A stretch of 60,827 bases of DNA from an uncultured Bacteriovorax sp. (GTDB lineage Bacteria; Bdellovibrionota; UBA2428), in the NCBI GenBank assembly GCA_964640545.1, contig CAZXHL010000002.1, forward strand, positions 1-60,827, read 5' to 3'. The translations under genes were made by a program, and so were the position numbers. This document shows positions 1 through 60,827 of the stretch, in pieces. Each line of letters starts with the position of its first letter. Positions within the stretch are counted from its first letter, which is position 1. The notes under the pieces were generated by a model, which saw nothing but the letters and a program-made list of their open reading frames with translations, ran no database searches and was not told the DNA's origin.

Positions 1-2
1 TG

Positions 3-1457
3 GCCTACATTCAGGCATTCCCAGCAAAAGTTGGTGATTCTGAATCTGTGAAAGTTTTGTTTCAGTTGAGATCATTTGTGGATCCTACAGTGCTAGGAAC
101 AGGAAATGATCTAGTCATCGATTTCCCGATTACAGGTGGAGACACCCTATTTCGTTCCAAGAGCGCAGGTCGGGTGATCATTCCCAAAACCTATCTATCG
201 GCTAACGACATTCGAGAATATGTCGGAGCACCGATCAACCTGAATGTTAAGCAGGCAGACCTCGGCGATGTTTTGAAATTCTTATCCGTGAAGTCTGGCA
301 AGAACTTTGTTCTAAGTGCTGGCGTAGGATCAGATAAAAAAGTTACTGTTGGCTTGAACAACGTTCCTTGGGATCAGGCTTTGGCTATTATCCTTTTCAA
401 CCAGGGGCTTGGTTATCAAGACTTAGACAACGTATATCGAGTGGCGACCGTAACAGAGCTTCAAGCCGAAATTGAAACGGCGAAGCAAGCTCAAGAAAAA
501 AGCAAAGCTCTCGTCCAGATCGAAACTAGGCTTTTCCCAATGAGTTACACCAAGGGGGAGGACATCCTAGCCAACGCCAAAGACTTTTTGACTGAGAGAG
601 GCAAGATTTCTGTAGATAAGAGAAGTAACACGGTGGTCGCTACGGACATTCCTGAGGTTTTAGAAAAAATTGATCGCTATGTTCGCTCTATCGACAAGCA
701 AACTCCGCAAGTCAGAATTGAGTCTCGAATTGTCGAAGCCTCTGAAGACTTTTCACGAAGTCAGGGCTTCTTTTGGAGTCTAGGAGACGATCCTAGAGCA
801 TCATTTGGTAACTTAAACGCCGGAACGTCAACGCCTACGACCGGAACGTCTTCGTTTAGTTGGGCGACCATTGGTGGTTTAGGTGCTGTCGACGCTCTAC
901 TAAATCTTGCCGAGACCAAGTCGCAATCGCGGACAATCGCGAGTCCATCGGTCACTGTACTTGCGAACGAAACTGCCAACATCAACCAAGGTATCTCGGT
1001 TCTTTCTGAAACGCTCGACGAAGAAGGTAATACGATCTCAGAGTTTGTTCCCATTACTACGGGGCTTGAAGTTACGCCTCAAGTAACAGCGGATGGTTTT
1101 GTCGTTCTTGATGTCGACTTAAAACGAGACATTCAGACTGGAGCTGATGCCAGGTCGGTTGGTACCCGTTCCGTCCAAACTAAGTTGATAGTTGAAAGCG
1201 GAAAAACAGTTGTACTTGGTGGTTTGTATCGCTTGGATAAAAACCAAACGACGTCTGGCTTGCCTTGGCTTAAAGACATCCCAGTATTTGGCTTTCTATT
1301 CACGAACGAAAAAAGTCTTACTGAAACTACGAATGAACTTTTGATGTTTATTTCTCCGACGATTTTAAACAGAGGTCTTTCTCAGGTTTCTGGGAATTCT
1401 TCGCTTAGTGACGGGGGATTTAACGCTGATTCAGACCCAGGCGCAAACGCCAGATAG
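3..1457 (+). CDS. pilQ: Type IV pilus secretin PilQ, 5' end off-window
   Basis: The reading frame is open from nt 3, with no stop upstream of the listed GTG at 48. It has secretin N-domain repeats and the C-terminal secretin signature GLPWLKDIPVFGFLF...ELLMFISPTI. Confidence 0.85.
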   Translation, partial: AYIQAFPAKVGDSESVKVLFQLRSFVDPTVLGTGNDLVIDFPITGGDTLFRSKSAGRVIIPKTYLSANDIREYVGAPINLNVKQADLGDVLKFLSVKSGKNFVLSAGVGSDKKVTVGLNNVPWDQALAIILFNQGLGYQDLDNVYRVATVTELQAEIETAKQAQEKSKALVQIETRLFPMSYTKGEDILANAKDFLTERGKISVDKRSNTVVATDIPEVLEKIDRYVRSIDKQTPQVRIESRIVEASEDFSRSQGFFWSLGDDPRASFGNLNAGTSTPTTGTSSFSWATIGGLGAVDALLNLAETKSQSRTIASPSVTVLANETANINQGISVLSETLDEEGNTISEFVPITTGLEVTPQVTADGFVVLDVDLKRDIQTGADARSVGTRSVQTKLIVESGKTVVLGGLYRLDKNQTTSGLPWLKDIPVFGFLFTNEKSLTETTNELLMFISPTILNRGLSQVSGNSSLSDGGFNADSDPGANAR

Positions 1458-1543
1458 TGCTTAGGAGGCCCCAGGCTAAAGGAGTCTCGAAGACGTCAAA
1501 TAGCTGGCTACACTTTTTTGCACTGCTTCGTTAGTATGATCTT

Positions 1544-2002
1544 GTGTACATGATTTGGGCTTTTCAAATTTTACTTGATGTTTGTCTCGTGGCTCTTGCT
1601 GTAGCGTATATTCTGCAGGGCAGGCGATTGCTTGCTTTGGAGAAGGACCTGCGCAGGACTCTGCAGAAACTGGCAACTCGGGAAAATAATGACACATCTG
1701 TCATTCGGGAAAGTGCAAAGGAAGTCATAGCAGTAGCTAGCTCTGAAATAGAGGCGATCAATACGCCGCTGGGGGAGACAACCTCCACGCTTTCTGAGCG
1801 AAAGGCATCTGACATGCGTGCCGAAGAAGTCAATCATTCTATAGCCTTATCGCAATCATCGAAGTATGCGCTGGCTAGAAAATTATTGGCCGAAGGCCTT
1901 CCTTTGAACTCCGTTGCTCAAAAATCTGGACTCAGTGAAGCAGAGCTCGCACTCCTCGGAAAAATATCATCAAGCGTTCACAGAAATAACAGGCTGCATT
2001 AA
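1544..2002 (+). CDS. Hypothetical membrane protein (DUF2802-like tail)
   Basis: It has an N-terminal TM helix (IWAFQILLDVCLVALAVAYIL) and a C-terminal motif GLSEAELALLGKI like DUF2802-type proteins. The start could be GTG 1544 or ATG 1550. Confidence 0.4.
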   Translation: MYMIWAFQILLDVCLVALAVAYILQGRRLLALEKDLRRTLQKLATRENNDTSVIRESAKEVIAVASSEIEAINTPLGETTSTLSERKASDMRAEEVNHSIALSQSSKYALARKLLAEGLPLNSVAQKSGLSEAELALLGKISSSVHRNNRLH

Positions 2003-2060
2003 CCTTTTTTTGCTGCAGAGTGGTCTTGACTTTGTAGAGACTGCTGACTAGAAGCGTCAA

Positions 2061-2195
2061 ATGCGAAGTTTAATGCCTGAAGGGCAGGAGTGGATTGTAA
2101 TCGCTACAATCGTTCTTCTCTTATTTGCTTCTGAGTTCGGAACTAAGTTATTAACTTTGTTCCGGAAAAAGAAGCAAGCAAAAGGCAGCCGCTAG
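2061..2195 (+). CDS. Possible 44-aa single-TM small protein (weakly TatA-like)
   Basis: My own translation gives MRSLMPEGQEWIVIATIVLLLFASEFGTKLLTLFRKKKQAKGSR with stop TAG at 2193-2195. It has a hydrophobic helix followed by a basic tail and is too short for the ORF track. The RBS is weak. Confidence 0.25.
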   Translation: MRSLMPEGQEWIVIATIVLLLFASEFGTKLLTLFRKKKQAKGSR

Positions 2196-2203
2196 CTAGA
2201 GGC

Positions 2204-2229
2204 CTTAAAAACAAGTGTTTTTAAGGCTG
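2204..2229 (+). terminator. Perfect 11-bp stem hairpin after the small ORF, no U-tract
   Basis: GCCTTAAAAAC (2204-2214), loop AAGT, GTTTTTAAGGC (2219-2229). It is not followed by a T run. Confidence 0.3.
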
Positions 2230-2465
2230 AAAGTCGCCAAGTTTAAAAGAAAGCTCTTGTAAATACAGAGCATTGGTGGCTAAAAGGTGGCTGAAGCGTT
2301 GCGAAAATGCAGCGCATGGTTTTATCGATCTTTGTATCGGATTTCCGAGCATCGAACAAAAACCAGCCTGGCCTTAAGCCGTTGGTTCAGACAGGAGTGT
2401 TTGAGTTAACAAAAGAAATATAAGGCGCGAGCCGGAAAGATCGTAGATCGAAGGGGGAAACGAAA

Positions 2466-3134
2466 ATGAACGAAGGGAATAACATGGAAGTGACAGGAGT
2501 TCAAAACAACACGACTGCAACAAACGGAAGCAATTTGGGAGCAGCACCATTAGATAATTCTGCTGAAACAAATGCACGTGCTCAAAATGTGAAAGTGATC
2601 AAGCGTTACCAAAACCGTAAGCTTTATGACACACACCAAAGCTGTTACGTCACACTCGATGAAATTGCAGACATGATCATGCGCGGAGAAGAGGTTGTCG
2701 TTGTTGATAATCGCACTAAGAAAGACATCACTTCTAGCACTTTGACTCAGATTATTTTCGAAAAGCAAAAGCGCTCGAAATCAATCATTCCTGTAAGCAC
2801 TTTGCGTGACATCATCCAAGTTGGCGGTGGTACGTTCTCTGGCTTTTTGGCGAAAACAGCGGAAAGTGGAACTAGCGTATTGAGCAAAGCGAAAGCTGAC
2901 CTTGAGAAAAGTTTTGCAAACGAAGAGAACCTTCGTGGAACTTTTTTGGTAACTCAAAGAGCTGCTGAAGACCTCAGAAGAGCGATCGACGAGAAAGCTC
3001 AAAACTCTGGCCTTAGCCGCGAAGCTTTGACCGCGACTCAGACGCAACTTCAAAACTTGAACAGCCAACTTTCAAATCTTGAAAAGTTGATTGAAGTTTT
3101 CGAAGCTCGTTCGCTAGCTAACGCTGGCGCGTAA
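2466..3134 (+). CDS. phaR: Polyhydroxyalkanoate synthesis repressor PhaR
   Basis: The N-terminal block VIKRYQNRKLYDTHQSCYVTLDEIADMI matches the PhaR DNA-binding signature (KKYxNRRLYDT..S.YVTL), followed by a coiled-coil C-terminus. Confidence 0.75.
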   Translation: MNEGNNMEVTGVQNNTTATNGSNLGAAPLDNSAETNARAQNVKVIKRYQNRKLYDTHQSCYVTLDEIADMIMRGEEVVVVDNRTKKDITSSTLTQIIFEKQKRSKSIIPVSTLRDIIQVGGGTFSGFLAKTAESGTSVLSKAKADLEKSFANEENLRGTFLVTQRAAEDLRRAIDEKAQNSGLSREALTATQTQLQNLNSQLSNLEKLIEVFEARSLANAGA

Positions 3135-3195
3135 TGCGCTAATGCTGGCTTGAGTTTGCTGATGCAAGCTTAGGGTTGCAAATGTATAAAAACTT

Positions 3196-3227
3196 AAGGC
3201 TGATTCCTTGGGGAGTCAGCCTTTTTT
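3196..3227 (+). terminator. Rho-independent terminator after phaR
   Basis: AAGGCTGATTCC, loop TTGG, GGAGTCAGCCTT, followed by TTTTTT. Confidence 0.6.
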
Positions 3228-3283
3228 GTTTTCTAAATTCAAGGGCGAGAATCCGCGGGTAAAATTTTGTGGGACAGTGCCAG

Positions 3284-3847
3284 CTAGAAGTCTTCTTCGA
3301 GGGTTTTGTTGATGAGGTTTAGGGCTTCTTGCTCCTGACTTTTCTGAAGAAGGGTGCGAATTTTCTTCAATCGATCAACGTTTCTTGTTTGCTTCTCATT
3401 CAAGCTATTCATGGCCCGGTTGTAGGTCCCAGCTAGGGAGTGAAATTCATCTCCCCTTCTTAAGGTGATGTTTTGGGTGGAGCCATTGGCGCTCAAGTCT
3501 TGAAGTCGCTTTTTTAGGGCGAATACGGGACCAGCTATTTTTTGAGTGTAAACCACTCCAAGAACGAAAATTGTACCCATAAACAAAACCCAATTACTCA
3601 TGATGGCTAAAGAGAGAGTGCTGAATTCAGCCCTCAATTTGTCGACCATTTCTGGCATGTGCAATAAGGCATTTTGAATCAACATTTCATAGCTAAGCTT
3701 GATGAAAAAGAGAGCAAGGCCCGTGAAGATCGCGAACAAGATGCCGGAAATCAGACAAAGCTTAAAAGTGAAGCGATATTGAAAGTCCTTCTCTACGAGG
3801 TATTTCTTTCTTCTTTTGTAGGTAGGCCTTGGTATTGTTGATCTCAT
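3284..3847 (-). CDS. Two-TM membrane protein with HAMP-like linker
   Basis: It has two hydrophobic helices (LCLISGILFAIFTGLALFFI and WVLFMGTIFVLGVVY), then a HAMP-like segment IAGPVFALKKRLQDLS...GDEFHSLAGTYNRAMNSL. ATG 3847 overlaps the upstream stop (ATGA). Confidence 0.5.
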   Translation of the reverse strand: MRSTIPRPTYKRRKKYLVEKDFQYRFTFKLCLISGILFAIFTGLALFFIKLSYEMLIQNALLHMPEMVDKLRAEFSTLSLAIMSNWVLFMGTIFVLGVVYTQKIAGPVFALKKRLQDLSANGSTQNITLRRGDEFHSLAGTYNRAMNSLNEKQTRNVDRLKKIRTLLQKSQEQEALNLINKTLEEDF

Positions 3848-5079
3848 TCTGGCGGGCACTCCTCAAGTCCTGCGGCTGTAGCATGTAGCTTGGCAAGAAA
3901 GTGATAGATGTATTTTCCATCGAGTTCTTCTCTGGGGCAAGTATTCCTGATTTTTGAGAAGGGACGTTCTGAGCAGGGGTCCGAGAGCTGGCCAAGAGGC
4001 TCTAGGGCTCCGCCTGGCTGATTGAGGTTCTTCCATTGGGCGCGTGCACCTAGTTTCTCATGGATCCGTATAAAGCCTCCAATGGGCAATCCATCGATGA
4101 GGTAGAGAACGGGTTCGGCCGCAACTTTCGACTCTGGATCTGAGGGGTCTCTGAGATATTCAAGTGCCGTAGGAATAGCCTCCTGAAGAATGATTTCGGA
4201 AATGGGAACGGCTTCTTTTCCTTTGCGCATCTTGTTTTGGTCAGACCGATTGAGTTCGAGAATGGCTTCTGGGGTGTCGACTTGAAGAACGCCCATGCCG
4301 TAGGTTCCAGCATTGTTTTTGACGAAAATTGAAGGTGCATCCGCGATCCCACGTTCTTTGTATTCTTGCCTCAGATCTTCGAAAAGAATTTTAGCTTCAT
4401 TGTAAAGTCGTCTACGATCGTCGGAATCTTCCACATTGATATTTGTTATTGTTTTGGCACGAGCACGGAAATACCACGGGTCGAAAAATTCAAATTTTTT
4501 ATCCAGAGAATTAAGGAGAGCATCGATGATCTCGAAGTGCATGCTCTTTCTTCTTTTGTACCAACCAAGTTGCGGGCTTGGAAACACGGGAAGTTTGTTG
4601 TCTTCTAAAAACTTAGGGAGGCCTCCACTTAAATCATGATTGAGAACTAGGGCATCTGCTCCAGCTAGGGCTTCTTCGACGGGGAGATATTCAATATCAA
4701 AACCGTTTCGAGTCTTCACTGTCCAAGCCTTTGGAATGGGGGGGCCGCTCCAAGCGACTCGCACTTTGGCGCCGGCCTTCTCGAGAATGGTACAGATGCC
4801 TGCAAGATTTTCGAGGTAGCCTTGGTTGTTGGTGTGGGCCTCTGGAATAACGGTGATGTTCCAGGGAGATGTGGTCATGAGTTTGGCGGACAAATATTGC
4901 CCCATTCGAACGGAGGCACGAAGCTTGTCGTCCTCACTTAACAGGTTGAAGCCGGCGGGGAAAAGATTGACGTCAACGGCGCAAACTTTCCACCCACTAT
5001 CTCGAACGTCGATAGAAGAATAAATAGGGTATCCACAACTTGAGGTAAACTTTCGCAGCTCGGCTAGAACCGAGTCCAT
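3844..5079 (-). CDS. Glutamate-cysteine ligase-like protein (rare T. ferrooxidans-type GshA family), tentative
   Basis: The N-terminal block SIDVRDSGWKVCAVDVNLFPAGFNLL resembles, from my memory, the TIGR02049-type gamma-glutamylcysteine synthetases. I trimmed the start to ATG 5079 to remove overlap with the upstream gene. Confidence 0.4.
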   Translation of the reverse strand: MDSVLAELRKFTSSCGYPIYSSIDVRDSGWKVCAVDVNLFPAGFNLLSEDDKLRASVRMGQYLSAKLMTTSPWNITVIPEAHTNNQGYLENLAGICTILEKAGAKVRVAWSGPPIPKAWTVKTRNGFDIEYLPVEEALAGADALVLNHDLSGGLPKFLEDNKLPVFPSPQLGWYKRRKSMHFEIIDALLNSLDKKFEFFDPWYFRARAKTITNINVEDSDDRRRLYNEAKILFEDLRQEYKERGIADAPSIFVKNNAGTYGMGVLQVDTPEAILELNRSDQNKMRKGKEAVPISEIILQEAIPTALEYLRDPSDPESKVAAEPVLYLIDGLPIGGFIRIHEKLGARAQWKNLNQPGGALEPLGQLSDPCSERPFSKIRNTCPREELDGKYIYHFLAKLHATAAGLEECPPE

Positions 5080-5087
5080 GTTGGTGA

Positions 5088-6191
5088 TCAAGTCTTTGAA
5101 AAACTGGTCTGATCCTGAGACTTCCATTTATTGAGAATATCCTTTCCAAGAGAGCGTAACATGGGCAGGCCCATTTCGGCATGCGAGAACGGTGCTATTT
5201 GAATTGTGGCATTTGCGATGGACTGAGAGTCAGATGAGATTGACTCGATAACGTTCTGTTGGCTTTTGTGACGCTCTTTCAAGTCGGCAGTGGCTTCTTT
5301 TCCGAGGTACCGTTCGAATTCTGGGCCCTGGGGGAATGGGCTGTCGGGAAGCGTACGATTGAGAATGAGAAGGTCGGCTTTATGGAGTTCATGGGCCCGC
5401 AGCTCCGAGCTCAGGAGTCTTGCTTCTTCAATGGGGTAGGACTCGGGGAGGCTAACGAGAATACTTTTGGTATTGTCTTGCCGGACCCACTCTTTTACGC
5501 CTTGGGCAGTTTCTCTGAGCGATTGGTGGACGGGGCGACTTTCGGAAAGAAGGCTAGAGAGTTCACCCATAAAGCCTTGGCCTAGAAAGCGCTTAAAGAT
5601 TTCTAGTGTTTGGGCTCGCGTGCTTGTGAAAAGTTTGTTCCAGAAGCCTGATTTTTTGGCCTCGGATTCGTCTTCTTTTAAGAAAAGCTTGAGAACGCTC
5701 TCATCAAAGAACTTCAATAGATGTTCGGGGCTTTCAAGGAAGTCGAGCGCGTGTCGGGAAGGTGGGGTATCCAAGATACAAATATCATACTCCCCTGAGT
5801 TTCCAAGTGTTAGGAGCTTGTCGACGGCCAAGTACTCTTCAATACCACCAAGTTGCTCTTGAATGATTTTGAAGAGGCGATTGTTGAGGATCTTTTCGGC
5901 AAGGCCAGGTGTCGAGATTTTTCTATGGATGAGGTCTGTGAAGGCCGACTTGTTGTCGAGCCAAAGAGCATCCATGGAGCCACCATTTTCAAAATCAATA
6001 ATTTTTTGCGCCTCGTTGGAAAGGCTTTCGAGTCCTAGCGCTTGGGCGAGTCTTTTGGCGGGATCAATAGTGATTACGACAGCTTTTAATCCACTTTCGG
6101 CAAGTCCTAGGCCTAGTGATGCCGAGCAACTTGTCTTCCCAACACCGCCAGATCCAAGGACCAAAACCAATTGTGAACGTTCTTGGGTCAT
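5088..6191 (-). CDS. ArsA/GET3-family P-loop ATPase
   Basis: Deviant Walker A LGSGGVGKTSCSASLG and the DTPP motif (ILDTPPSRHALDFL). Its start overlaps the upstream stop as ATGA (6188-6191). Confidence 0.7.
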   Translation of the reverse strand: MTQERSQLVLVLGSGGVGKTSCSASLGLGLAESGLKAVVITIDPAKRLAQALGLESLSNEAQKIIDFENGGSMDALWLDNKSAFTDLIHRKISTPGLAEKILNNRLFKIIQEQLGGIEEYLAVDKLLTLGNSGEYDICILDTPPSRHALDFLESPEHLLKFFDESVLKLFLKEDESEAKKSGFWNKLFTSTRAQTLEIFKRFLGQGFMGELSSLLSESRPVHQSLRETAQGVKEWVRQDNTKSILVSLPESYPIEEARLLSSELRAHELHKADLLILNRTLPDSPFPQGPEFERYLGKEATADLKERHKSQQNVIESISSDSQSIANATIQIAPFSHAEMGLPMLRSLGKDILNKWKSQDQTSFSKT

Positions 6192-7165
6192 CTCTTGAAG
6201 TCACTTTCTGAATGAAGCTTTACCATCTCACTAAGTTGAGAAAGCAACTCTTGGCTGTGGGGAACTTCGGGTAAATAGTTGAGAATGCGATCTTTGCTCA
6301 CGTCCGATTCAAAGGAGTGGATGAGTTCGCTTTCTAGTTCGGAACGCTCGACTTCAATCTCGACAATTCTTTTCCATTCCAGATCCTCAAGAGATTCTAT
6401 GGGGGCGGAGTTTTCTGCTTTTGGTTTAAGTCTATTGATCGTGTACAAAGGTGCAGGAATGTTGAGGGTCTCAAGGCCTTTCGCGAGGTCTTGAGCTTCT
6501 TTGAGAGGAAGTTCTTCTGGAGTAGCGACAATATAAAAGTTCGAAAGCTTCGGATTGGTCATGTAATCCATGATGCCCTTTGCCTGTTTGAATACGATTC
6601 CACTCCCAAAAACATCTATAAGGGCTTGGGTGCTTTTGAAGAGCATAAGGCAGTGTCCGGTCGAAGGAGCATCTACGACGACGTGTTTCCATCTGTGGTC
6701 ACTTTCGGGAACCAGGCCTTCCGTGCATTCATAGTGAACTTTACCTAATAGTGCAGCAGGTTCGAGTCCGGGACAAACATCAACAAATGCTGACACCACC
6801 TTATTGTCTAAAATGGTGTCTACGAATTTGCCCCGAAGCCCAGAGGTCAATTGTGCAAAGGTAGAGTCGTGCTGGCCCATTGAAAGTAGCAGGCTAAAAT
6901 ACTGCCGGAATGAAGACTTCGGCATGATCCTGCAGGCCCAGACGTGATTCATATCGCGAATGAATTTGATTTCAAAATTAGTTCGATCTTCCATTCCGAG
7001 AAGTGAAAGGGCATGGCCATTGCCTTGCATATCAATAAGCAATACCGGACCTTCATTTCGGTCAGAGAGTTTCTTAACGAGTGAGGCTGCGAGTGTCGAT
7101 TTACCAACGCCTCCTTTGCCTGTAATAAAATGTAGCTGTGTTGTTGAAAGTGTTTCCGACATCAT
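6188..7165 (-). CDS. ArsA/GET3-family P-loop ATPase (second paralog)
   Basis: Walker A TGKGGVGKSTLAASL and VVVDAPSTGHCLMLF. Confidence 0.7.
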   Translation of the reverse strand: MMSETLSTTQLHFITGKGGVGKSTLAASLVKKLSDRNEGPVLLIDMQGNGHALSLLGMEDRTNFEIKFIRDMNHVWACRIMPKSSFRQYFSLLLSMGQHDSTFAQLTSGLRGKFVDTILDNKVVSAFVDVCPGLEPAALLGKVHYECTEGLVPESDHRWKHVVVDAPSTGHCLMLFKSTQALIDVFGSGIVFKQAKGIMDYMTNPKLSNFYIVATPEELPLKEAQDLAKGLETLNIPAPLYTINRLKPKAENSAPIESLEDLEWKRIVEIEVERSELESELIHSFESDVSKDRILNYLPEVPHSQELLSQLSEMVKLHSESDFKR

Positions 7166-7170
7166 CTGAC

Positions 7171-7935
7171 CTAGGCGCGCCGTTTAACCTCGGAAGGAAT
7201 CCGATCGTATAATGGTGTTTCGAGAATAGCGGTAATGGCTTGGAGAACTCTCTTCGCTCTTAATAGTCCCGCATGACCAACTCCATCGAAATAAAGGTTG
7301 GGAACGTCTGGGAGTATGGTGTCTTTGTTGGTTGTGACGATATCGAGTGTGCCTCTTAGATTCCAATAATGAATCTTGCCAGGCAGAGGTTTCTCTTTGA
7401 TTCTTTTCATGAGAGGGGCTTCGGGAGCTAAATCTCTGATGCAGCGAGGATACGGGGAGCGATACATGATGTTTCCTTGGTGAGGAACTCCGAGAAAGAG
7501 AACTTTATCTATCTTTGAAGCAAAATCGAGGTCCTGCAAGGCAACTCTGAGAATCACACCACCCAACGAGTGTGCGACAATGCGAACTTTCCCTGGGCGA
7601 TCCGAGGCGAGGTGGGCTCGATAAGTTTCATCAACTCTCGCCTTGAGTTGGTCCGCCATGGTTTCAATCCGATCCACAGATGTCCACAGCTCAATCGTTT
7701 CAATGTTCTTAAAGTTGTTTTTTCTAAGAGTCCGTTCAATCGCATAAAAGGCAGACGAATTGTGAAAAATTCCGTGTACAAAGAGTACTGGGCAATGATG
7801 TTCAATGCGTAGAACTTCTTCGCTGATGCACTGTCTGCGGAGCATTGAGTTAAGCCTGCCGAAGCCCCAACCCACAGGGTGTAAGGTGGTTACGCTAAAT
7901 GTGCGTAAACTTTCTGCGATAAGTCTCCAAAACAT
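7171..7935 (-). CDS. Alpha/beta-hydrolase, lipase/esterase-like
   Basis: Nucleophile elbow IVAHSLGGVIL and the oxyanion-type segment VLFVHGIF. It ends 5 nt upstream of the ArsA-like gene start. Confidence 0.6.
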   Translation of the reverse strand: MFWRLIAESLRTFSVTTLHPVGWGFGRLNSMLRRQCISEEVLRIEHHCPVLFVHGIFHNSSAFYAIERTLRKNNFKNIETIELWTSVDRIETMADQLKARVDETYRAHLASDRPGKVRIVAHSLGGVILRVALQDLDFASKIDKVLFLGVPHQGNIMYRSPYPRCIRDLAPEAPLMKRIKEKPLPGKIHYWNLRGTLDIVTTNKDTILPDVPNLYFDGVGHAGLLRAKRVLQAITAILETPLYDRIPSEVKRRA

Positions 7936-8118
7936 CGACTCTGAGTCTAATCTCTAATCTCGTCTATTGGCTAGCAGTGTTTGTAGACACTTTGGTTGCA
8001 ATTTGTCGGTTTCGGCGAAAATTGGCGCTTTGATGCTTCACGTCGATAACTCTTATCTTTGGAGCTTTTTTCCTGGGAAATGATGCCTAGAATGAAGGTT
8101 CGAAAATAGGAGGTCTAC

Positions 8119-8718
8119 ATGGCTAAAAAATTGGGATTGTTAGTTGGAATATTGATGATGGGATTAGGCGCTTGTGGACATCGCGAGTTTACCGAGGGTG
8201 AATATGATGACGTCAACGAAGTTAGGCATTTGGATGATAAGTTCAATGAGTCTGATGCGAAAGAATTGATTGTAGATATGATCGGATCAATGGCAGAGCA
8301 TCCTATTTTTAAGGACGCAAGAGTGCCTCCAATTGTTCAAGTCGAGGGAGTTCGAAACAAAACTTCAGAGCATGTAGATACTAAAGCTCTCACAGATTCT
8401 CTTAGAACGGCTTTGATCAAGACCGGTAAAGTCAGATTTTCTAACAAAGAAGATAGGTCGATCTTGGCGGATGAAATTGACTATCAACATGGATCAGGGC
8501 GAGTCAGAAGAGATACAAGAAAAGCCAAAATGGGAGCTATTGGAGCTGACTATATTCTTACGGGTGACTTGATTTCCAATGTGCAGCAAGTTGGCGGAAA
8601 AAAACTCATTTATTACCGTCTCACTCTTAACCTCACAAACATCACGACGGGATTGCTTGAGTGGTCTGATGAAAAGCCAATTCGTAAGCGTTTCAAAAAA
8701 CGCAGCGTTGGACTGTGA
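8119..8718 (+). CDS. LpoB-family (COG3417) lipoprotein, penicillin-binding protein activator-like
   Basis: Lipobox GLGAC. The core pattern VEGVRNKTSEHVDTKALTDSLRTALIKTGKV...GADYILTGDL...LTNITTGLLEWS is like LpoB. A strong RBS AGGAGG lies upstream. Confidence 0.6.
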   Translation: MAKKLGLLVGILMMGLGACGHREFTEGEYDDVNEVRHLDDKFNESDAKELIVDMIGSMAEHPIFKDARVPPIVQVEGVRNKTSEHVDTKALTDSLRTALIKTGKVRFSNKEDRSILADEIDYQHGSGRVRRDTRKAKMGAIGADYILTGDLISNVQQVGGKKLIYYRLTLNLTNITTGLLEWSDEKPIRKRFKKRSVGL

Positions 8719-8742
8719 GGAACATTCTCTAGGATTTATTGA

Positions 8743-9975
8743 ATGAGTTTTAACGACAAAAAGCGCAAAAGCTTAACTGCTTTTGCGCTTTTGCTTTTTC
8801 TGTTGGGAGGTTGCTCGTCGAATGCCTATTTGCGGCATGATGGGCATGCTTCCTTTGAGAAAAATAATTACGCTCAGGCCATCGAAGCTTTTCAAGCTGA
8901 TGCCGTCGAGCGCGGTAGCAACCAACTTCTCTTTAAACTCGATCTTGGAATGAGCTTTTTTGCTAATCGGCAGTACAACGAAGCCATCAGAGAGTTTCTC
9001 GAAGCTGAAAAAATTGCAGAGATCAAAGACTACACCAGCATAAGCGAAGAGGTTGGGGTGCTAGTTACAGGCGAAGATGTACGAGGCTACAAGGGCGAGG
9101 ACTTCGAGAAAGTATTGATCAACGTTTATCTAGCTCTGTCGTTTGCCGCCATTGGAGATCTCGAGGAAGCACTCGTTGAGTGTAGAAAAATCAATTTACT
9201 ATTAAGGCGAATGATCGATGAGGGGAAAAGAAACTATCAAGAATCAGCCTTTGCTCGCTACCTTTCGGGCATGCTATGGGAGGCTTCGGGCGAGTGGAAT
9301 TCAGCTTATATTGATTTTAAAAAAGCTTATGAAATTGACCCACAGTTGCCTGGTATCGCTAGCGACTTGATCTTGTCGGCTAGGAAATCTGGTCTTAGTC
9401 AGGCTGAAAGAGATTGGAGAATTCAGTTCCCCTCGGCTCCTCTTAGACAAACGGATCCAAAAAAAGGAGAGCTTGTCGTCTTCTTTGAGCGGGGACAGTC
9501 GCCGCGAAAGTACCCAAATTACGACGATAAGGCGATCCCTCAATTTCGGTCGCGCTTTGGCGGATCGCAGGTAGCAGTTTTGATTGTGGATGGAGAGCAG
9601 TATTCAGATTTTGTGGAATTTTTGAATGTTGATAAGACCTCTAAAGACTATTTGCAGGACCGTCTGGCCCGAATGAGGCTCGCTAGAATGAAGCGAACGG
9701 CGGTAAAGGCTGCTTTGGCTTCAGCGGCAGGAGCTGCGACTGATGATGGGGATCTGGGCTGGCTTACCTTTTGGTTGTTGATGAGTGCCGATACCGCGGA
9801 TTTGAGGTCTTGGCTGAGTCTACCCAAGGCTATTGATATGATGAGAATTGAGCTGCCGGCTGGAAAACATTGGATTCAGATGAATGTGAGTTCTTCTTCC
9901 GGGCGGTCCCATACCATTGATTTTGGGGAGGTCGAAATTAGACCTCGAAAAAAAGTCTTTCTTATGGGACGTTAG
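8743..9975 (+). CDS. TPR-containing lipoprotein (COG3014-like)
   Basis: Lipobox LLGGCS with TPR-like helices (YAQAIEAFQ..., YNEAIREFLEAEKIA, WNSAYIDFKKAYEIDPQLP). Confidence 0.45.
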   Translation: MSFNDKKRKSLTAFALLLFLLGGCSSNAYLRHDGHASFEKNNYAQAIEAFQADAVERGSNQLLFKLDLGMSFFANRQYNEAIREFLEAEKIAEIKDYTSISEEVGVLVTGEDVRGYKGEDFEKVLINVYLALSFAAIGDLEEALVECRKINLLLRRMIDEGKRNYQESAFARYLSGMLWEASGEWNSAYIDFKKAYEIDPQLPGIASDLILSARKSGLSQAERDWRIQFPSAPLRQTDPKKGELVVFFERGQSPRKYPNYDDKAIPQFRSRFGGSQVAVLIVDGEQYSDFVEFLNVDKTSKDYLQDRLARMRLARMKRTAVKAALASAAGAATDDGDLGWLTFWLLMSADTADLRSWLSLPKAIDMMRIELPAGKHWIQMNVSSSSGRSHTIDFGEVEIRPRKKVFLMGR

Positions 9976-9981
9976 GGCCTT

Positions 9982-10692
9982 ATGTTTGGGCCTATTGAAC
10001 GTGTTGTTTTTGATTTGGATGGAACTCTTGTCGATACGATGTCGCATGTTGTGGAGAGTATTTCTTTCGCCATCAAAAAGGTAAAAAACATTGAGGTTCC
10101 CCGGGCCGAGATCATTTCAAAGTTTGCCCCGTCGACTGAGGAGATCCTATCTGTATGGTTTGATTCTGAGCAAGAGAAGGTTGCGGCTATTGAGGCTTGG
10201 GGGGAGTGTCAGGGCGAGGGCTTTGGATGGGCTCGTCCGTTTGAAGGTGTAGAAGAAATGCTTAGTGGCTTCAAGAAAGGCGGCGTGCCGATGGCGATTT
10301 TTACGGGACGCAATCGTGAAGGGGCTTTGGGCATTTTGGCTGAAAGAGGCTGGCTAGGTAAGTATTTTGATGAAGAGTTTGTGATTGGCGGGACCGATGG
10401 ATTTGCGCCCAAGCCTTCGGGGGCGGGACTGCTCGAGTTGATGCTTCGCTGGAAGCTCGCTGGAGATCAGGCGAAAAAGACGACGCTCTATGTGGGCGAC
10501 CATACTCATGACCTGGTTGCGGGGCGTGAGGCGGGTGTTAGAACCGCATTGGCTTTGTGGGACCGAAGCATGGGCTTGGAAAAAACAGAACGAAGTCACT
10601 ACAAAAGGTTGTGGTCTGAGGCCTCGGACGAACTTTGTGACGTGAGGCTCAGCGACCCACGTGGACTATTGGCCTGGCTTGAGTCGACCTGA
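9982..10692 (+). CDS. HAD-superfamily phosphatase (phosphoglycolate phosphatase-like)
   Basis: Motif I VVFDLDGTLVDT and motif IV YVGDHTHDLVAGREAG. Confidence 0.7.
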   Translation: MFGPIERVVFDLDGTLVDTMSHVVESISFAIKKVKNIEVPRAEIISKFAPSTEEILSVWFDSEQEKVAAIEAWGECQGEGFGWARPFEGVEEMLSGFKKGGVPMAIFTGRNREGALGILAERGWLGKYFDEEFVIGGTDGFAPKPSGAGLLELMLRWKLAGDQAKKTTLYVGDHTHDLVAGREAGVRTALALWDRSMGLEKTERSHYKRLWSEASDELCDVRLSDPRGLLAWLEST

Positions 10693-10793
10693 GCTATCTG
10701 TGGCAGTAGCCAGGTCCCAAATATACAAACATTTACGTAATTTTCGCCTAAAGAAACCTTGTCCCATTTGAAAACGAACTTATATTTAGCCTT

Positions 10794-11678
10794 ATGAGAA
10801 AACTAGGCAATATTGCATTGATGTTCGCGGTGGGTCTTGGAATCTCCATTACCCTAATGTTCCTTTTTGAGCTTTTTGGGATTGATATCTATCTGGCCCA
10901 GAACGGAATCAATTATGTTGGTTTGTTCGTATTCTGTATGCTTTTTGGCTTTGCAGGGTCGTTTATCTCGCTCTTCCTTTCTAAGCGAATCGTAAAGTGG
11001 ACGATGCGGATCCAAATTGTGGATCCATCTCAAGCAAATGGCGAGATGATGTGGCTCACTGAAACTGTGCGCCGCCTGGCTCAAAGTGCGGGACTTCCAG
11101 AGACTCCAGAGGTTGGAGTCTACGACTCTCCGGAGATGAATGCTTTTGCAACGGGCCCATCAAAGTCAGATTCATTGGTAGCCGTTTCTACGGGATTATT
11201 GGCATCCATGAATCGCGCTGAACTTGAGGGCGTGTTGGCCCATGAAGTAGCTCACATTGCCAATGGCGATATGGTTCGTATGACCTTGATGCAAGGAGTG
11301 ATTAATACGCTCGTGATGTTTGCAGCGCGTATCGTGGCTCATCTCGTAGCTAGCCGTATCAGTGATCGCGATAGTTACTTTATGCGCTTTGCGCTTGTCA
11401 TGTTTTTCCAAATTGCTTTTGGTTTTCTGGGGATGATTGTTGTAAACTGGTACAGCCGCAAGCGTGAGTTTCGTGCGGACTCTGGCGGTGCTGCTTTAGC
11501 TGGAAAAGACAAAATGATTGCGGGGCTTCAAGCTTTGAAAGATAGAATGAATGTCGTGGACAATTCTCAACCTCAATTGGCTGCTCTAAAAATCTCTAGC
11601 AAGCCCAAAGGCTTTGCGGCAATGTTCAGCACTCACCCTCCGCTCGCAGAACGCATCGAAGCTTTGCGAATTTCATAA
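10794..11678 (+). CDS. htpX: Membrane zinc protease HtpX
   Basis: HEXXH (LAHEVAHIANGD), four TM segments, and C-terminal STHPPLAERIEAL typical of the M48 protease HtpX. Confidence 0.85.
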   Translation: MRKLGNIALMFAVGLGISITLMFLFELFGIDIYLAQNGINYVGLFVFCMLFGFAGSFISLFLSKRIVKWTMRIQIVDPSQANGEMMWLTETVRRLAQSAGLPETPEVGVYDSPEMNAFATGPSKSDSLVAVSTGLLASMNRAELEGVLAHEVAHIANGDMVRMTLMQGVINTLVMFAARIVAHLVASRISDRDSYFMRFALVMFFQIAFGFLGMIVVNWYSRKREFRADSGGAALAGKDKMIAGLQALKDRMNVVDNSQPQLAALKISSKPKGFAAMFSTHPPLAERIEALRIS

Positions 11679-11906
11679 AACAAATTTGCTCGGTTAATTG
11701 CTATTCAAAACCCGGCTGTATCAATCCGACTGCAATTTAAGCCTTGAATTCATCACACAGGACGAGGGGAGTGCCACTCCCCTCTTGCAGTCTGGCGCCT
11801 GCAATTCACCCCATAGTCCTGTGCATGAATCCAACCCTTAAATTGCAGTCGGCTTGCTTCAAGAGCTATAGACTAGCCAACAATTAACCGAGCAAATTTG
11901 TTTTAT
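11675..11906. repeat. 232-bp long imperfect palindrome with perfect 26-bp termini (MITE-like or structured element)
   Basis: 11675-11700 ATAAAACAAATTTGCTCGGTTAATTG is the exact reverse complement of 11881-11906. Inner arms also pair (11726-11741 with 11837-11852). There is an internal GC hairpin at 11764-11784. Confidence 0.8.
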
Positions 11907-11915
11907 GAACAAAGG

Positions 11916-12749
11916 CTAATCGACGACGTTTTCGCCGCCGTCGATGTGAAGGACGTTGCCTGTCATAAAGTCGAAGTGTGGCAATGCGAATGCTGAGATT
12001 GCTTTCGCGACATCTTCTGGAGTTGTGAGTCTTCCGAAGGGATTGCGCGATTTTGCAGTTTCAATCATGGTGTCGTTGCCTGGAATTTTTCTCAACGCTG
12101 GAGTGTCAGTAACGCCAGCTAAGATTGCATTTGCCGTGATTCTTCTAGGTGCAAGCTCAAGGGCCAATTGTCTGCAGTAACTCTCAAGCGCACACTTCGC
12201 AGCACTGACTGCGCCATAGGACTTCCATACACGTGAAGAACCAGCAGAAGTCATTGCAAAGATTCTTCCACCATCAGCTAATAGGCCCGCAGCGACAAGG
12301 TCTTGTGTCCAATAGACAAGGCTGTTGGCCATTACGTCTAGGGTCATATCAAACTGAGCTTTCGTAAGAACGGCTTTGGGGTCTTCGTCGATGAAAGGCT
12401 TGAGGGCTCCGAAGGCGATAGAGTGAAGGAGGACGTGGATCTTGCCTTGGGCAAATGCTTTCATTTGGGTGATCGCATCAGCACGCTTTTCAGCGTCGGC
12501 AGCATTCATGTTGATGAAGTGAGCTTTGCGCCCAAGGTCTGTGATCTTCTTGGTGATCTCTTCAACGTGAGCCATTCCGGCTTTGCGGTCCATATGGACG
12601 CCGATAATGTTGAATCCCGACCTAGCAAGTTCAAGTGCCGTAGCTTCTCCGAAGCCAGAGGAAGCTCCGAGGATAAGGGCATATTGCCCGTCAAAATTTT
12701 TACTGTGTTCACCAAATACGTGTTGCGACATAGGAGTTCTTTTAATCAC
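11916..12749 (-). CDS. Short-chain dehydrogenase, FabL-like enoyl-ACP reductase candidate
   Basis: Rossmann motif ILGASSGFGEA and a Tyr-x6-Lys catalytic spacing (SYGAVSAAK), as in FabI/FabL-type enoyl reductases. Confidence 0.5.
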   Translation of the reverse strand: MIKRTPMSQHVFGEHSKNFDGQYALILGASSGFGEATALELARSGFNIIGVHMDRKAGMAHVEEITKKITDLGRKAHFINMNAADAEKRADAITQMKAFAQGKIHVLLHSIAFGALKPFIDEDPKAVLTKAQFDMTLDVMANSLVYWTQDLVAAGLLADGGRIFAMTSAGSSRVWKSYGAVSAAKCALESYCRQLALELAPRRITANAILAGVTDTPALRKIPGNDTMIETAKSRNPFGRLTTPEDVAKAISAFALPHFDFMTGNVLHIDGGENVVD

Positions 12750-12883
12750 AGGCGCTTAGGCCGGTCAAAGTGCGCAAGTGAATTTTCGCTAGGAGATCTG
12801 AGCGAACTAATAGGCCCTAGTCAAACAGTTGGCTGGAATGCGTCGTAAGAAAGAGGGATGATATAGGATAGGGAGGGCATACT

Positions 12884-14257
12884 TTGCCGTTGGAAGTACC
12901 ACAATTCAATAGCAATAATATGCAGTTGGCGTCTGCCTATGACAAAATTGCGAAACTTGAACAGAAGAAGATCACTAAGTTTGATGAGAAAGCTCAAAAA
13001 CTAGACAATGAACTTCAACTTGTTCAGGATTTGAAAACTCGTTTCGGCAAAATCAAAGAAACGCTTCAGCCCTTCCGAAGTCCCTCTGAATTCAAAGACC
13101 TCAAAGGATTTTCATCGCATGAAGATATCGCGATGATCAGCTCTATTGATAAATCCATTGCAGAAGTGGGTTCCTATGAACTCGAAGTTCTAAATCTCGC
13201 AAACACAAACTCTATTATGACCTATGGTATGCCGGACAGAGACAAGTCTGAGGTTGGAGTGGGTTACGTATCTTTTAAAACGGCTACTGGCGAAGAAAAA
13301 GAAGTCTATATTGGATCCGATAACAACACATTGGATGGAGTTGCGAGTGCTATCAATGATGCGAAACTTGGAGTTCGGGCTTTCGTAGTTAACGATGGAA
13401 CTGACGCGGATGAGCCTTGGAGGCTTGTCGTTACAGGAGAAGGCACGGGCTGGAAAAATGATATCGAGTGGCCCGAGTTTTATCTTCTGGATGGAGATTT
13501 AGAGTTTGATCGAGAAAGAACTCGAGAGGCAAAAAGTGCCATCATTCGTTTTAATGGAATGCCGCTTATGGCAGATGAAAATACTATCAAAGATCTGCTC
13601 CCGGGAATCAATATTGATTTGAAGTCAGCCAAAGAAGGTCAGTCAATTAAGCTAGATGTAAAGCCCGATTTTGAGAAAATCGAGGAAAAGGCGAAGGGCT
13701 TTGTTGATAGCGTAAACGAAGTCTTCTCATTTATTCAGCAGCAGAACCAATTGGGAGCCGACTCTCATAAAGACCCGAATAAGAGTTTGGGTGGTGATGT
13801 AGGGCTTCAAGCCATAGAAAGTCGAATGAGAAGTATCATTCAGCTTAGTCAGAACGAGCTTCCAGGGACGACAATTCAAGGTCTGAGAAATGTTGGTATT
13901 GTTTTCAACCGAAATGGAACTTTGGATTACGATCCGAAGAAGTTTCAAAAAGAGTGGGAAACAAATTTTGAAGCGGTGTCGACCCTATTTGCCGGAACAA
14001 GTCCGCTGACAGGTTTTGCAAACAAGATGATTACGCTTGTAGATGGAATGACTAGAAGAGGCGACGGCATGATGAGCATCAAAGAGAATGCTTTGAATGA
14101 CCGAAAAGACCGAATAACAACGGACAAAGAGCGAGCAACTCAAAGGGCAGAAAAACGCCTTGCGAAAGTTAGTCAGCAGTTTTCACGGGCGGAGGCGGCA
14201 ATACAGCAGATGCAACAAGCGTCTGCAGGGCTTCCTCCAGCTGGTGGAATGGGATAG
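12884..14257 (+). CDS. fliD: Flagellar filament cap protein FliD
   Basis: Size and coiled-coil termini fit FliD. The central block DGVASAINDAKLGVRAFVVNDG is typical of FliD. A TTG start is preceded by RBS GGGAGGG. Confidence 0.75.
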   Translation: MPLEVPQFNSNNMQLASAYDKIAKLEQKKITKFDEKAQKLDNELQLVQDLKTRFGKIKETLQPFRSPSEFKDLKGFSSHEDIAMISSIDKSIAEVGSYELEVLNLANTNSIMTYGMPDRDKSEVGVGYVSFKTATGEEKEVYIGSDNNTLDGVASAINDAKLGVRAFVVNDGTDADEPWRLVVTGEGTGWKNDIEWPEFYLLDGDLEFDRERTREAKSAIIRFNGMPLMADENTIKDLLPGINIDLKSAKEGQSIKLDVKPDFEKIEEKAKGFVDSVNEVFSFIQQQNQLGADSHKDPNKSLGGDVGLQAIESRMRSIIQLSQNELPGTTIQGLRNVGIVFNRNGTLDYDPKKFQKEWETNFEAVSTLFAGTSPLTGFANKMITLVDGMTRRGDGMMSIKENALNDRKDRITTDKERATQRAEKRLAKVSQQFSRAEAAIQQMQQASAGLPPAGGMG

Positions 14258-14272
14258 GTATTTGGAGGATAG

Positions 14273-14677
14273 ATGAATTACGGGGCAAAGAAATACAAAC
14301 AGACTTCAGTCACGACAGCTAGTAAAGAAAAAATTCTCCTGATGCTATACGAGGCTGCGATTAAAAATTTGAAGCTCGCCAAGATGGCCATTGAGCAGAA
14401 GAAAATTTCTGAGAAGTGCACTCATATCACAAAAGCTCACGACATTATTTCAGAGCTTTCCAATACGCTAGATCACAGCAAGGGCCCTGAGGTAACGGAG
14501 CAGCTCGAATCACTCTATTCATTCTGCGTGAATCAGTTGATTAAGGCCAATATGGAAAATGATCCCAAAATGATTGATTCCGTTCTTCAGGTGATGACAA
14601 CTCTCTATGAGGGATGGGTTGCCGCTGTTGAAGAACTTAAAAAGAAGGGTGGAGGCGCCGAGCGTGAAAATAACTAA
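14273..14677 (+). CDS. fliS: Flagellin chaperone FliS
   Basis: YKQTSVTTASKEKILLMLYEAAIKNLKLAKMAI...KAHDIISELSNTLD matches the FliS four-helix signature. Confidence 0.85.
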   Translation: MNYGAKKYKQTSVTTASKEKILLMLYEAAIKNLKLAKMAIEQKKISEKCTHITKAHDIISELSNTLDHSKGPEVTEQLESLYSFCVNQLIKANMENDPKMIDSVLQVMTTLYEGWVAAVEELKKKGGGAERENN

Positions 14678-15005
14678 AAAAGATTTACGTAAAAAACTTG
14701 AGCAACTTGACCAGAGAATTATGGGCATCTGGATGGCCGATACGAGTGATGTCAAAGATGACGATCTCTGGGAAGCCTTTGTAACCCTTTTAGAGGCACG
14801 AGTGGAGCTTGTGAACGTTTGTATCAAGGCGAAAGTGCCTTTAACAAAAGAAGACGCGATGCCGCCATGGCTTGAACGCCTCACAGCAAATCAAAAAGAA
14901 ATACGTCTACATGAGCTTAAAAAGCTGCTTCAAAAGCGTAATAATAGTGAGAAATATCGTCGCTATGAAAACATTGCACGAATTCTGGAGGAGTCAGGTA
15001 AATGA
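14664..15005 (+). CDS. Hypothetical helical protein in FliT-like position
   Basis: I trimmed the ORF to GTG 14664, giving a 14-nt overlap with fliS. It is small, helical and charged. Only its position after fliS suggests an export-chaperone role. Confidence 0.3.
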   Translation: MKITKKDLRKKLEQLDQRIMGIWMADTSDVKDDDLWEAFVTLLEARVELVNVCIKAKVPLTKEDAMPPWLERLTANQKEIRLHELKKLLQKRNNSEKYRRYENIARILEESGK

Positions 15006-15739
15006 TCAACAATATTGAAGCGGCGAGAGTTCTTTATCGTTATGGAAAGAAAGACGATGCAACTTCGATCTTAAGACACACCTGGGAGAATCCGGAAAAT
15101 CAAAGTCAGGCCTTTGAAGCTTTTTTGGGTTTAATGGAAGCTTGGATTGCCCAAGACAAGGAATCGACTCAATTGCATTTGGAGGAAATGGTTTCTGGTT
15201 ACGGACCTAATGCTGAATTTTGGAATGAATGCTCCTTATCAGAACAGTCAATTATTTTTGAATGGCTAGGTCAAATTCAGATCCAGACTGATAATAGGCA
15301 ATCTGCATTCGAATCATTAAGCCGAGCTGCTAGCCTAGGAAGAGATACTTCGCTTTTATGGAGACTTCTTGGAGACTGCTGTATTGATCGTCAGGAATTA
15401 GATCTCACCATTCGTTATTTAAAGCGAAGTTTGAGTTTGTATCGTCAGTTGGATCTAGATGTTCTCAGTGGAAGAAATTTTGCTATGGGGTCTTTCACCG
15501 GGAAGGACCCACTTTCATGGAGTCACGGAGCAAATGACTTCCTCCATATCCTTCTGAAAGTCACAAAGGTCGCAAAAGGCAAAAGAAATCTTAAAGCAGC
15601 AAGGGAGCTTCTAATGGAAATGCTTCATCAGTTTCCGAATGATGATAGGCTTCCTAAACTTAGACTTATGATTGAGCGTTCCATTGTCGAACATAGTTTA
15701 TTTGAGCCTGAGTCTAGACAAGCGCAGCTCACTCGATAA
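15002..15739 (+). CDS. TPR-like repeat protein
   Basis: ATGA overlap with the upstream ORF and helical repeat content (AFESLSRAASLGRD..., IRYLKRSLSLYRQL). Confidence 0.4.
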   Translation: MINNIEAARVLYRYGKKDDATSILRHTWENPENQSQAFEAFLGLMEAWIAQDKESTQLHLEEMVSGYGPNAEFWNECSLSEQSIIFEWLGQIQIQTDNRQSAFESLSRAASLGRDTSLLWRLLGDCCIDRQELDLTIRYLKRSLSLYRQLDLDVLSGRNFAMGSFTGKDPLSWSHGANDFLHILLKVTKVAKGKRNLKAARELLMEMLHQFPNDDRLPKLRLMIERSIVEHSLFEPESRQAQLTR

Positions 15740-15770
15740 TTTCGAACTAGTGAATAACATTTTTGAAGAA

Positions 15771-16370
15771 ATGCGTGAGTACTTTCCGCTTGTGGTTGAG
15801 ACTCCTCAAGAGTGGGCGGAAGTAGCTATTGCTGACTTTGATGCCTTTGTGCTTGATCATGCAGCTTGTGAAAGAAAAGCAGCTGCAACTTGCATGTCAT
15901 TTGTGGGTGCTTACCCTGATAGGCCGGAACTTTGCGATGTGATGATTACCGTGGCCCGTGAAGAGATGGAGCATTTTCACCAGGTGTTCCGATTGGCTCG
16001 CAATAGGGGGCTAACTCTTAAATCCGATCATAAAGATGAGTACGTAAATCAGCTCCTTCGGGCGGTACGAAATAGCCCCGAGGGTAGGTTTATGGATAGA
16101 CTGCTGGTTGCAGGACTCGTAGAGGCTCGTAGCTGCGAGCGTTTAGGGCTCGTTGGAGAGGCTTTACTTCGATCTGAAGATTCTCAAAAACGAGAATTGG
16201 GTGCGTATTACTCGGAACTTGCTGTTGCAGAAGCAAGACATTTTGGGCTGTTTACTAAATTTGCCGAGAAATATTGTGGAGTTAGTGAGTCCCGAGCTCG
16301 TTTGGCTGAGTTAATAAAAATCGAGACGGAAATCGTAAAAAAATTGCCGTGGAGGCCTGCAGTCCATTAG
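15771..16370 (+). CDS. miaE: tRNA-(ms2io6A37)-hydroxylase MiaE
   Basis: LDHAACERKAAATCMSF plus two di-iron ExxH motifs (EEMEHF and AEARHF). I trimmed the start to ATG 15771, after the upstream stop at 15739. Confidence 0.7.
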   Translation: MREYFPLVVETPQEWAEVAIADFDAFVLDHAACERKAAATCMSFVGAYPDRPELCDVMITVAREEMEHFHQVFRLARNRGLTLKSDHKDEYVNQLLRAVRNSPEGRFMDRLLVAGLVEARSCERLGLVGEALLRSEDSQKRELGAYYSELAVAEARHFGLFTKFAEKYCGVSESRARLAELIKIETEIVKKLPWRPAVH

Positions 16371-16429
16371 AATACGGATAAGGGATTGAGCTCGGACTGG
16401 GGTATTGTGTCTAAGCTCGGAGGGATTAT

Positions 16430-17089
16430 ATGTTTAAGGGGTTTTCTAAATTTTTTGTACCAACTGTAGTTTTGTTTTCGGCAGCGTCTTTTGCCACGGT
16501 TCCGGAAGGTGAGGAATCATCAGTCCTTCAGAACCATTTACTGCAAAAAGAAATGAATCTTTGCTCCGAGGAGCTCAGAGAAGGTCGGGACTTTAAATAC
16601 AATCTCGAACACTACAATATGGACCTAGGAGCCATTGCTGCGGATAACGCTTTTCGTTTTCCTGACCATGTAGGCAATGCGACCTTTCGATTGATTTACT
16701 CTGAAGAAGATAAGCTAATTGAAATTTGGCCGAATGGACGCTTTGACCACGAGTCGGATCCTCTGATGAAGCTTGAGCCCTCTAAGGTTGACCCAGTATT
16801 ATTTAAAAAAATTAGAGACGCGAAGGGCGGACATGTAGAAGAAGTGATGGGGGATGGGACTGGGCAGGTGCCTCTCGTGGGTGTTCACGGAACTTCACCA
16901 GCACTTGCCGAGCTTCTTGGCGTGAATCTAGACGTATTCTGCGATGTTCGTGAATCAAGGAAGTCGAATGTTCTGCGTGAATCCCTTGATGGGATTTTAA
17001 GAAGTGCCAACTCATCAAAGCCAAAGGTTGTTGATGAAGGCGCAACGAAAAAGAAGCGCAAGTTCGGCGCTCCTCATCGTAGACATTGA
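16430..17089 (+). CDS. Secreted hypothetical protein
   Basis: Signal peptide FVPTVVLFSAASFATVP and a basic C-terminal tail. I recognise no family. Confidence 0.35.
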   Translation: MFKGFSKFFVPTVVLFSAASFATVPEGEESSVLQNHLLQKEMNLCSEELREGRDFKYNLEHYNMDLGAIAADNAFRFPDHVGNATFRLIYSEEDKLIEIWPNGRFDHESDPLMKLEPSKVDPVLFKKIRDAKGGHVEEVMGDGTGQVPLVGVHGTSPALAELLGVNLDVFCDVRESRKSNVLRESLDGILRSANSSKPKVVDEGATKKKRKFGAPHRRH

Positions 17090-17130
17090 TTTCCTTTAAA
17101 GTTTCGTCAAGCCTTTGACGTTTTTAAAAA

Positions 17131-17163
17131 AGAGGCGGTGCACAATGCATCGCCTCTTTTTTT
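17131..17163 (+). terminator. Rho-independent terminator
   Basis: AGAGGCG ... CGCCTCT followed by TTTTTTT, and preceded by an A-tract (bidirectional type). Confidence 0.6.
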
Positions 17164-17177
17164 ATTCCATTTTCTCT

Positions 17178-17204
17178 TAATGAATTCTGAACATCATCCG
17201 ATGA
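17178..17204 (+). promoter_or_regulatory. Sigma28 (FliA)-type promoter candidate upstream of csrA
   Basis: TAAT-N15-TCCGATGA compared with the consensus TAAA-N15-GCCGATAA. It ends 44 nt upstream of the csrA ATG. Confidence 0.4.
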
Positions 17205-17247
17205 AGTCTATGTGGGCGGAGTGCCCATTATAAATAGGAGATCAAGG

Positions 17248-17487
17248 ATGCTCGTTCTAACTAGAAAGATTGGCGAAACGATAACGATTGATGACAACAT
17301 CAAGATCACTGTCGTTCAAATTAAAGGTAAGCAGGTGCGAGTCGGCATTGATGCTCCCAAAGAAACCAAGATCTATCGCGAGGAAGTTTATACCGCGATT
17401 CAAGAAGAAAATAGAGCTGCACTCAATTCAATGTCGGGTGACCTCGAAAAACTTCGTACAAATAAGGTTAAAAAGACTGGAACATAA
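17248..17487 (+). CDS. csrA: Carbon storage regulator CsrA
   Basis: MLVLTRKIGETITIDDNIKITVVQIKGKQVRVGIDAPKETKIYREEVY. RBS AGGAG lies upstream of ATG 17248. The listed ORF has a spurious N-terminal extension. Confidence 0.9.
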   Translation: MLVLTRKIGETITIDDNIKITVVQIKGKQVRVGIDAPKETKIYREEVYTAIQEENRAALNSMSGDLEKLRTNKVKKTGT

Positions 17488-17534
17488 TTTCAAGGATTGA
17501 AATTTTATGAAAGGTGCCAAGGAGGGGACCAAAA

Positions 17535-18083
17535 ATGGAAAACATCAAAACAAAAAGATTCGGAACAATTGTAGCAGGTGACGACCACTTCATCCAAATT
17601 AAGGATGGAATGATTGGAATGTCACCGTTGAAGAAGTATATCCTAGTGGAGTCACCGGCATATCCTGTAATGTTCTGGCTTCAATCGTGTGATGACCAAG
17701 TCATTGCTTTTCCCGTCGTCGAACCATACTTCTTTAGATCTAATTATAATGTAAGAATGACCGAAGCCGATAAGTTGGCTCTTCAGTACGAGGACGGCGA
17801 TCGTATCAAATACTTTTGCGTTCTTACAATCCCTGAAAATGCAGAGGACATGACGGTCAATCTAAAGGCTCCTGTCGCGATCAATCTTGATAAAGGAACG
17901 GCTTCCCAGCTCGTACTTCAAGATAAAGAGCTTCAGGTTAGACATCCGGCTTACAGAACGTACGCAAATGTCTTGGCCGCGATAGACGAACAAGGCGGCA
18001 GTGATTCATACGTCGAGGAAGTATGGAGCCCTATCAGCATTCAAGACGGAGGACAGACGGTAGCGCATCAAGCTGCTGTCTGA
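17535..18083 (+). CDS. fliW: Flagellar assembly factor FliW (CsrA antagonist)
   Basis: IKTKRFGTI...FPVVEPYFFRSNY...MTVNLKAPVAINLDKGTASQLVLQD...VRHP is collinear with B. subtilis FliW. RBS AGGAGGGG precedes ATG 17535. Confidence 0.85.
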   Translation: MENIKTKRFGTIVAGDDHFIQIKDGMIGMSPLKKYILVESPAYPVMFWLQSCDDQVIAFPVVEPYFFRSNYNVRMTEADKLALQYEDGDRIKYFCVLTIPENAEDMTVNLKAPVAINLDKGTASQLVLQDKELQVRHPAYRTYANVLAAIDEQGGSDSYVEEVWSPISIQDGGQTVAHQAAV

Positions 18084-18092
18084 TTTTGCAAC

Positions 18093-18599
18093 ATGAAAGG
18101 CCTACGATTAAAGACTATCACAATCGTGGCTTGGATCGGTGTATTCGCAACTTCGATTGTAGCCTCGGCCGCGGACAACAATTCGGTTCAGGTTTTTAAC
18201 GAAACGACATCATTTGAGACTTATGTGAGATCTCAGCAGGCGCTAAAGCGTAAACCTGCGGGGCTTGATCTGAAGTTCCGAGTGATATCAGTCAAGCGTG
18301 AGCTTGCACTTACAGAGGCCGAAGCGCTTAAGACCCCGCAGGATGTCGTCATCAATGGTGGGGCTGCTGAGGGGCTTGAAAAAGGAATGACCTTAACAGT
18401 CGTCAGAAAAGTTCCCGTAGTAGATCCGTTCTTAGACAACAGGCAGATGGAGCTCGAGATAAAGTTCGCGACGGTAAAAGTGATACATAGTCAGGACAAC
18501 CTTGCCGTGGCTCGGGTGGAGTCAGTGGAGCCTTCTTACAGTGGGGCTGGGGTTGGGGTCCGTGGTGTTCTCATTGGAGATTACCTAACAACGCAGTGA
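18093..18599 (+). CDS. Secreted hypothetical protein
   Basis: Signal peptide ITIVAWIGVFATSIVASAADN. No family recognised. Confidence 0.35.
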   Translation: MKGLRLKTITIVAWIGVFATSIVASAADNNSVQVFNETTSFETYVRSQQALKRKPAGLDLKFRVISVKRELALTEAEALKTPQDVVINGGAAEGLEKGMTLTVVRKVPVVDPFLDNRQMELEIKFATVKVIHSQDNLAVARVESVEPSYSGAGVGVRGVLIGDYLTTQ

Positions 18600-18606
18600 A
18601 GTCAGC

Positions 18607-19101
18607 ATGAACAAAAGGTACTTAATTTACGGTGTTGTAGTCTTGGTTCTTGCTATGGTCCTTGGCGGCGAAGAAACTAGTAACCCATACAAGCTAAAGA
18701 TCTCACTTAAAGATACGGGCTCATTAAAAACGATATGTTTGGAAGAAATTGTGGGCTTTGATTCGGGAACTCTAGGAAAGATCGCCTTCTGTGATTGTGT
18801 TTCGAAAACCTATGCCATTAATGTGAGCTCCGCTGAAAAGTTCAAGGCGAGCTATGAGGAAACGGCTAAGGCTCATTGGCTGGGCTTGAGGGAGACTTAC
18901 ACCAAGGCGCGGAATGTCGCTAATACAGGAAGCGCGCCCGTTGAGTTTGACAGCGGTGATCCGGCGCTCAATGTGCTTCTTGAGAGATTCAAGCTGAGCC
19001 ATCCCATAGAGAAACTAGAAACAAATTGGGAACAGCTCTCAAAGGCCTCTGGAAAATTTTGGAAGAGGTCGATGTATACGTGTTCCCAGCCAAAGCTCTG
19101 A
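18607..19101 (+). CDS. Membrane-anchored hypothetical protein
   Basis: N-terminal TM anchor YLIYGVVVLVLAMVLGG. Confidence 0.3.
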   Translation: MNKRYLIYGVVVLVLAMVLGGEETSNPYKLKISLKDTGSLKTICLEEIVGFDSGTLGKIAFCDCVSKTYAINVSSAEKFKASYEETAKAHWLGLRETYTKARNVANTGSAPVEFDSGDPALNVLLERFKLSHPIEKLETNWEQLSKASGKFWKRSMYTCSQPKL

Positions 19102-19235
19102 AAATAGCCTGAATTCTTGCAGACTGAAGCTTAACCCAAATTTAATAGTCTGAGTTTTCCTTACAATTTCAGTAATTTGTTCTTGCCCTTTTTTTAAGAG
19201 GATCTGCTGAAAAAATTTATGTTATTATTGGCGTA

Positions 19236-19844
19236 ATGATGATCTCAAGAATTTTCACCAGGTCCTTACTGCTTTCTTTTTTTTTCGTAGGAACAGTCTC
19301 AATTGCGCAGCAATCACTTGTTCAAAAAAATCATAGTAGCGGCTCAGGAGAGAGCGAGTTTTTAACTGATTATTACCCCACTCATGACAATGGTGGTGTG
19401 GCGCCCGAGCGGGTTATAGTCGATGTGGTCGGCGGCAGAGGCTTAAGTCTCATGGTTCAGAAAAATAAAGATGGATCAGAAGAGACTTTTTATAAGATGA
19501 ATGAGCTCAGAGGTTTGCTTGCAGATCAGCGGAAGAGATTTTTTTCTGGGCAAGGAGAATGTGCTGATGGTTCAATGCCCATGAGTAGTGAGTTTCTCAA
19601 AAAGAATTCAGTGGAAGTTCAGAAATTCCTCGCTTCGGTAAGCCCTGCACCTAGTGACAATATCCGGAGTAAGTCCGGAAGGACTCTCTCAAACGTGGAG
19701 GCGCTAAAGCATGTTTGCGCTGTTGGGGAAAATCAGCGATCTGTGCAGAAGTATAAGTTTGATGCTGATGGGGCGATTGGCGGAAGTGTTTTGGCCGAAC
19801 TCCCAAGGTGCCAGATTGTTTGTGTTTCGGTCGATGAAAAATAA
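19236..19844 (+). CDS. Secreted hypothetical protein
   Basis: Signal peptide SLLLSFFFVGTVSIAQQ and several Cys residues. Confidence 0.3.
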   Translation: MMISRIFTRSLLLSFFFVGTVSIAQQSLVQKNHSSGSGESEFLTDYYPTHDNGGVAPERVIVDVVGGRGLSLMVQKNKDGSEETFYKMNELRGLLADQRKRFFSGQGECADGSMPMSSEFLKKNSVEVQKFLASVSPAPSDNIRSKSGRTLSNVEALKHVCAVGENQRSVQKYKFDADGAIGGSVLAELPRCQIVCVSVDEK

Positions 19845-19849
19845 TTTTC

Positions 19850-20572
19850 TCAGTTAATGTCTTTGTTGCCTTTTAGGACCGGGACAAAATGTTTTGCTTG
19901 GTCGGATGGCCCTACAAACAGTGGAGGAGTTGCAGCTTTCGCAACTGTTGGGTCAAGTTCTGGAATGTGAGACCTCAACAAAATGGTAATATTTTCGATG
20001 GCCGGAAGAAGAGACTCTAATGGGGCTTTCTTTGTGTAGTTGCTTTCTAGTCTCATGAGAGCTTGAAGAATCTCTTTTTTTGGAAGTTTGTCGTCGATCC
20101 CCGGGCTAGCGAGAAAGACGGCAAGGCGTTCTGTTTCTGAAAGATAAAGCATCGCGACGCTACCATGAATCTGATTGGAGTAGTCTACAAAGTAGGACTG
20201 TGCTTTGGAGTGCACCTTTTTCTCGGCAAGAGTGGAAAAGGTTTTTCTGAGAAACTGCTTTCTGAAAATGTGGAGCAAGCTTCCGGACGTGTATCCCAGT
20301 AAGGGGAAAAATAACGGGTCGGGCCATTCCGCCCCGCCGAAGCTGCGAACGGCAAAACCAAGTGCCGTGCCTATTAACAGTCCCAAAAATGATACGAAAT
20401 ATAAAATCTCAGTGTAAAGGTCGCTCTCGGCGGCGATCACTACGACGAAGTTTAGGCTTAAGGGCGCTTGAGCCGTTTCAAGCGCCTTTGCCAATTCGTC
20501 TTGCCATTCTTTTTTCCAAGTCTTCTTTTGAAGAATGGTGGAGTGGACCCAGCCGAGAATTCTATTGATCAT
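19850..20572 (-). CDS. Hypothetical membrane protein
   Basis: Two central hydrophobic helices (LNFVVVIAA...ILYFVSFLGLLIGTALGFAV). Confidence 0.3.
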   Translation of the reverse strand: MINRILGWVHSTILQKKTWKKEWQDELAKALETAQAPLSLNFVVVIAAESDLYTEILYFVSFLGLLIGTALGFAVRSFGGAEWPDPLFFPLLGYTSGSLLHIFRKQFLRKTFSTLAEKKVHSKAQSYFVDYSNQIHGSVAMLYLSETERLAVFLASPGIDDKLPKKEILQALMRLESNYTKKAPLESLLPAIENITILLRSHIPELDPTVAKAATPPLFVGPSDQAKHFVPVLKGNKDIN

Positions 20573-20581
20573 TCGTTCTTG

Positions 20582-21607
20582 TTACTTAAGAGCTTCACGT
20601 AGGTAAGCTGAAGCGGTATCCATGATCCAAACAACAACTGCGATAACGACGATGATACAACCAACTTCTGGCCAAAGTGCTTGTCCTTGGTATTTGATGA
20701 GCATCGTTCCGATACCGCCACCACCAACAAATCCAATGATAGTCGCCATACGAACGTTGATATCCCAGCGGTAGATCGTAAATGCCACATAAGGCAATAT
20801 CACCTGAGGAACAATTGCGTACCAAATGGTTTGGAGGAAGCTTGCTCCTGTTGAGCGAATTCCTTCTATGGGCCCATCATCAACTGCTTCAGTAATCTCA
20901 GAATACTGTTTGGCGAGAGATGCTACGGAGTGAAGGCAGAGGGCCAACATACCTGCGAATGGACCAATTCCAACCCATACGGAAAAGATGATCGCCCAAA
21001 TAAGAGCCTCTACTGAGCGAGTCACGTTGAGAATCGTTCTAAGCGTGGCGTAAACAGCAAAGCCTATTGGCGAGGTCATGATGTTCTTTGCGCAGAAGAA
21101 GCTGATCACGAAAGCAACAGGAACAGCTAAAATCGTGGCCATGAATGCGATGAAGATCGTTTCAATGACTTTCAAGATTGCGCGAGGGAGAATGTCGTAG
21201 TTCGGGTTGGCGAGACCTTTGAATAGTCTAACGGCTCCATTAAAGCCTGCTTCATCAGTTAACTCATAAATAGATACCTTCGTTTGAATCGCTCCGACGA
21301 CGAAAGTTACAATGAGGGTCACCCACAATTGCCAAGTCCATAATTGTTTAAGCGAGGATTTGCATTTCTCAGGATCTTTTTTGTGAGATGGTGCGAAGAT
21401 CAGCTGTCCAAGAGTCATGGTTCCAGATTTGTTGATGAGTGTTGAGACGAAAGCCCCGAGGACTCCGAAAACAGCAACTAGGGCAAAGTTCGGCCCCATG
21501 TTTAGCATCTGTTCCTCAGACGGGGAATAAATCACTACCAAAGCAACGGCGGCCAGGTAGGCAAAGGTAATGGCATCGAAAACGGTTCTTTTGAATTGAA
21601 AATTCAT
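20582..21607 (-). CDS. phnE: Phosphonate ABC transporter permease PhnE
   Basis: Polytopic permease with the EAA-like loop (RSTGASFLQTIWYAIVPQVLP) typical of PhnE. It lies in an operon with phnC and phnD. Confidence 0.7.
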   Translation of the reverse strand: MNFQFKRTVFDAITFAYLAAVALVVIYSPSEEQMLNMGPNFALVAVFGVLGAFVSTLINKSGTMTLGQLIFAPSHKKDPEKCKSSLKQLWTWQLWVTLIVTFVVGAIQTKVSIYELTDEAGFNGAVRLFKGLANPNYDILPRAILKVIETIFIAFMATILAVPVAFVISFFCAKNIMTSPIGFAVYATLRTILNVTRSVEALIWAIIFSVWVGIGPFAGMLALCLHSVASLAKQYSEITEAVDDGPIEGIRSTGASFLQTIWYAIVPQVILPYVAFTIYRWDINVRMATIIGFVGGGGIGTMLIKYQGQALWPEVGCIIVVIAVVVWIMDTASAYLREALK

Positions 21608-21619
21608 GATCGCAAACTC

Positions 21620-22393
21620 CTAGTTGATGTGAACTTCTTTGGCGCCTTCGCCGTAAATTTTCTCGAACCATGCTTCGTCAATATCTTTTGGAGAGCCTTG
21701 GTAAACAAGCTCTCCGCCTTTGAGGGCGATGACTCGGGTGGCATACTGTCTGACGAGGCTGAGGAAATGGAGGTTACAGATAATTGTAATGCCTAGTTCT
21801 TCGTTTACTTTTTTGAGGTAATCCATGACGGTGTGGCAGGTAGCTGGGTCGAGGCTGGCGACAGGTTCATCGGCCAGCAATACTTTAGGGTTCTGCGTAA
21901 GAGCCCTAGCGATTGCGACACGTTGTTGCTGCCCGCCTGAAAGTTGATCAGCACGAATGTGCGCTTTGTCTCCAATGCCTACGAGGTCTAGATATTTTAG
22001 TGCTTGGTCTTTGTCCTCTTTTGAGAACTTCCCAGCAATGCTGCTCATGGTTCCCGTGTAGCCTAGACGTCCCATCAAAACATTGGAAAGGACGGAGTGA
22101 CGAGGGATGAGGTTGAAGTGTTGGAAGATCATGGCGACATCGCGACGTAAGACTTTGATGTCGTGGCCCGTGACTTTGGCAATGTCTTTGCCGTTGAACA
22201 TTACTTCTCCGCCTGTGGGATCGTGAAGTCTGTTGAGGCAGCGGAGCATGGTTGATTTGCCTGAGCCAGAGAGACCAATGATGACGAGAAATTCACCTTT
22301 TTCAACTTCAAGGTTGATGCCTTTAAGTGCCTGTACACCGTTGGGGTAGGTTTTTTCTAGGTTTTTGATTTTGAGTAAAATGTCGCTGCCCAT
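21620..22393 (-). CDS. phnC: Phosphonate ABC transporter ATP-binding protein PhnC
   Basis: Walker A GLSGSGKST, signature LSGGQQQR, Walker B LLADEP, and the PhnC-type N-terminus LKIKNLEKTYPNG. I prefer ATG 22393 with RBS AGGAAG over the TTG at 22420. Confidence 0.85.
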   Translation of the reverse strand: MGSDILLKIKNLEKTYPNGVQALKGINLEVEKGEFLVIIGLSGSGKSTMLRCLNRLHDPTGGEVMFNGKDIAKVTGHDIKVLRRDVAMIFQHFNLIPRHSVLSNVLMGRLGYTGTMSSIAGKFSKEDKDQALKYLDLVGIGDKAHIRADQLSGGQQQRVAIARALTQNPKVLLADEPVASLDPATCHTVMDYLKKVNEELGITIICNLHFLSLVRQYATRVIALKGGELVYQGSPKDIDEAWFEKIYGEGAKEVHIN

Positions 22394-22438
22394 GAATGTC
22401 TTCCTATCGCTTTCTTTCAATTCTACTTATTGCTCTGC

Positions 22439-23374
22439 CTATTTTTCTGCGGCCAATTCTTCAGCGCTTTTTCCGGCAGCTTGAAGCATGGCTCTCACGC
22501 CGTCGTAGTCAGAGTCTTTAGCTTTCTGGAAGTCAGTGACACCATAAAGCTTGTAGAAGGCATCTTTGCCTTCGGGAGTTTTGACGAAGTTCATGAAAGC
22601 GTTGGTTACTGCCGTTTTGATTTCTTCCGGAACACCTTTGCGGAAGACGATCGGATCGTTCGGAATGGAGTCAGTAAGCTCAATGATTTTCACTTTGTCT
22701 TCGACGTCAGGGTATTGAGTCTTAACAAGTCGTCTGGCGTCTTGGATCTTGCCTTCTGCTTCAGGGGAATAAAAAGTTGCTCCCGCATCAACCTGTCCTT
22801 GGTAAACCATGGAGACTACGCTGTCGTGTCTCATGGCGAAGACGGTTTCTGCTGGCTTCACGTCTTTGTCCTTGAGAACTTTTAGAGGAAGTAGGTAGCC
22901 AGAGGTAGAGGCTGGATCTACAAACGCGACCTTCTTTCCAGTAAGTCCGTTGATGTCAGTGATGCCGCTAGCAACAGATGCAATGAATTGCGCTTTGTAA
23001 GTAGGGAGCCCATAACGGATGACGGTGAGACGGGCTTCTGCGCCGTATCGCTCGTTGGCCATGATGTAGCCGAAAGTATTTACGGCGGCGACGTCAGCTC
23101 GGTTGGTTCCGATTGCTTCAACAACGGCAACAAAGCTGGCTGGAATCGCCACTTCATATTTATAAGGAGTGTTAGCTTCAAGATATGTTTGAATCGTTTT
23201 TGTGTTGTCTTCGATAACTTTGACGTCAACGGAGGGGACGAAATACATCTTGATAGGGTTGTCTACGGTGCCTAGTGGAGCCTTTTCTCTGGTACAGGCT
23301 ACGAGACTAAAGAGAACAATAAATAGAGGGGCGGTGGTGGTGAAAAAACGGTGGAATTTTTTGGTATTTAACAT
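22439..23374 (-). CDS. phnD: Phosphate/phosphite/phosphonate ABC substrate-binding protein PhnD
   Basis: Lipobox-like LVAC, with IKMYFVPS...FVDPASTSGYLLP...GQVDAGA typical of the PhnD family. Confidence 0.8.
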   Translation of the reverse strand: MLNTKKFHRFFTTTAPLFIVLFSLVACTREKAPLGTVDNPIKMYFVPSVDVKVIEDNTKTIQTYLEANTPYKYEVAIPASFVAVVEAIGTNRADVAAVNTFGYIMANERYGAEARLTVIRYGLPTYKAQFIASVASGITDINGLTGKKVAFVDPASTSGYLLPLKVLKDKDVKPAETVFAMRHDSVVSMVYQGQVDAGATFYSPEAEGKIQDARRLVKTQYPDVEDKVKIIELTDSIPNDPIVFRKGVPEEIKTAVTNAFMNFVKTPEGKDAFYKLYGVTDFQKAKDSDYDGVRAMLQAAGKSAEELAAEK

Positions 23375-23578
23375 ATGGTGATATTCTCCTTGGGGTGCCT
23401 GCAGGACGATCTAGTTTTTCGAGCGTTGGTCTAACAAAAAAGCCCCAAAGGGCCAAGGAAAACTCAGTAAGCAAATTTTTGGTGCAAGTGCGTCAAAGTG
23501 TGAGGCGGATCTCAAACACAAGTGTTTGACTTTATAAGGAAATGTTTCGATGTCTTGAAACATGTGGAAGGTGAAAAC

Positions 23579-24406
23579 ATGAGCTACTACCGCGAGCTAT
23601 CGAATCCCTGGGTGAAAGCCCAAAAATTTCAGGACGTAAAAGTCAGTGATCTTCTCAAAAGAGCAAAAAAAAGGCTCGAGAAGCGCTCTGAGCCTCAGAA
23701 AAATCCGGCTTGGGTTTTTGATTTGGACTCGACTCTTTTTTGTACTGGGCCAAGAAATCAAAAAGTTTTTTGGAAGTTTTTACAGAAACAAGAAGAGTTT
23801 CCCAAGCATTGGGGTTTGTTGTGGCAGCAAATGGGGCCGGCTGTTCAGCAGTATAGCATTCCCCGGACATTTTATTCCGTACTACGAAGTTTCGGTTGGT
23901 CTCCTGATGAGGCTCGCGCTGAAGCCAAAGCAATTTGGGATGCCTATCAAGGACATTGGATGGAAGAGTTTTTTAAGAGTCAAAACATCGCTCATGATCC
24001 TGCCTATCCAGGAGCCGTTGAGTTTGTTCGTGCCATTTTGGAGATGGAGAACGAGGTCATCTATCTAACTGGGAGAGATTCTCCTCGAGCGATGGAAGGG
24101 ACTCTGCACGCCTTGAAAATGGCTGGATTCCCTCTTGGAAATGGGACTCATTTGAGATTGAAGCCAGTTCAGGAAATGGGTGATCTAGACTTTAAATTGA
24201 AAGCTTCCAGCCGAATGAAGTCTGAATTCGAGGTTATAGGACTATTGGAAAATGAGCCTGAAAACTTGGTGATGTTCGCCAAACTTTTTCCTGATGCTGA
24301 AATCGTTTTTTATCATTCCATTATGAGTGCGAGACATCCTGAGAAGGACATCCGAGACTACATGAATGGTCGTCCACTTTGGAAATTAGATAATTTTTCA
24401 AGCTAA
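23579..24406 (+). CDS. HAD-like hydrolase
   Basis: DxDxT motif WVFDLDSTLF and YLTGRDS (motif II-like). ATG 23579 is preceded by GGAAGGTG. Confidence 0.45.
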   Translation: MSYYRELSNPWVKAQKFQDVKVSDLLKRAKKRLEKRSEPQKNPAWVFDLDSTLFCTGPRNQKVFWKFLQKQEEFPKHWGLLWQQMGPAVQQYSIPRTFYSVLRSFGWSPDEARAEAKAIWDAYQGHWMEEFFKSQNIAHDPAYPGAVEFVRAILEMENEVIYLTGRDSPRAMEGTLHALKMAGFPLGNGTHLRLKPVQEMGDLDFKLKASSRMKSEFEVIGLLENEPENLVMFAKLFPDAEIVFYHSIMSARHPEKDIRDYMNGRPLWKLDNFSS

Positions 24407-24415
24407 AGAGAATTT

Positions 24416-24733
24416 TTACTCTCGTTCACAGCAAAACTTGTTTTCGCCGTATCCTGCACGGGGATCGAGGGCCTTGCAGCCAAGCACGCCAGAGTTTTTC
24501 ATCTGAGTCGCGCTCAGTATCATACAATCCATAGTCTCATCATCTTCCTGCTGAGGGGGAAGGCTAGCCTCTTCTGATTCTTGAATCGCGCGAGCTTTGA
24601 GAATGGCATCATAATTCCATTCTGACGGTGCTTTTGCGTTCTTTGCGGGGGCCTTTTGTTCGGTGCCGCTGGAACAAGAAAACAGGAGTGTGAGTAAGCA
24701 GCAGGGAGTCAAAAAATTTCTAAGGATTCTCAT
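24416..24733 (-). CDS. Small lipoprotein
   Basis: Lipobox LLFSCSS, an acidic middle region and a Cys-rich C-terminus. Confidence 0.4.
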   Translation of the reverse strand: MRILRNFLTPCCLLTLLFSCSSGTEQKAPAKNAKAPSEWNYDAILKARAIQESEEASLPPQQEDDETMDCMILSATQMKNSGVLGCKALDPRAGYGENKFCCERE

Positions 24734-24794
24734 CTCTTAACCCATTTTGCCCCTAGGTTTTTCGCTTGCCAATGATAAAGTAAAAAAAACACAC

Positions 24795-27251
24795 ATGATT
24801 CAATATTTACGCTTTTTAAACCTAGATGACATGAGCTCAGAGCGCATGCCTGGGGATTTACGATTCTGGAGAGTTTTGGAAACGGCTTTGCCGGGTATTT
24901 CGTTTTACAATTTCCGAGGTCTTGGCGTGGAATGGGACGATTCGGTGGATTCGAATCAGATTCCGACACTTGAAACCTGGGGTGAATGGCTGTGTCCACC
25001 GGGGACCAGCAGCCTTGGTCTTTCTGACCGCTGTGAAGTCCCTTGCGTGCAAAGACGAAAAGTGGGCCGCTATACGACTTGCCTAGAAACGCTCATTTAT
25101 GAAATGTTGGAGCGGCAGGGGTTTCCTAGGCCGAAATCAGTTTGGGAAGCTGCACATTTTGAAACAAAAGGAAGCTTCGAAGAAAGTGAGCTTGAAGATA
25201 ACGTATTAAAGCTTATGGGGCTGGGGTCGAAGACAGGGCTCTTTGATGAAGACTCCGAAGAGCTACGATTTCTCAAGATTGGCGATAGCTGGGAATGGAC
25301 TGAAGACCATGATTTTTATGCTTCACTGGATAAAATAAGTGTTGGCGAGTTGGGAATTAGGTGGAAGAAAATTTCAAGCAGTAAGAATCGCTACGATTCT
25401 TTGAGGCGAAACTATAAAATTCACGAAGTCACACCCGCTAGAGAAAAGTTAAGAAATCGAAAATCTAATCCGCTCTTCGAACGCGTAGATAAAGTGTTGC
25501 TCGACGATGCTTCTCTGATGGCAGAGAGTTTTGATGAAAGTGCTAATATTGGAATTTTTCGGTTAGCGTATTCGAAACATTCTGAAGAGCGTGCTCAAAA
25601 GGAAGAGATTAGCGATGCTTTGCGGATTGGCGGAAGCTTCATGGATCAGCCCATTGCGCTAACTTGCTGGGATGATCGTATCTCTCATCGAGCAAAGATT
25701 AGTAGAGTCAGTTTTAGACAATATATTAATGGTCTGGGGCCAGTAAAAGACGTTCGAAAATTGTATTCCCTCAGGCCCATTAGTCGCAGCGATTTCCTTA
25801 GTAGTCGGCGACAGGAGAGCGTCTTTTATGGGAATGCTGGATTGTTTAGCTATCGGCCTTGGAGGCTAAGTGGCGGTAGCTCTTGGTTGGGTGTGCTGCG
25901 TGGTATGCTCGCTAGCCATGCAGGATGGCAAATTAGTGAGCAAAATCTTAGGAGACTTTTCCAGTGGGAGCTTGGCCGTTCTGCTGAATTTGATCTCCAT
26001 GTTTTTGCTTCTGACTGGAGTCTTGAGTCTGTGCAAGAACTCGTCCAAGACTACGGATTAGAAGTTTGCGCATTAGGCGAAAAAATTGATTCAGGCTTGG
26101 ATGGATTGCGTGTCGTCATGAAAAATGGCACCGTAGAAAATCTTCCATGGAATGAAATCATTCCCGACGATGAACTCGATGCTTCTTCTGCTGATACAGC
26201 GGATCTCGCGTGGCAAGTCCCAGACAAAAAAACTCCAACTTTTGGATTTGAAAAAGTTTCAGTTTTTCCGGACCAGTATCTTCTTCGAATTTTAAAGTCG
26301 AGAAGACGCTCAAAGGTTCAGGGGGAAATTGATTGGGAGCTGCGTTCTCACTCCAAGGCAAGAGAAGTCCGAATGAGACACACGTATGATACTCCTTCTT
26401 TAGCTCAAAAGAGAAGTGCGGGAGACTCTCGATTCTTTGTGGAAGCTTTCAAGTCTGGGCAGAACATATCTGCCGTCGACCCAAAAGCTGCCTCAGTGTG
26501 GGCCATTGAGCATTGCTACCGGGAATTGGTTGCGCGAGGTGTGAATCCTGACTCTCCGGTCCATTTGGCATTTTCTGTGAATCGGCCACAAGAAGTTCAA
26601 GCCTCAGAGAAAAATATTAAAAACCATGCCGCATTTACATTGGCCGTCGAAGGAATGCTAGAGGCCGTTTCTCACACGGGAATGAGGCTAGTGTCTTGCA
26701 ACCTAGAACAGTCATCAAATCCGATTCGTGATTACGAATGTGAGCCCTTGATACATCTGAGGTCTGAGATTGAATCTATAGACAGTCCAATTATGCCGGG
26801 ATTCAGAATGGGGGGAGAAATTCTGTATGCCCTGGGGCCAAGACCCGTATTTATGGATGCCGGAAGTCGGGTTCTACCATTCGTTCGGGTTGCCTCTAAC
26901 CATGTTTCCAAAATATTATGGGATCAACAGCTAGACCTTTATCGAATGCTTTATAAGGCCTTGGAAAATGGCATGGTCGTAGATGTAAGGCCGATTGGGC
27001 ATGGTGGCGTGGCTGAAACTTTGCTTGATATGGCCCTTTGGAGCGGTATCGGAATTCAGCTGAAACCAGGTCTTTCTACTATGGAGTTATTTAGTGGTGC
27101 TCCAGGGCGGTTTCTTGTAGGTGTGTTGCCGCAGGAAGAAAAGAATTTTGAAGCTCTCGTGAAAAATGAATGGTTGATTCCTGTTGGCAAAACTGCTGGC
27201 GAAAAGCTTTTCGGTTTGAACCTAGAAGATTACCGGGAGGCGAAGAAATGA
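24795..27251 (+). CDS. PurL-like (FGAM synthase II-derived) protein with unrecognisable N-terminal half
   Basis: From about nt 26478 the blocks DPKAASVWAIEHCYRELVARGVNP..HLAFSVNRP, DVRPIGHGGVAETLLDMA and ELFSGAPGRFLVGV align by eye with the second PurM-like half of PurL. The start is uncertain (TTG 24747 or ATG 24795). Confidence 0.5.
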   Translation: MIQYLRFLNLDDMSSERMPGDLRFWRVLETALPGISFYNFRGLGVEWDDSVDSNQIPTLETWGEWLCPPGTSSLGLSDRCEVPCVQRRKVGRYTTCLETLIYEMLERQGFPRPKSVWEAAHFETKGSFEESELEDNVLKLMGLGSKTGLFDEDSEELRFLKIGDSWEWTEDHDFYASLDKISVGELGIRWKKISSSKNRYDSLRRNYKIHEVTPAREKLRNRKSNPLFERVDKVLLDDASLMAESFDESANIGIFRLAYSKHSEERAQKEEISDALRIGGSFMDQPIALTCWDDRISHRAKISRVSFRQYINGLGPVKDVRKLYSLRPISRSDFLSSRRQESVFYGNAGLFSYRPWRLSGGSSWLGVLRGMLASHAGWQISEQNLRRLFQWELGRSAEFDLHVFASDWSLESVQELVQDYGLEVCALGEKIDSGLDGLRVVMKNGTVENLPWNEIIPDDELDASSADTADLAWQVPDKKTPTFGFEKVSVFPDQYLLRILKSRRRSKVQGEIDWELRSHSKAREVRMRHTYDTPSLAQKRSAGDSRFFVEAFKSGQNISAVDPKAASVWAIEHCYRELVARGVNPDSPVHLAFSVNRPQEVQASEKNIKNHAAFTLAVEGMLEAVSHTGMRLVSCNLEQSSNPIRDYECEPLIHLRSEIESIDSPIMPGFRMGGEILYALGPRPVFMDAGSRVLPFVRVASNHVSKILWDQQLDLYRMLYKALENGMVVDVRPIGHGGVAETLLDMALWSGIGIQLKPGLSTMELFSGAPGRFLVGVLPQEEKNFEALVKNEWLIPVGKTAGEKLFGLNLEDYREAKK

Positions 27252-27925
27252 AAAGAACGGCGCACATTGTGACGGGTCCAGGCTTCATCGATGATTCTGC
27301 CTTGAATGCAAGGATACGCGGATTAGGTTTTGAGCTTGTTAAGTCAGAATATGTTCCGAGAAAATTGTTTGAGTTTAAAGCTCCTCTAGGCGCAGAGGAT
27401 GTAATTTTTGCAAGAGGGCCATGGAGTGTGGATCCTGAGAATTTTTTGTACGCGAGAATCATTGCCTCTAGCCTGAGAGGGGTGAAAACGAAGGTTGCAT
27501 CTGTTTCAGGGGGGGAGGAAAAAGCTCCTAAGTTGATTGCTACAGGGCGTGCAGCATTGGCTGCCCTGTTGGCGGGATGGGCTCACGAAAATGTTATCGC
27601 GACTTTGGCTCATGGTTGGCAGAGATTTGCGAATGATCCGAGGGGGCCTTGGCAAAAGTTCTCTTCAGAGGTTGATCCTTCTAAGAAATTTTATTCACTG
27701 ATTGAGGCCCAGAGTTGCCCAGACTTGAGTGGCACCGGCGCAAGCAGTTTTCTTCGTTTTCATGATTCTCAGACTTGGGCGTGGAAATATCCCAATCAAA
27801 TTTATAGTTTTGTAGATCCCTTGGCCTTTTTTGATGGAAGTCAGTTGGATAACTTTGGATATGGAAGTCTCGAGGGATTGTTGTTCAATACGGATTTCAT
27901 CGAACATGCGTTGGAGACTCTTTAA
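27248..27925 (+). CDS. PurQ-like glutamine amidotransferase-fold protein, apparently lacking the catalytic Cys
   Basis: ATGA overlap with the upstream stop (27248-27251). The N-terminus MKRTAHIVTGPGFIDD resembles the PurQ beta1-loop. I could not find a GxCxG nucleophile motif or an HPE motif. Confidence 0.35.
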   Translation: MKRTAHIVTGPGFIDDSALNARIRGLGFELVKSEYVPRKLFEFKAPLGAEDVIFARGPWSVDPENFLYARIIASSLRGVKTKVASVSGGEEKAPKLIATGRAALAALLAGWAHENVIATLAHGWQRFANDPRGPWQKFSSEVDPSKKFYSLIEAQSCPDLSGTGASSFLRFHDSQTWAWKYPNQIYSFVDPLAFFDGSQLDNFGYGSLEGLLFNTDFIEHALETL

Positions 27926-29455
27926 TTGCAGAATCAAGTGAGCGGACAAGTTGAACTTAGCTTAGTCGAAGTTTTCCGTAAGTTTTTCTCGCTTCTAGGC
28001 CTTGCCTCTGCCCAACTTAAGGGAGAAGAGGAGGGTCTGTATGACCTTCTCGAACTAGCACGTAAAAAATTTGAAAACTCCGACAAATCCGAAAGGGAAG
28101 TTTTTCGCTGGCTTTTCAGGCGTTGGCAAAAATATTTTCCTGACGAGGCAGCCTGGCGCGAGGGCTATATTGTTTTAAGGGCGTTATTCGTTGAAGAGAT
28201 GAAATGGGATGAGATATCTTTTTTGACCGGCCGGCATGTTTCGGAATTGAGAATGGTGGCCTTAAAATCCCTGGTGGCGCAGACTGAGTTTACAGGGCTT
28301 GAAGATCGGCCCTCAAGAGACTGCGCTAGAAATGACATTTATCTTCTAGACTTCCTTTCTAGGCAGAATTGGGCAGATCCCCTGACTTTGAATTCTGATA
28401 AGGGATTGGAATCTCATATTAAGAATTGCCCTCGTTGTTCGGAAATGGTCCAAAAAAGTAGAGCTTGGATTGATGATATTTGTGAAGAGTCGAAAAGAGA
28501 TTTGAACCTTTCTATTCTGGAGAGTCTGGTTGAAGGTCGTGAGTCTGTGGGGTCGACTTCGGAACTACTTGTTAAGAGTTTTTTGGGTGTAGCCGCTATG
28601 GTGGCCATTGTGCTTTTGGTTCCTTACGTTCCGAGTTTTACAAAATTTGTTGGTGCTGGCATCCAAAATGTGGCGAGTAAGGTTCAGTTAAATAAGTCGG
28701 ATGTGGATGACATCGAAAAAGTTCTGGACGAGGTGGCCGAGAAGGAAGATCGAGGATTTAGTCTGCTAGATAAAAATCCTACTGATGAACTTGTCAGTTC
28801 CAATAAGAATGAGGAGCCACGGGTTGTGGAGGCACATGCTGACAAGATTACCGATCCCACTAAGCGTGAAAAACTCAAAAAAAATGAAACAGTCACGAAA
28901 GGGCTTGATCTTAAGCCATCGGAGGAGAGACAGATTTTTGCTTTTAACTATGTGGTGCTTCCAGAGGATATGATTGAAGGCGCTGAGGTTGAAGAAAGGT
29001 CTGGGGAGAATCTTAGTTCTGAGGCTTCAAGCGTTCTACTTAGTAAGAAAAAGCCGGAGGCTAAAAAGCCTTTTACAGAATTAAACGAATCTCAGAAAAG
29101 TCTTGATCCGGAAAAATCCAGTAAATCACAAGATCTTGCTGAGTCTAAGGGGGCAACGTCACAAGTTTTTTTCCGGTGGGGTGCTCGGGCGCAGGATCCT
29201 GAACGCTTGAAGACCAAAGTTCTTGAGATTCTTGGCGCCTATAGCGCAGAAAATATTAGTGAGTTGGGATTGGGTTCGTTGTATAAGGGGGGACAGTATT
29301 TCCACTTTACAATGAACAAGTCTGATTATTCCAAGTTATTGAATGGAATCAGAGAGCTTCCCTTTACGGAATTTACTGTTTCGGAAGCAACGGGCTCCAG
29401 GAAAATCGACGCTTCTCTAAGTCGCATAGTGTTTTGGGTCGGCCCTAGCAAATAG
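27926..29455 (+). CDS. Membrane protein fusing a sigma70 region 4-like segment, a zinc anti-sigma (H-x3-C-x2-C) motif, one TM helix and a large extracytoplasmic domain
   Basis: WDEISFLTGRHVSELRMVALKSL (region 4-like HTH), ESHIKNCPRCSEM (ZAS motif, about nt 28425-28450), and TM FLGVAAMVAIVLLVPYVPSF. The start immediately follows the upstream stop. Confidence 0.45.
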   Translation: MQNQVSGQVELSLVEVFRKFFSLLGLASAQLKGEEEGLYDLLELARKKFENSDKSEREVFRWLFRRWQKYFPDEAAWREGYIVLRALFVEEMKWDEISFLTGRHVSELRMVALKSLVAQTEFTGLEDRPSRDCARNDIYLLDFLSRQNWADPLTLNSDKGLESHIKNCPRCSEMVQKSRAWIDDICEESKRDLNLSILESLVEGRESVGSTSELLVKSFLGVAAMVAIVLLVPYVPSFTKFVGAGIQNVASKVQLNKSDVDDIEKVLDEVAEKEDRGFSLLDKNPTDELVSSNKNEEPRVVEAHADKITDPTKREKLKKNETVTKGLDLKPSEERQIFAFNYVVLPEDMIEGAEVEERSGENLSSEASSVLLSKKKPEAKKPFTELNESQKSLDPEKSSKSQDLAESKGATSQVFFRWGARAQDPERLKTKVLEILGAYSAENISELGLGSLYKGGQYFHFTMNKSDYSKLLNGIRELPFTEFTVSEATGSRKIDASLSRIVFWVGPSK

Positions 29456-29456
29456 C

Positions 29457-29481
29457 TAACTGTGCGCCGGTAACAGTTGGT
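29457..29481. repeat. Left terminal inverted repeat of the IS
   Basis: TAACTGTGCGCCGGTAACAGTTGGT. It is itself partly palindromic (AACTGT...ACAGTT). Confidence 0.85.
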
Positions 29482-29535
29482 TGGAGTCTATGGGGCTGAG
29501 GGGTTTGGCACTGGATTCGCAGTGGCCATGCTTCT

Positions 29536-30621
29536 ATGAGCACTATTCACTGTCCAAAATGCAAGCATTCCTCTTTCTTTAAATGGGGTTTTCATAAGAA
29601 CATCCAGTGTTTGGGGGGAAAGTCTCTTCAAAGATATCGTTGTCGTCGTTGCCAAACGTTGTTTTGCCAGAACACTACACTCTTCCATTTTAGGCTTAAG
29701 AAGCCTGATCCAGCCCTGAATTCAAAGATTTTTCAGGCATTTATCCACGGTTTATCTAACCGTGAAATCGGAAGGTTTCTTCATATTAGTGAGCATTGTG
29801 TGCGGGGAAGATTGGATCGCATGAGCAAACAAGCTTTTGTATTTCACAATAAGGTTCTGCAAGACATATCTGCCATTGAAGCGATTGCATACGATGGGCT
29901 CGAAAATTTTGCGGGTTCACAATATGATCCCAACAACATTCAACAGGCGATTGGAAGTGAAAGCTTGTTTATCTATGACTTTAACTTTGCGCCTTTGAAT
30001 CGCAAGGGGCGAATGTCGTCATGGCAAAAGAAGAGGTTGCTAGAAATTGAAGCGAAGCATGGGAGGTACAATCCCTCTGCTATACGGGTGCAAAGCGCCA
30101 AAATTTTTAAAAGGTTAAAGGCGTTGAGCGCGGGAAAGCTGGAACTTCTAAGTGACGAGCATTTTCAGTATCCGCGGGCACTAAAAGAGGCGGGAGTAAA
30201 GCCAGAAAGCCATCTCAGAATAAGTTCGAAGGCGTGTCGAAATTTTCAGAATATTTTATTTAGTGTGAATCATGCAGATCTTTTGGCTAGGCAGAGACTT
30301 GCCGTGTTTGAGCGAGAAACGATCAGCTTTGCAAAGACTGCCGGGCGCATGTGCCAGAAGTATGCGTTGTTTCTGCTACATAAGAACTATATGTGTGCAC
30401 AGTTTACAAAACGGCATGTGAAAAGGCCGAGAGCACATGAGCAAAGTCCAGCGCAACAAATAGGGGTTGCGGATAGGATCTTAAAGTTTGGTGAGATATT
30501 TAATGGGTTCCCAGGAAATCAAGAAAAGGAGGAGTTGAACGAGGATTGGCAGTTTTTTTACGATGGGAAAGTGCCGAATGACTGTTTAAGGAGCCTTCGG
30601 TTTAAAAGCCGGGCAGCTTAG
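29536..30621 (+). CDS. IS transposase with N-terminal zinc ribbon
   Basis: CPKC...x...RYRCRRC zinc-ribbon as in IS1 InsA / IS1595 transposases, with Asp-containing blocks AYDGLENF and IYDFNF. It lies between the IRs. Confidence 0.7.
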   Translation: MSTIHCPKCKHSSFFKWGFHKNIQCLGGKSLQRYRCRRCQTLFCQNTTLFHFRLKKPDPALNSKIFQAFIHGLSNREIGRFLHISEHCVRGRLDRMSKQAFVFHNKVLQDISAIEAIAYDGLENFAGSQYDPNNIQQAIGSESLFIYDFNFAPLNRKGRMSSWQKKRLLEIEAKHGRYNPSAIRVQSAKIFKRLKALSAGKLELLSDEHFQYPRALKEAGVKPESHLRISSKACRNFQNILFSVNHADLLARQRLAVFERETISFAKTAGRMCQKYALFLLHKNYMCAQFTKRHVKRPRAHEQSPAQQIGVADRILKFGEIFNGFPGNQEKEELNEDWQFFYDGKVPNDCLRSLRFKSRAA

Positions 30622-30635
30622 TTTTTTGGTCCTTC

Positions 30636-30660
30636 ACCAACTGTTCCCGGCGCACAGTTA
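30636..30660. repeat. Right terminal inverted repeat of the IS
   Basis: ACCAACTGTTCCCGGCGCACAGTTA is the reverse complement of the left IR with one mismatch. Confidence 0.85.
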
Positions 30661-32469
30661 AAGCTTTGAAACTTGAATTCTGAGCTCGGCCAACTGGTCT
30701 GAGGCGACACTCGATGGAGTTTCACTCATGGGATCGGTGGCGCGTGCCGTTTTGGGGAAGGCAATGACGTCTCGAATTGAGGATTCTTTTGCCATGAGCA
30801 TGGCGAGCCTGTCGATTCCGAAAGCAACTCCACCGTGCGGAGGAGTTCCGTACTTGAGAGCCTCAATGAAGAAGCCAAATTGCTTAGTTGCCTCTTCTTT
30901 TGAAAAGCCAAGGGCTTGAAACATTGCTTCCTGAACGGTGGGGTCAAAAATTCTCAAACTTCCGCCACCAAGCTCATAGCCATTGAGGGCCAAGTCGTAA
31001 GCTTCAGCTTTGATGTCATGAAACTTAGACGTATCGCCAGACATTAGGATCTTTTCCCCTTCTGGAGTTGGCCGCGTGAAGGGGTGATGAGCTGCGAAGA
31101 AGCGGTTGTCTTCTGATTCCGCCTCGAAGAGCGGCCAGTCTTTGATCCAAACAAAGGCCCACTCATTTCGAGAATTTTCTGGGTCAATCAATCCAACTTC
31201 ATTGGCAACGAGCAAGCGAAGTTGTCCCATAGCATTTTCTACAACTGGAGACGCTTCGGCTCCAAACATCACACAGTCACCTGGCTTTAGGCACAAATAA
31301 TTTTGAAGTGACTTCTGAGCGGCTTCATCAAAAAATTTAGAAATGGGGCTCTGCCAGCTGCCGTCTTCCAAGACTTTAACCCAAGCCACACCTTTTAAGC
31401 CATGAGTCGCCATCGCCGGATTGAGTCCGTCGAAGAACTTTCGGCTCCAGTTGGGCATGGCGCATTTCTTCTCAGCAAGATCTGCCGCAGTGACGGGAAG
31501 GGCAATAACCTTGCCGCCATTGGCAACACAAGATGAGAAGACCTTAAAGTCCGAGTCTTTGACTTGCTCTGAAATATCCCGAAGTTCGAGTTTGAAGCGC
31601 ATGTCTGGCTTGTCACTGCCGAAGCGGCTCATGGCTTCGTCGAATCCCATATGTGGGAAGGCCTCTTTGAGCTCAACGTCCAAACATTCTTTCCATACAT
31701 ATTTGATGTAGCTTTCCAGAAGAGCCAGAAGCTCATCTTGATTCATGAAGCTGGTTTCGATGTCGAGCTGGGTAAATTCTGGCTGACGGTCAGCGCGCAG
31801 GTCTTCATCTCGGAAGCATTTGGCGACTTGGAAGTAGCGCTCAAAGCCCGCGATCATTAGCAGCTGCTTTAAAGTCTGTGGGGACTGAGGGAGAGCATAA
31901 AACTCTCCTGGGTGAACGCGTGAGGGAACAAGGTAGTCTCTTGCGCCTTCGGGGGTACTTTTATAGAGAATCGGCGTTTCAATCTCAATAAACGATTCGT
32001 CCGTGAAGAACTTTCTCGAGGCCTGAAGAAGTTTGTGTCTTAAAATGATGTTTTTCTGGAGGCGCTCACGACGCAGGTCGAGATATCTATATTTTAAGCG
32101 TGTGCTCTCAAGCACACTTTCGTCGCTACTATCCGGAGTGAACGGCGGGACTTCAGAGGTCGTCAGAACTTCGACCTTTGTAGCTTCGATTTCAACCTCC
32201 CCGCTCTTCATTTTCTTGTTGATCATCCCCTCGGGGCGTTTGCGAACGATACCCTCAATACGAACAACGAATTCAGAACGTAATTTCGGGCAATCAGCTG
32301 CAATAGATGTTGGAATCATGACCTGGCAGAGGCCTTGCCTGTCTCTTAAATCGAAAAAACTTAAGCCTCCATGGTCGCGAACTTTGTGGACCCATCCGCT
32401 AAGGATGACGGTTTCACCGTCCATTTGGGCTGACAATTCTTGGCTGAGGTGACTTCTATACTGGATCAT
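30658..32469 (-). CDS. aspS: Aspartate-tRNA ligase
   Basis: SGWVHKVRDHGGLSFFDLRDRQG, ALPQSPQTLKQLLM and class II motifs (GGGSLRI, GVAFGIDRL). I trimmed the start to ATG 32469. Confidence 0.9.
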   Translation of the reverse strand: MIQYRSHLSQELSAQMDGETVILSGWVHKVRDHGGLSFFDLRDRQGLCQVMIPTSIAADCPKLRSEFVVRIEGIVRKRPEGMINKKMKSGEVEIEATKVEVLTTSEVPPFTPDSSDESVLESTRLKYRYLDLRRERLQKNIILRHKLLQASRKFFTDESFIEIETPILYKSTPEGARDYLVPSRVHPGEFYALPQSPQTLKQLLMIAGFERYFQVAKCFRDEDLRADRQPEFTQLDIETSFMNQDELLALLESYIKYVWKECLDVELKEAFPHMGFDEAMSRFGSDKPDMRFKLELRDISEQVKDSDFKVFSSCVANGGKVIALPVTAADLAEKKCAMPNWSRKFFDGLNPAMATHGLKGVAWVKVLEDGSWQSPISKFFDEAAQKSLQNYLCLKPGDCVMFGAEASPVVENAMGQLRLLVANEVGLIDPENSRNEWAFVWIKDWPLFEAESEDNRFFAAHHPFTRPTPEGEKILMSGDTSKFHDIKAEAYDLALNGYELGGGSLRIFDPTVQEAMFQALGFSKEEATKQFGFFIEALKYGTPPHGGVAFGIDRLAMLMAKESSIRDVIAFPKTARATDPMSETPSSVASDQLAELRIQVSKL

Positions 32470-32559
32470 AAGATGGTTGAGCTTAGAACGGCTTGAAGTG
32501 TATCGCAATAGGATTTGGTCCTGCAAAAATGAAACTTAGCTGCTAAGATTGTGGGAGTC

Positions 32560-33849
32560 ATGACTCTGTTTAGTACTCAACCCTACAAAGGCACCCGAGA
32601 TTTTTTTCCCGAACTCAAGAAACGTCATAATTGGATGTTTGATAAAATGAGGTCGGTTCTCGGGCAGTTTGCTTATAGGGAATACGATGGCCCGATGCTC
32701 GAGCCTTTTGATCTTTATGCTGCAAAAACAGGCGAAGAGATCGTGAGTCAGCAGCTTTATTGGATGATGGACCGTGGTGATCGAAAGATGGCTATTCGTC
32801 CTGAAATGACTCCGACTTTTGCTCGAATGGTAGCTTCAAGGCTTCAGGAAGAGCCTAAGCCAATAAGATGGTTCAGTGTTCCTAATTTGTGGAGATATGA
32901 GCGTCCTCAACGTGGTCGTCTTAGGGAACACTGGCAGTTGAATGTAGATGTTGTCGGTGGCGATACTGTTTTGGCTGACGCCGAACTTCTTCTTTTGGCC
33001 GTTGAACTCTTTCGCTCCTTCGGTGGTGAAAAATTTCTTCAAATTAAGGTCAACAGCCGCAAACTAATGGATTTGCTTTTTAAGAGTCGAATGGGGCTTG
33101 ATGAGACCACGGCTTTGAAGCTTTCAAAGGTGATTGATGCGAAAGATAAGTTGAAGCCCGAAGTTTATGCCGAAAAATTGACGGAACTCGGAGTCAGTGA
33201 TGATCAAATCTCGACCATGGAGAAGTTTTTTTCTTCTGATATGGCGACGATCCAGAAAGATTTCGCTGGAGAGGCCGCAGTTGAGGAACTTTCTTCTTTG
33301 TTTGCGACCTTGAAGGAGCTTGGAGTTCCTGAAGGTTGTGTGGTCTTTGATCCAAGCATCATGAGGGGGCTGGACTATTATACGGGTGTTGTCTTTGAAG
33401 CCTTTGATGTGTCGCCAGATAATAACCGGGCTTTGTTCGGCGGGGGTCGATATGACAATTTGCTGGGATTGTTTTCGAAAAACTCGATATCGGGAGCAGG
33501 TTTCGGCCTTGGCGATGTGACTTTGATGCAGTTTTTGGAAACGCACGGACTGCTTGAAGAACTTCCAAACGATTACGATATAGGTTTTGCCTGCCTGGGG
33601 CGAGAGGCTTGGCTTGTCTGCCAAAAGAAGTCGGCAGAACTCCGTCAAAGAGGGCACAGGATTTATATGCCTTTAGATTACGAGACTTCGATGAAGTCTC
33701 AGCTTAAGACTTTGGCCAAGCTTGATATCTCAAAAGTCATCATTGTTGGTGAAAATGAAATGGCGTCAGGCGATTGGACTTTTAAAAACATGCAGAGTTC
33801 AGAGCAAAAAACGATTAAAGCCGATCAGATTGCCGAAGTTATTAGTTGA
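32560..33849 (+). CDS. hisS: Histidine-tRNA ligase
   Basis: KGTRDFFP, WRYERPQRGRLREHWQLNVD (motif 2) and GGGRYDNL (motif 3). Confidence 0.9.
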   Translation: MTLFSTQPYKGTRDFFPELKKRHNWMFDKMRSVLGQFAYREYDGPMLEPFDLYAAKTGEEIVSQQLYWMMDRGDRKMAIRPEMTPTFARMVASRLQEEPKPIRWFSVPNLWRYERPQRGRLREHWQLNVDVVGGDTVLADAELLLLAVELFRSFGGEKFLQIKVNSRKLMDLLFKSRMGLDETTALKLSKVIDAKDKLKPEVYAEKLTELGVSDDQISTMEKFFSSDMATIQKDFAGEAAVEELSSLFATLKELGVPEGCVVFDPSIMRGLDYYTGVVFEAFDVSPDNNRALFGGGRYDNLLGLFSKNSISGAGFGLGDVTLMQFLETHGLLEELPNDYDIGFACLGREAWLVCQKKSAELRQRGHRIYMPLDYETSMKSQLKTLAKLDISKVIIVGENEMASGDWTFKNMQSSEQKTIKADQIAEVIS

Positions 33850-34759
33850 ATTCAACGACGCCCACGGGGAGTGTCTCTTTTTTGTTTCCATTCTGATAGG
33901 TAAATGTTCCCTGAAAGTGTCTCATCGTACTAATGATGGAACTTTCTTGCAGTCTGGGGATGTCTGTTCTCGTTGAGACAGTTATGAAGTCAACTTCCAT
34001 ATGGCCGAGGTTGCCAGAGGTGAATCCATAGAGAGCGCCTTCCACGATCTCCAAATTTTCGCCTAGTTTGGCAAAGCAGCTGATATCTCCCTCCGCCCTA
34101 CTTGTTCCGTCTCTGAGGCGGACTCGCACATATTGTGTTCCAGTCGGGGCATCGTATTGAACGATGTAGGCTTTGTTGCGATCGAACAAGATTCGGTCTG
34201 TCTCCTCCGGAATTTCTGGGGAAACTAGGTTCTGAACCGGGGCGTTGGCATCGTCTTTTTCAAAGATTCGAATGTTCCCGCCAGATTCGAGAACTTGAAA
34301 TGACTGCTCGAAGTTCAAAACTCCATTTTTCACGCCCGGGCTTTGGAGGGAGTTTGCGCCTCTTTCAAGGTCGACATCAAGATCATAATAGTTGTCGATT
34401 TTTCGAAGAGGCAGGGGGTTGTCGCCAGTTTTTACTTTTAACTCGCCGACGTCGAGCAAACGTTTCAGGCCCATTTCGCCCGTGTAGTCATTGCGGTAAT
34501 TGACAGAATAGTCGCAAAGGGTCGGTGGGGACTTAAGGAGTCGTAGGTTTCCAAAGTTTTCTGCGGCCGCGATAGTTCCATGAAAGGTTGAGAAGAAGTC
34601 TCTTAGGCTTGGAGAGGTCGTCGCGTACTGATCCGCAAAGAATATCGAGAGAATGATGGAGTCATCACTTTTTAATTCGCTCTTTCTTCCTTGGTTAATT
34701 TCACAGGCTGAGAAGAGAAAAAGCAGAGCCAGTAAGGGAAGTTTGCGAAAGCGATACAT
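33842..34759 (-). CDS. Hypothetical lipoprotein
   Basis: Lipobox LFLFSAC after ATG 34759. The 3' end overlaps the hisS stop by 8 nt. Confidence 0.4.
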   Translation of the reverse strand: MYRFRKLPLLALLFLFSACEINQGRKSELKSDDSIILSIFFADQYATTSPSLRDFFSTFHGTIAAAENFGNLRLLKSPPTLCDYSVNYRNDYTGEMGLKRLLDVGELKVKTGDNPLPLRKIDNYYDLDVDLERGANSLQSPGVKNGVLNFEQSFQVLESGGNIRIFEKDDANAPVQNLVSPEIPEETDRILFDRNKAYIVQYDAPTGTQYVRVRLRDGTSRAEGDISCFAKLGENLEIVEGALYGFTSGNLGHMEVDFITVSTRTDIPRLQESSIISTMRHFQGTFTYQNGNKKETLPVGVVEFN

Positions 34760-34978
34760 GTAAATAGATAGGTACATTTCTTCATTGTATCGCAGTTGGA
34801 GAGTGCGCCGATGCAAGAAAATTGTCAGATATTTTGACACCAGAATGACGCACAAGACAACACAAGCGCAGCAAGTAAGTAGAAAAATTCGATTTGCTAT
34901 TGCGCATTAGTTCGATGACACATACAGTTATAGAAGGAAGGGATTTTTTCCCTCTAATTTAAAGGAGGCAACATAGCT

Positions 34979-35296
34979 ATGGCAGCCAAGAAAAAAACAA
35001 CAAAGAAACCAGCTAAGAAAACAACTCGGAAGAAAGCAACTCGCAAGGTCGCTAAGAAACCAGCAGCTAAGAAAGTTACTAAAAAAGTAGCTAAGAAAAA
35101 GACTGCTAAGAAAGCAGCGAAGAAAAAAGCTACAAAAAAAGTAGCGAAGAAAAAAGTTGCTAAGAAAAAGACTGCTAAAAAAGCAGCTAAGAAAAAAGTA
35201 GCAAAGAAAAAGCCTGCTAAAAAAGCAGCTAAGAAAAAAGCTACTAAGAAAGTAGCTAAGAAAAAAGCTACTCGTAAAGCTACTAAAAAGAAGTAA
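34979..35296 (+). CDS. Histone H1-like lysine/alanine-rich nucleoid protein
   Basis: 105 aa, of which 54 are Lys by my count. Iterated VAKKK(T/P)AKKAAKKK units. A strong RBS AAGGAGG is upstream and a terminator downstream. Confidence 0.7.
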   Translation: MAAKKKTTKKPAKKTTRKKATRKVAKKPAAKKVTKKVAKKKTAKKAAKKKATKKVAKKKVAKKKTAKKAAKKKVAKKKPAKKAAKKKATKKVAKKKATRKATKKK

Positions 35297-35354
35297 GTCT
35301 TTCACTGTTCTTAGGGTCTAGCGAATTTCCCGGGAAATTTTGGGCCTAGAAAAA

Positions 35355-35396
35355 ACCCAGTCCCCTTGTTTGACGCAAGGAGGCTGGGTTTTTTTT
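35355..35396 (+). terminator. Rho-independent terminator after the H1-like gene
   Basis: ACCCAGTCCCCTTG ... CAAGGAGGCTGGGT followed by TTTTTTTT. Confidence 0.7.
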
Positions 35397-35491
35397 ATGA
35401 CACTTATGGCATTTTTTTGCCATTTTTCCGGCAGGGTTTCTATTCATAATAATCCTTTGAAAGACTGAGTTTCCTATTATTATATAATTCC

Positions 35492-36460
35492 GTGAGTAAC
35501 TTTGCTGAACAGATTCGGATCGAAGAGCTGGCTAGGAAATGCCCAGGCTTTGCTAGGGTTAGAACTTTGGAAACTGTAGTGGCCAAGGGTCGAGAGTTTC
35601 CAATTTATGCTTTTGAAATAGGCAGTCAAGATCCCGAAGCTCCAGTGTTTGCTTTGTTCGGCGGGGTTCATGGGTTGGAAAGAGTCGGAACCCATGTTGC
35701 TCTAGCCTATCTTGAAAGCTTATTCGCTCAGGCCGAGTGGGATAAGGACTTACGAAAGAGATTTGAGACCTGCAGAATTGTGTCAATACCCTTGATCAAC
35801 CCCGCTGGAATGTTTTTCGGGCAAAGAAGCAATATGAATGGTATCGATTTGATGCGGAATTCACCCACCAGGTCGAAGGAAAGTGTTCCCTATCTTTTGG
35901 GGGGGCACCATATCGGGCCCAACCTGCCTTGGTATATGGGGCCAGAGGGTAGCACTGAAATGGAGTTGGAAGCACAAGTTCTAGTGAACTTTGTGAAAGA
36001 ACAGTGTTTCCAGTCAAAAGCTGTTTTGTGTTTGGATATACACTCAGGTTTTGGAATGAAAGATCGGCTTTGGTATCCCTACGCTAAGACTGCGGAGGCT
36101 TTCCCTGCACTTCCAGAGGTGCAGAATGTCAGACGTCTGTTGGATCTCTCCTATCCCAATCACATCTACGCTGTTGAGCCTCAAAGTGAATCTTATACGA
36201 CCCATGGAGATCTTTGGGACTATATCTTCGACGAGCATTTAGCCACGAATCTGGATTTCAAAAGGGCTTTTATTCCTTGGACTTTGGAAATTGGATCATG
36301 GCTATGGATTCGAAAGAATCCTCGGCAGCTGTTCTCAGCACTTGGCCCGTTCAATCCCATCAAGATTCACAGGCATCGCCGAACCATGAGACGGCATTTG
36401 CCTTTGTTGGATTTTTTCTTAAGAAGTGTCAGCAATTATCAGTCTTGGATTCGCAAATGA
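35492..36460 (+). CDS. M14-like zinc carboxypeptidase-fold protein (DUF2817/AstE-AspA-like)
   Basis: HxxE zinc motif in FGGVHGLERVG and a downstream His in LDIHSGFG. Confidence 0.5.
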   Translation: MSNFAEQIRIEELARKCPGFARVRTLETVVAKGREFPIYAFEIGSQDPEAPVFALFGGVHGLERVGTHVALAYLESLFAQAEWDKDLRKRFETCRIVSIPLINPAGMFFGQRSNMNGIDLMRNSPTRSKESVPYLLGGHHIGPNLPWYMGPEGSTEMELEAQVLVNFVKEQCFQSKAVLCLDIHSGFGMKDRLWYPYAKTAEAFPALPEVQNVRRLLDLSYPNHIYAVEPQSESYTTHGDLWDYIFDEHLATNLDFKRAFIPWTLEIGSWLWIRKNPRQLFSALGPFNPIKIHRHRRTMRRHLPLLDFFLRSVSNYQSWIRK

Positions 36461-37218
36461 AGATTCTGCTATTGCGTGGGTTGCTCAGGGATAAACGCCA
36501 CTGGGGAAACTTTCCTGAGATTCTAGATCAATCTTTAGGTGGCAAATACCACATAGAACTTTTGGATCTTCCCGGGATTGGCACTGAAATTTCTCGACCC
36601 TTTCCTTTAAATATGGATGAGGTGGTACACGATTTGCGTCGCCGTTCGGGGGTGATCGACAACAGAGAAGAACTTCTGATTGTGAGTAACTCATTGGGAT
36701 CTATGATTTCAATGCACTGGGCAGCTTTGTATCCAGAGGATATTAAGGGCCTTGTCTTGATGAATACCTCAGCGTCGAATCTAAGCAATTTGAAAGAGCG
36801 ATTGAGTGTGAAAGCACTTCAAGTTTTTGCAAAAGTTGTTGCATCAAAAGACCCTGTAGAAAGAGAGAGGCTCATTCTAAGCATTGTAAGTCGAAGGTAC
36901 GGAAATGACCTAGAGCAAGCAAAGACTTGGTCAGAGTATGCTCTGACACACAAAGAAATGCTGGAGTTGGGAATGCGCCAATTGTGGGTGGCTTCTCGTT
37001 TTGAGCTGGTCGCACCTTTGGAGGTTCCAAGTTTGATGCTTTGTTCGACTCAAGATGAGCTGATTGACCCGGTGGCATGTATGAAGGTGGCGAAGGCTCT
37101 TGGTGCGGATCAACGGTTCAACCATAAAGGCGGTCATGATTTGCCTCTTGATGAGCCGGAATGGATCGGTCAGGAAATCAATCAGTGGCTTCAGCTGTTT
37201 TCGTCTTCAACAGATTGA
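36457..37218 (+). CDS. Alpha/beta-hydrolase
   Basis: ATGA overlap with the upstream stop, MKILLLRGLLRDKRHWG, and nucleophile elbow VSNSLGS. The listed ORF start at 36214 is an out-of-context extension. Confidence 0.55.
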   Translation: MKILLLRGLLRDKRHWGNFPEILDQSLGGKYHIELLDLPGIGTEISRPFPLNMDEVVHDLRRRSGVIDNREELLIVSNSLGSMISMHWAALYPEDIKGLVLMNTSASNLSNLKERLSVKALQVFAKVVASKDPVERERLILSIVSRRYGNDLEQAKTWSEYALTHKEMLELGMRQLWVASRFELVAPLEVPSLMLCSTQDELIDPVACMKVAKALGADQRFNHKGGHDLPLDEPEWIGQEINQWLQLFSSSTD

Positions 37219-38546
37219 AGTAGGTCGTCTATCGTTACTTCTTTCGTTACTTCTTTGTCGTCTTCAGTTTCGTTTTCTGACGGGGCAGAGTTAGAGCTAG
37301 AGGCAGAGATCTCAGGTTCTTTTCTATCGCTATCCGCAATAACACTTTCCCCAGAATTTATCTGAGCTTCAGCTTCTCTAAGGGCATCTTCTAGCGACAT
37401 TTCACCATCCGACTTTTCAGATTCCTTCTCGAGTTGCTCCTCTACAGATCCAAAAAAGTCTTCATCATTCTCTCTGGCTGGAATGATTGTATCGTCGGGA
37501 AGACTTGTTGGCTCTTCCGTAGTTTCAGGGCCAGACTGTTTGGGGGCGGAAGCAATCGACGCAAAATCTTTGGCGAGCTTATGTTTTCTGAGCAATTTTT
37601 TAGCGGCAAGTTTGGGGCCGAGAGCGAGAGCGATAATAAAGTAAGTTTTAAGCTGACGCTCTGATACCGACCCATCTCCAGATAGTCTGATGTTCAAGCT
37701 TCCCAAGGTATTGCTTCGGTGACGAATCGGAAACACAAGTAGCGAGGTGATCTTAATGCTCTTTACTTGATCTTGAATATCTTTTGTAAGTGGGTTTTGT
37801 GTAATGTCTTTGATGTAGATGATGTTTCCGTTTAGCAAGACTTCACGCACTTCAGGGTATCTCTCAAGGTCTATTTCTAGGTCCATAAGAGTGTTGTCAT
37901 CAGAACTTGCAGCGACTAGTCCGCGGTTCGTTTCGAGGTCACCTTCAATGAGGTTGACTCTTTTGCTGTCGGCGTTTGTGGCAACGGCCTCAAGGACTGT
38001 TGTTAGAGCTTCATGATGGTCAGTGATTTCGGAGAGTGAGCGAAGAGATTCGTAAATCAAGTCCACGTTTTTCTGGGAGGCCGCTAAGTTTGGGGCATCC
38101 ATTGATTCGCTTGGGGGACTCGCCTCATTCAAAGCTTCTGGATTGAACATTTCACGTTCTTGGAGCTGATACCTAAGACGATCAAGCATCAGTTGAGGCT
38201 CAAAGGGGTCTAAGATAAAATCGTCTGCACCAGCTTTCACTGATTCTCGAATGTTATTGATCGAGTTGTGTGCCGTTAGGACGATGATCTTCGCCGCGGG
38301 CATGTCGGCTTTGATGGCTTTGATTCTATTCAACGTGCTCTTCCCGTCAAGAAACAGGTTGATCACGACGATGTCGGGAGTGGCCTCTCTTAGCTCGCTA
38401 ATAAAATTGGCATCAGTGTTCGAGCCGACATGAAACGTGACCCGCAAGTTCTGTGACTCTAGGAGTTCAGTAAGGCGGCTAAAGCGATTCTTGTTGGCAT
38501 CGACTATTGAGATGCGAAATGAGGGCGTTTGATCTGGCGAGCTCAT
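37191..38546 (-). CDS. Atypical response-regulator receiver plus GAF domain protein with acidic C-terminal tail
   Basis: Receiver fold (RISIVDANKN...PDIVVINLFLDG...IIVLTAHN...GADDFILDPF), GAF-like core (ERYPEVREVLLNGNIIYIKDI...LLVFPIRHRSNTLGSLNI) and an Asp/Glu/Ser-rich tail. Confidence 0.6.
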   Translation of the reverse strand: MSSPDQTPSFRISIVDANKNRFSRLTELLESQNLRVTFHVGSNTDANFISELREATPDIVVINLFLDGKSTLNRIKAIKADMPAAKIIVLTAHNSINNIRESVKAGADDFILDPFEPQLMLDRLRYQLQEREMFNPEALNEASPPSESMDAPNLAASQKNVDLIYESLRSLSEITDHHEALTTVLEAVATNADSKRVNLIEGDLETNRGLVAASSDDNTLMDLEIDLERYPEVREVLLNGNIIYIKDITQNPLTKDIQDQVKSIKITSLLVFPIRHRSNTLGSLNIRLSGDGSVSERQLKTYFIIALALGPKLAAKKLLRKHKLAKDFASIASAPKQSGPETTEEPTSLPDDTIIPARENDEDFFGSVEEQLEKESEKSDGEMSLEDALREAEAQINSGESVIADSDRKEPEISASSSNSAPSENETEDDKEVTKEVTIDDLLQSVEDENS

Positions 38547-38565
38547 GATGTACTCTAAATATATC

Positions 38566-39033
38566 ATGAAATTGATTTTTGGACTGCTTTGGGGAAGATC
38601 TCAGAAGAATGTTAAGAGAGCATTTAGGGTCCCGGGAGCTGGCGAAATGTTTGAGTTTTACCTGGCTAGAATTCAGCGACATTTCCCGAACGCTAGCTGC
38701 GAGATACTGCCAGATGATAAAGTTTTGGTGAAATCGCAGGGGGATCAGATCTGGCTGTGCGAACGAGCACAGCGCGGAGCGAAAAACCCCTCTCCTGAAG
38801 AGCTGGCTGCGAAAATTGAGAATCTTAAAGTATCGGGGGCCTCACGATTGTGGATATTGATAGGGCCGCCGAATGGCTTAAGTGAGGCTGATCTAGAGGC
38901 CTTGAAGCCTGATTTTTTGTGGTCGTTTGGTAAGGGCACATATCCTCATGAGTTGGCAGCCCTGATCATGCTGGAGCAGAGCTATAGGGCACTAACGATA
39001 CTGGATAATCATCCGTATCATTTGGGCCATTGA
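38566..39033 (+). CDS. rlmH: 23S rRNA (pseudouridine1915-N3)-methyltransferase RlmH
   Basis: 155 aa from ATG 38566. It has the SPOUT C-terminus ...LILIGPPNGLS...LSFGKGTYPHELAALIMLEQSYRALTILDNHPYH. Confidence 0.8.
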   Translation: MKLIFGLLWGRSQKNVKRAFRVPGAGEMFEFYLARIQRHFPNASCEILPDDKVLVKSQGDQIWLCERAQRGAKNPSPEELAAKIENLKVSGASRLWILIGPPNGLSEADLEALKPDFLWSFGKGTYPHELAALIMLEQSYRALTILDNHPYHLGH

Positions 39034-39062
39034 TTCAATTGATATTACTTGCAAGCGGGGTC

Positions 39063-39578
39063 TTATTTTCGTGCGATAGACGGCTTGATCTTGCTCTCAT
39101 CAGATAAGCGATAAGATATGAAAGCCGCTTCTTCTCCCGGAAGAAAGCACTGATAGCTACGATTGTACTCACTAAGCTTTTTGGAAACCTGGGCACAACG
39201 CACAATCACTCTATCTATGATTCCCGACTTCACGAGTTCGAGTTTGAATTCCAGTTGGTCATTCTCAATCCAGCTAGGATCGATCCCGATCTTAATGTTG
39301 ATTTCGTCATTGCTAGCGTGTCTTAAAAAGTTTTGGTCGACTCGCGCTAGCATGACTTCATTCTTTCTTTTGAAAGTAGCCCTTAACTCCGTACCAACAG
39401 CTTCTTTGAGGGCTGCGTTGGTATCAATGTTGAGTGTCTTGATTTCAAGAGTGTAATTCTTTGCTGAGGAATCATAGGCCGATGCGGGTTTACGCTTGGC
39501 GTGCGGTTCGGAATGCAAGTTGAAAATGCAAAGTGCACTTAGGGTAAAACCAAATAGGAAAAAATTACGATTTCTCAT
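39063..39578 (-). CDS. Secreted hypothetical protein
   Basis: Signal peptide FFLFGFTLSALCIFNLHS. Confidence 0.3.
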   Translation of the reverse strand: MRNRNFFLFGFTLSALCIFNLHSEPHAKRKPASAYDSSAKNYTLEIKTLNIDTNAALKEAVGTELRATFKRKNEVMLARVDQNFLRHASNDEINIKIGIDPSWIENDQLEFKLELVKSGIIDRVIVRCAQVSKKLSEYNRSYQCFLPGEEAAFISYRLSDESKIKPSIARK

Positions 39579-39744
39579 TTATGAGCCTCCAGCTCTTTTA
39601 TATGTTGCAAAAGGAGTGCCGCTCTAAGTTGTTGTTTTTGTGGGCTAAGATTTGGTGCTTTGTTGGAGCTTTCAGGCAGCTGTAAAAAGTTTGTACAGTT
39701 AGTAAAGGCTATAGTACTAGGGCTCTAGACTAGCTATTTAAGTA

Positions 39745-40284
39745 CTAGTTATTTAGGTAATAGATCATGACGCCATCGATTCCAGCGTCGGTCGCAGAAT
39801 ACAATTGAACATCAATGTACTCGCCAGCTTTTTCAAAGAGCCAATGAAATCTACCGGCACCTGAGAAGTCGTTTACCAATACAAAATCACCACGAGATGT
39901 GCTGATTGTGAGTTTCTTAAGGTCGAGGTTGAGGTAGTTAAGACTGTCTCTTATTGCGAGAACAAAAACGTCAGTCTTGATTTCTTGAAGCGTCACAATG
40001 TCTGAGTGTTGCTTCGGAAAAGTGTTGAGCTTGTAGTCGGATACTTTATCCTTCTTGTTTTCGCCTTTGCGATCGGCAAATGTCCCAACAATATCAGAGT
40101 GAAAGTCATCAGTGCTGTCGATTAAAACTGAAAGACGACCACTTTTGCTGGCAGAAATGGCAGCAGATACTGATGCATTCAACTTCTTTTCTTGAGGAGT
40201 AGGAACAATTTTACAACTTGTGAAAATGAATAGAAGTCCAAACATTGCTATCTTTGAAAATTGTTTCATTCCTATTGTTCCCAT
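39745..40284 (-). CDS. Hypothetical lipoprotein
   Basis: Lipobox IFTSCK. It starts 4 nt after the upstream gene ends. Confidence 0.4.
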   Translation of the reverse strand: MGTIGMKQFSKIAMFGLLFIFTSCKIVPTPQEKKLNASVSAAISASKSGRLSVLIDSTDDFHSDIVGTFADRKGENKKDKVSDYKLNTFPKQHSDIVTLQEIKTDVFVLAIRDSLNYLNLDLKKLTISTSRGDFVLVNDFSGAGRFHWLFEKAGEYIDVQLYSATDAGIDGVMIYYLNN

Positions 40285-40288
40285 TCTC

Positions 40289-40549
40289 TTATTTCAGTTC
40301 TTTAATGCTTCCGGGGTTTCTGCTTTGCCCGAGAGCTGAATATATTTTACTAATACTATCTAATTCTGTTGGTTTGGCAAATGACCGCTGCTTCGCGGAA
40401 AGAGCTTCGACTTTTTTGATGTTCACCGTGGCTTCTTGCCTCGCATGAAAGTCGATACTTTGTTTGTCTAATAAGTTCACAGCGGCAAAAGCAGCAATAG
40501 CAAAAAACAACCACGGCAGGTGGCTTAAAACGTCTTCCTTAGTCTTCAT
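40289..40549 (-). CDS. Small single-TM protein
   Basis: TM LPWLFFAIAAFAAVNLL. It is packed 1 nt after the vWA lipoprotein gene. Confidence 0.3.
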   Translation of the reverse strand: MKTKEDVLSHLPWLFFAIAAFAAVNLLDKQSIDFHARQEATVNIKKVEALSAKQRSFAKPTELDSISKIYSALGQSRNPGSIKELK

Positions 40550-40550
40550 C

Positions 40551-41765
40551 TTATTGTACCTCGTAGCTCACAAGGATGGTGTCGCCGTTGTTTGGCTGCC
40601 AACCACCGTGAAATTTGAGCTCCAAAGTATTGGTATCAAGACTCCAGCCACTTCCGTTGCTTTGAGGTACTTGGCTTCCGTTGATGGTAACAACCATGGA
40701 AGAAAGCTTGGGTAGACGATTGAGCTTCATGATCATGTCGAAAGTGATTTCAACCGTAGCATTATCAGCAGGCTTGGCGGCGTTTTTGAAGACTACTTCG
40801 TTTGTATTGGATTTGAAGGTCCAAGTGTTGATGCCTGGATTTACAACAGATCCATTTACTCTAACGACGATGCTTGATGGTTCAGCGTTGGCTTGAACCG
40901 CGAAGCGTCTTGTTGGTTTGCTAACATCATTCGCAAGGTTCTCTAGCGACGCAGCAAGGTTGTCATAGTCGCCTAGGCAGCGGAAAGAGTCTCCGCCTGC
41001 ATCAAGAGAGCTGGCGACAGATAGCAAGCGTGTTCCGGCTTTGTAGCCATAGTTTGCGCTTCCAAGTAGTGGACAGCTTGTATTGTTGCCTGTGGTTACG
41101 AAAGCTCTTGCGCTGATGTGATCAGGATGACTTTTCTGCGAAGCCAAAACATCGGCGTAGTGAGACGTCGTTCCGCCACCGGCAACACCTGAGAGATCAT
41201 GACTTCTATCGTCAGCATCAGAGATAAAGACATAAACCAATTGAGATCCTTGTCTCACGAAATTGCTGTATTGACTTTCGATCACTCGTTTCGCAGTCTC
41301 TAAAATGACTGGAACGTTGGGTGCGTTAGGCACTCCCATATCAGCGATGCCATTGGCGATTTGTGATTGAGTGCTGATTCCTGAAGTAGGAGTCAGTATA
41401 GAACCTATGAAATTTGTTGGAAGGTGTTGCAAAGCCAATCCGTTGGATTGAGTGGTACCTCTAGCGAAGCCAACGCGGTAATCGATATCTTCATTCTGAA
41501 GATAGCTTGCGAAGTCGTAGAGCGCACTCTCAAGCCCGGCTTTCGATACGTTCATCGAATAGCTGGTGTCAGGCACAATCAAGTAATCTGCCTGCAACAG
41601 CTTGCTAGCTTGTTGGTAGTAGTCTCTATTGTCATATACGAATTGCTCCGTAGCTGTAGGAACAAATGTTGTTGGCTCATTACAAGCGCCCAACATGCCC
41701 ACTGCGATTAGAGCAGCATACGTATATAAATAGTTGTGCATTTTTTTCCCCAAAGTGTTCCCCAT
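40551..41765 (-). CDS. vWA-domain lipoprotein with C-terminal beta-sandwich repeats
   Basis: Lipobox MLGAC, MIDAS DxSxS (IVPDTSYSMN) and the later acidic strand VYVFISDADD. The start is ATG 41765 or 41741. Confidence 0.55.
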   Translation of the reverse strand: MGNTLGKKMHNYLYTYAALIAVGMLGACNEPTTFVPTATEQFVYDNRDYYQQASKLLQADYLIVPDTSYSMNVSKAGLESALYDFASYLQNEDIDYRVGFARGTTQSNGLALQHLPTNFIGSILTPTSGISTQSQIANGIADMGVPNAPNVPVILETAKRVIESQYSNFVRQGSQLVYVFISDADDRSHDLSGVAGGGTTSHYADVLASQKSHPDHISARAFVTTGNNTSCPLLGSANYGYKAGTRLLSVASSLDAGGDSFRCLGDYDNLAASLENLANDVSKPTRRFAVQANAEPSSIVVRVNGSVVNPGINTWTFKSNTNEVVFKNAAKPADNATVEITFDMIMKLNRLPKLSSMVVTINGSQVPQSNGSGWSLDTNTLELKFHGGWQPNNGDTILVSYEVQ

Positions 41766-41811
41766 AATAAAAAATCCTTCAAGCCAATAGCAGCAAGACT
41801 TGGGCCAGTGT

Positions 41812-42732
41812 CTAATAACTACCCAATAGTTGGCGAGATTTGAGGATATCTTTTTGAATTTGCTGGGAAAGTGATTGGGGGCCATCGAATCGCATTTCGT
41901 CTCTTAACCTGTAAACAAATTCGACAGTTATTGATTTTTCATACAATTCTTCATTGAAATCTAACAAATGAGTTTCGAGTGATAATGGGTGCTTATCACC
42001 GAAGCTAGGCTTGCGGCCAATATTGCTAACGGCCTGATATCTGGTTCCGTCTTCAAGCCGAGCAAAGCAAGCATAGACCCCTGAAAACGGAAGACAATGA
42101 TCGCTTGGAAGCGAAAGATTTGCGGTAGGGAAGCCTAGTCGTCGACCTTGCTTATGGCCATGCACAACGGCGCCAGTCATGCTGTATCGTCTTCCGAGCA
42201 TGGCGTTCGCAATGTCCAGATCACCACTGGCTAAGGCTTGCCTGATTCCAGAGCTAGAAATCATGCCTTGCTTTGAAATTTTAACAGGATCAATCATTTC
42301 GGCTTGGATGCCTAATTCCGTCGCCCATTCGTAGAGTTTTTGTGGGCTACCGGTGCGTTGATAGCCAAAGTGAAAGTTTCTGCCCACACATATATAGGAG
42401 GGGTTCAGGCCTTCAATGAGAATCTTCTCAAAAAACTCCTTAGCAGGGGTCTGCGAGAAGTCTCGATTGAACTCAATGACTTTAACTTGGTCCACTCCGA
42501 GGTCTCTGATGAGCTTGATTCTGTCGTCAATTGAGCAGAGTTTCGGAGGGGCTTCTTGCGGGCGAAGTATGGCAACGGGGTGAGGATCAAAAGTGACGAC
42601 AACGCTCCTACAGCCCTTGTCTTCGCAAGTATCTCTAAAATTATTGATTTTGGAAATAAGGGCGGCATGACCCAAATGCACACCATCGAAGTTTCCTATG
42701 GTGATTGCAGACTTGGTGTTGGGTGAGGTCAT
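41812..42732 (-). CDS. ribF: Bifunctional riboflavin kinase / FMN adenylyltransferase
   Basis: IGNFDGVHLGHAALI, the PTANL block (GFPTANLSL) and the C-terminal riboflavin kinase motif LEFVYRLRDE. Confidence 0.85.
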   Translation of the reverse strand: MTSPNTKSAITIGNFDGVHLGHAALISKINNFRDTCEDKGCRSVVVTFDPHPVAILRPQEAPPKLCSIDDRIKLIRDLGVDQVKVIEFNRDFSQTPAKEFFEKILIEGLNPSYICVGRNFHFGYQRTGSPQKLYEWATELGIQAEMIDPVKISKQGMISSSGIRQALASGDLDIANAMLGRRYSMTGAVVHGHKQGRRLGFPTANLSLPSDHCLPFSGVYACFARLEDGTRYQAVSNIGRKPSFGDKHPLSLETHLLDFNEELYEKSITVEFVYRLRDEMRFDGPQSLSQQIQKDILKSRQLLGSY

Positions 42733-42753
42733 GGCTTGCAGATCTTTCTAGGG

Positions 42754-43689
42754 CTATTTTTTTCTGAATTCAAGCAATCTAAATAATGCTGACTCTGCAT
42801 TCTTATTTTGCTTGGTGGCGAAGGAGAGGACCGTTGGTGTTGGAGCCCAGAAAGTATCTCCACGATTCATCTCAAAAGTTTGTAGATTTTTGTCGGCCAA
42901 AGTTTGGAGCAGGGCAGATCCTTCATCGAGAGTGAAAAGTGTAGGGTTTAAGGTTCGAAAGAATCCACTCTCTCCCATCTGAGAGCTAGTCTGAAAAGAC
43001 CACTCTAATATTCTTAACAGACTGTACGGGCGAATGACGGAAGGCAAGCGACTAAGGTCATAGTGTTGCCTTACGCGAATCTGTGCAGCTTTCGCTCCTG
43101 GTTGGATGGCATACAGAGGGTTAAATACTCTTGTGATGATTCCAAGCTCTGAAGCTTGACCGCTATAAAGTCCGTGGATGTTGAGCCGGGGGGTCCAAAG
43201 TTTCCCCTCTAAACCACGAAGATTGGCTTCGATTTTGAAAGTGCTGTCTTTGCTCGGGTCGTAAGGAAAATTGGCCCAGATGGAAGTGCATTTTTTTGTG
43301 CGATTATCGCACTTCACGTCGAGAGTTACGGGCCCGAGTCCTGGCCAGTAAACTTTGACCCAGGGAATGGCCGACATGTGAGTTGATTTTTCAATGAGCT
43401 TTCCAGAGGAATCCACAGGCAGAAGTGATTGGTTGACGTCCGTGACATCGACGATCACCTCCATGGAATACTTTTTATCATGAAACCAGATGTTGATTTC
43501 AAGATCACTTTTTTTCGTTTCCAAGCGTACAGAGTTCGCTCCAGTGAGAATGCTGTCGCGAAGTGAGACGTCGCTGTGTTCAACAGGATAGAGGAGGGAG
43601 GTGACCTTTTGCGGAGCTGCAGCGGCTGTGAGGCAATAGAGTAAGACTCCCGTGATAGCTAAAACTGGATTCTGCCAATTCTTGATCAT
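42754..43689 (-). CDS. Secreted hypothetical protein
   Basis: Signal peptide VLAITGVLLYCLTAAAAPQ. Confidence 0.35.
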   Translation of the reverse strand: MIKNWQNPVLAITGVLLYCLTAAAAPQKVTSLLYPVEHSDVSLRDSILTGANSVRLETKKSDLEINIWFHDKKYSMEVIVDVTDVNQSLLPVDSSGKLIEKSTHMSAIPWVKVYWPGLGPVTLDVKCDNRTKKCTSIWANFPYDPSKDSTFKIEANLRGLEGKLWTPRLNIHGLYSGQASELGIITRVFNPLYAIQPGAKAAQIRVRQHYDLSRLPSVIRPYSLLRILEWSFQTSSQMGESGFFRTLNPTLFTLDEGSALLQTLADKNLQTFEMNRGDTFWAPTPTVLSFATKQNKNAESALFRLLEFRKK

Positions 43690-43846
43690 TTATAATAGAC
43701 ATCAAAGCTCGAAGTGAGCGTCCTTTCAACCCACGAATATGAAGATTAGATTAAGAGAGCATTTTAGGCACACTTGGTGCACCATATCTTGGTACAGTGG
43801 GTATATGAGGGTCAAACCTTTGTTAAGGCTGTGTTAGGGGGAAAAC

Positions 43847-46800
43847 GTGGTCTCAAATTTGAGAAAGTGTTTAAAGTTTGGATGGCTTTTTATGGGGATT
43901 CCGTTCTCGGGTCTCTTATTGGCTAGTTCAACCTCTTACGCCTCCGCAATTGATTTTACTAATTTTGATGGTCTGGTTACTGACCATTTGGTTTCGACTT
44001 TTGGTCCAGATGAAATTGAGGCCATGCTTAGTAAGCTACCAAAAGAGTTAACAGCATCAGAACAAGCTTTTATTCTTTCTATCGCCGATGTTTCATCTAA
44101 CGACCTTATATTAGATGCCGTCGAGGCGAAGGCTCTTGAGGGATTGCTTCTAGAGGCTGAAATGAGAGCCCAAGAGAATTTGAATCTACTACTAGCTGCT
44201 GAAAGTGCAAAGTTGGGGGTTGATCTAGATTCCGAGGATACCACTGATGAGGATAAAGAAAAAGTGCTGGCGGCGGTGTCTGCTGGTCTAAGTGCGACAT
44301 CATCAACCGAGACAACTGAGATTCTCGACTTGCTTGGGTCAAAACATGGAAATGGTGGGGAGGTTTCGTCTGCTGATCTTGGCAGTCTCCTGCAGAGTTA
44401 CGCTCGGACTCATAGTGAATCCATTGCTGCGGTCAAACCTGCGGCAGAATTATATAGATTCTCCGAAAGTGGAGAAGCTTTAAGCTCAGCTGAAATAGTT
44501 GCAAAAGTTACGGATAGAAGCGCATCGTCTTTAGCGTCGTCATTTGATGATTTGGGTTTTGAAGCCAGAGATTTTGATTTGAGTCAGGTTCAAAAGTCGA
44601 ATGGGAATCCTTTGCTAGCCTCACTTGGAGGAATAGAGAACACTCTTTTCGATTCTTCTTTTGACGCTTCAGTTTATGTACCGGAGGAGGATATTCGAAA
44701 CTCTGCTGGTGGTCAGGCGCGTACTTTCACTAGAAATGGTGAAACAGTTATTTTTGAAGGTGCTTCGGATGCTACTGAAGTTTCCGACACTGGAACTGCC
44801 AATGCGCATGATGGCTCGGCTTCAACTTCTGCGGCGAGAAGTTTTGTGCCCGTGACACAAGAGGGTGTTGATGAGGGGGCAGCTCGAGGTCGCTCTTCTT
44901 CGTCAAGCGATAATGGTGGAAAGAGTGACAACGCTCAGCCATTAGCCTCAAATAGTCTCGACTCTGGTACTAGTCATACGGATACTGGAAGTTCTCCCGA
45001 ATTTACAGGTAATAACTTTACACAGAATAGCGAGAAATACGTTCCTGCTTCGTCAACTAAGCCCGAAGTTTCAAAGACAGTTCAGGTAGGTGAAAATGTA
45101 CAGAACGTGAATTCGGGCAATGAGGTGATTAGCTCGACGGCACCGAATAATGGCGATTTTAATCAAAATCTTGATGGAACTTCTACAGGGACATCTTTCG
45201 ATTTCAATTTTGACCCCGCCACGCTAGAGAATTTAACGCCACTTTTTTCGATTGACGAGGTGCCAGAAGGCTTTCGGTCGACGTACGGACAACTTGCCAA
45301 TACCACTGATCCTGTTGAAAGAGATCGGTACATCATAGATCGATGGGTCGAGGCTGAAGCTTCTTTTGATGCCCCTGAATGGAGCAAGGAAGTTGTTAAG
45401 GATCCGGAAGATCATGCTCAAGACGGGAGGGCGGCCGCTCAGTCCCCTTCTTCGCCGCAAACTTTATCATCTTCAATACCGGCCCCTAGGCAGGTTCTTT
45501 CGTCTGCGGATCTTGCTGAATGCAATAAAAGCATTTTGGGTGAAGTGATGCAGTTGATTGGGGAAAGTCCGACGTTTCAGCAATATGTATTCCCTACGTC
45601 TTCCGGAGCCTTGGATGTTAATGGTTCTGCGGTACTAAGTAGTATGAATTTGACTGCCGAAACTAAAAGCTTAGGGCAAACTAGTGTTGAGCGAATTTTC
45701 AATGAGCGAGAATTAGCTGAAAACTTTTGTTTGAGTCTTAAATCTCCTGAGGGAATTTCCGAAAGGGAGCTGTACAAGGCTAGGGCAGAGTTCTCCAGAA
45801 TTATTGCTGATCAGGCAACGCCTCTGCTCGAGCGTATTAGTGGGATGCCAGGGGTGGATTCTGAAACCCCGACATCTTATGATTTCGATGCTGCGCAATT
45901 AGATCTAGAGGCATCTATTGCTGAGACCAATAAAACCGTACAAGAAATTGGTGAGCTTTCTTTGACGGATAACTTTAATGGTCGCTCTGGAATTCTGGGA
46001 TTCGGAGTGGATAATTCTTCGTCTTCTGATCCAGCTAGTCTTTTTACTCAGACGCAGCCTTTAGCTGGGGCCGGAAATAGGAAAATAGCAAGTTTGGATG
46101 GGGCTCATCATTTTTTTAAGGATCAGGCTGAGAGATACGCTGAATTAGCGGAAGGCGCTGGAGATGAAAGAGCTTCTGGAGTTTGCTTTGATGCTGCGAC
46201 GTCATTTATGTTGGATTCACTTGACGGAAGTCTCAAACCTCCCGTTGGCCAGGACTGGAACCCCTTCAAGTTTAAAGCCGCTAGAATTATGGCGAGAAAT
46301 CTTGGAAGACGGACGGATAATCAGTATCCCGATCTTTGTGATTCGCTCAGAACGTTAAGAGAACAAAAACTTTCAAGCGTGAGCTTGTTAGAAGCTTATC
46401 TGAAGAAGAATCCAGATCCAGCAGACAAGCTGTTCAATGCCTTTTCATTACTACACTACGAAATGTTGAAGGCGTATCAGATAGCTTTGGACCTGCCATC
46501 AGATTGTGATTCTGCCGATACTGTCGTGAAGATGAATAGAGATTTGGTGGAGAAGAAGGCTACGCAGCTTTTTACTCATCAAAATCATGCGAAATATTTC
46601 AAAGGATTTTCCCGTGCAATTAATGATGATGAGTCTTCGTCTCGTCAACGTCTTAGTTGCTTAAACGCTGTGGTGCTTGATACAAAGGCCGCTTCAATTG
46701 TTGCAAAGACAGAGAATCCTGATGATGAAACCGCCAAGGCGATGAAGACTTTGGTTGGTAATCTGGCGAAGGCGAGAAGCGGAGTTCCGTTTGTCGACAC

Positions 46801-46870
46801 TGAGGCGCCAGGCAACGTCACGAGGGCTCCTACCTCTGTGCAACACGACTTGGCTCCAAAAGAAATGTAG
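43847..46870 (+). CDS. Large (1007 aa) secreted acidic Ser/Thr/Asp-rich protein
   Basis: GTG start, signal peptide GIPFSGLLLASSTSYASA, a long low-complexity acidic middle and a helical Cys-containing C-terminal domain. Confidence 0.5.
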   Translation: MVSNLRKCLKFGWLFMGIPFSGLLLASSTSYASAIDFTNFDGLVTDHLVSTFGPDEIEAMLSKLPKELTASEQAFILSIADVSSNDLILDAVEAKALEGLLLEAEMRAQENLNLLLAAESAKLGVDLDSEDTTDEDKEKVLAAVSAGLSATSSTETTEILDLLGSKHGNGGEVSSADLGSLLQSYARTHSESIAAVKPAAELYRFSESGEALSSAEIVAKVTDRSASSLASSFDDLGFEARDFDLSQVQKSNGNPLLASLGGIENTLFDSSFDASVYVPEEDIRNSAGGQARTFTRNGETVIFEGASDATEVSDTGTANAHDGSASTSAARSFVPVTQEGVDEGAARGRSSSSSDNGGKSDNAQPLASNSLDSGTSHTDTGSSPEFTGNNFTQNSEKYVPASSTKPEVSKTVQVGENVQNVNSGNEVISSTAPNNGDFNQNLDGTSTGTSFDFNFDPATLENLTPLFSIDEVPEGFRSTYGQLANTTDPVERDRYIIDRWVEAEASFDAPEWSKEVVKDPEDHAQDGRAAAQSPSSPQTLSSSIPAPRQVLSSADLAECNKSILGEVMQLIGESPTFQQYVFPTSSGALDVNGSAVLSSMNLTAETKSLGQTSVERIFNERELAENFCLSLKSPEGISERELYKARAEFSRIIADQATPLLERISGMPGVDSETPTSYDFDAAQLDLEASIAETNKTVQEIGELSLTDNFNGRSGILGFGVDNSSSSDPASLFTQTQPLAGAGNRKIASLDGAHHFFKDQAERYAELAEGAGDERASGVCFDAATSFMLDSLDGSLKPPVGQDWNPFKFKAARIMARNLGRRTDNQYPDLCDSLRTLREQKLSSVSLLEAYLKKNPDPADKLFNAFSLLHYEMLKAYQIALDLPSDCDSADTVVKMNRDLVEKKATQLFTHQNHAKYFKGFSRAINDDESSSRQRLSCLNAVVLDTKAASIVAKTENPDDETAKAMKTLVGNLAKARSGVPFVDTEAPGNVTRAPTSVQHDLAPKEM

Positions 46871-46872
46871 AC

Positions 46873-48330
46873 TTACAGGCAGATTTTTCTAGCGTCTAAA
46901 GATTGGGGGATTAGCACCCCGGCCTTTGCAAAAGATTTGCAGTATTTCTGCTTGTCTTTGATGGAAGAATGACCGAGAGATTTGAAAAAGACTTCCACGA
47001 GCAGTCGTGAGTTCCTCGATTTTTCATCCGTTTGAATGTGGGGAGAAAGTATCTCAACAACTTTGGCAGCATCTTTTCTGGCTGCGGCGGTTTTCGGAAA
47101 ATCATTCGATTTTAAAAATTCATAGATAATAATGGCCCGTTGAGTGTCAATCTCAACGACGAGTTGCTGCGTATCACTCCGATTTTTCTGTGTGTCGAGC
47201 AGGTCTGATGCTATTTCATAATGTTTGAGTGCATTTGAAAGAAGGCCTCTTTCTTGGAAATCAAGACCTTGTTGGTATTCAGTGTGTGCTCTCGCGATTC
47301 TCACCCAAGGATCTTTGGGGGATTTCTTCTGGGCCGTGCTAATGAAAGACTGGCCTTCCTCCTTGCGGCCAGAAAGCGCCAGGGCCAGTCCCCTTAGGGC
47401 TTGCGCACCAGCATCTTGTGGATGGTATTGGAGGGCTTGCTTCGCTACAAGAGCAGCGGTTATGTATTGTTTGTTCTGGATTTCGATATAAGCGTATTCC
47501 AGCGAAGCTTTGAGGTTATCAGGTTTTAGCTTGAACAATTGTCTAAGCAGGACAAGCAGTCGATCCTCTCGATTTCGTTTTCTGTAGTAATCAATCAAAT
47601 TTTCTACGACCAAAGGATCTGTAGGGTCAAGCTTGTTGAGTTCTTCATAGTATTCCACTGCTTTCTCTGGACGATTGTCGTGATAGTAGAGAAGGGCCAT
47701 GTTGTTCAAGGCTCTGACTTTGACATCTTTCGGGGTCTTCGGATCGTTAATGAGAGGGAGGAGAACTCTGCGGAACTCAGTTTCTCTTTGGGCGATTAAT
47801 TGAGCGCGAACGTTTCCAGAAGGAAGCGAACGGATTTTTTTTCCGATGACTGAGATCCAAAGATAAAATCTTCTGAGAATGAGATTGTAGTTGTCGCTTT
47901 CTTTCTTGATGGCTTTGTCATAGGAAGAGATCGCCAATTCTTCCTCGCCATTCTCCTCATAAAATTTGGCCAGCTGCTTTAGGGTTGTGGATGACTCTTT
48001 GAAGGAGTTGGGCGAATTGGCGAGGTTGAGATTGAATATTTGCATCTTCTTCTGAAGGCATGCCTGTAGGTAGCTGCGAGGCGTGTTGGTCTCGCGATGT
48101 TCAAGGGCGAGTTTGACGTTCGCAATTTGTGAGATGAGCTGGGCGAACATGGCTTCTCTTTTTTCGTTTGAATTGTGTTTCTCAGCTTCATTGAGTTGAT
48201 TGTCCGCCTCAAGACAGAGGGCTCGATCCTCATAGGGATTGGCCTGTGTTGTCGTGCTAAATAGCGCCATGGCAAAAATGAGGGGAAGCTTTCTAAGCCG
48301 CAGCAGTTTGATGTCGATTGGGGCTAACAT
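46873..48330 (-). CDS. Secreted TPR-repeat protein
   Basis: Signal peptide LPLIFAMALFSTTTQANP from ATG 48330, with multiple TPR units (EKAVEYYEELNKLDPTDP, AISSYDKAIKKESDN). Confidence 0.55.
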   Translation of the reverse strand: MLAPIDIKLLRLRKLPLIFAMALFSTTTQANPYEDRALCLEADNQLNEAEKHNSNEKREAMFAQLISQIANVKLALEHRETNTPRSYLQACLQKKMQIFNLNLANSPNSFKESSTTLKQLAKFYEENGEEELAISSYDKAIKKESDNYNLILRRFYLWISVIGKKIRSLPSGNVRAQLIAQRETEFRRVLLPLINDPKTPKDVKVRALNNMALLYYHDNRPEKAVEYYEELNKLDPTDPLVVENLIDYYRKRNREDRLLVLLRQLFKLKPDNLKASLEYAYIEIQNKQYITAALVAKQALQYHPQDAGAQALRGLALALSGRKEEGQSFISTAQKKSPKDPWVRIARAHTEYQQGLDFQERGLLSNALKHYEIASDLLDTQKNRSDTQQLVVEIDTQRAIIIYEFLKSNDFPKTAAARKDAAKVVEILSPHIQTDEKSRNSRLLVEVFFKSLGHSSIKDKQKYCKSFAKAGVLIPQSLDARKICL

Positions 48331-48431
48331 TACTAATATTGTTACATTTTTTACATGGCTTTGAAAGGTAGGAGCTTTGGCGCTTGGGGAAGGTGTCAAT
48401 ATTTTGCCGGCTTCTGAGCCTTAGGTGGCGT

Positions 48432-49952
48432 TCAGGATTTCTTTGCGACTCGAAAGCGAGTTTTGGGGCCAGCACCTTGTTTCTCCAGCAACTCTTCTGT
48501 AAAGGCTTCCTTGAGCCATTTTGTCGCAGTTCTTTGTGGAAGATTAAGGGCTTCGGAAACCTGAGTGCTGGAAACCCAGTTGTGTCCGCATGACTCTACG
48601 ATGTCGTGACAGAATTCAACAAGTTTGGAATCCAGAACCGAAGCATGGCGATCAATCACGAGTGACAGCGGCTGAGTCGCTTGAATACTAAAGTAATTTT
48701 TCTTTGAGGTGATTTGGATGGGGATGTCCGCTTCATCGAACCAAACATTCAATCGATAGACAATCTGATAGATTTTTCTGGGTGTTGAAATCAAGCTAAA
48801 ATAGGTCTCATTAAAAAGCTCATCATGGACCTTGTAGAGATCTAAAGGCCTATAAAAATCTCGGGTGATTAGGGCTAAAAATTTTTGGCTGAGTAAGTGA
48901 GGGCGCAAGGTTAGGTCTGTGAAAGAGTTTTCTCCAGTTTGGATGTTCAAGAAGTCTTCGCGTTCTTGGTTTATCTCGGGCCCCTGGCCAGCCGCACTCA
49001 GCGCCCAGCGATAAGTTGAAAACTCAGGAAAGTCTTTTTGGGAAAACTTTTCGAAATTTCTTACAATTTTCTCTCGGTAGTTAGTGAATGGAGTGCCGGT
49101 GTAGAGATACTCGAGCAGCTTGTCATCTTGTAGGTAAATGGCTTTGAGGTAGTCAGCATCGCGAACCATCTCGTAGTTTCTGATTCCAAGTGCGCCGCTT
49201 CTTAGTTCAGAGATTTCACTAGCGACGGAGTCATCAACTCCTTTTTGGTTAATTCTTTGAACGAGATCCCATTTTTTGATCATGAGAGTGTCAAAGATTG
49301 ACTTTGCGCCCATCAGTTCGATGGCATTATTCATATATTTTGTGGATTTGATGAAATCATTTTGCAAGACGTAGAATTGAGCTGCGAGCATCAGAACGTT
49401 TCTATGGTGGCGCTTAGTGGCTTCAGTGGAAGTTAGTCTAAGGAGATCATCGATCAGGGCAACAGTCTTCTCTGGTTCATCAATCACGATGTAGGACGAG
49501 AGCAGATTTACTTTTGCGGTAATTTTTGCGTAATCGTCGACCTCGGGGTGAGCAACAAAGTTCTCCAAAAGTGTAGCCGCATCGGTGTAGTTCCATCTGG
49601 TGATCTCAGCAAACGATGCGTAGAGAAATTTGTTCGGGTGTGCTGCACCATCTACGGAGTCTAGAATCTTGACGCCTTCATTAAGCGCTCCAAGCTTGAT
49701 GAGAGCCATGGCATATTCGATTCGCTCTTCTTCCGTTGGCTTTTGAGGATCTTTCGCTTTTGGCCTGACATAGGGGCGCAGCGCCTTTATGGCATCAGTT
49801 GTATTTCCAAGCCTTCTCGAAAGGTTTGCATATTGAGCCATAGATGAGCGCTTAAGGCTCTTTTGGTCAATGGTGCCTATCAAGCTTATCGCTTCCGCCA
49901 GGCTGGATGCCCGAATCAAATCATCAACTTCTTTTAGAAGATCTTCGCTCAT
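48432..49952 (-). CDS. Cytoplasmic TPR-like protein with C-terminal winged-helix DNA-binding domain (putative regulator)
   Basis: There is no signal peptide. N-terminal helical repeats are followed by the C-terminal end WVSSTQVSEALNLPQRTATKWLKEAFTEELLEKQGAGPKTRFRV, which looks like a wHTH. Confidence 0.45.
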   Translation of the reverse strand: MSEDLLKEVDDLIRASSLAEAISLIGTIDQKSLKRSSMAQYANLSRRLGNTTDAIKALRPYVRPKAKDPQKPTEEERIEYAMALIKLGALNEGVKILDSVDGAAHPNKFLYASFAEITRWNYTDAATLLENFVAHPEVDDYAKITAKVNLLSSYIVIDEPEKTVALIDDLLRLTSTEATKRHHRNVLMLAAQFYVLQNDFIKSTKYMNNAIELMGAKSIFDTLMIKKWDLVQRINQKGVDDSVASEISELRSGALGIRNYEMVRDADYLKAIYLQDDKLLEYLYTGTPFTNYREKIVRNFEKFSQKDFPEFSTYRWALSAAGQGPEINQEREDFLNIQTGENSFTDLTLRPHLLSQKFLALITRDFYRPLDLYKVHDELFNETYFSLISTPRKIYQIVYRLNVWFDEADIPIQITSKKNYFSIQATQPLSLVIDRHASVLDSKLVEFCHDIVESCGHNWVSSTQVSEALNLPQRTATKWLKEAFTEELLEKQGAGPKTRFRVAKKS

Positions 49953-50010
49953 CAGTAAAAGGCCTATCCCACTATCAATATAGACCTAAAATCCGCCTGT
50001 AGCTAGAAGC

Positions 50011-51273
50011 CTAATACTTAAACTTAAATCCTAGTGAGTATAAGGCGTCTTCATCGCCATACTCTTGTGTATGTTGATTTCGGAAACGATACAGCCCGGT
50101 CGAAGCTGAAACTTTCTCTGACAAAGGAACGACTACTTCAGCACCAATTTTCTGATGTCCGGAAGAATTCACCTCTCCAAAAATCTCTAGTGAACAGTAT
50201 CCTGCAATGAGAGTTGCGCTTGCGCTGCAGTATGCTGCATTGTTCTCTTTCGTTAGACTGTTCCCCTGAAGTCCGGTTTCAACCATTGTTGAAATTTTTG
50301 TCTTTCCGTTGAGGTCAATTTGCATGATTCGGCCGACGCCTGCTTTTGCGGCGATATAAGCCTCTTCTTCCATATGGGCTACGTTCTCTAGACTTCCTCC
50401 TTGGGAAAGTTGGTTGTGCCAATATTTCTGGATGGATTGGCTAATTCCAGTATCATCTTTCTGGCAGCCAATCTCTCCTTCGAATCTCATGAAATAGGTA
50501 TCATTGCCGCTTGGATCTCGGCTCTTCACAACAGAGACATTGAGTGCATTTTGCTCCATTGATTCTTGGTATCTGCTGCCGTTGGCATTTCGACTATTGC
50601 CATCTACTGTAGTTGGTCTTGTATACAGGTGGCTCAACAGAGAATAGTTAACGCTGTCATTACCCCTTTTCACAAGAGCGTCTAGTTCCATCCCGAAGGT
50701 AAGGCCTGCTTTGTCATTTCCGGTATCTTTTATCCCGGCTTGGCTTAGGCCTCCATGAAGTCCGTTGTCGTTGATACTGTTGAAGCTTATAATCATTTCC
50801 CGCGAAGGACCTGACCCGGACTCCCTTTGTTGCTTGAACATGGCAATGAGATCGTCAGAAGGCTCTACTTGAACGTTAAGTAAATCTGGTTTCTTTATAC
50901 AGTGGGTGTTGTTTAAGAAGTTTTTTAGAAGCGGGTTCGCATTGATTTTAGAGACGAGATTGGATTTGTCGTTATCGCCCAGAACCGTTTTGTCTAAACT
51001 GATAATCTTTGTTTTCAGCTCTTCCAGGTTCCTACCAAAGGTTAGAATCTTAGCATTGGCATCTTTTAGGACCACGCCATTTTTATGCTCCATGATTGAA
51101 TGACCAGATGGGAATTCAACAGACGCTTTTGGGGACCTTTCTTCTTTACGAATACCCAGGTTCGCTATATCTGAATTTGCTGCATGCGATTGAGCCCGTA
51201 GTTCTTGACTCGATACTCCTGCTATTAATAGGCCATAGATTAAATATGCATTTATAGTTTTGTTTGCTTCCAT
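50011..51273 (-). CDS. Outer-membrane beta-barrel protein
   Basis: Signal peptide from ATG 51273 (AYLIYGLLIAGVSSQELRAQS), alternating-hydrophobicity strands in the C-terminal two thirds, and the terminal beta-signal ...YSLGFKFKY. Confidence 0.5.
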   Translation of the reverse strand: MEANKTINAYLIYGLLIAGVSSQELRAQSHAANSDIANLGIRKEERSPKASVEFPSGHSIMEHKNGVVLKDANAKILTFGRNLEELKTKIISLDKTVLGDNDKSNLVSKINANPLLKNFLNNTHCIKKPDLLNVQVEPSDDLIAMFKQQRESGSGPSREMIISFNSINDNGLHGGLSQAGIKDTGNDKAGLTFGMELDALVKRGNDSVNYSLLSHLYTRPTTVDGNSRNANGSRYQESMEQNALNVSVVKSRDPSGNDTYFMRFEGEIGCQKDDTGISQSIQKYWHNQLSQGGSLENVAHMEEEAYIAAKAGVGRIMQIDLNGKTKISTMVETGLQGNSLTKENNAAYCSASATLIAGYCSLEIFGEVNSSGHQKIGAEVVVPLSEKVSASTGLYRFRNQHTQEYGDEDALYSLGFKFKY

Positions 51274-51372
51274 ACCTAAATATTGCCTGAACGAGGAAGC
51301 CGGAGTAACCCACATTTCCGTGCTAGATTAAGATTGTATTAAGAGTGCTTTATGGCACCTCATCTTATTCCA

Positions 51373-51430
51373 ATATTAATTAAGCAGCACTTGTTAATGT
51401 CTCCTGGACTCTTGGGCGGGCATTATAAGA
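51373..51430 (+). promoter_or_regulatory. Conserved leader/operator-like motif upstream of lipoprotein paralog 1
   Basis: The imperfect inverted repeat ATTAATTAAG-N5-CTTGTTAAT and the block CTTGGGCGGGCATTATAAGA both recur upstream of paralog 2. Confidence 0.3.
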
Positions 51431-51432
51431 GT

Positions 51433-54400
51433 ATGGAAGATTCAATTGTTTATCTAAATAGTCTTAGACTGTCTCTAAAGTGTTTTCTGGCCCTATCTCT
51501 GCTTGCAGGATGTTTCGCTGGGCAAGGCACTCAAGATGTTGCTGACCGGGGTTCACATGTTGAGGTCTTCGAGCCTGGATTCTATGGTTACTCACCAACT
51601 AGTATCTCAGTAGTTTGGCCAGCGCCAGAGCCTTGGGTTGGATTTGAAGTCTTTAGAAATTTAGGCGGTGTCAGATCATCCATTCAAACATTGGTTTCTC
51701 AGTCTAGAGCCGTTGGGCTTAGTTCAAATTCTAGATATTCTCTTTCCTTATACGGTAGAGGTTTTAGTGGAGAGCTTTCTACAAATGTTCTTTTGCGGGG
51801 AAATCTAGAGACCTGGCCACTTTTCTCTATGTCTAGAGGCGTTAGTTTGCGGGAAGAAAAATTAGGTCCTGCAGGCGTTACTCTTGATATCAATTACGAT
51901 CCCTTCGTCATATTGCCTCCTGGTCCTGGGGTGAACGCATTAACACGTGCCGAGTGCTTCATTTCGGACATTCGTAATCCTGGCTCTGATCGACCGATCA
52001 CTGATCCGTTGGCACACCAACGTAGCTTTCTTGTCGCTCAGCAGTCACTTTTTATTGGCATCCGTGAAATTGAATTCTTAAATCCTAAAAGGGTTCAATG
52101 CCAAGTTAGGTACGCCGATGATACGGTAAGCGTCAGCAACAAGATCGCCACCCTACAAGCTTTCAGGGGCGGGGAGTATGGAGCTTGTGAGAATTCTGTG
52201 AACCAAGATGGTGGCTATTCATGTCAGCCCATGGTTTGCCCTCCTGGGCTAAACGATCCGGCTAGCTGCAATACGGCTGGGCCTTTTGAGCTCACTAGTA
52301 ATTCATGTTCGGCGTGGCTAAGTAAGAATTCAACTACGGGTTTGATCGAGGGAAGTCCTTCCAATCTTAATGTAGGATCTTGTTCTTATGAATACAAATT
52401 GTCGGGTTTAGGTGCTGTAGATATCATATCGCGAAAGCAACAAGTCACCGTAAGCAACTTACAACCCGTAGTTTCCATGAACGAGGTCAACGGGACGACG
52501 CCTATGAAACAAGTTAGCTCCAAAGCAACAATCGTTATTCGAGAACGTAGTCCTTCGGGCAGTGCCACTGGATCACATACATCTTCGGCAACGAACAAAA
52601 GTTTCGGAGCTGTCATGTCCTCTGATGGCACGGTTAGCCTTTCCGACGCCCAAGTTGAGAGCAATGAGGAAAGGCTTGCGATCAGCCGAGGCGTAGATAC
52701 AGGCGGAAGATACTCAGTAAGCCTTGGGTCTTGTGAGTCACATCTGAATCCAGGAAGTGGTTTTCGAGGAAAGGAATTTGAGATCAATGCTTTGACTGGA
52801 GCGATAAGCTTTAGAATGCGGGAGCATTTCTATGGGGAATGTGAAATTGAGATTCATTTTGATGATATGACAAATAGCGAGACAAGAACGGCAAGTGCGC
52901 TGCCTTTGCGGATTCGTGTATACCCAGTGAACGATGAACCCAAGCTCATTTTCTTCAATGGTGTGAAGCATAGCTCAGATGCCCTGAATGTGGATCGTTG
53001 TGGTACGAATTTGGATTCGTCTTGTTTGATTTCTGAGGAAATTGTTAGAGATATCAATATTTCGGGTGGAGTCCTGAGTGTTCCTGCGGGCCTTCAAGAA
53101 ACAAACTACAAGGAAGATCAGCCGGTTGCGATAAAAAATTCGATGGCTATAGTTCCGAACTCGATCGATGTAAATGAAGTTCTGATTCTCGATCCTGTGG
53201 CATCCAAAATGAATTGTACTACAAATTGTGAGCTCCAAATGGGAGATCAGTTGAGTGCGTTTGATTTTAAGATCAAAGAAGCGGCTGGAAGTGCCTCTGG
53301 CTCGTTTCAAATGGCTTACACACCTTTTAATCCCGACGTGAAACAAGTGAAAGCTAAAGTCACCTTTGAAGACGCGGGATACGCCTGCGAATACATTAAT
53401 TCTTTGAGTAGAGCAGAAGAAACCATCTGTGACTCAAACAATGAGGCGAAGCTTTTTGGAGGCAAAGAGTTTACGGCCGATTTGCATATTTATACGGGTG
53501 AGTTCATGGATCGGGATACTGATTTTATAGTGGCCTTCGATACCTCTTCCATGGGGGCTGCCGTCATTGAATCCGCAAAGGAAACCATTGCAACCTGGTA
53601 CGAGACGGAGCTTCCGATTTTAAGCCCTAAGAATCGTGGACGCTTGTTGTTTGTTCGAACGCTTGGGGTTCCGGCCAACTATGTTAAAGGTGATCCGTAC
53701 AATAGAGAGCGTTGGAACGATGTCTACCTTGCACAGGGCTTAAAGGTTGCTTATGGACACACACTCGGGAACATTGCCTATGGAAATGGAAGTCCAGATT
53801 ATGGTTCTTCAAGACAGGCACGTTTTGTGGACGTTGACGGGAATTCGCTTGTTGGGCGAGTCCCTTCTGGGAGCGATGTGAATGTCGATGCAGGGGACAA
53901 TGTCGCGATGATTGATGACATTACAGAATCACACCTGAATCAGATCACCTCTCAAGAGGGGCGTCATGTGTTTTTACTTTCATTTTGTGATGAAGCAGCT
54001 CCGCAGTTTCACTCGACTACCCTTGCTAAATTAAAAAACTCGGATCCTATCCCTCAATTTAGTGTCGAAAACCCAGCCGTTAATTTTGGAAGTTGGTTCA
54101 GCGCAACAGTGGCTCCCGGAACTCCGGGCGCAACTAAGGCACAAACCGTGGGTTATGAGTGCCGTACGGGAGTATGTGATCCTAGCTACGCTTATGGATA
54201 CGCACGATTCAAGCGATTCTACAGGCAGCTCAAGAACAATGGAGGATCTTTCAAGGGGATTGCCTATCCGATTGTGGCTCCTTCAAACGGAGGAAAGGAT
54301 TTTCTTCTTCACTCTATAGCAGCACTTTATGGAAGAAGCTTAACGGCAGAAGAGGCGGAGGCTTTGCCGCGAAATCCTGTCTTTACGCAGCAGCAATGGG

Positions 54401-54639
54401 ATGCCATGGTAGTTGCTTTGCAGGGACCTAATCCATTTGAGGACATAGTAGATCCGGCAGCACCATTCGAAAGCGCAGGCCTTATTCAATATGGCTGGAG
54501 CGGTAAATTTGATCGATTCTACATTTCATCAGGGCGGGCTGAAAATCATGCAGAGTATTTCGATCCAGGCGCTACGATTGAGGGAGAGCCGCTTCCCCTC
54601 GATCAGTTCACGGATGACATGCGATTTCTGCGTCCTTAG
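51433..54639 (+). CDS. Large surface-adhesin-like lipoprotein, paralog 1 (FN3 / Ig / cadherin-like / vWA-like C-terminus)
   Basis: I trimmed the start to ATG 51433 (MEDSIVYLNSLRLSLKCFLALSLLAGC lipobox). It has an FN3-like YSPTSISVVWPAP..., a He_PIG-like TGLIEGSPSNLNVGSC, a cadherin-like VYPVNDEP and C-terminal DFIVAFDTSSMG. Confidence 0.6.
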   Translation: MEDSIVYLNSLRLSLKCFLALSLLAGCFAGQGTQDVADRGSHVEVFEPGFYGYSPTSISVVWPAPEPWVGFEVFRNLGGVRSSIQTLVSQSRAVGLSSNSRYSLSLYGRGFSGELSTNVLLRGNLETWPLFSMSRGVSLREEKLGPAGVTLDINYDPFVILPPGPGVNALTRAECFISDIRNPGSDRPITDPLAHQRSFLVAQQSLFIGIREIEFLNPKRVQCQVRYADDTVSVSNKIATLQAFRGGEYGACENSVNQDGGYSCQPMVCPPGLNDPASCNTAGPFELTSNSCSAWLSKNSTTGLIEGSPSNLNVGSCSYEYKLSGLGAVDIISRKQQVTVSNLQPVVSMNEVNGTTPMKQVSSKATIVIRERSPSGSATGSHTSSATNKSFGAVMSSDGTVSLSDAQVESNEERLAISRGVDTGGRYSVSLGSCESHLNPGSGFRGKEFEINALTGAISFRMREHFYGECEIEIHFDDMTNSETRTASALPLRIRVYPVNDEPKLIFFNGVKHSSDALNVDRCGTNLDSSCLISEEIVRDINISGGVLSVPAGLQETNYKEDQPVAIKNSMAIVPNSIDVNEVLILDPVASKMNCTTNCELQMGDQLSAFDFKIKEAAGSASGSFQMAYTPFNPDVKQVKAKVTFEDAGYACEYINSLSRAEETICDSNNEAKLFGGKEFTADLHIYTGEFMDRDTDFIVAFDTSSMGAAVIESAKETIATWYETELPILSPKNRGRLLFVRTLGVPANYVKGDPYNRERWNDVYLAQGLKVAYGHTLGNIAYGNGSPDYGSSRQARFVDVDGNSLVGRVPSGSDVNVDAGDNVAMIDDITESHLNQITSQEGRHVFLLSFCDEAAPQFHSTTLAKLKNSDPIPQFSVENPAVNFGSWFSATVAPGTPGATKAQTVGYECRTGVCDPSYAYGYARFKRFYRQLKNNGGSFKGIAYPIVAPSNGGKDFLLHSIAALYGRSLTAEEAEALPRNPVFTQQQWDAMVVALQGPNPFEDIVDPAAPFESAGLIQYGWSGKFDRFYISSGRAENHAEYFDPGATIEGEPLPLDQFTDDMRFLRP

Positions 54640-54656
54640 AGTTGTTTTCTTAACAC

Positions 54657-54716
54657 GACATTAATCAAGCACAGACTTGTTAATGTCTTCATGCCGCTTG
54701 GACGGGCATTATAAGA
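54657..54716 (+). promoter_or_regulatory. Conserved leader/operator-like motif upstream of lipoprotein paralog 2
   Basis: GACATTAATCAAG-N6-CTTGTTAATGTC is an inverted repeat (12 of 13 positions), followed by CTTGGACGGGCATTATAAGA. Confidence 0.3.
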
Positions 54717-54774
54717 TTATGGGGTTCGTGCTGTACGTGTCTAGAACGTCACCCCGCAAGATCAGAGGTCCCAA

Positions 54775-57700
54775 ATGAAAAGTATGTATTCTCAAGCAAC
54801 TCGCGAAATTAAAGGGCTTAGCTTTTTTCAAAATATTCTGAATTGTTTATTGGTGCTTGGTGTATTGTCTGCTTGTCAGAAACAAGACGAGGCATCAGGG
54901 ACAGCTCAAGATAGTTTCGAAGAGGTGTTTGAGGAAGGGTTCTATGGGTTTTCTCCTACGAGTGTTTCAGTCGTTTGGAATACTCCGGATCCATGGGTGG
55001 GATATGAGGTCTATAGAAATTTGGATGGAGTTAAGACGACAATCCAAACCTTAGTTTCTCAGTCAAGAGCGATTGGTCTTTTGCCCAATACCTTTAATTC
55101 GCTCTCTCTCTATGGAAGGGATGTTTCGGGACAACTCTCTCAAAAAGTAATGATTAGAAAGAGCCTTCGGACTTGGCCGCTTTTTTCAATGTCTCAGGGA
55201 GTTAGTTTACGGGAAGAGAAATTTGGTCCTGCAGGTGTTACTCTAGATTTGAACTACAATCCCTTCGCAATATTGCCACCTGGCCCCGGGGTGAACGCAT
55301 TAACACGCGCTGAATGTTTTATTTCAGACATTCGTAATCCTGGCTCCGATCAGCCGATATCTGATCCCCTGGCGCACAAACGTAGCTTCCTCCTCGCTCA
55401 GCAATCACTTTTTATTGGCATTCGTGATATTGAATTCTTAAATACCAAGAGGGTCCAGTGCCAGGTTAGATACGCCGATGATACGTTAAGTATCAGTAAC
55501 AAGGTTGCTACGCTTCAAGCTTTTAGAGGTGGTGAGTATGGAGCCTGTGAGAATTCGGTAAATCAAGAAGGCAGTTACTCTTGCCAGCCTATGGTCTGTC
55601 CGCCTGGTTCGAGCGATCCAGCTAGCTGCAATACGGCAGGTCCTTTTGAACTAACAAGTAATTCTTGTTCGGCGTGGCTAAGTATGAATTCTACTACGGG
55701 TTTGATCGAGGGTAGCCCATCGAATCTGGATGTCGAATCTTGCTCATTTGAGTACGCGTTGTCGGGTTTGGGTGCCGCTGACATTATCGCTCGTCGGCAA
55801 CATGTTGGCATTAACAATCTGCAGCCCGTACTTTCAGTTCATGAAATCAATGGAACTACACCTATGAAACAAGTTAGCTCCAAAGCAACAATCGTCATTC
55901 GAGAACGCAGTCCTGCAGGCAGTGCAACGGGAGTGCATACCACTTCTGCAGCTAACAAAAGCTTCGGTGCTGTAATGTCCTCTAATGGCACGGTTAGCCT
56001 CTCCGACGCGCAAGTTGAGAGCAATGAAGAAAAGTTTGCTAGAAGTCGCGGCGTCGATACAGGCGGCAGATACTCCGTCCACCTTGGATCTTGCGAGTCT
56101 CATCTGAATCCGGGTAGCGGCTTCCGGGGAAGAGAATTTGAGATCGATGCTTTGACTGGAGCGATAAGCTTTAGAATGCGTGAGCATTTCTATGGAGAAT
56201 GTGAAATTGAGATTCATTTTGATGATTTCACGAATAGCGAGACAAGGATGGCAAGTGCGCTACCTTTGAGAATTCGTGTCTACCCGGTTAACGATGAACC
56301 CAAGCTTATCTTCTACAACGGAGAGAGGCATAACTCAGATCCATTGAATGTGGATCGTTGCGGCTCAAATCTGGACTCGTCTTGCTTGATTTCTGAGGAA
56401 ATTGTTCGTGATATCAATATTTCTGGTGGAATATTGAGTGTTCCTTCGGGCCTTCAAGAAACAAACTACAAGGAGGATCAGGCTGTTTCGATAAAGGGGA
56501 CTCCGATATCGAGAGTTGCTAGTGGTATCGCTACTGCCGTCTTATTTCAGCCGGAGGGGTCGGATCCTGTAGCGAGGAGAATGGATTCCTACTGTACACC
56601 GTCTGGCACAAATTGTGATCTTAGTCCTGGGGATACCTTGCAGGCCGATGATTTCACGCTTGGAGAAGCTGCTTCTAGTTCAGCCGGGTCTTTCCAAGTT
56701 GCCTATACCCCGTTCAATCCTGATGTGAAGCAGGTCGAAGTTGAGGTGGTTTTTGAGGATGGTGGTTACCCCTGTGATGAAATTAATTCTTTAGCGAGAT
56801 CTGGAGAGGTGATTTGTGATTCAGCTAACGAGAGCAGCCTTTTTGGAACTAAGGAGTTTTTGGCAAAACTACTCATTCATACGGGTGAGTTCATGGATCG
56901 GTATACTGACTTCCATGTTGTCTACGATTCAACATCAATGGGAGAGAATACAATCGTCAGTTTAAAAGCCACCATCCAGGAATGGTTTGATGAAAAGTTG
57001 CCTGTTTTGTCTCCAAAACATCGCGGAGAGATATTTCATAGAATTAGCGCTGGAGGGGGGCCTATTAGCGATAATGGAGAATTTAATTATATTGACTCCA
57101 ATGGTGAGCTAAAAAATCTGACTAACGCTGAACGATGGGTGGACATGTATCTGGACCACACACTCAAAGCGGCCTACTCGACAGACGCAGCTTTAAGAAC
57201 TGCAATGCCCGATCCCAAGACAGAAGACCTAAATGCTTTGAGGGCAGCAGATGGGACAGTCATCACAAACTATAGAGTTCCCTTGGGCGACGCCCCATAC
57301 GATGCCACTTTTAATACTATTTTGAGTAAGAAAAAGATCATGCTTCTGTCTTTTTGTGATGAAACAAATGATCGTTACCATTCAGGAACTATGGCGGGTC
57401 GATACAATAGTGATGTATCGACTTATCAGATCAGGGACTCTTTAATGGAGGTGCAGTTTGATGCCTTTAATCATGATGTTGAAAATTTCGTAAGAATCAA
57501 AAATAAGTTAGCTAGCTTTAGGGGGATTGCATTTCCAATTGTAACTCCTGGGAATGGGCGAAAAGATCTTGCCGTTCAAACCTTGGCGGCTCTTATGGGG
57601 CCTAAAGTTCGGGAGGATAACGTTGATTCGTACATGGGGGAGAGAAACCTCCTTTTTACGCTCGATCAATGGCAAAAGGTGAGGTCAGCGCTTCTCAGTT

Positions 57701-57966
57701 CTAGCAATCCATTTAAAGTTACACCGTCGGGCTGGACTGCCCCAGTCTTCGACAACTTAGAAGACTTAGGCTGGACTGGAAACTTTAGCAGATACTACCT
57801 CAATGGCTCCGGTCGAAACCCTAGCTCTATACCGGCAAACGACCCCTGCTGGAGCGACTCTGATATCGAATGCTATCCAGGTGCCCGGTTCTCTGATGAG
57901 GCTTTAGATCAAGACGTGATGACGCTGGAGCAGTTTGAGGCGGATATGCGTGTACTGCGAAACTAA
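54775..57966 (+). CDS. Large surface-adhesin-like lipoprotein, paralog 2
   Basis: Lipobox GVLSAC. Its N-terminal half is collinear with paralog 1 at a constant 3360-nt offset. The C-terminal half is divergent but keeps DFHVVYDSTSMG, MLLSFCDET and FRGIAFPIV. Confidence 0.6.
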   Translation: MKSMYSQATREIKGLSFFQNILNCLLVLGVLSACQKQDEASGTAQDSFEEVFEEGFYGFSPTSVSVVWNTPDPWVGYEVYRNLDGVKTTIQTLVSQSRAIGLLPNTFNSLSLYGRDVSGQLSQKVMIRKSLRTWPLFSMSQGVSLREEKFGPAGVTLDLNYNPFAILPPGPGVNALTRAECFISDIRNPGSDQPISDPLAHKRSFLLAQQSLFIGIRDIEFLNTKRVQCQVRYADDTLSISNKVATLQAFRGGEYGACENSVNQEGSYSCQPMVCPPGSSDPASCNTAGPFELTSNSCSAWLSMNSTTGLIEGSPSNLDVESCSFEYALSGLGAADIIARRQHVGINNLQPVLSVHEINGTTPMKQVSSKATIVIRERSPAGSATGVHTTSAANKSFGAVMSSNGTVSLSDAQVESNEEKFARSRGVDTGGRYSVHLGSCESHLNPGSGFRGREFEIDALTGAISFRMREHFYGECEIEIHFDDFTNSETRMASALPLRIRVYPVNDEPKLIFYNGERHNSDPLNVDRCGSNLDSSCLISEEIVRDINISGGILSVPSGLQETNYKEDQAVSIKGTPISRVASGIATAVLFQPEGSDPVARRMDSYCTPSGTNCDLSPGDTLQADDFTLGEAASSSAGSFQVAYTPFNPDVKQVEVEVVFEDGGYPCDEINSLARSGEVICDSANESSLFGTKEFLAKLLIHTGEFMDRYTDFHVVYDSTSMGENTIVSLKATIQEWFDEKLPVLSPKHRGEIFHRISAGGGPISDNGEFNYIDSNGELKNLTNAERWVDMYLDHTLKAAYSTDAALRTAMPDPKTEDLNALRAADGTVITNYRVPLGDAPYDATFNTILSKKKIMLLSFCDETNDRYHSGTMAGRYNSDVSTYQIRDSLMEVQFDAFNHDVENFVRIKNKLASFRGIAFPIVTPGNGRKDLAVQTLAALMGPKVREDNVDSYMGERNLLFTLDQWQKVRSALLSSSNPFKVTPSGWTAPVFDNLEDLGWTGNFSRYYLNGSGRNPSSIPANDPCWSDSDIECYPGARFSDEALDQDVMTLEQFEADMRVLRN

Positions 57967-57994
57967 TACGCCTTGATTTGATATCTCTTAACGG

Positions 57995-58021
57995 GGCCTT
58001 AACAAAGTTGTTGTTGAGGCC
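57995..58021 (+). terminator. Hairpin after paralog 2, weak U-tract
   Basis: GGCCTTAACAA, loop AGTTG, TTGTTGAGGCC (one G-U pair). Only TT follows. Confidence 0.3.
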
Positions 58022-58101
58022 TTAACCCAAACTAAATCTAGCATCAACTTGTGATTCGAAGGTGGTGCTTCGTTTTCATATACTAAAAGAGTAGCCAAGA
58101 G

Positions 58102-60732
58102 ATGAGACGAAAATATGGCTTCTTAAAAAATGAAGGTATTGAGAAAATTATGGAAACACTTAGAAAAAATAAAAAAGTCTTCAAACAACAATCTTTCATG
58201 ATTTTTTGTGGAGGTCTCTCCATTCTTCTTAGTTCATGTATTCCTACTCAGAGCACCTCTCAAGTTACTAGCGTCTCGGGTTCGGTGTGGGGGATATCAC
58301 CTAAAACAGTGCAACTCTCTTGGGGGGAGTCTACCACCGCGGACTACTACGATATTATCCCCCGGGATTCCACAGACTCTCAGATTCAAAGTCGATATAA
58401 CGAAACCTTTATTAGTGACCTGCCAAAGCAATCAGCTTCATTTTTCTACTCAGTGTTTGGAGTGAGGGGGCAAGGCGTTCGTGATAAAGCACCGCTGTTC
58501 CAAGCGCAGTTCAAGCCATGGACAGACTTTAAGGATGTTGATTTCTCTTTCGAGCAATTTGGTTTGTACACAAGAATCTATTGGAGCTATGCACCGTGGG
58601 AAGAGGGTTTGCCGCTTTCGTTGAATGCTGAGAGCAATACCATCGCCGAATGTGCTTTCACAAAAAACCTAGAATCTCAAGACCCTTTCAAGGAGGCGGA
58701 CACCAAAACCGTGCTTGATTTCGCTGCTAGCCAAGAACTCACGCTAGCTCCTGATACCTTAGATCCTTATAAAGCTCATTTGTTCTCGTGCCGAATCAAG
58801 TTTATTGATGAATATGTTTCTCAGTCCCAGATAAATGCGACTCTTCCTCCACTTTTAACGTTGGGAAAAAATTGCCTAAGAGAAGTTGAGGCGGGCTCGT
58901 CGTACGCTTGTGAATTGAGTTTGCATGACAATGATCCAAACCTTGAGCTGGATGAGAATCGAAACCGAATTTCAATGGATCAAGTTAGTTTTGCAAAGTT
59001 AGTAGATCGGTACACATTTACTTTACAGAACTCGTCAACTTGTCTTTGGGCTACTCAGCCCAATGTTAACGATGAAATCGTCTCTAAAAATGGTCGACCG
59101 TCAGCCTCCGAAGATTTACCAGGAGGCGCAAAAGAGCACAATTGCAATCTTGACATCGCTCTTGCATTTTCTGACGATGACAACAATTCGAGCACGGACC
59201 CCGAGCTCTTTGCGCCGATCAATTGGCCGCAGACATATCAACAACCTGTGAAAGTAGTAATGCCTCCTGCATTTAGAGTGTTTCCGTCATTGGCCGTAAG
59301 GGCCCCCGCGGGAGCCCTTGGTTATTGTGGGACTCTTGCATGTTCTGATGTTCCTCAGCCAGAAATCGAAGGCGCTGACATCATTTCTGATTTTGGAAAG
59401 GGTAGCAATTTTTACTTTGGTGGAGATCAGGCTTTCATTGCTGATGGTGTGAATCGTTTGTACGGACTGCCTCTGGAGGCCAATTTTGATAGGATCGCTA
59501 TGACAAAAAAGTCTGATCGAGCACTTGTCATTCCTAAAGCTAAAATCACAAATATGATTACTTTGGACCTATTGGATGTGGACAGTTCTGAATACTATTT
59601 GGGAGACTTATTTCGTTTGCCATTTCGTCCGTACGTTGCTACTCGCGGCGGAGCTAAGGAAAGCTTGGAACGAAGTGCAGTCGGGGAGCATTTTGAAAAT
59701 GGTGTGATTGAGGCAAGTTCTGTGAAGTTTGTCATGCCTTCTACTGGATATCTGGAATCCTTTTTGGGTGGCTCTAGTTTCTATATGGATTCGGCGGCAG
59801 GGTCAGACTTTGGTTTCTATGAGAATCTAGATGATCTGCCTGAAGACTTGGTTAGAAATACTGTTTCTCCTACAGGAGCATCGACTAAAAACGCTTTCTC
59901 CAATTTGATCTATAGAGATGGTGGGGGCACGATTGCGGCTCAAGCTGGTGACCCAAATGCGGTTCCTTGGTATTTTCGATGTGTAGGAGATGTGGTTCTT
60001 GATCGACCGCTTGCTTTGGTCGGTCTTCCTCCAACGGCCGGTGAAGATGTTAGAGGTGCCATCTTCATCGAGACAGATGAAAAGAAGGGTTGCCGGATTT
60101 ACTCTACAAAAAGTATCTTCATTCAGGGCCACATTGTTCCCTTTAAAAAGGTTAGCAATCCTTCAAATGGAAGTGTTGTTCCAGAATTGCTTGGCGATTC
60201 AACTTTGATTCAGCTCTCTAGTGCGCGGGCCGTGGTTTTTGGTTTTTCGGATGTTGTGGGTGTGGATGGGACATTGAGCGACTATGATTCGGTTAATGAA
60301 ACGAGGGGAAGCCTGGGGCCTTTGGGTACAGGAAACGATTCAATCATTAGAACCTCTTCTGCTTCCGGCGGCGCTTTGCAGAGTGCAATTGTGAGTGATG
60401 CTCTGGCCAGCGGATCCATGAATCCAAATATCTTTCGCTATTCAGACGATACGATCGACGCTTTGGTTGCATATAATCCAGCTAGCCCTTATGCCAATGT
60501 CTATAAATCCGGCTCTGGTGAGAATCTTTTCATGGGGAGAAACCTAGTTGTTCATGCTCCCCTAGTGTTGTGGAACTACACTGGAGTGTTCACAGGCAGC
60601 GTGATTGCTGAAATAGCTCTATTCCCGAAAGGATTGAGGTTTGTTTCGGGTAATGCACAAGCGTACTCAGCGGAAGACGCTGTTCTACCTCTCTACAAGG
60701 GCAGCTTGCGACCATTAACGGTGATTGATTGA
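58102..60732 (+). CDS. Large lipoprotein, distant third paralog with unrelated C-terminal region
   Basis: Lipobox LLSSC. It has an FN3-like SPKTVQLSWGEST and a second domain AECAFTKN...FSCRIKFIDEYVSQSQINATL parallel to AECFISDI...QCQVRYADDTVSVSNKIATL of paralog 1. The start is ATG 58102 or 58150. Confidence 0.5.
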   Translation: MRRKYGFLKNEGIEKIMETLRKNKKVFKQQSFMIFCGGLSILLSSCIPTQSTSQVTSVSGSVWGISPKTVQLSWGESTTADYYDIIPRDSTDSQIQSRYNETFISDLPKQSASFFYSVFGVRGQGVRDKAPLFQAQFKPWTDFKDVDFSFEQFGLYTRIYWSYAPWEEGLPLSLNAESNTIAECAFTKNLESQDPFKEADTKTVLDFAASQELTLAPDTLDPYKAHLFSCRIKFIDEYVSQSQINATLPPLLTLGKNCLREVEAGSSYACELSLHDNDPNLELDENRNRISMDQVSFAKLVDRYTFTLQNSSTCLWATQPNVNDEIVSKNGRPSASEDLPGGAKEHNCNLDIALAFSDDDNNSSTDPELFAPINWPQTYQQPVKVVMPPAFRVFPSLAVRAPAGALGYCGTLACSDVPQPEIEGADIISDFGKGSNFYFGGDQAFIADGVNRLYGLPLEANFDRIAMTKKSDRALVIPKAKITNMITLDLLDVDSSEYYLGDLFRLPFRPYVATRGGAKESLERSAVGEHFENGVIEASSVKFVMPSTGYLESFLGGSSFYMDSAAGSDFGFYENLDDLPEDLVRNTVSPTGASTKNAFSNLIYRDGGGTIAAQAGDPNAVPWYFRCVGDVVLDRPLALVGLPPTAGEDVRGAIFIETDEKKGCRIYSTKSIFIQGHIVPFKKVSNPSNGSVVPELLGDSTLIQLSSARAVVFGFSDVVGVDGTLSDYDSVNETRGSLGPLGTGNDSIIRTSSASGGALQSAIVSDALASGSMNPNIFRYSDDTIDALVAYNPASPYANVYKSGSGENLFMGRNLVVHAPLVLWNYTGVFTGSVIAEIALFPKGLRFVSGNAQAYSAEDAVLPLYKGSLRPLTVID

Positions 60733-60736
60733 GACC

Positions 60737-60827
60737 TAACTGTGCGCGGTAAAAAGTGAAGTTAAAGGCGGGGTTTAGGGTTTTGGCACCAACTTTGAAG
60801 AGGCCTGGGGATGAAGGTCTGTCCACA
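60737..60827. mobile_element. Probable end of a second, related IS copy running off the window
   Basis: TAACTGTGCGCGGTAA matches the left IR of the IS at 29457 (TAACTGTGCGCCGGTAA) apart from a 1-nt deletion. A downstream GGGTTTTGGCAC resembles GGGGTTTGGCAC in the first copy. Confidence 0.3.

Follow-up and report, generated by a model that had tools for sequence, protein, structure and literature searches.

Prokaryotic MITEs, of which MITEAba12 and QMITE2 of Coxiella are examples, are non-coding elements of less than 500 bp (about 50-500 bp) with terminal inverted repeats of 4-30 bp; stable stem-loops have been described for their transcripts, their copy number can be as low as 1 per genome, and a terminator role has been deemed plausible for them (PMC10969869). 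They lie in intergenic positions, their transcripts are predicted to form very stable stem-loops, and they are present or absent between related genomes. The Correia elements of Neisseria (CREE / NEMIS) are units of 100-250 bp with inverted ends of roughly 26-29 bp, which are often found at the 3' ends of genes and place a long duplex in the mRNA. Correia ends start TATAG[CT]GGATTAAC..., the dinucleotide TA is duplicated, and each genome carries hundreds of copies. RNase III is documented to bind Correia elements and either to cleave or to protect them (PMC2649163). The ERIC / IRU, YPAL and Rickettsia palindromic elements are imperfect palindromes over the whole unit, situated in transcribed intergenic or 3' regions, and each is represented by many copies and a consensus. 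Two further kinds of structured sequence bear comparison: integron attC sites, which have RYYYAAC ... GTTRRRY cores, a length of 57-141 bp and an adjacent integron, and bidirectional intrinsic terminators, which are hairpins of 20-40 nt placed between convergent 3' ends, with an A-rich flank on the 5' side and a U-rich flank on the 3' side.

The locus considered here lies in a stretch of 60,827 nucleotides from an uncultured Bacteriovorax sp. (“the window,” meaning the whole stretch that was analyzed), in which a long palindrome separates the convergent genes htpX and SDR (Table 1). A homology search with HtpX places the organism among Bdellovibrionota-like MAGs. Like the MITEs, the palindrome is short (230-238 bp, depending on where its ends are drawn) and intergenic, has terminal inverted repeats, no transposase or other coding capacity and a very stable predicted fold, and is present or absent at orthologous sites. 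It has in common with the Correia elements the size of the unit, the length of the inverted ends, the position at gene 3' ends and the long duplex expected in the mRNA; it resembles ERIC / IRU, YPAL and the Rickettsia palindromic elements in being an imperfect palindrome throughout and in its 3' location, although those are families of many copies with a consensus and no such family was found for this element. The best explanation, in which we have moderate confidence, is a lineage-specific insertion of a small, non-autonomous, MITE-like fold-back element mobilized in trans.

Table 1. Features of the htpX/SDR junction, in coordinates of the window.
Feature	Position	Strand	Basis or remark
htpX, M48 protease, 294 aa	10794..11678	+	Pfam PF01435, E 1e-41; NCBIfam protease HtpX, 336 bits (cutoff 245)
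Whole inserted fold-back element	11672..11909	.	inverted-repeat search; absence in L013 and L020
Left terminal inverted repeat, TTCATAAAACAAATTTGCTCGGTTAATTG	11672..11700	.	29 nt, 100% complementary to 11881-11909
Left inner arm, imperfect	11717..11753	.	contains perfect 16-mer 11726-11741; base-paired in every predicted fold
Off-centre GC-rich hairpin, GAGGGGAGTG-C-CACTCCCCTC	11764..11784	.	sequence and folds; neither strand has a T-run following it
Small second central hairpin, TTGCAG-TCTGGCGC-CTGCAA	11785..11804	.	folds and sequence
Right inner arm, imperfect	11825..11861	.	contains perfect 16-mer 11837-11852
Right terminal inverted repeat, CAATTAACCGAGCAAATTTGTTTTATGAA	11881..11909	.	outer edge 6 nt short of the SDR stop codon
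SDR-family reductase, FabL/FabG-like, convergent with htpX	11916..12749	-	Pfam adh_short_C2, E 2e-50

The terminal arms returned by the inverted-repeat search are complementary at 29/29 positions and stand 180 nt apart, so that the element measures 238 bp when all of the inverted repeat is counted as belonging to it; an alternative boundary model (11676-11905) gives 230 bp. The original prediction, made from the letters of the window alone, had described a 232-bp palindrome with perfect 26-bp termini: the palindrome itself stands, whereas its dimensions were too small, the inverted-repeat search extending the termini to 29 nt and the unit to 238 bp. The 26-nt core of the arms (11675-11700 / 11881-11906) has two exact matches in the window and none in 100 shuffles. 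Further in, the inner arms are 37 nt long and 84% complementary, and the pairings claimed for this region were recovered, with the 16-mer CCGACTGCAATTTAAG pairing perfectly across the two arms, TTCATCACACAGGAC pairing with GTCCTGTGCATGAA with a bulge, and the GC hairpin at the expected place. Owing to the small hairpin next to it, the element has an asymmetric centre, and self-alignment of the element with its own reverse complement gives 71% over the full length. The outer parts of the arms are A-rich on entry and U-rich on exit (ATAAAACAAATTT ... AAATTTGTTTTAT), and the GC content of the element (44.1%, against 45.5% for the window) shows that it is not more AT-rich than its surroundings. 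The original prediction had seen no ORF in the element, which indeed lacks coding capacity: all ORFs within it are of 47 aa or fewer, and the protein searches returned no credible homologue of them.

The chance of 29/29 matches at the match rate of the inner arms is 0.006. Perfect ends around a decayed interior argue against the uniform decay of a local palindrome, and the pattern fits what would be expected of a family of elements with conserved ends.

The palindrome reaches into one gene and falls just short of the other. The htpX stop codon (TAA, 11676-11678) lies within the left terminal repeat, as the original prediction had noted, and the last htpX codons are at or inside this repeat; the present stop codon of htpX is supplied by the element. 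The SDR stop codon (11916-11918; CTA on the + strand, TAG on the - strand) had been placed 10 nt beyond the right terminus, which agrees with the 9-10 nt counted from the 26-nt arm and becomes 6 nt when counted from the 29-nt arm. Against NCBIfam FabL the SDR reductase scores 165 bits, under the cutoff of 328 (equivalog cutoffs were not reached). Within the coding end of the SDR gene, in its last codons (11919-11945), there is a separate 10-bp GC-rich inverted repeat, ATCGACGACG-ttttcgc-CGCCGTCGAT, whose conservation extends to L013 and, nearly, to L020, the two relatives introduced below; it may simply reflect the conserved ...DGGENVVD end of the protein, or alternatively may, where a genome lacks the spacer, provide a 3' hairpin to the htpX transcript running into it.

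The comparison of orthologous htpX 3' regions provides the evidence for insertion. The order of genes, LpoB-TPR-HAD-htpX> <SDR-FliD-FliS, is the same in relatives, the closest of which, found by its HtpX (86% protein identity; P0002, GCA_041750195.1; locus L013), is about 72% identical in DNA, with a further group of relatives at 60-66% protein identity. In L013, htpX (10001-10867) and SDR (10864-11679) overlap by 4 nt, and the two stop codons share the sequence TTAA; in L020 (P0003, HtpX 64% identical) a gap of 15 nt lies between them. When the window is compared with L013, BLAST homology stops at window position 11674 and restarts at 11917. The junction was read by hand from the sequences and the BLAST coordinates, as a MAFFT alignment misplaced the insertion. 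In all relatives the HtpX protein ends 2-5 residues after a conserved ALR motif, and neither arm of the element resembles the flanking sequence or the sequence of the relatives. The original prediction had proposed this comparison, and the empty sites, with the 4-nt overlap in L013 and the 15-nt gap in L020, favour insertion. With two relatives at different distances lacking the sequence, and with the lengths of the HtpX tails in relatives, the parsimonious reading is that some 230-240 bp were inserted in the lineage of the window only.

The same junction has been altered in other members of the group. More distant relatives carry extra genes between htpX and SDR, three of them in L021 (4889-7469) and two in L034 (3862-5205), and a MazG-like gene is among these additional genes. 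The gain of 2-3 whole genes here indicates that the junction tolerates insertions, and the convergent htpX/SDR junction has thus repeatedly received insertions in the clade.

Two models of the element ends were compared by excision. Removal of 11672-11909 (238 nt) leaves the junction ...GCGAAT + CAAAGGC..., from which htpX would read ...ALRIKG* and terminate at a TAA (11917-11919) whose overlap with the SDR stop is the one seen in L013. Removal of 11676-11905 (230 nt) leaves ...ATTTCA + TGAACAAAGG..., from which htpX would read ...ALRIS* with a TGA stop, and the target would be an 8-bp palindrome divided as TTCA/TGAA. Both models leave an HtpX tail of normal length. A serine codon held in common with L013 (RNS...) mildly favours the 230-bp model; with a single copy to go by, the sequence is ambiguous between the two. 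The C-terminus of the present HtpX is likewise of normal length.

The target-site duplication looked for on the strength of the original prediction did not materialize in unambiguous form. No direct repeat was found outside the inverted repeat at either flank, and the only candidate is a palindromic TA (11676-77 / 11904-05) that lies inside the repeat. A TA duplication of the IS630/Tc1 or Correia type is disfavoured, as it would leave an ancestor without a stop for 30 codons and hence an implausible read-through HtpX of 324 aa.

Folding of each transcript strand, which had also been proposed as a check, gave structures far more stable than those of shuffled sequences: -113.6 kcal/mol for RNA of the + strand (z = -13.8) and -127.5 kcal/mol for RNA of the - strand (z = -12.9), with 0/200 shuffles folding as well in either case. 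The DNA fold of the element is similarly extreme (z = -13.9; 0/200 shuffles as good). About 84 base pairs are formed in the predicted fold of the element, and the model indicates that a long hairpin of this size, with a perfect 29-bp basal duplex, would form in either transcript that reads into the element.

The element is not an assembly artefact, a possibility ruled out by its identical presence in independent assemblies. Fifteen contigs encode the exact HtpX protein or a one-residue variant of it; the same 238 bp are found in 14 of these, assembled independently (JGI, ENA, Logan, NCBI), and the remaining one (L011) ends within the element after 228 identical bases. Over the flanks that were compared, the contigs match the window at 99.9-99.99% identity, and every one of them has the element at 100%; by this measure the 15 carrier contigs represent one strain. 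Because the element is invariant among these one-strain contigs, neither covariation nor selection on the structure can be read from them. That 14 assemblies run straight through the element speaks weakly against a high-copy repeat. Three of the contigs (L009, L010, and L011) are short, come independently from different samples, and all start within the gene for the HAD hydrolase, near window position 10570 and some 224 nt ahead of htpX; this shared start may mark a strain-variable breakpoint or a drop in coverage.

We could not identify a further copy of the element, for which the original prediction had proposed to look, in the window or in the other collections searched. BLASTN of the window at word size 7 returned the element alone, and the 26-mer matched only the two arms. 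An exact 20-mer of the terminal repeat, sought in 185,579 GTDB species genomes, gave no copy of the element and two chance matches, both of them identical to the right arm over 23 nt (CAACAATTAACCGAGCAAATTTG; L001 6100-6122 and L002 2958-2980); these were rejected as copies, the same 23-mer lying in a protein-coding gene that is orthologous between the two MAGs concerned, both gammaproteobacterial. In metagenome contigs the same 20-mer gave one single-arm chance match and no copy, three scans of viral contigs gave one chance match or nothing, blastn in distant mode against plasmids and phages gave no match, and the loci of the relatives contain no related sequence. At the protein level, where copies might have surfaced as spuriously called ORFs or tails of genes, concatenated six-frame peptides of the element found nothing at E <= 10 among 5.8 billion proteins, and the 47-aa ORF had two weak, repetitive matches among 1.84 billion representatives, which were judged spurious. 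The DNA collections of species genomes and metagenomes did not return the window's own locus, and these negatives therefore cover other organisms and, for this genome, the window alone. For MITEs in Bdellovibrio, a literature search yielded nothing relevant.

Nor was a parent IS with the ends of the element found, in the window or, by the exact 20-mer of the repeat, in the species genomes. The window does contain an IS-like unit of about 1.2 kb (29457-30660), adjoining aspS, with 25-nt inverted repeats (TAACTGTGCGCCGGKAACAGTTGGT) that match at 24/25 positions; each arm is itself a small hairpin, and there is no relation between these ends and the terminal repeats of the fold-back element. The ORF of this unit (29536-30621, 361 aa) has no Pfam domain and a weak, below-cutoff match to IS1-family transposases in their N-terminal part (E 2.7e-9), and its nine carrier contigs all show the same context and locus. 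From its sequence it looks like an uncharacterized IS-like element.

The MITE-like reading put forward in the original prediction is thus borne out in part: the architecture and the empty sites in relatives speak for it, whereas no further copy, target-site duplication or partner transposase was found. It is in these respects, with no flanking direct repeats, second copy or parent IS found, and in not being AT-enriched relative to its host, that the element differs from typical MITEs, and our confidence is limited accordingly. Membership of the Correia family itself was rejected: by eye the ends are unlike the Correia consensus, the TA model is disfavoured, the element is single-copy where searched, and the host is Bdellovibrionota-like. 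An attC site was rejected as well, the ends ATAAAAC / GTTTTAT missing the core at two positions each, the 238 bp being too long, and no integrase lying nearby.

The course of events under the MITE-like reading can be sketched as follows. The element would have landed where the convergent htpX and SDR reductase genes ancestrally abutted or overlapped at their stop codons, and a TAA in its terminal repeat would have become the stop codon of htpX. The most likely route would be mobilization in trans by a transposase recognizing the terminal repeats, and the present copy may be either recent or a sole survivor. By analogy with the Correia elements, likely by-products would be the insulation of the convergent transcripts, a block to 3' exonucleases or a substrate for RNase III.

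Two other origins were weighed. The sequence might be a one-off insertion or scar that owes nothing to transposition, produced by illegitimate recombination, by horizontal transfer or as the remnant of a larger, deleted insert, with the palindrome arising through snap-back or template-switch synthesis and the outer arms kept perfect by quasi-palindrome correction. An origin of this kind would sit comfortably with a sequence that is single-copy everywhere searchable, shows no clear target-site duplication, has the same composition as its host and occupies a junction that took up 2-3 whole genes in other relatives. We nevertheless consider it unlikely: neither arm resembles the flanking sequence or that of the relatives, the element contains no remnant of coding sequence, and the perfect 29-bp ends around a much more diverged interior have the look of an element recognized by a transposase. 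Very improbable, in our estimation, is an undescribed class of fold-back element that makes no target-site duplication and homes to the palindromic junctions (here TTCA/TGAA) at which the stop codons of convergent genes overlap or abut, a stop codon in each terminal repeat keeping both genes intact; such a mobile “gene-end insulator” would depend on a recombinase whose cuts are not staggered.

A different kind of explanation concerns why the sequence is there rather than how it came, namely that, whatever its origin, it is kept as a structured 3' RNA module, acting as a bidirectional terminator or insulator, as an exonuclease barrier or as an RNase III site. This is compatible with either origin, transposon or scar. 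The perfect 29-bp basal duplex is, by analogy, the kind of structure that RNase III cleaves, for which the Correia elements offer a documented precedent (PMC2649163), and the hairpin could block 3' exonucleases or separate the convergent transcripts. The predicted fold is extremely stable on both strands, the element occupies both 3' UTRs at the point where the ancestral genes met, its outer arms are A-rich going in and U-rich going out as in bidirectional terminators, and a terminator function is among those deemed plausible for MITEs (PMC10969869). The original prediction had offered a bidirectional terminator or stabilizer as its alternative, and this found no direct support: a consensus scan of 11400-12200 on both strands found 0 terminator-like sites of the canonical stem-plus-T-run type in or adjoining the element, and no Rfam family was recognized. 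The element is like a bidirectional terminator in its position between convergent 3' ends and in its A-rich and U-rich flanks, but its hairpin is about 190-240 nt long, against 20-40 nt, and the U-rich tract is paired in the basal stem; an intrinsic terminator was rejected, as on neither strand is a compact GC stem directly followed by a T-run. Textbook bidirectional intrinsic terminators, with an A-run, a GC stem and a T-run, are found elsewhere in the window (17126-17162 and 3196-3223; e.g., AAAAAAGAGGCGGTGCACAATGCATCGCCTCTTTTTT), from which it follows that the organism uses canonical terminators and that the element is unlike them. The relatives, moreover, do without any such spacer, and the sequence, being invariant, offers no covariation. 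Retention as a 3' module is in our judgement improbable. An independent non-coding RNA gene between htpX and SDR, whether an sRNA, a retron-like or another structured RNA, would account for a strongly structured, non-coding sequence; against it, Rfam gave no match at gathering score anywhere in the window and only noise (E 0.5-0.9) around the element, hence nothing meaningful even at E <= 1, no promoter-like site was found inside the element, no reverse transcriptase or other partner gene adjoins it, and the sequence is missing from all relatives compared. On the Rfam result, the promoter scan and the gene neighbourhood a retron or sRNA gene was rejected, and we give the whole idea of an RNA gene very little credence.

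In bacteria, insertions of MITE-like fold-back elements where convergent genes end are of a known kind, and the element described here is so far an orphan among them; as a single copy in a single strain, it has little wider significance at present. Should it prove to be a true MITE, it would be a first example of such an element in this Bdellovibrionota-like lineage, which has been poorly sampled, and also a clean natural case in which overlapping convergent genes came to be parted by a very strong RNA hairpin, with one stop codon replaced and the protein undamaged, and as such would provide a convenient test case for the effects of long 3' hairpins in convergent transcription and mRNA decay.

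Follow-up and report, generated by a model that had tools for sequence, protein, structure and literature searches.

We describe a pair of coupled genes from an uncultured Bacteriovorax sp. (Bdellovibrionota; UBA2428) that we are inclined to read as descended from the small-type FGAM synthase pair PurL/PurQ, specific to this lineage and no longer catalytic. The pseudoenzyme reading of both genes is well supported: every catalytic hallmark has been lost while the proteins remain strongly conserved, and genes 1 and 2 are therefore probably pseudoenzymes. The pair lies in a 60,827-nt forward-strand window (the whole stretch of DNA analysed here) of contig CAZXHL010000002.1, assembly GCA_964640545.1. 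An earlier note on this DNA had placed the pair at 24795-27925, and its coordinates and reading frames are borne out by the ORFs and a homologue-supported start. It had also proposed the two products as candidate pseudoenzymes, in agreement with the hallmarks missing from both and with the intact, constrained ORFs.

Gene organisation

The features of the locus are as follows.

24795..27251, + strand: gene 1, 818 aa, PurL-derived, labelled 'hypothetical protein GW916_14705' by NCBI
24795..25985, + strand: gene 1 aa 1-397, orphan N-terminal part, placed where PurL has the linker, A1 and most of B1 (catalytic half)
25986..27221, + strand: gene 1 aa 398-809, collinear with small PurL (last beta-alpha-beta of B1, then A2 and B2)
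27248..27251, + strand: overlap of gene 1 stop and gene 2 start, ATGA (read in the sequence as aaATGAaa), translational coupling
27248..27925, + strand: gene 2, 225 aa, predicted class-I glutamine-amidotransferase (PurQ-like) fold without the catalytic triad
27545..27550, + strand: gene 2 G100-R101 codons, nucleophile-elbow position, invariant across homologues
27926..29455, + strand: gene 3, 509 aa, single-pass membrane protein directly after gene 2
28322..28438, + strand: gene 3 aa 133-171, zinc motif C133-x30-H164-x3-C168-x2-C171, ZAS anti-sigma-like
28565..28633, + strand: gene 3 ~aa 214-236, predicted transmembrane helix (Kyte-Doolittle and alignment)
29168..29455, + strand: gene 3 aa 415-509, extracytoplasmic C-terminal domain, conserved in alignments

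The gene 1 ORF spans 24747-27251, and the ATG supported by homologues, at 24795, gives a protein of 818 aa starting MIQYLRF. Gene 2 starts with the ATG at 27248, on the TGA of gene 1 and with GGGAGG 7 nt upstream, which confirms the ATGA coupling (27248-27251) read earlier.

Kinship of gene 1 to PurL

Gene 1 matched the NCBIfam PurL model PRK01213 with an E-value of 1.6e-14, with aa 409-806 aligned to positions 308-695 of the 723-position profile, and the NCBIfam PurL model was found in 24/24 members of the gene 1 family (best E 1.2e-16), all far under the cut-off. For gene 1 itself the scores against the small-PurL equivalogs NF002290 and TIGR01736 were 53 vs 648 bits and 46.6 vs 525.75, respectively, which places it ~12 times below the PurL family cut-off. 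Comparison of a 24-sequence gene 1 profile with a canonical small PurL (hhalign) gave a probability of 98% (E 2.5e-13) for aa 398-809 against PurL 362-768, and the PDB PurL 3viu aligns in this region too. The earlier note had recognised the second, structural half of PurL in the C-terminal 260-340 aa; the assignment to A2/B2 holds, with the extent revised to ~410 aa, and the four blocks quoted in its favour were located at aa 562-585, 590-598 (HLAFSVNRP), 730-747 and 764-777. Pfam searches of the kind it had proposed found AIRS_C (PF02769) in 23/24 family members (best E 1.3e-8) but no match to PF13507 or similar in gene 2; the window's own gene 1 protein falls just under the AIRS_C cut-off (21.1 vs 23.1 bits). 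The E. coli large PurL gave a weak B2 match to gene 1 and nothing else. The AF2 model of gene 1 is poor (pLDDT 41.6), yet it retrieved small PurLs first (3viu, E 1.3e-5, ~500-545 aligned columns). HypE is also among the fold matches of this model.

The most conserved stretch of gene 1 is the B2-like region (aa 669-810), in which the family shares the motifs GFRMxGE, GPRPxFxDxGS, SN, RPxxxGG, FSxAPGR and LPQxxKxFE with a top-residue frequency of 0.6-0.7. In the A2-like domain R576 is invariant and the next residue variable, which is the non-catalytic signature of PurL A2; catalytic A domains, unlike PurL A2, have R-D at this position. The likeness of gene 1 to small PurL is thus remote, but genuine and far beyond chance. 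What it shares with the small PurLs (structures T. thermophilus 3VIU and T. maritima 1VK3/2HS0/3D54) is the ~800-aa length class, the collinear end of B1-A2-B2, the AIRS_C signature R-P-I-G-x-G-G ... F-S-x-A-P-G-R and an amidotransferase-fold gene next to it with a 4-nt overlap. It differs in its unrecognisable first ~397 aa, in lacking the HNHP loop, the Gly-rich loop and ESQER, in having no purS next to it and in its partner, gene 2, which is without the triad.

The N-terminal part of gene 1 was compared by hhalign with the PurL N-half, the E. coli large PurL, PurS and its own C-half with nothing significant, and an exhaustive HMMER search with its profile retrieved family members of the same architecture only and no PurL. 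Two collinear hhalign matches were sub-significant (aa 123-223 vs A2, E 0.015; aa 314-460 vs B2, E 0.007). Small PurL is a four-domain pseudo-dimer (A1-B1-A2-B2) behind a linker, and of these domains the searches recover the end of B1, A2 and B2 in gene 1, but not A1 or most of B1. The earlier note had found no HNHP-type or Gly-rich loop in the N-terminal ~490 aa of a single protein, and the observation extends to 24/24 homologues: a regex over the 24 members found no HNHP (HxHP), Gly-rich loop (DGxHG / G-x-D-G-x-x-G) or ESQER in family register, and none of the His residues in aa 1-545 is conserved among them. Strong conservation extends to Arg, Trp and Asp residues, among them R88, R158, D284, R338/R339 and D493, and such newly conserved residues of genes 1 and 2 could, judging from the alignments, build a new catalytic or binding site. 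That aa 1-397 are constrained follows from their pN of 0.22 vs a pS of 0.83.

Predicted fold of gene 2 and loss of the triad

Gene 2 had no Pfam or NCBIfam match at E<=1 (PF13507 or similar), and hhalign against a real PurQ returned a probability of 0.6%. Its AF2 model (pLDDT 70, pTM 0.75; C-terminal half of low confidence) gave 13 Foldseek matches to the PDB at E<=1e-3, all of them amidotransferase-fold proteins. Ranked by E-value the top matches are generic amidotransferases (1o1y, E 9e-5; HisH), with DJ-1 also appearing, whereas the TM-scores (0.46-0.55) are highest for T. maritima PurQ (3d54_D, TMq 0.55) and FGAM-synthase glutaminase domains (6jt7, 0.55; large PurL, TMq 0.51-0.55). The previous description of gene 2 as PurQ-like thus stands at the level of predicted fold (AF2/Foldseek), and not at that of HMM or hhalign searches. 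In a MAFFT profile alignment, its N-terminal 105 aa match the PurQ motifs block by block. In this alignment G100 stands opposite the Cys of PurQ.

Triad amidotransferases carry a G-x-C-x-G nucleophile elbow. In the gene 2 model, a strand (95-99) followed by a helix from 101 forms the corresponding strand-turn-helix elbow, and here the sequence reads LIATGRAAL (aa 96-104), as had been noticed before, together with the lack of GxCxG and HPE. Across 12 homologues, with identities as low as 20%, G100, R101 and A103 do not vary; after the last strand the protein reads F-x-D-P-L with no HPE motif, and among the 12 homologues there is no conserved Cys or His anywhere, leaving gene 2 without a Cys-His-Glu triad. 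Further conserved residues are R56, D190 and Q199, with R101, D190 and Q199 invariant. Compared with PurQ (PF13507 GATase_5; 3D54 chain D), gene 2 therefore resembles it in predicted fold (TMq 0.55), size and elbow position, and differs in the absence of an HMM match, of HPE and of any conserved Cys/His and in the replacement of G-x-C-x-G by G100-R101. PurQ ancestry of gene 2 is supported by a medium-confidence model and gene order, not by sequence statistics.

Conservation, neighbourhood and distribution

Genes 1 and 2 always co-occur, and the order gene 1-gene 2-gene 3 was the same in every locus examined (L001-L006, L009, L010, L012-L014), with 4-nt gene 1/gene 2 overlaps in the homologous loci as well; the canonical purL-purQ pair of L015 has a 4-nt overlap too. 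Intact full-length ORFs were found in >20 divergent lineages with identity down to about 20-25%, lengths are stable (792-843 aa for the gene 1 family, 217-268 aa for the gene 2 family), and dozens of positions are invariant. Both genes show pN of 0.18-0.32 vs a saturated pS of ~0.8 and are, by this measure, under purifying selection. The family comprises ~23 clusters among 1.8 billion representatives, with all named members from Bdellovibrionota metagenome genomes and no relatives in viral contigs. The whole neighbourhood is syntenic in the clade (flagellar genes, csrA, aspS, hisS), and because of this general synteny the constant adjacency of the genes, taken by itself, says little about a functional link. 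A HAD phosphatase nearby is part of the same synteny. Small PurL converts FGAR to FGAM together with active PurQ and PurS; no purS-like ORF adjoins genes 1/2, and neither the conserved neighbourhood nor the scanned ORFs of the window yielded other pur genes.

Gene 3 and its zinc motif

Gene 3 (27926-29455), part of the same conserved module, had been missed by the earlier note. In every locus it begins directly behind gene 2 or overlaps its end, and 8 homologues share C133, H164, C168 and C171 without exception. The Pfam model zf-HC2 (PF13490) scored 11.7 bits against gene 3, under the 22.2-bit cut-off, and matched 3/6 family members, also under the cut-off (best E 0.006). The top match in the PDB is RsiW (5wuq_C, E 0.015), an anti-sigma-W factor, with an alignment that covers the HxxxCxxC helix. 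The top Kyte-Doolittle 19-mer window is LLVKSFLGVAAMVAIVLLV, and a hydrophobic stretch is found at the same place in all homologues. After a variable low-complexity linker, the C-terminal domain carries FFRWGARA...GGxYFHF...RIVFWVGP; this domain (aa 415-509) had no family match and is missing from the L012/L013 version.

Gene 3 is similar to ZAS anti-sigma factors (zf-HC2; B. subtilis RsiW, 5WUQ) in its cytoplasmic H-x3-C-x2-C with an upstream Cys and, as in RsiW, in the succession of zinc motif, single transmembrane helix and extracytoplasmic domain. It differs from them in its marginal HMM support, in ~125 extra N-terminal residues and in having PurL/PurQ-like genes upstream instead of a cognate ECF sigma gene; no ECF sigma gene adjoins gene 3 in any examined locus or occurs among the window ORFs scanned. 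These additional residues bear a faint resemblance to sigma region 4.

Alternative explanations

One alternative is that the pair is still catalytic and carries out a different reaction via its newly conserved residues. A remodelled PurM-type cleft might, for instance, activate some other substrate at the expense of ATP, and gene 2 would then be a substrate-binding or channel subunit. We consider such a neofunctionalised enzyme doubtful, though worth keeping in view. The PurM superfamily members HypE, SelD and ThiL place varied chemistry on one fold; HypE is among the fold matches of gene 1, conservation of the B2-like domain (top-residue frequency 0.6-0.7) is above that usual for a purely structural half, and R101, D190 and Q199 of gene 2 are invariant. 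However, the A2-like domain keeps the non-catalytic PurL A2 signature (R576 followed by a variable residue), neither family has a conserved acidic Mg-ATP cluster or a conserved His/Cys, and the neighbours give no pathway hint except the HAD phosphatase of the general synteny. Much less plausible is a genuine FGAM synthase of extreme divergence that still makes FGAM and is the only purL/purQ of the organism, which we hold to be very improbable. Its order and 4-nt overlap are those of the canonical operon L015, and de novo purine synthesis is inferred for some cultured Bdellovibrio (10.1101/506055), but gene 1 reaches 53 bits against a 648-bit cut-off, the catalytic motifs are missing in 24/24 members, no member of the gene 2 family has the nucleophile Cys and none of its His residues is conserved, purS does not adjoin the pair and no other pur genes were seen in the neighbourhood or the window ORFs scanned.

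A further question is whether gene 2 is instead an unrelated flavodoxin-like or DJ-1-like protein, so that the pair would not be a relic FGAM-synthase complex. The absence of sequence similarity to PurQ (hhalign probability 0.6%; no Pfam/NCBIfam match), TM-scores of just 0.46-0.55, top E-values for generic amidotransferases, the appearance of DJ-1 and the low confidence of the C-terminal half of the model are consistent with this view. It is nonetheless improbable in our estimation, as PurQ and the glutaminase domains of FGAM synthase give the highest TM-scores (3d54_D 0.55; 6jt7 0.55), herpesvirus FGARAT proteins make up 5 of the top 7 viral-library matches, position and ATGA coupling are identical to those of canonical purL-purQ and the N-terminal 105 aa align with PurQ motif blocks (MAFFT). 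Decaying pseudogenes or annotation artefacts might be suspected from the very weak homology to the parent enzymes, the bare annotation as 'hypothetical protein' and the occurrence of all members in metagenome assemblies; we give this reading almost no credence, since constant-length intact ORFs in >20 lineages, pN far below pS and dozens of invariant positions effectively refute it.

A probably retired enzyme as a possible regulatory module

The motif-free region of gene 1, at the expected place of the ATP/FGAR active site, and the Gly-Arg elbow of gene 2 rule out both glutamine hydrolysis and FGAR amidation by the known mechanism. Under the preferred reading of a catalytically dead PurL/PurQ descendant, the products of genes 1 and 2 would still form a PurL-PurQ-like heterocomplex, and its retention would account for the outstanding conservation of the B2-like domain and the elbow region. 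This heterocomplex would serve for binding or as a scaffold, without catalysis, and might, for example, keep a pocket for a nucleotide or metabolite that goes back to the auxiliary A2/B2 site. More speculatively, the partner of the module might be the cytoplasmic zinc domain of the gene 3 protein, so that a cytoplasmic (metabolite) or envelope signal would be coupled to the activity of this anti-sigma-like protein. A metabolite-sensing pseudoenzyme complex with a retained nucleotide/purine-intermediate pocket that docks on the gene 3 zinc domain and controls transcription is, in this specific form, unlikely. If true, it would mean that nucleotide supply (e.g. prey-derived) or envelope signals control transcription in a predatory lineage through signalling that re-uses a retired enzyme of purine biosynthesis.

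The precedent is viral: the vGAT / FGARAT tegument proteins include ORF75 of KSHV and MHV68 and BNRF1 of EBV, represented by TIGR01739. Viral vGAT proteins act on host immunity. Those of gammaherpesviruses are PurL-derived homologues of FGAM synthase whose catalytic triad has been lost and which function as pseudoenzymes (PMC7605207). TIGR01739 (herpesvirus v-FGAM-synthase) matched 13/24 gene 1 family members (best E 3e-9), and in the viral structure library herpesvirus FGARAT proteins were 5 of the top 7 matches of gene 2, ahead of CTP synthase and ADC synthase. Both systems are thus triad-less FGAM-synthase homologues, with vGAT proteins the best viral matches of the gene 2 model, but the viral proteins are single-chain, of the large-PurL type and eukaryote-derived, whereas here a two-gene small-PurL-type bacterial pair is found; the two are of independent origin.

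FGAM-synthase-derived pseudoenzymes have so far been documented in gammaherpesviruses only, and literature searches on inactive PurL homologues found no bacterial one. New here are the joint retirement of both small-type subunits, still coupled and under strong selection across an uncultured Bdellovibrionota clade, and the tie of the pair to a membrane protein that carries a zinc motif of the anti-sigma type. The locus offers a clean case for the conversion of a two-subunit metabolic enzyme into something else, and the module may point to a new regulatory or structural function in predatory bacteria. Gene 2 and the ~400 aa at the N-terminus of gene 1 define two unannotated protein families, and we suggest that such genes should not be named purL or 'FGAM synthase-like enzyme', although JGI already names fragments in this way.

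Organisation of the three-gene module

Three closely packed genes, all on the plus strand, were read from the open reading frames (ORFs) of the window in this region:

24747-27251 (+), ORF of gene 1, PurL-like protein of 818 aa; start at ATG 24795 (MIQYLRF...), set by homologues
27248-27925 (+), gene 2, PurQ-like protein of 225 aa; start at ATG 27248
27926 or 27938 to 29455 (+), gene 3, membrane protein with a zinc motif, 509 aa; start at TTG 27926 or GTG 27938, directly after gene 2

The ATG of gene 2 overlaps the TGA of gene 1 (aaATGAaa) and is preceded, 7 nt upstream, by GGGAGG. All loci examined (L001-L006, L009, L010 and L012-L014, homologous loci which together cover the full divergence of the family) show the order gene 1-gene 2-gene 3, each stop codon overlapping or adjoining the next start codon. 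An apparent absence of gene 3 from L003 was rejected, being due to a run of Ns (an assembly gap) inside its repetitive linker. Genes 1 and 2 and the membrane protein with the ZAS-type zinc motif form a fixed three-gene module. The wider neighbourhood is itself syntenic across the clade (fliD, fliS, miaE, csrA, fliW, a phosphonate-type ABC transporter, a HAD acid phosphatase, aspS and hisS), so adjacency beyond the three overlapping genes says little.

Relationship of gene 1 to PurL

The only Pfam match of gene 1 was a sub-threshold hit to AIRS_C (E 3.9e-4, aa 717-794), while NCBIfam small-PurL models aligned aa 409-806 with profile positions 308-695 of 723 (E 1.6e-14), scoring 53 bits where the cut-off is 648. 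Across a 24-sequence alignment of the gene 1 family, the PurL model matched all members and AIRS_C 23 of the 24. Profile-profile comparison (hhalign) of this alignment with P0007, a small PurL, gave a probability of 98% and an E-value of 2.5e-13, with aa 398-809 of gene 1 collinear with PurL 362-768. This span covers the last beta-alpha-beta unit of the B1 domain ('QERMFLV' opposite 'EFDLHVF') followed by the A2 and B2 domains of the structural half. The C-terminal homology that the earlier note had read by eye thus stands, but it is longer than the 260-340 aa proposed there; the peptide blocks it quoted were all found in place on translation of the ORFs. P0007, a canonical PurL, served only as a reference sequence; its operon, purM-purS-purL-purQ, neighbours a gene for formylmethanofuran:tetrahydromethanopterin formyltransferase (FTR), and its contig carries no genes of the gene 1/gene 2 family. 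In the A2-like motif of gene 1, R576 is invariant and the residue after it varies, which is the non-catalytic form of PurL A2; the B2-like domain (aa 669-810) is the best-conserved stretch of the protein. To judge from these alignments gene 1 is a real, very remote relative of PurL, which falls outside the PurL equivalog family on both score and catalytic motifs but whose AIRS_C domain places it in the PurM superfamily.

The N-terminal part of about 397 aa has the place and approximate length of the PurL linker, A1 and B1. No significant hhalign match was obtained to the N-terminal half of small PurL, to the N-domain or A1/B1 of E. coli large PurL, to PurS or to the A2/B2 of the protein itself, and a by-eye likeness of aa 1-125 to the large-PurL N-terminal domain was dropped for want of hhalign support. 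The best sub-significant alignments, aa 123-223 with A2 (E 0.015) and aa 314-460 with B2 (E 0.007), lie in the expected order and at most hint at a ghost A1/B1. The suggestion that the catalytic-half hallmarks are absent here was borne out: none of the 24 family members carries HxHP, DGxHG or ESQER in register or a conserved His within the first 545 aa, and the conserved residues are mainly Pro, Gly, Trp and Arg. An AlphaFold2 model of gene 1, built from an early 6-sequence alignment, was of low quality (mean pLDDT 41.6); Foldseek with this model ranked small PurLs first (3viu, E 1.3e-5, ~500-545 aligned columns, TM ~0.2), weakly supporting a PurL-like part that would exceed the C-terminal third.

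An amidotransferase-like fold without a triad in gene 2

Gene 2 matched no Pfam or NCBIfam model, its profile search returned 12 homologues, all of one family, and hhalign against real PurQ was negative (probability 0.6%). The PurQ likeness proposed earlier is consequently one of predicted fold, not of sequence. An AlphaFold2 model from the 12 sequences (pLDDT 70, pTM 0.75), best in the N-terminal 120 aa, retrieved class-I glutamine amidotransferases from the PDB by Foldseek (1o1y, E 9e-5; HisH), with top query-normalised TM-scores for Thermotoga maritima PurQ (3d54_D, 0.55) and the glutaminase domain of large PurL (0.51-0.55). Among viral models, gammaherpesvirus FGARAT tegument proteins (FGAM-synthase homologues) made up five of the seven top matches.

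In the model, a strand at 95-99 (KLIAT) leads into a helix from residue 101, corresponding to the nucleophile elbow. This elbow reads G100-R101-x-A103, invariant across the 12 homologues down to 20% identity, and G100 falls opposite the catalytic Cys of real PurQ in the profile alignment. No family member has a Cys near the elbow, in agreement with the earlier reading that the GxCxG nucleophile is missing, and since the 12 homologues share no invariant Cys or His at any position, the triad is absent in any alignment register. Gene 2 would thus count as a class-I amidotransferase by its modelled fold, but not by triad or HMM match.

Gene 3, a putative ZAS-type membrane protein

Gene 3 carries an invariant C133-x30-H164-x3-C168-x2-C171 motif. 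The Pfam zf-HC2 model matched its family marginally (best E 0.006), and the best PDB match was the ZAS anti-sigma factor RsiW (E 0.015), over the HxxxCxxC helix. A variable, low-complexity linker and a conserved C-terminal domain of ~95 aa complete the protein, the latter absent from a short version:

gene 3, about aa 214-236, one strongly hydrophobic helix
L012, 13122-13898, short gene 3 of one sublineage, 258 aa, stopping just past the transmembrane helix
L013, 6832-7608, short gene 3 of the same sublineage, 258 aa, stopping just past the transmembrane helix

The module can thus fulfil its role without the extracytoplasmic domain. By hhalign (E 9.5e-4, probability 22%), aa 81-116 before the zinc motif (window 28166-28273) bear a faint likeness to the helix-turn-helix of sigma-70 region 4.2 in E. 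coli RpoE; were this likeness real, a sigma-4-like and an anti-sigma-like domain would be united in gene 3 as one membrane protein. No ECF sigma gene adjoins gene 3 or was found among the window ORFs scanned.

Constraint and distribution

Comparison with the L001 and L003 orthologues shows saturation at synonymous sites (pS about 0.8), which makes dN/dS unquantifiable; we report instead that pN is far below pS, at 0.22-0.25 for the N-terminal and 0.18-0.20 for the C-terminal part of gene 1 and 0.26-0.32 for gene 2. Full-length ORFs are kept down to about 22-25% identity. By these sequence measures genes 1 and 2 are functional and not decaying, and pseudogene decay is excluded.

A database of 5.8 billion proteins yielded only six close relatives of gene 1. 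When 1.84 billion cluster representatives were searched exhaustively with HMMER, using the N-terminal profile (545 aa), only 23 proteins and no canonical PurL came back; those of full length (792-843 aa) share the architecture of gene 1 and the remainder are fragments. Two short matches resembling a shorter architecture (P0040 and P0041) were rejected as truncated gene calls. All named sources are metagenome-assembled Bdellovibrionota/Bdellovibrionales genomes or unclassified 'bacterium', with no cultured strain among them. Genomes with the family include JGI 3300075147 (contig Ga0645785_00002, 2.73 Mb), GCA_041750195.1 and GCA_013565615.1, besides the bin of the window itself (locus tags GW916_). 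A viral or mobile origin was rejected, as no relatives turned up among the viral contigs of IMG/VR, and defence-system membership was rejected on the lack of PADLOC matches.

Possible role of the gene pair

The analysis confirms the observation of the earlier note and, as far as in silico testing reaches, supports its interpretation of a repurposed FGAM-synthase complex: the pair derives from small PurL/PurQ, has lost both catalytic centres and is conserved under selection. A genuine yet divergent FGAM synthase is very unlikely. Genes for de novo purine synthesis have been reported in cultured Bdellovibrio (10.1101/506055), so a canonical purL/Q/S set may well also exist in genomes carrying the pair. 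The two proteins probably remain partners in the manner of PurL and PurQ, and the complex would have a non-catalytic binding or scaffold role; more speculatively, this role could connect with the cytoplasmic domain of gene 3, signal transduction being one example. The leading alternative is that the pair has gained a new enzymatic activity, which would be built on the Arg, Asp and Trp residues that are newly conserved and on the very highly conserved B2-like domain.

The nearest conceptual precedent is the gammaherpesvirus vGAT/ORF75/BNRF1 group, FGAM-synthase homologues which likewise lack the triad and act as pseudoenzymes (PMC7605207). These are single-chain proteins of the large-PurL type and of eukaryotic-host origin, whereas genes 1 and 2 are bacterial and therefore represent an independent case. 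The literature searched contained no inactive bacterial PurL homologues, its sole return being the herpesvirus review (PMC7605207).

Genomic neighbourhood

Several other features of the window were recorded:

19850-21607 and 21620-23374 (-), phosphonate/phosphite-type ABC transporter (periplasmic binding protein, ATPase, permease), just upstream on the opposite strand; kept in most syntenic loci
23522-24406 (+), HAD-superfamily acid phosphatase, same strand and immediately upstream in all loci; matches Pfam Acid_phosphat_B (E 8e-11) and weakly resembles e(P4) 5'-nucleotidase
24416-24733 (-), ORF of 105 aa separating gene 1 from the HAD phosphatase; its N-terminus (...LLFSCSSG) looks like that of a lipoprotein
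29457-30660, IS1-family-like insertion sequence
43847-46870, 51352-54639, 54775-57966 and 58102-60732 (+), four very large ORFs of 1007, 1095, 1063 and 876 aa, without a Pfam match at E<=1e-5

The HAD phosphatase may have a functional connection with the module or may simply belong to the syntenic neighbourhood. A minus-strand ORF of 100-118 aa fills the slot between this phosphatase and gene 1 in most syntenic loci; L012 and L013 lack this ORF, and there the HAD gene stops 22 nt before gene 1. The insertion sequence, missing from all syntenic loci, encodes a transposase of 361 aa (29536-30621; NCBIfam transpos_IS1, E 2.7e-9) between 25-nt terminal inverted repeats (29457-29481 and 30636-30660, 96% complementary). 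Its site is the ~30 bp that separate the convergent stop codons of gene 3 and aspS, and its right repeat overlaps the one of aspS.

Follow-up and report, generated by a model that had tools for sequence, protein, structure and literature searches.

A tandem pair of adhesin-like lipoprotein genes with mosaic ancestry and diverged, phage tail-tip-like heads

Three lipoprotein genes lie in tandem in the window (the whole stretch of DNA analysed, 60,827 nucleotides long), the first two being the paralogs considered here:

51433..54639, + strand: P1 (paralog 1), a type-A lipoprotein of 1068 aa, from the ORF list
54775..57966, + strand: P2 (paralog 2), a type-A lipoprotein of 1063 aa with lipobox VLSAC and Cys34
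58102..60732, + strand: P3, a type-B lipoprotein of 876 aa with lipobox LLSSC

The P1 lipobox is LLAGC, with Cys27 at 51511-51513, and the lipobox cysteine is invariant in all nine aligned family members. P1, P2 and P3 are lipoproteins with a stalk resembling FN3, Ig and cadherin domains, and P1 and P2 are probably located in the outer membrane or at the cell surface. No Pfam or NCBIfam family matched P1 above threshold. Transposase-like genes flank the loci.

The mechanical ORF of P1 starts at 51352 and has 1095 aa. The ATG at 51433, given by the original prediction, is very probably where the protein begins, and the first in-frame ATG at 51352 is disfavoured because 51364-51432 shares homology with the non-coding leaders of both downstream genes; the 1068-aa protein, beginning with MEDS, is also present in the JGI gene calls. 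A three-way alignment of the P1, P2 and P3 leaders shows conserved columns:

51364..51436, + strand: conserved upstream element of P1, with two boxes, its end falling on the P1 start codon
54649..54722, + strand: conserved upstream element of P2, from direct repeat D2 and the leader alignment
58021..58094, + strand: diverged copy of the element upstream of P3, from the leader alignment

The P1 element forms direct repeat D2 with 54675-54722 (85% identity), and its boxes read TTAAT.AAGCA...ACTTGTTAATGTCT and CTTGG.CGGGCATTATAAGAGTATGG. In the window the second box is present at these two places only, against a chance expectation of 0.01. The element is a candidate promoter or operator, and each gene may have a separate, co-regulated promoter.

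All family members, P3 included, share an N-terminal module, which was delimited in P2:

54922..55539, + strand: P2 residues ~50-255, two β-sandwich domains, from AlphaFold, Foldseek and the family profile

An FN3-like sandwich is followed by a Cys-containing one, and the conserved cysteines of the module are seen in the family alignment (A3). AlphaFold gives a pLDDT of ~85 for P2 residues 50-250, Foldseek matches the module to FN3, cadherin and Ig arrays, and the family profile has a weak match to FN3 chains in the PDB (E 0.0014). Within the central block of P2 lie a He_PIG-like Ig domain at aa ~258-350 and, at aa ~405-510, a Big_9/cadherin-like domain that ends in VYPVNDEP. The Pfam He_PIG match is weak (E 0.011 for P2; 15-17 bits on P1 and P2 vs a cut-off of 24); profile positions ~278-395 and ~429-561 match proteins with He_PIG, Big_9 and Cadherin_5 repeats (E 1e-24 to 1e-5). 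The central domains thus match the repeats of Ig-like/cadherin-like adhesins, and VNDxP at a domain end is typical of cadherin-like repeats, but P1 and P2 have single domain copies in place of the long arrays of multi-repeat adhesins.

The N-terminal ~330 aa of P3 are the module in common with P1 and P2 (N-terminal-module HMM vs P3, E 1e-94; BLASTP of P3 vs P2, 22% over 219 aa, E 4e-4), but its C-terminal module differs, with the motifs CxGDV... and HAP...GSxIAExALF. P3 matches the gene after P0004 in a second genome at 31% over the full length (E 1e-98), and the order of type A followed by type B is kept there. P0010, P0012 and P0013 have the N-terminal ~530 aa in common but carry the P3-type C-terminal module. 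The family is very small and built from modules: a single N-terminal module is combined with either of two C-terminal modules (type A and type B).

The original prediction described P1 and P2 as tandem lipoprotein paralogs with a conserved stalk and a diverged distal domain, aligned at a constant offset of 3360 nt without indels from ~51565 to 53130. This was borne out as a β-sandwich stalk and an α/β head, and all of its numerical statements were reproduced. Positions 51565-53130 and 54925-56490 agree at 1246 of 1566 nucleotides (79.6%) with zero indels, and 60-nt windows at this offset contain 32 to 57 matches. The predicted near-identical stretch (52801-52860 vs 56161-56220) shares 58 of 60 nt, the longest perfect run is the 35 nt from 52501 (others of 34, 30 and 28 nt start at 52787, 52837 and 53087), and the shared 21-mer ACGGGTGAGTTCATGGATCGG occurs at 53494 and 56881 and nowhere else. 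Sharp divergence past ~53135 was likewise recovered: from 53140 onward the windows drop to 14-17 matches of 60, which is random, and protein identity falls to ~35% past ~53130, where indels appear. By BLASTP, P1 and P2 are 59% identical (~1100 columns, 10% gaps), the sizeable gaps all lying beyond P1 ORF residue ~582. Divergence in sliding windows is not uniform, and the similar part is the central block, not the entire N-terminal half as proposed, the first ~100 mature residues being 69% identical with saturated silent sites.

An assembly artefact, in which strain variants of one gene were joined in tandem or paralogs collapsed into chimeras, is extremely improbable. In several assemblies a contig boundary coincides with the end of the repeat block (contig starts at 56282-56484), but the complete P1-P2-P3 order was recovered in independent NCBI, ENA (L001, L041) and JGI (L002) assemblies at 99.96-99.98% identity, the P2 gene being present in both the ENA and the JGI sets. 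Furthermore, identity between the copies is only ~80%, no perfect run exceeds 35 nt, and the signal peptides and leaders of P1 and P2 are distinct.

Silent sites delimit the following segments:

51841..53135, + strand: homogenised, probably gene-converted central block of P1, constant-offset identity 83%
55201..56495, + strand: P2 copy of the homogenised central block, from constant-offset identity and the chi-square scan
52768..52866, + strand: most recently shared tract in the block, P1 aa 446-478, partner 56128-56226

At four-fold sites under identical residues, 97 of 184 match in the central block (52.7%), compared with 8 of 30 (26.7%) in the well-aligned, indel-free N-terminal segment and 23 of 78 (29.5%) in the C-terminal half, the chance level being 27%; the flank counts (30 and 78 sites) are small and the comparison draws on only two sequences per genome, with Fisher p = 0.01 for the centre against the N-terminal and 7e-4 against the C-terminal flank. 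A two-breakpoint maximum chi-square scan placed the block at P1 aa 137-696 (permutation p ≤ 0.005), with synonymous-codon identity of 61% within it vs 32% outside. Its indel-free part ends at ~53135 in P1, and the raised silent identity is gone by ~53520. Silent identity is also patchy inside the block, where the number of identical codons per run of 30 silent codons varies between 9 and 28 (p = 0.007 and 0.014) and a test on the run-length sum of squares has p = 0.01. In the tract at 52768..52866, which includes the 58/60 stretch, P1 and P2 agree at 28 of 30 consecutive synonymous-capable codons (permutation p = 0.014). The pattern is a mosaic ancestry that goes beyond uneven constraint.

Without recombination, a single old duplication under unequal constraint would have left a conserved stalk next to a fast-evolving or diversifying head and first domain. 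Such patterns are common in surface proteins, and dN/dS in the central block is very low (0.02-0.13) with high amino-acid divergence at the ends. However, protein constraint does not reduce synonymous divergence, and the centre is the only segment whose silent sites are not saturated (53% vs ~27%); one of the saturated flanks is indel-free with 69% protein identity. Because synonymous divergence varies by segment, the heterogeneity exceeds protein constraint. The control paralogs P0003/P0004 from another genome have no such heterogeneity, with a uniform four-fold match of 27% (p = 0.87) and saturation throughout; P1-P2 and P0003-P0004 have similar protein identity in the head (36.5% vs 36.9%) but not in the centre (86% vs 49%). 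In-block SNPs that match the paralog's base also argue against unequal constraint, which we consider very unlikely.

Four of the five population SNPs in the block (51732, 55209, 56376 and 56385) change to the base of the other paralog, with a binomial probability of ~1e-3 to 7e-3 for a set of five SNPs from short-read metagenome assemblies, in which read cross-talk between paralogs is possible; SNP 51732 is present in two independent assemblies. This suggests that gene conversion between P1 and P2 is still active. Since silent identity is patchy and the SNPs mostly match the other paralog, gene conversion, which the original prediction had suspected from the patches, is a well-founded reading.

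The overall interpretation that had been offered is supported for paralogy, mosaic structure and conversion, but not for cassette-like swapping. The C-terminal halves are homologous and colinear, their differences being substitutions and indels in loops; silent or partial cassettes are absent from the window, and alternative C-terminal modules were found only at the deeper family level (type A vs type B). Swapping between strains was not shown, all other copies sampled from public assemblies being at least 99.9% identical, and no sign of programmed or high-frequency variation of P1 and P2 was found. A related scenario is a fairly recent duplication followed by replacement of both ends of one copy, chiefly the head-encoding 3′ part, from a diverged allele of another strain or species. 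It predicts an identical mosaic of silent sites, which two sequences per genome do not formally tell apart from conversion of the centre; the family does swap C-terminal modules on one N-terminal module over long time scales, and transposase-like genes lie beside the loci. Yet the P1 and P2 heads are mutually the closest known (36.5% vs 26-32% to P0003 and P0004), no donor-like sequence was found among 1.84 billion representative proteins, and two ends, not one, lie outside the block. The short SNP tracts matching the paralog point to intra-genomic exchange, so we regard replacement of the ends as unlikely.

Our preferred reading, with a probability of roughly 60%, is that P1 and P2 are old, adhesin-like tandem duplicates whose centre was homogenised by gene conversion and whose heads diverged. 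The duplicated gene would be lineage-restricted and encode a large, lipid-anchored, probably surface-exposed adhesin-like protein, consisting of the lipobox, the two-sandwich N-terminal module, an Ig (He_PIG-like) and cadherin-like stalk, and a distal head of ~360 residues. Non-reciprocal recombination between the copies would have re-homogenised the central ~1.3-1.7 kb after the duplication: one or more events would be of intermediate age (four-fold-site distance ~0.75), others would have left shorter and younger tracts, and the process is probably still active. The stalks would then have been held alike by strong purifying selection (dN/dS 0.02-0.13). Conversion would have spared the first FN3-like domain and the head, which would have diverged until their silent sites were saturated, the heads keeping their core motifs with different loops and insertions. 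Concerted evolution or partial gene conversion between surface-protein paralogs is known from Neisseria opa, Anaplasma msp2 and Borrelia vls. There, too, non-reciprocal exchange in short tracts homogenises part of the genes and the rest is diverged, but for P1 and P2 an expression site served by a store of silent cassettes is lacking; both genes are complete and have separate signal peptides and leaders.

The distal heads were delimited as follows:

53473..54639, + strand: P1 α/β head (phage tail-tip-like), with motifs TDFIVAFDTSSMG, LLSFCDE..FH, FKGIAYPIV, IAALYGR, NPF and YGWSGKF
56860..57966, + strand: P2 α/β head (phage tail-tip-like), from the structure model and the BFVD match

The P2 head model, built on an 18-sequence alignment, has a pLDDT of 74.5, a pTM of 0.80 and a Rossmann-like β-α-β order. 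Its best BFVD match is a protein of the marine Virus NIOZ-UU157 (E 1.2e-5); no significant match was found in the PDB (best E 0.07), and no Pfam model covers the P1/P2 head. Using hhalign, the head aligned with a domain of phage tail-tip proteins (100%, E 3e-39). The matches P0023 and P0025 carry Pfam crAss_MUZ, head matches fall in phrog_37948 and phrog_15100 ('virion structural protein'), and the relative gp042 of Cellulophaga phage phi4:1 is MS-verified and adjoins a tail protein. By these matches, the head is a homologue of a domain found in very large tail-tip ('muzzle') and virion proteins of Bacteroidota phages, including crAss-like MUZ, phi4:1 gp042, Flavobacterium phage FpV4 and the two phrogs. 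In the muzzle proteins (~1800-2300 aa), the domain lies near the C-terminus and corresponds to ~260-360 residues of the head, with an identical motif order: D-x-[ST]-[SG]-[SM], [LI]-x-F-x-[DN]-E...Y-H, F-x-G-I-x-Y-P-I-V, I-A-A-x-x-G, N-P-Y and Y-[GN]-W-x-G. Unlike the phage proteins, P1 and P2 are chromosomal lipoproteins with a β-sandwich stalk; they lack the ring-joining, β-propeller and 'crass fold' parts, have no Pfam crAss_MUZ match and carry large additional loops in the head. The muzzle lies at the tail tip, probably contacts the cell surface and varies in size via surface insertions (PMC10172136). The solved PhiCrAss001 muzzle has neither a sequence nor a fold match to the head, and because of this the shared domain is an accessory insertion of other crass-like and marine phages.

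It is possible, though doubtful, that the head has enzymatic activity on envelope polymers (as an esterase, hydrolase or similar), making P1 and P2 surface-tethered enzymes with the same mosaic evolution. Many phage tail proteins are such enzymes, F-x-[DN]-E...Y-H is invariant or nearly so, and YPIV and NPY are conserved in bacterial and phage copies; the D/N-E...Y-H residues could equally indicate an enzyme. Weak fold matches include the SGNH-type esterase ChoE and phage SGNH hydrolases, but these are not significant (E 0.1-1), and vWA-type domains are at least as frequent among such matches (collagen VI, Sec24 trunk, ANTXR1, factor B, integrin beta and viral VWFA proteins). A MIDAS-like DxSGS follows strand 1 in some phage copies, as in MIDAS sites, and is degenerate in P1 and P2 (D-S/T-T/S-S-M); a vWA-like character of the head is only hinted at.

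Two Bdellovibrio systems offer parallels. The source organism is tentatively a relative of Bdellovibrio: its AspS reaches at best 49% identity, the matches being mostly MAGs of Bdellovibrionales and Bacteriovoracaceae. The MIDAS-family adhesin lipoproteins Bd0875/Bd1483 are L-shaped proteins of ~380 aa with the MIDAS domain inserted in a small β domain (Tyson et al. 2024, PMC11003981). They resemble P1 and P2 in having a lipobox, a beta-rich part, an α/β domain (of vWA/MIDAS binding type in Bd0875/Bd1483) and several paralogs (PMC11003981), but P1 and P2 have ~1060 aa, a long stalk and a terminal head, with a degenerate MIDAS-like motif and a tentative vWA fold; NCBIfam NF052240 matched neither. 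The mosaic adhesive trimer (MAT) proteins, which are chimeric fibres, are alike in concept, being surface-protein paralogs with a conserved proximal part and variable phage-tail-like tips (Caulton et al. 2024, PMC10769870). P1 and P2, however, are lipoproteins of globular β-sandwich domains in which trimeric fibre repeats were not found, and the sole match to the MAT family, that of P1 to NCBIfam NF053851, is not significant (E 0.047, 13.5 bits vs a cut-off of 60).

The analogy originally drawn with adhesins and receptor-binding proteins receives indirect support from the adhesin-like central repeats and the homology of the head to a phage tail-tip domain. The P1/P2 family is real, rare and unannotated, and its evolutionary pattern is a familiar one, that of paralogous adhesin-like proteins in partial concerted evolution. 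Given a common base and diverged heads, the cell would display two heads, or three with P3, and the heads of P1 and P2 may bind ligands with different specificities.

Three large open reading frames lie in the same orientation at the 3′ end of the window: the paralogues P1 and P2, both type-A lipoproteins, and P3, a type-B lipoprotein of 876 aa that has the N-terminal module in common with them and carries another C-terminal module. Repeat and leader alignment placed a two-box element before each gene.

51433-54639 (open reading frame from 51352), plus strand, P1
54775-57966, plus strand, P2
58102-60732, plus strand, P3
51364-51436, two-box element (~73 nt) preceding P1
54649-54722, two-box element preceding P2
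58021-58094, two-box element preceding P3

The ATG at 51433 is the likely start of P1, because the preceding 70 nt share homology with the non-coding leaders of the two downstream genes, P2 and P3; the JGI gene callers agree. The original prediction had described an indel-free alignment of P1 and P2 at an offset of 3360 nt, and this was confirmed, with 51565-53130 matching 54925-56490 at 1246 of 1566 positions (79.6%) and 0 indels. Identity within 51565-53130 is patchy, as had been seen, with 32 to 57 matches per 60 nt, and the sharp divergence noted past ~53135 appears as a fall to the random level (14-17 of 60) from 53140 onward. The stretch matching at 58 of 60 nt, the 35-nt perfect run at 52501 and the identical 21-mer at 53494/56881 were all reproduced. 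The two proteins are 59% identical overall, and the larger gaps are confined to the distal part.

In a codon alignment of P1 and P2, we scored silent positions alone, numbering residues by the P1 open reading frame.

Matches at four-fold sites between P1 and P2
Central block, P1 residues 142-593 (nt ~51775-53130): 97/184, 52.7%
N-terminal segment, P1 residues 40-141, indel-free, protein identity 69%: 8/30, 26.7%
C-terminal half, P1 residues 594-1095: 23/78, 29.5%
Chance match, from base composition: 27%

The centre differs from its two flanks at these sites (Fisher tests, p = 0.01 and 7e-4), and whole-codon identity at conserved residues is 62.5% in the centre versus 39%, 48% and 29% elsewhere. 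A two-breakpoint maximum chi-square scan assigned the raised silent identity to P1 residues 137-696 (nt 51841-53520), with 61% inside the segment and 32% outside (permutation p<=0.005). Within the central block dN/dS is 0.02-0.13, and the corrected four-fold-site distance is ~0.75, so the main homogenising event was not recent. The same block is heterogeneous at a finer scale. Among runs of 30 codons capable of synonymous change, the poorest holds 9 identical codons (P1 residues 312-356, p = 0.007) and the richest 28 (P1 residues 446-478, nt 52768-52866, p = 0.014). A codon-shuffling test on the lengths of perfect runs gave p = 0.01 for their sum of squares, and the longest single perfect run in the block was unexceptional by this test (p = 0.23).

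As a control we applied the same analysis to P0003 and P0004, the type-A pair of a second genome and the only other full-length homologues, separated by 7 kb on a single metagenomic contig of 2.73 Mb. This pair is saturated throughout (27% four-fold match) and has no significant segment (p = 0.87). Protein identity in the centre is 86% for P1-P2 and 49% for P0003-P0004, while in the head, the C-terminal alpha/beta domain, it is 36.5% and 36.9%, respectively; thus, P1 and P2 appear anciently duplicated at their ends and younger in the centre. P0003 and P0004, the sole outgroups, pair together in every segment, which leaves a topology test of P1/P2 without power and makes the duplications look lineage-specific. 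With synonymous divergence significantly lower in a delimited tract than in its flanks, the silent-site tests support the gene conversion that had been proposed, and the data indicate that P1 and P2 are of mosaic ancestry by recombination, most simply gene conversion between tandem copies.

Population variation bears on whether this exchange continues. The ENA/JGI contigs L001, L002 and L041-L046 were assembled independently from the same population; they match the window at 99.96-100% identity and together give nine distinct SNPs (49578, 51732, 53461, 53556, 55209, 56370, 56376, 56385 and 57695). Five of the nine (51732, 55209, 56370, 56376 and 56385) fall inside the paralogous block, and four of these five switch to the base of the other paralogue (51732 T>C, 55209 A>G, 56376 C>T and 56385 C>T). 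The change at 51732 is present in two assemblies, and those at 56376 and 56385 are 9 nt apart on the same contig. The paralogues differ at about 20% of block sites, so the chance of four matches in five is ~1e-3, or 6e-3 if the adjacent pair is counted as one event. This suggests that short conversion tracts are still exchanged between P1 and P2, with the caveat that the SNPs come from short-read assemblies. Separately, the SNP at 53461 (G677S in P1) was found in three assemblies. Several independent metagenome contigs among L042-L046 start at 56282-56484, the distal end of the repeated block, and the window's own contig stops at 60827, ~95 nt past P3; these ends are assembly breaks at repeats.

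The mosaic had also been described as cassette-like and likened to polymorphic adhesins, and these parts of the original prediction were not supported. A tblastn search of P1, P2 and P3 against the whole window returned the three full genes only, with no silent or partial cassettes or fragments, and no flanking inverted repeats of note were found at the locus. Copies in other public assemblies differ by <=1 amino acid and are >=99.9% identical, which is a weak test as they represent essentially one population. With both genes complete, no silent cassettes, and no strain variation detected in what is essentially one sampled population, we rejected an archive system of the vls, pilE/pilS or msp2 type.

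The two-box element, with boxes TTAAT.AAGCA...ACTTGTTAATGTCT and CTTGG.CGGGCATTATAAGAGTATGG, is 85% identical between its P1 and P2 copies and more diverged in the P3 copy. Its presence before all three genes suggests separate, co-regulated starts. A scan for promoter and terminator consensus sequences gave fewer matches than shuffles, and therefore no promoter was assigned to the element; sigma-54 and sigma-28 readings made by eye misfit in spacing, as does sigma-70. The element is not recognisable upstream of the second-genome homologues, and Rfam gave no RNA family anywhere in the window. In the leader of P2 (54719-54778), a 19-codon uORF begins at the ATG that corresponds by homology to the start codon of P1, and the stop of this uORF, TGA, overlaps the start of P2 itself (ATGA at 54775-54778), so P2 has a 56-nt leader and P1 is without it. 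This leader may serve translational coupling or be the relic of an indel.

By motif reading, all three proteins have the N-terminal signal peptide of bacterial lipoproteins (Lol/Lgt substrates), with a lipobox at its end of the form [LVI][ASTVI][GAS]C (LLAGC in P1, VLSAC in P2 and LLSSC in P3), each following a basic n-region and a hydrophobic h-region. The lipobox Cys is invariant in 9/9 aligned family members, which also have invariant cysteines within the first 330 residues. The +2 residues of P1, P2 and P3 are F, Q and I (none Asp), which under the E. coli rule would be consistent with sorting to the outer membrane. Pfam, NCBIfam and PHROGs gave nothing above threshold for P1, P2 or P3, and a PDB sequence search with P1 and P2 gave nothing. 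A word-indexed search of 5.8 billion proteins, run with a single protein and then with a 9-sequence profile, recovered self and paralogue only. An exhaustive HMMER search of 1.84 billion representative proteins found 49 proteins in four groups: (i) P0003 (E = 7e-92) and P0004 (E = 6e-85), full-length type-A relatives; (ii) P0010, P0012, P0013 and P0045, which match over the N-terminal 300-530 residues only and whose C-terminal module is that of P3; (iii) many multi-repeat proteins bearing He_PIG, Big_9 and Cadherin_5 domains, matched at profile positions ~278-395 and ~429-561; and (iv) proteins matching the last ~350 residues only. Pattern scans with the family alignments gave no confirmed relatives in 185,579 species-representative GTDB genomes, nor in JGI metagenome contigs, a collection evidently without samples that carry the locus. 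P1 and P2 thus belong to an unannotated and very rare family, whose other full-length type-A members among the 1.84 billion representatives are two, from one genome.

The AlphaFold model of P2 is confident for residues 50-250 only, as two beta-sandwich domains, and poor beyond ~250. Foldseek matched this region to FN3, cadherin and Ig arrays, and the family profile matches FN3 chains weakly. The profile of P1 and P2 reaches proteins bearing He_PIG, Big_9 or Cadherin_5 domains at E down to 4e-24, and Pfam He_PIG scores 15.0 and 16.6 bits on P1/P2 versus a cut-off of 24. The order of the architecture is a lipid anchor, an FN3-like domain, a second sandwich, a He_PIG-like Ig domain, a cadherin-like domain ending in VYPVNDEP, a poorly modelled segment and the head.

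The N-terminal module of P3 is the first module of P1/P2 (HMM E = 1e-94), and its head is of a different type. Along its full length P3 is 31% identical to the product of the next gene after P0004 in the second genome, so both genomes retain the order type A, type B. The type-B C-terminal module, the last ~490 residues of P3, was seen in six proteins (P3, P0010, P0012, P0013, P0045 and the product of L004:13518-15971), with the invariant motifs C-x-G-D, T-D-x-x-G-C and A-P...Y-x-G-x-x-x-G-S-x-I-A-x-x-A-L, and it has no match in Pfam or PDB sequences. In the second genome, an ISL3 transposase gene precedes P0003 (L003:8140-9399), MotA/MotB genes sit between the two type-A genes, and P0004 is followed by the 818-aa type-B homologue of P3 and a 702-aa Laminin_G_3 protein (L004:13518-18108). 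Comparison of the window with L003 and L004, the loci of P0003 and P0004, revealed no synteny beyond the family genes.

The proteins of group (iv), which match the head, are fragments or parts of very large phage proteins. Two of ~2000 aa, P0023 and P0025, bear Pfam crAss_MUZ (E = 4e-48 and 2e-29), and shorter ones belong to phrog_37948 and phrog_15100, annotated 'virion structural protein'. P0027 is 37.5% identical to gp042 (2289 aa) of Cellulophaga phage phi4:1, an MS-verified virion protein whose gene adjoins a tail protein, and also matched Flavobacterium phage FpV4. The link surfaced only via profiles and the phage-side query P0027; in GenBank phages, tblastn with the P2 head matched nothing. 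An HMM built from four bacterial head sequences recognised the phage proteins with E = 1e-15 to 1e-10 even under a library size of 1.8e9, with colinear sub-hits covering three motif regions, and a profile-profile comparison of bacterial-only versus phage-only alignments gave a probability of 100% and E = 3e-39 over 231 columns. The motifs common to bacteria and phages are, in order, TD-x-x-[VA]-x-x-D-[TS]-[ST]-[SG]-[SM], ERW, [LI]-x-F-x-[DN]-E...Y-H, F-x-G-I-x-Y-P-I-V, H-x-[IL]-A-A-x-x-G, N-P-[YF] and Y-[GN]-W-x-G-K-x-[ND]-[KR].

For the fold of the head, 18 bacterial and phage sequences matched no Pfam model at E<=0.01, vWA models included, and a PDB search with head-domain profiles gave nothing, with no vWA match. 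A model built from the 18-sequence alignment (pLDDT 74.5, pTM 0.80) has the order beta1-alpha1-beta2-beta3-...-beta4-alpha-beta5-alpha, compatible with the vWA (Rossmann-like beta-alpha-beta) fold. Foldseek against the PDB found no significant neighbour (best E = 0.07), and the top weak matches (E>=0.07, TM 0.2-0.33) repeatedly include vWA proteins, namely collagen VI, the Sec24 trunk, ANTXR1, factor B and integrin beta. The BFVD search was led by a protein of marine Virus NIOZ-UU157 (E = 1.2e-5), with VWFA and SGNH proteins next as weak matches. The MIDAS motif, DxSxS after strand beta1 with a distal Thr and Asp, is not matched in P1 (D-T-S-S-M) or P2 (D-S-T-S-M), where the fifth position is Met, and a MIDAS-like D-x-S-G-S follows strand 1 in four phage homologues. 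Given the recurrent weak fold matches and this phage motif, a vWA-like binding fold is plausible but unproven; an enzymatic role is possible. The heads of P1 and P2 keep every core motif; the differences lie in long loops, among them an insertion of 33 residues in P1, and these loops coincide with low-confidence parts of the model. This fits a conserved fold with different surfaces.

The window is chromosomal DNA, with genes for PilQ, FliD, AspS, HisS, RibF, HtpX and phosphonate transport. AspS (30658-32526, minus strand) reaches at most 49% identity in any species-representative genome with a common 8-mer, and 11 or 12 of the 34 confirmed AspS loci, including most of the best ones, come from Bdellovibrionales, Bacteriovoracaceae or Bacteriovoracales MAGs; Bdellovibrionales and Bacteriovoracaceae MAGs are strongly enriched among the matches. 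These relatives point, tentatively, to a source organism that is probably a deep-branching relative of Bdellovibrionota from a poorly sampled lineage. Divergent from P1 is a gene for a 434-aa signal-peptide protein without a family match (50011-51315, minus strand), whose ending, GFKFKY, is a beta-barrel-like C-terminal aromatic signature. Beyond it lie two genes for ~507-aa TPR proteins (48432-49952 and 46873-48399, both minus strand), one with a weak C-terminal winged-helix-like match (Sso10a, E = 0.01). Any of these proteins could be a partner or regulator of the lipoprotein genes. A 444-aa open reading frame (40551-41885, minus strand) weakly matches the Bdellovibrio 'MIDAS family adhesin' of NCBIfam (E = 6e-7, 28.9 bits versus a cut-off of 700) and, below threshold, DUF2460 (E = 1.5e-4). 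Directly downstream of P3, past the window end, L043:4355-5143 codes for a Zn-ribbon/HTH protein 58% identical to the window's open reading frame 29536-30621, which itself weakly matches an IS1-family transposase (E = 3e-9, below cut-off). By this similarity, a repeated transposase-like gene family flanks the locus.

The locus resembles paralogous surface adhesins with a conserved stalk, a variable head and common parts evolving in concert; its function is inferred throughout. A conserved stalk with a diverged head and gene conversion is a well-known pattern for surface proteins. Among known systems, P1 scores 13.5 bits versus a cut-off of 60 for the Bdellovibrio MAT family (NF053851), and neither P1 nor P2 matches the Bdellovibrio MIDAS adhesin family (NF052240); membership in either was rejected because the scores are far below the cut-offs. 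The likeness is in concept, to MIDAS adhesins in the lipobox with an alpha/beta binding domain (PMC11003981) and to MAT proteins in the conserved base with phage-like tips (PMC10769870). P1 and P2 are not Crassvirales muzzle proteins either, because they have no crAss_MUZ match (PF25731, PF25729) at E<=0.1; muzzle proteins, with a ring-joining domain, beta-propeller and crass fold in the crAss_MUZ models, have one accessory domain in common with them. The muzzle of PhiCrAss001 lies at the tail tip, probably contacts the cell surface, and varies in length via surface insertions (PMC10172136). The head-type domain is absent from this solved muzzle and would therefore be an accessory muzzle part.

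Taking the locus as a whole, we consider it unlikely, at a probability of about 0.2, but worth stating, that P1-P3 serve together to recognise prey or partners in an uncultured, possibly predatory bacterium that is deep-branching and Bdellovibrionota-like. For its head, the set would have co-opted an accessory domain with which the tail tips of Bacteroidota phages contact receptors; duplication and head divergence would widen the range of envelopes recognised, and ongoing conversion would keep the stalks interchangeable, so that all fit one docking or export partner. If this reading is true, the bacterium recognises other cells with a module by which a phage recognises its host. The locus also offers a clean case, on a small scale, of partial concerted evolution in which silent-site data and population SNPs agree, so that, given more strains, the lengths and boundaries of conversion tracts could be measured against domain borders. 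The most interesting element is the uncurated head domain, common to these proteins and phage tail tips, in a possibly predatory lineage. With no Pfam model and no solved structure, this domain is a link between lipoproteins encoded on a chromosome and the tail tip with which crass-like and marine Bacteroidota phages contact their hosts. It offers a way into what an uncharacterised part of these abundant phages does, and into the possible reuse of phage recognition modules by bacteria.
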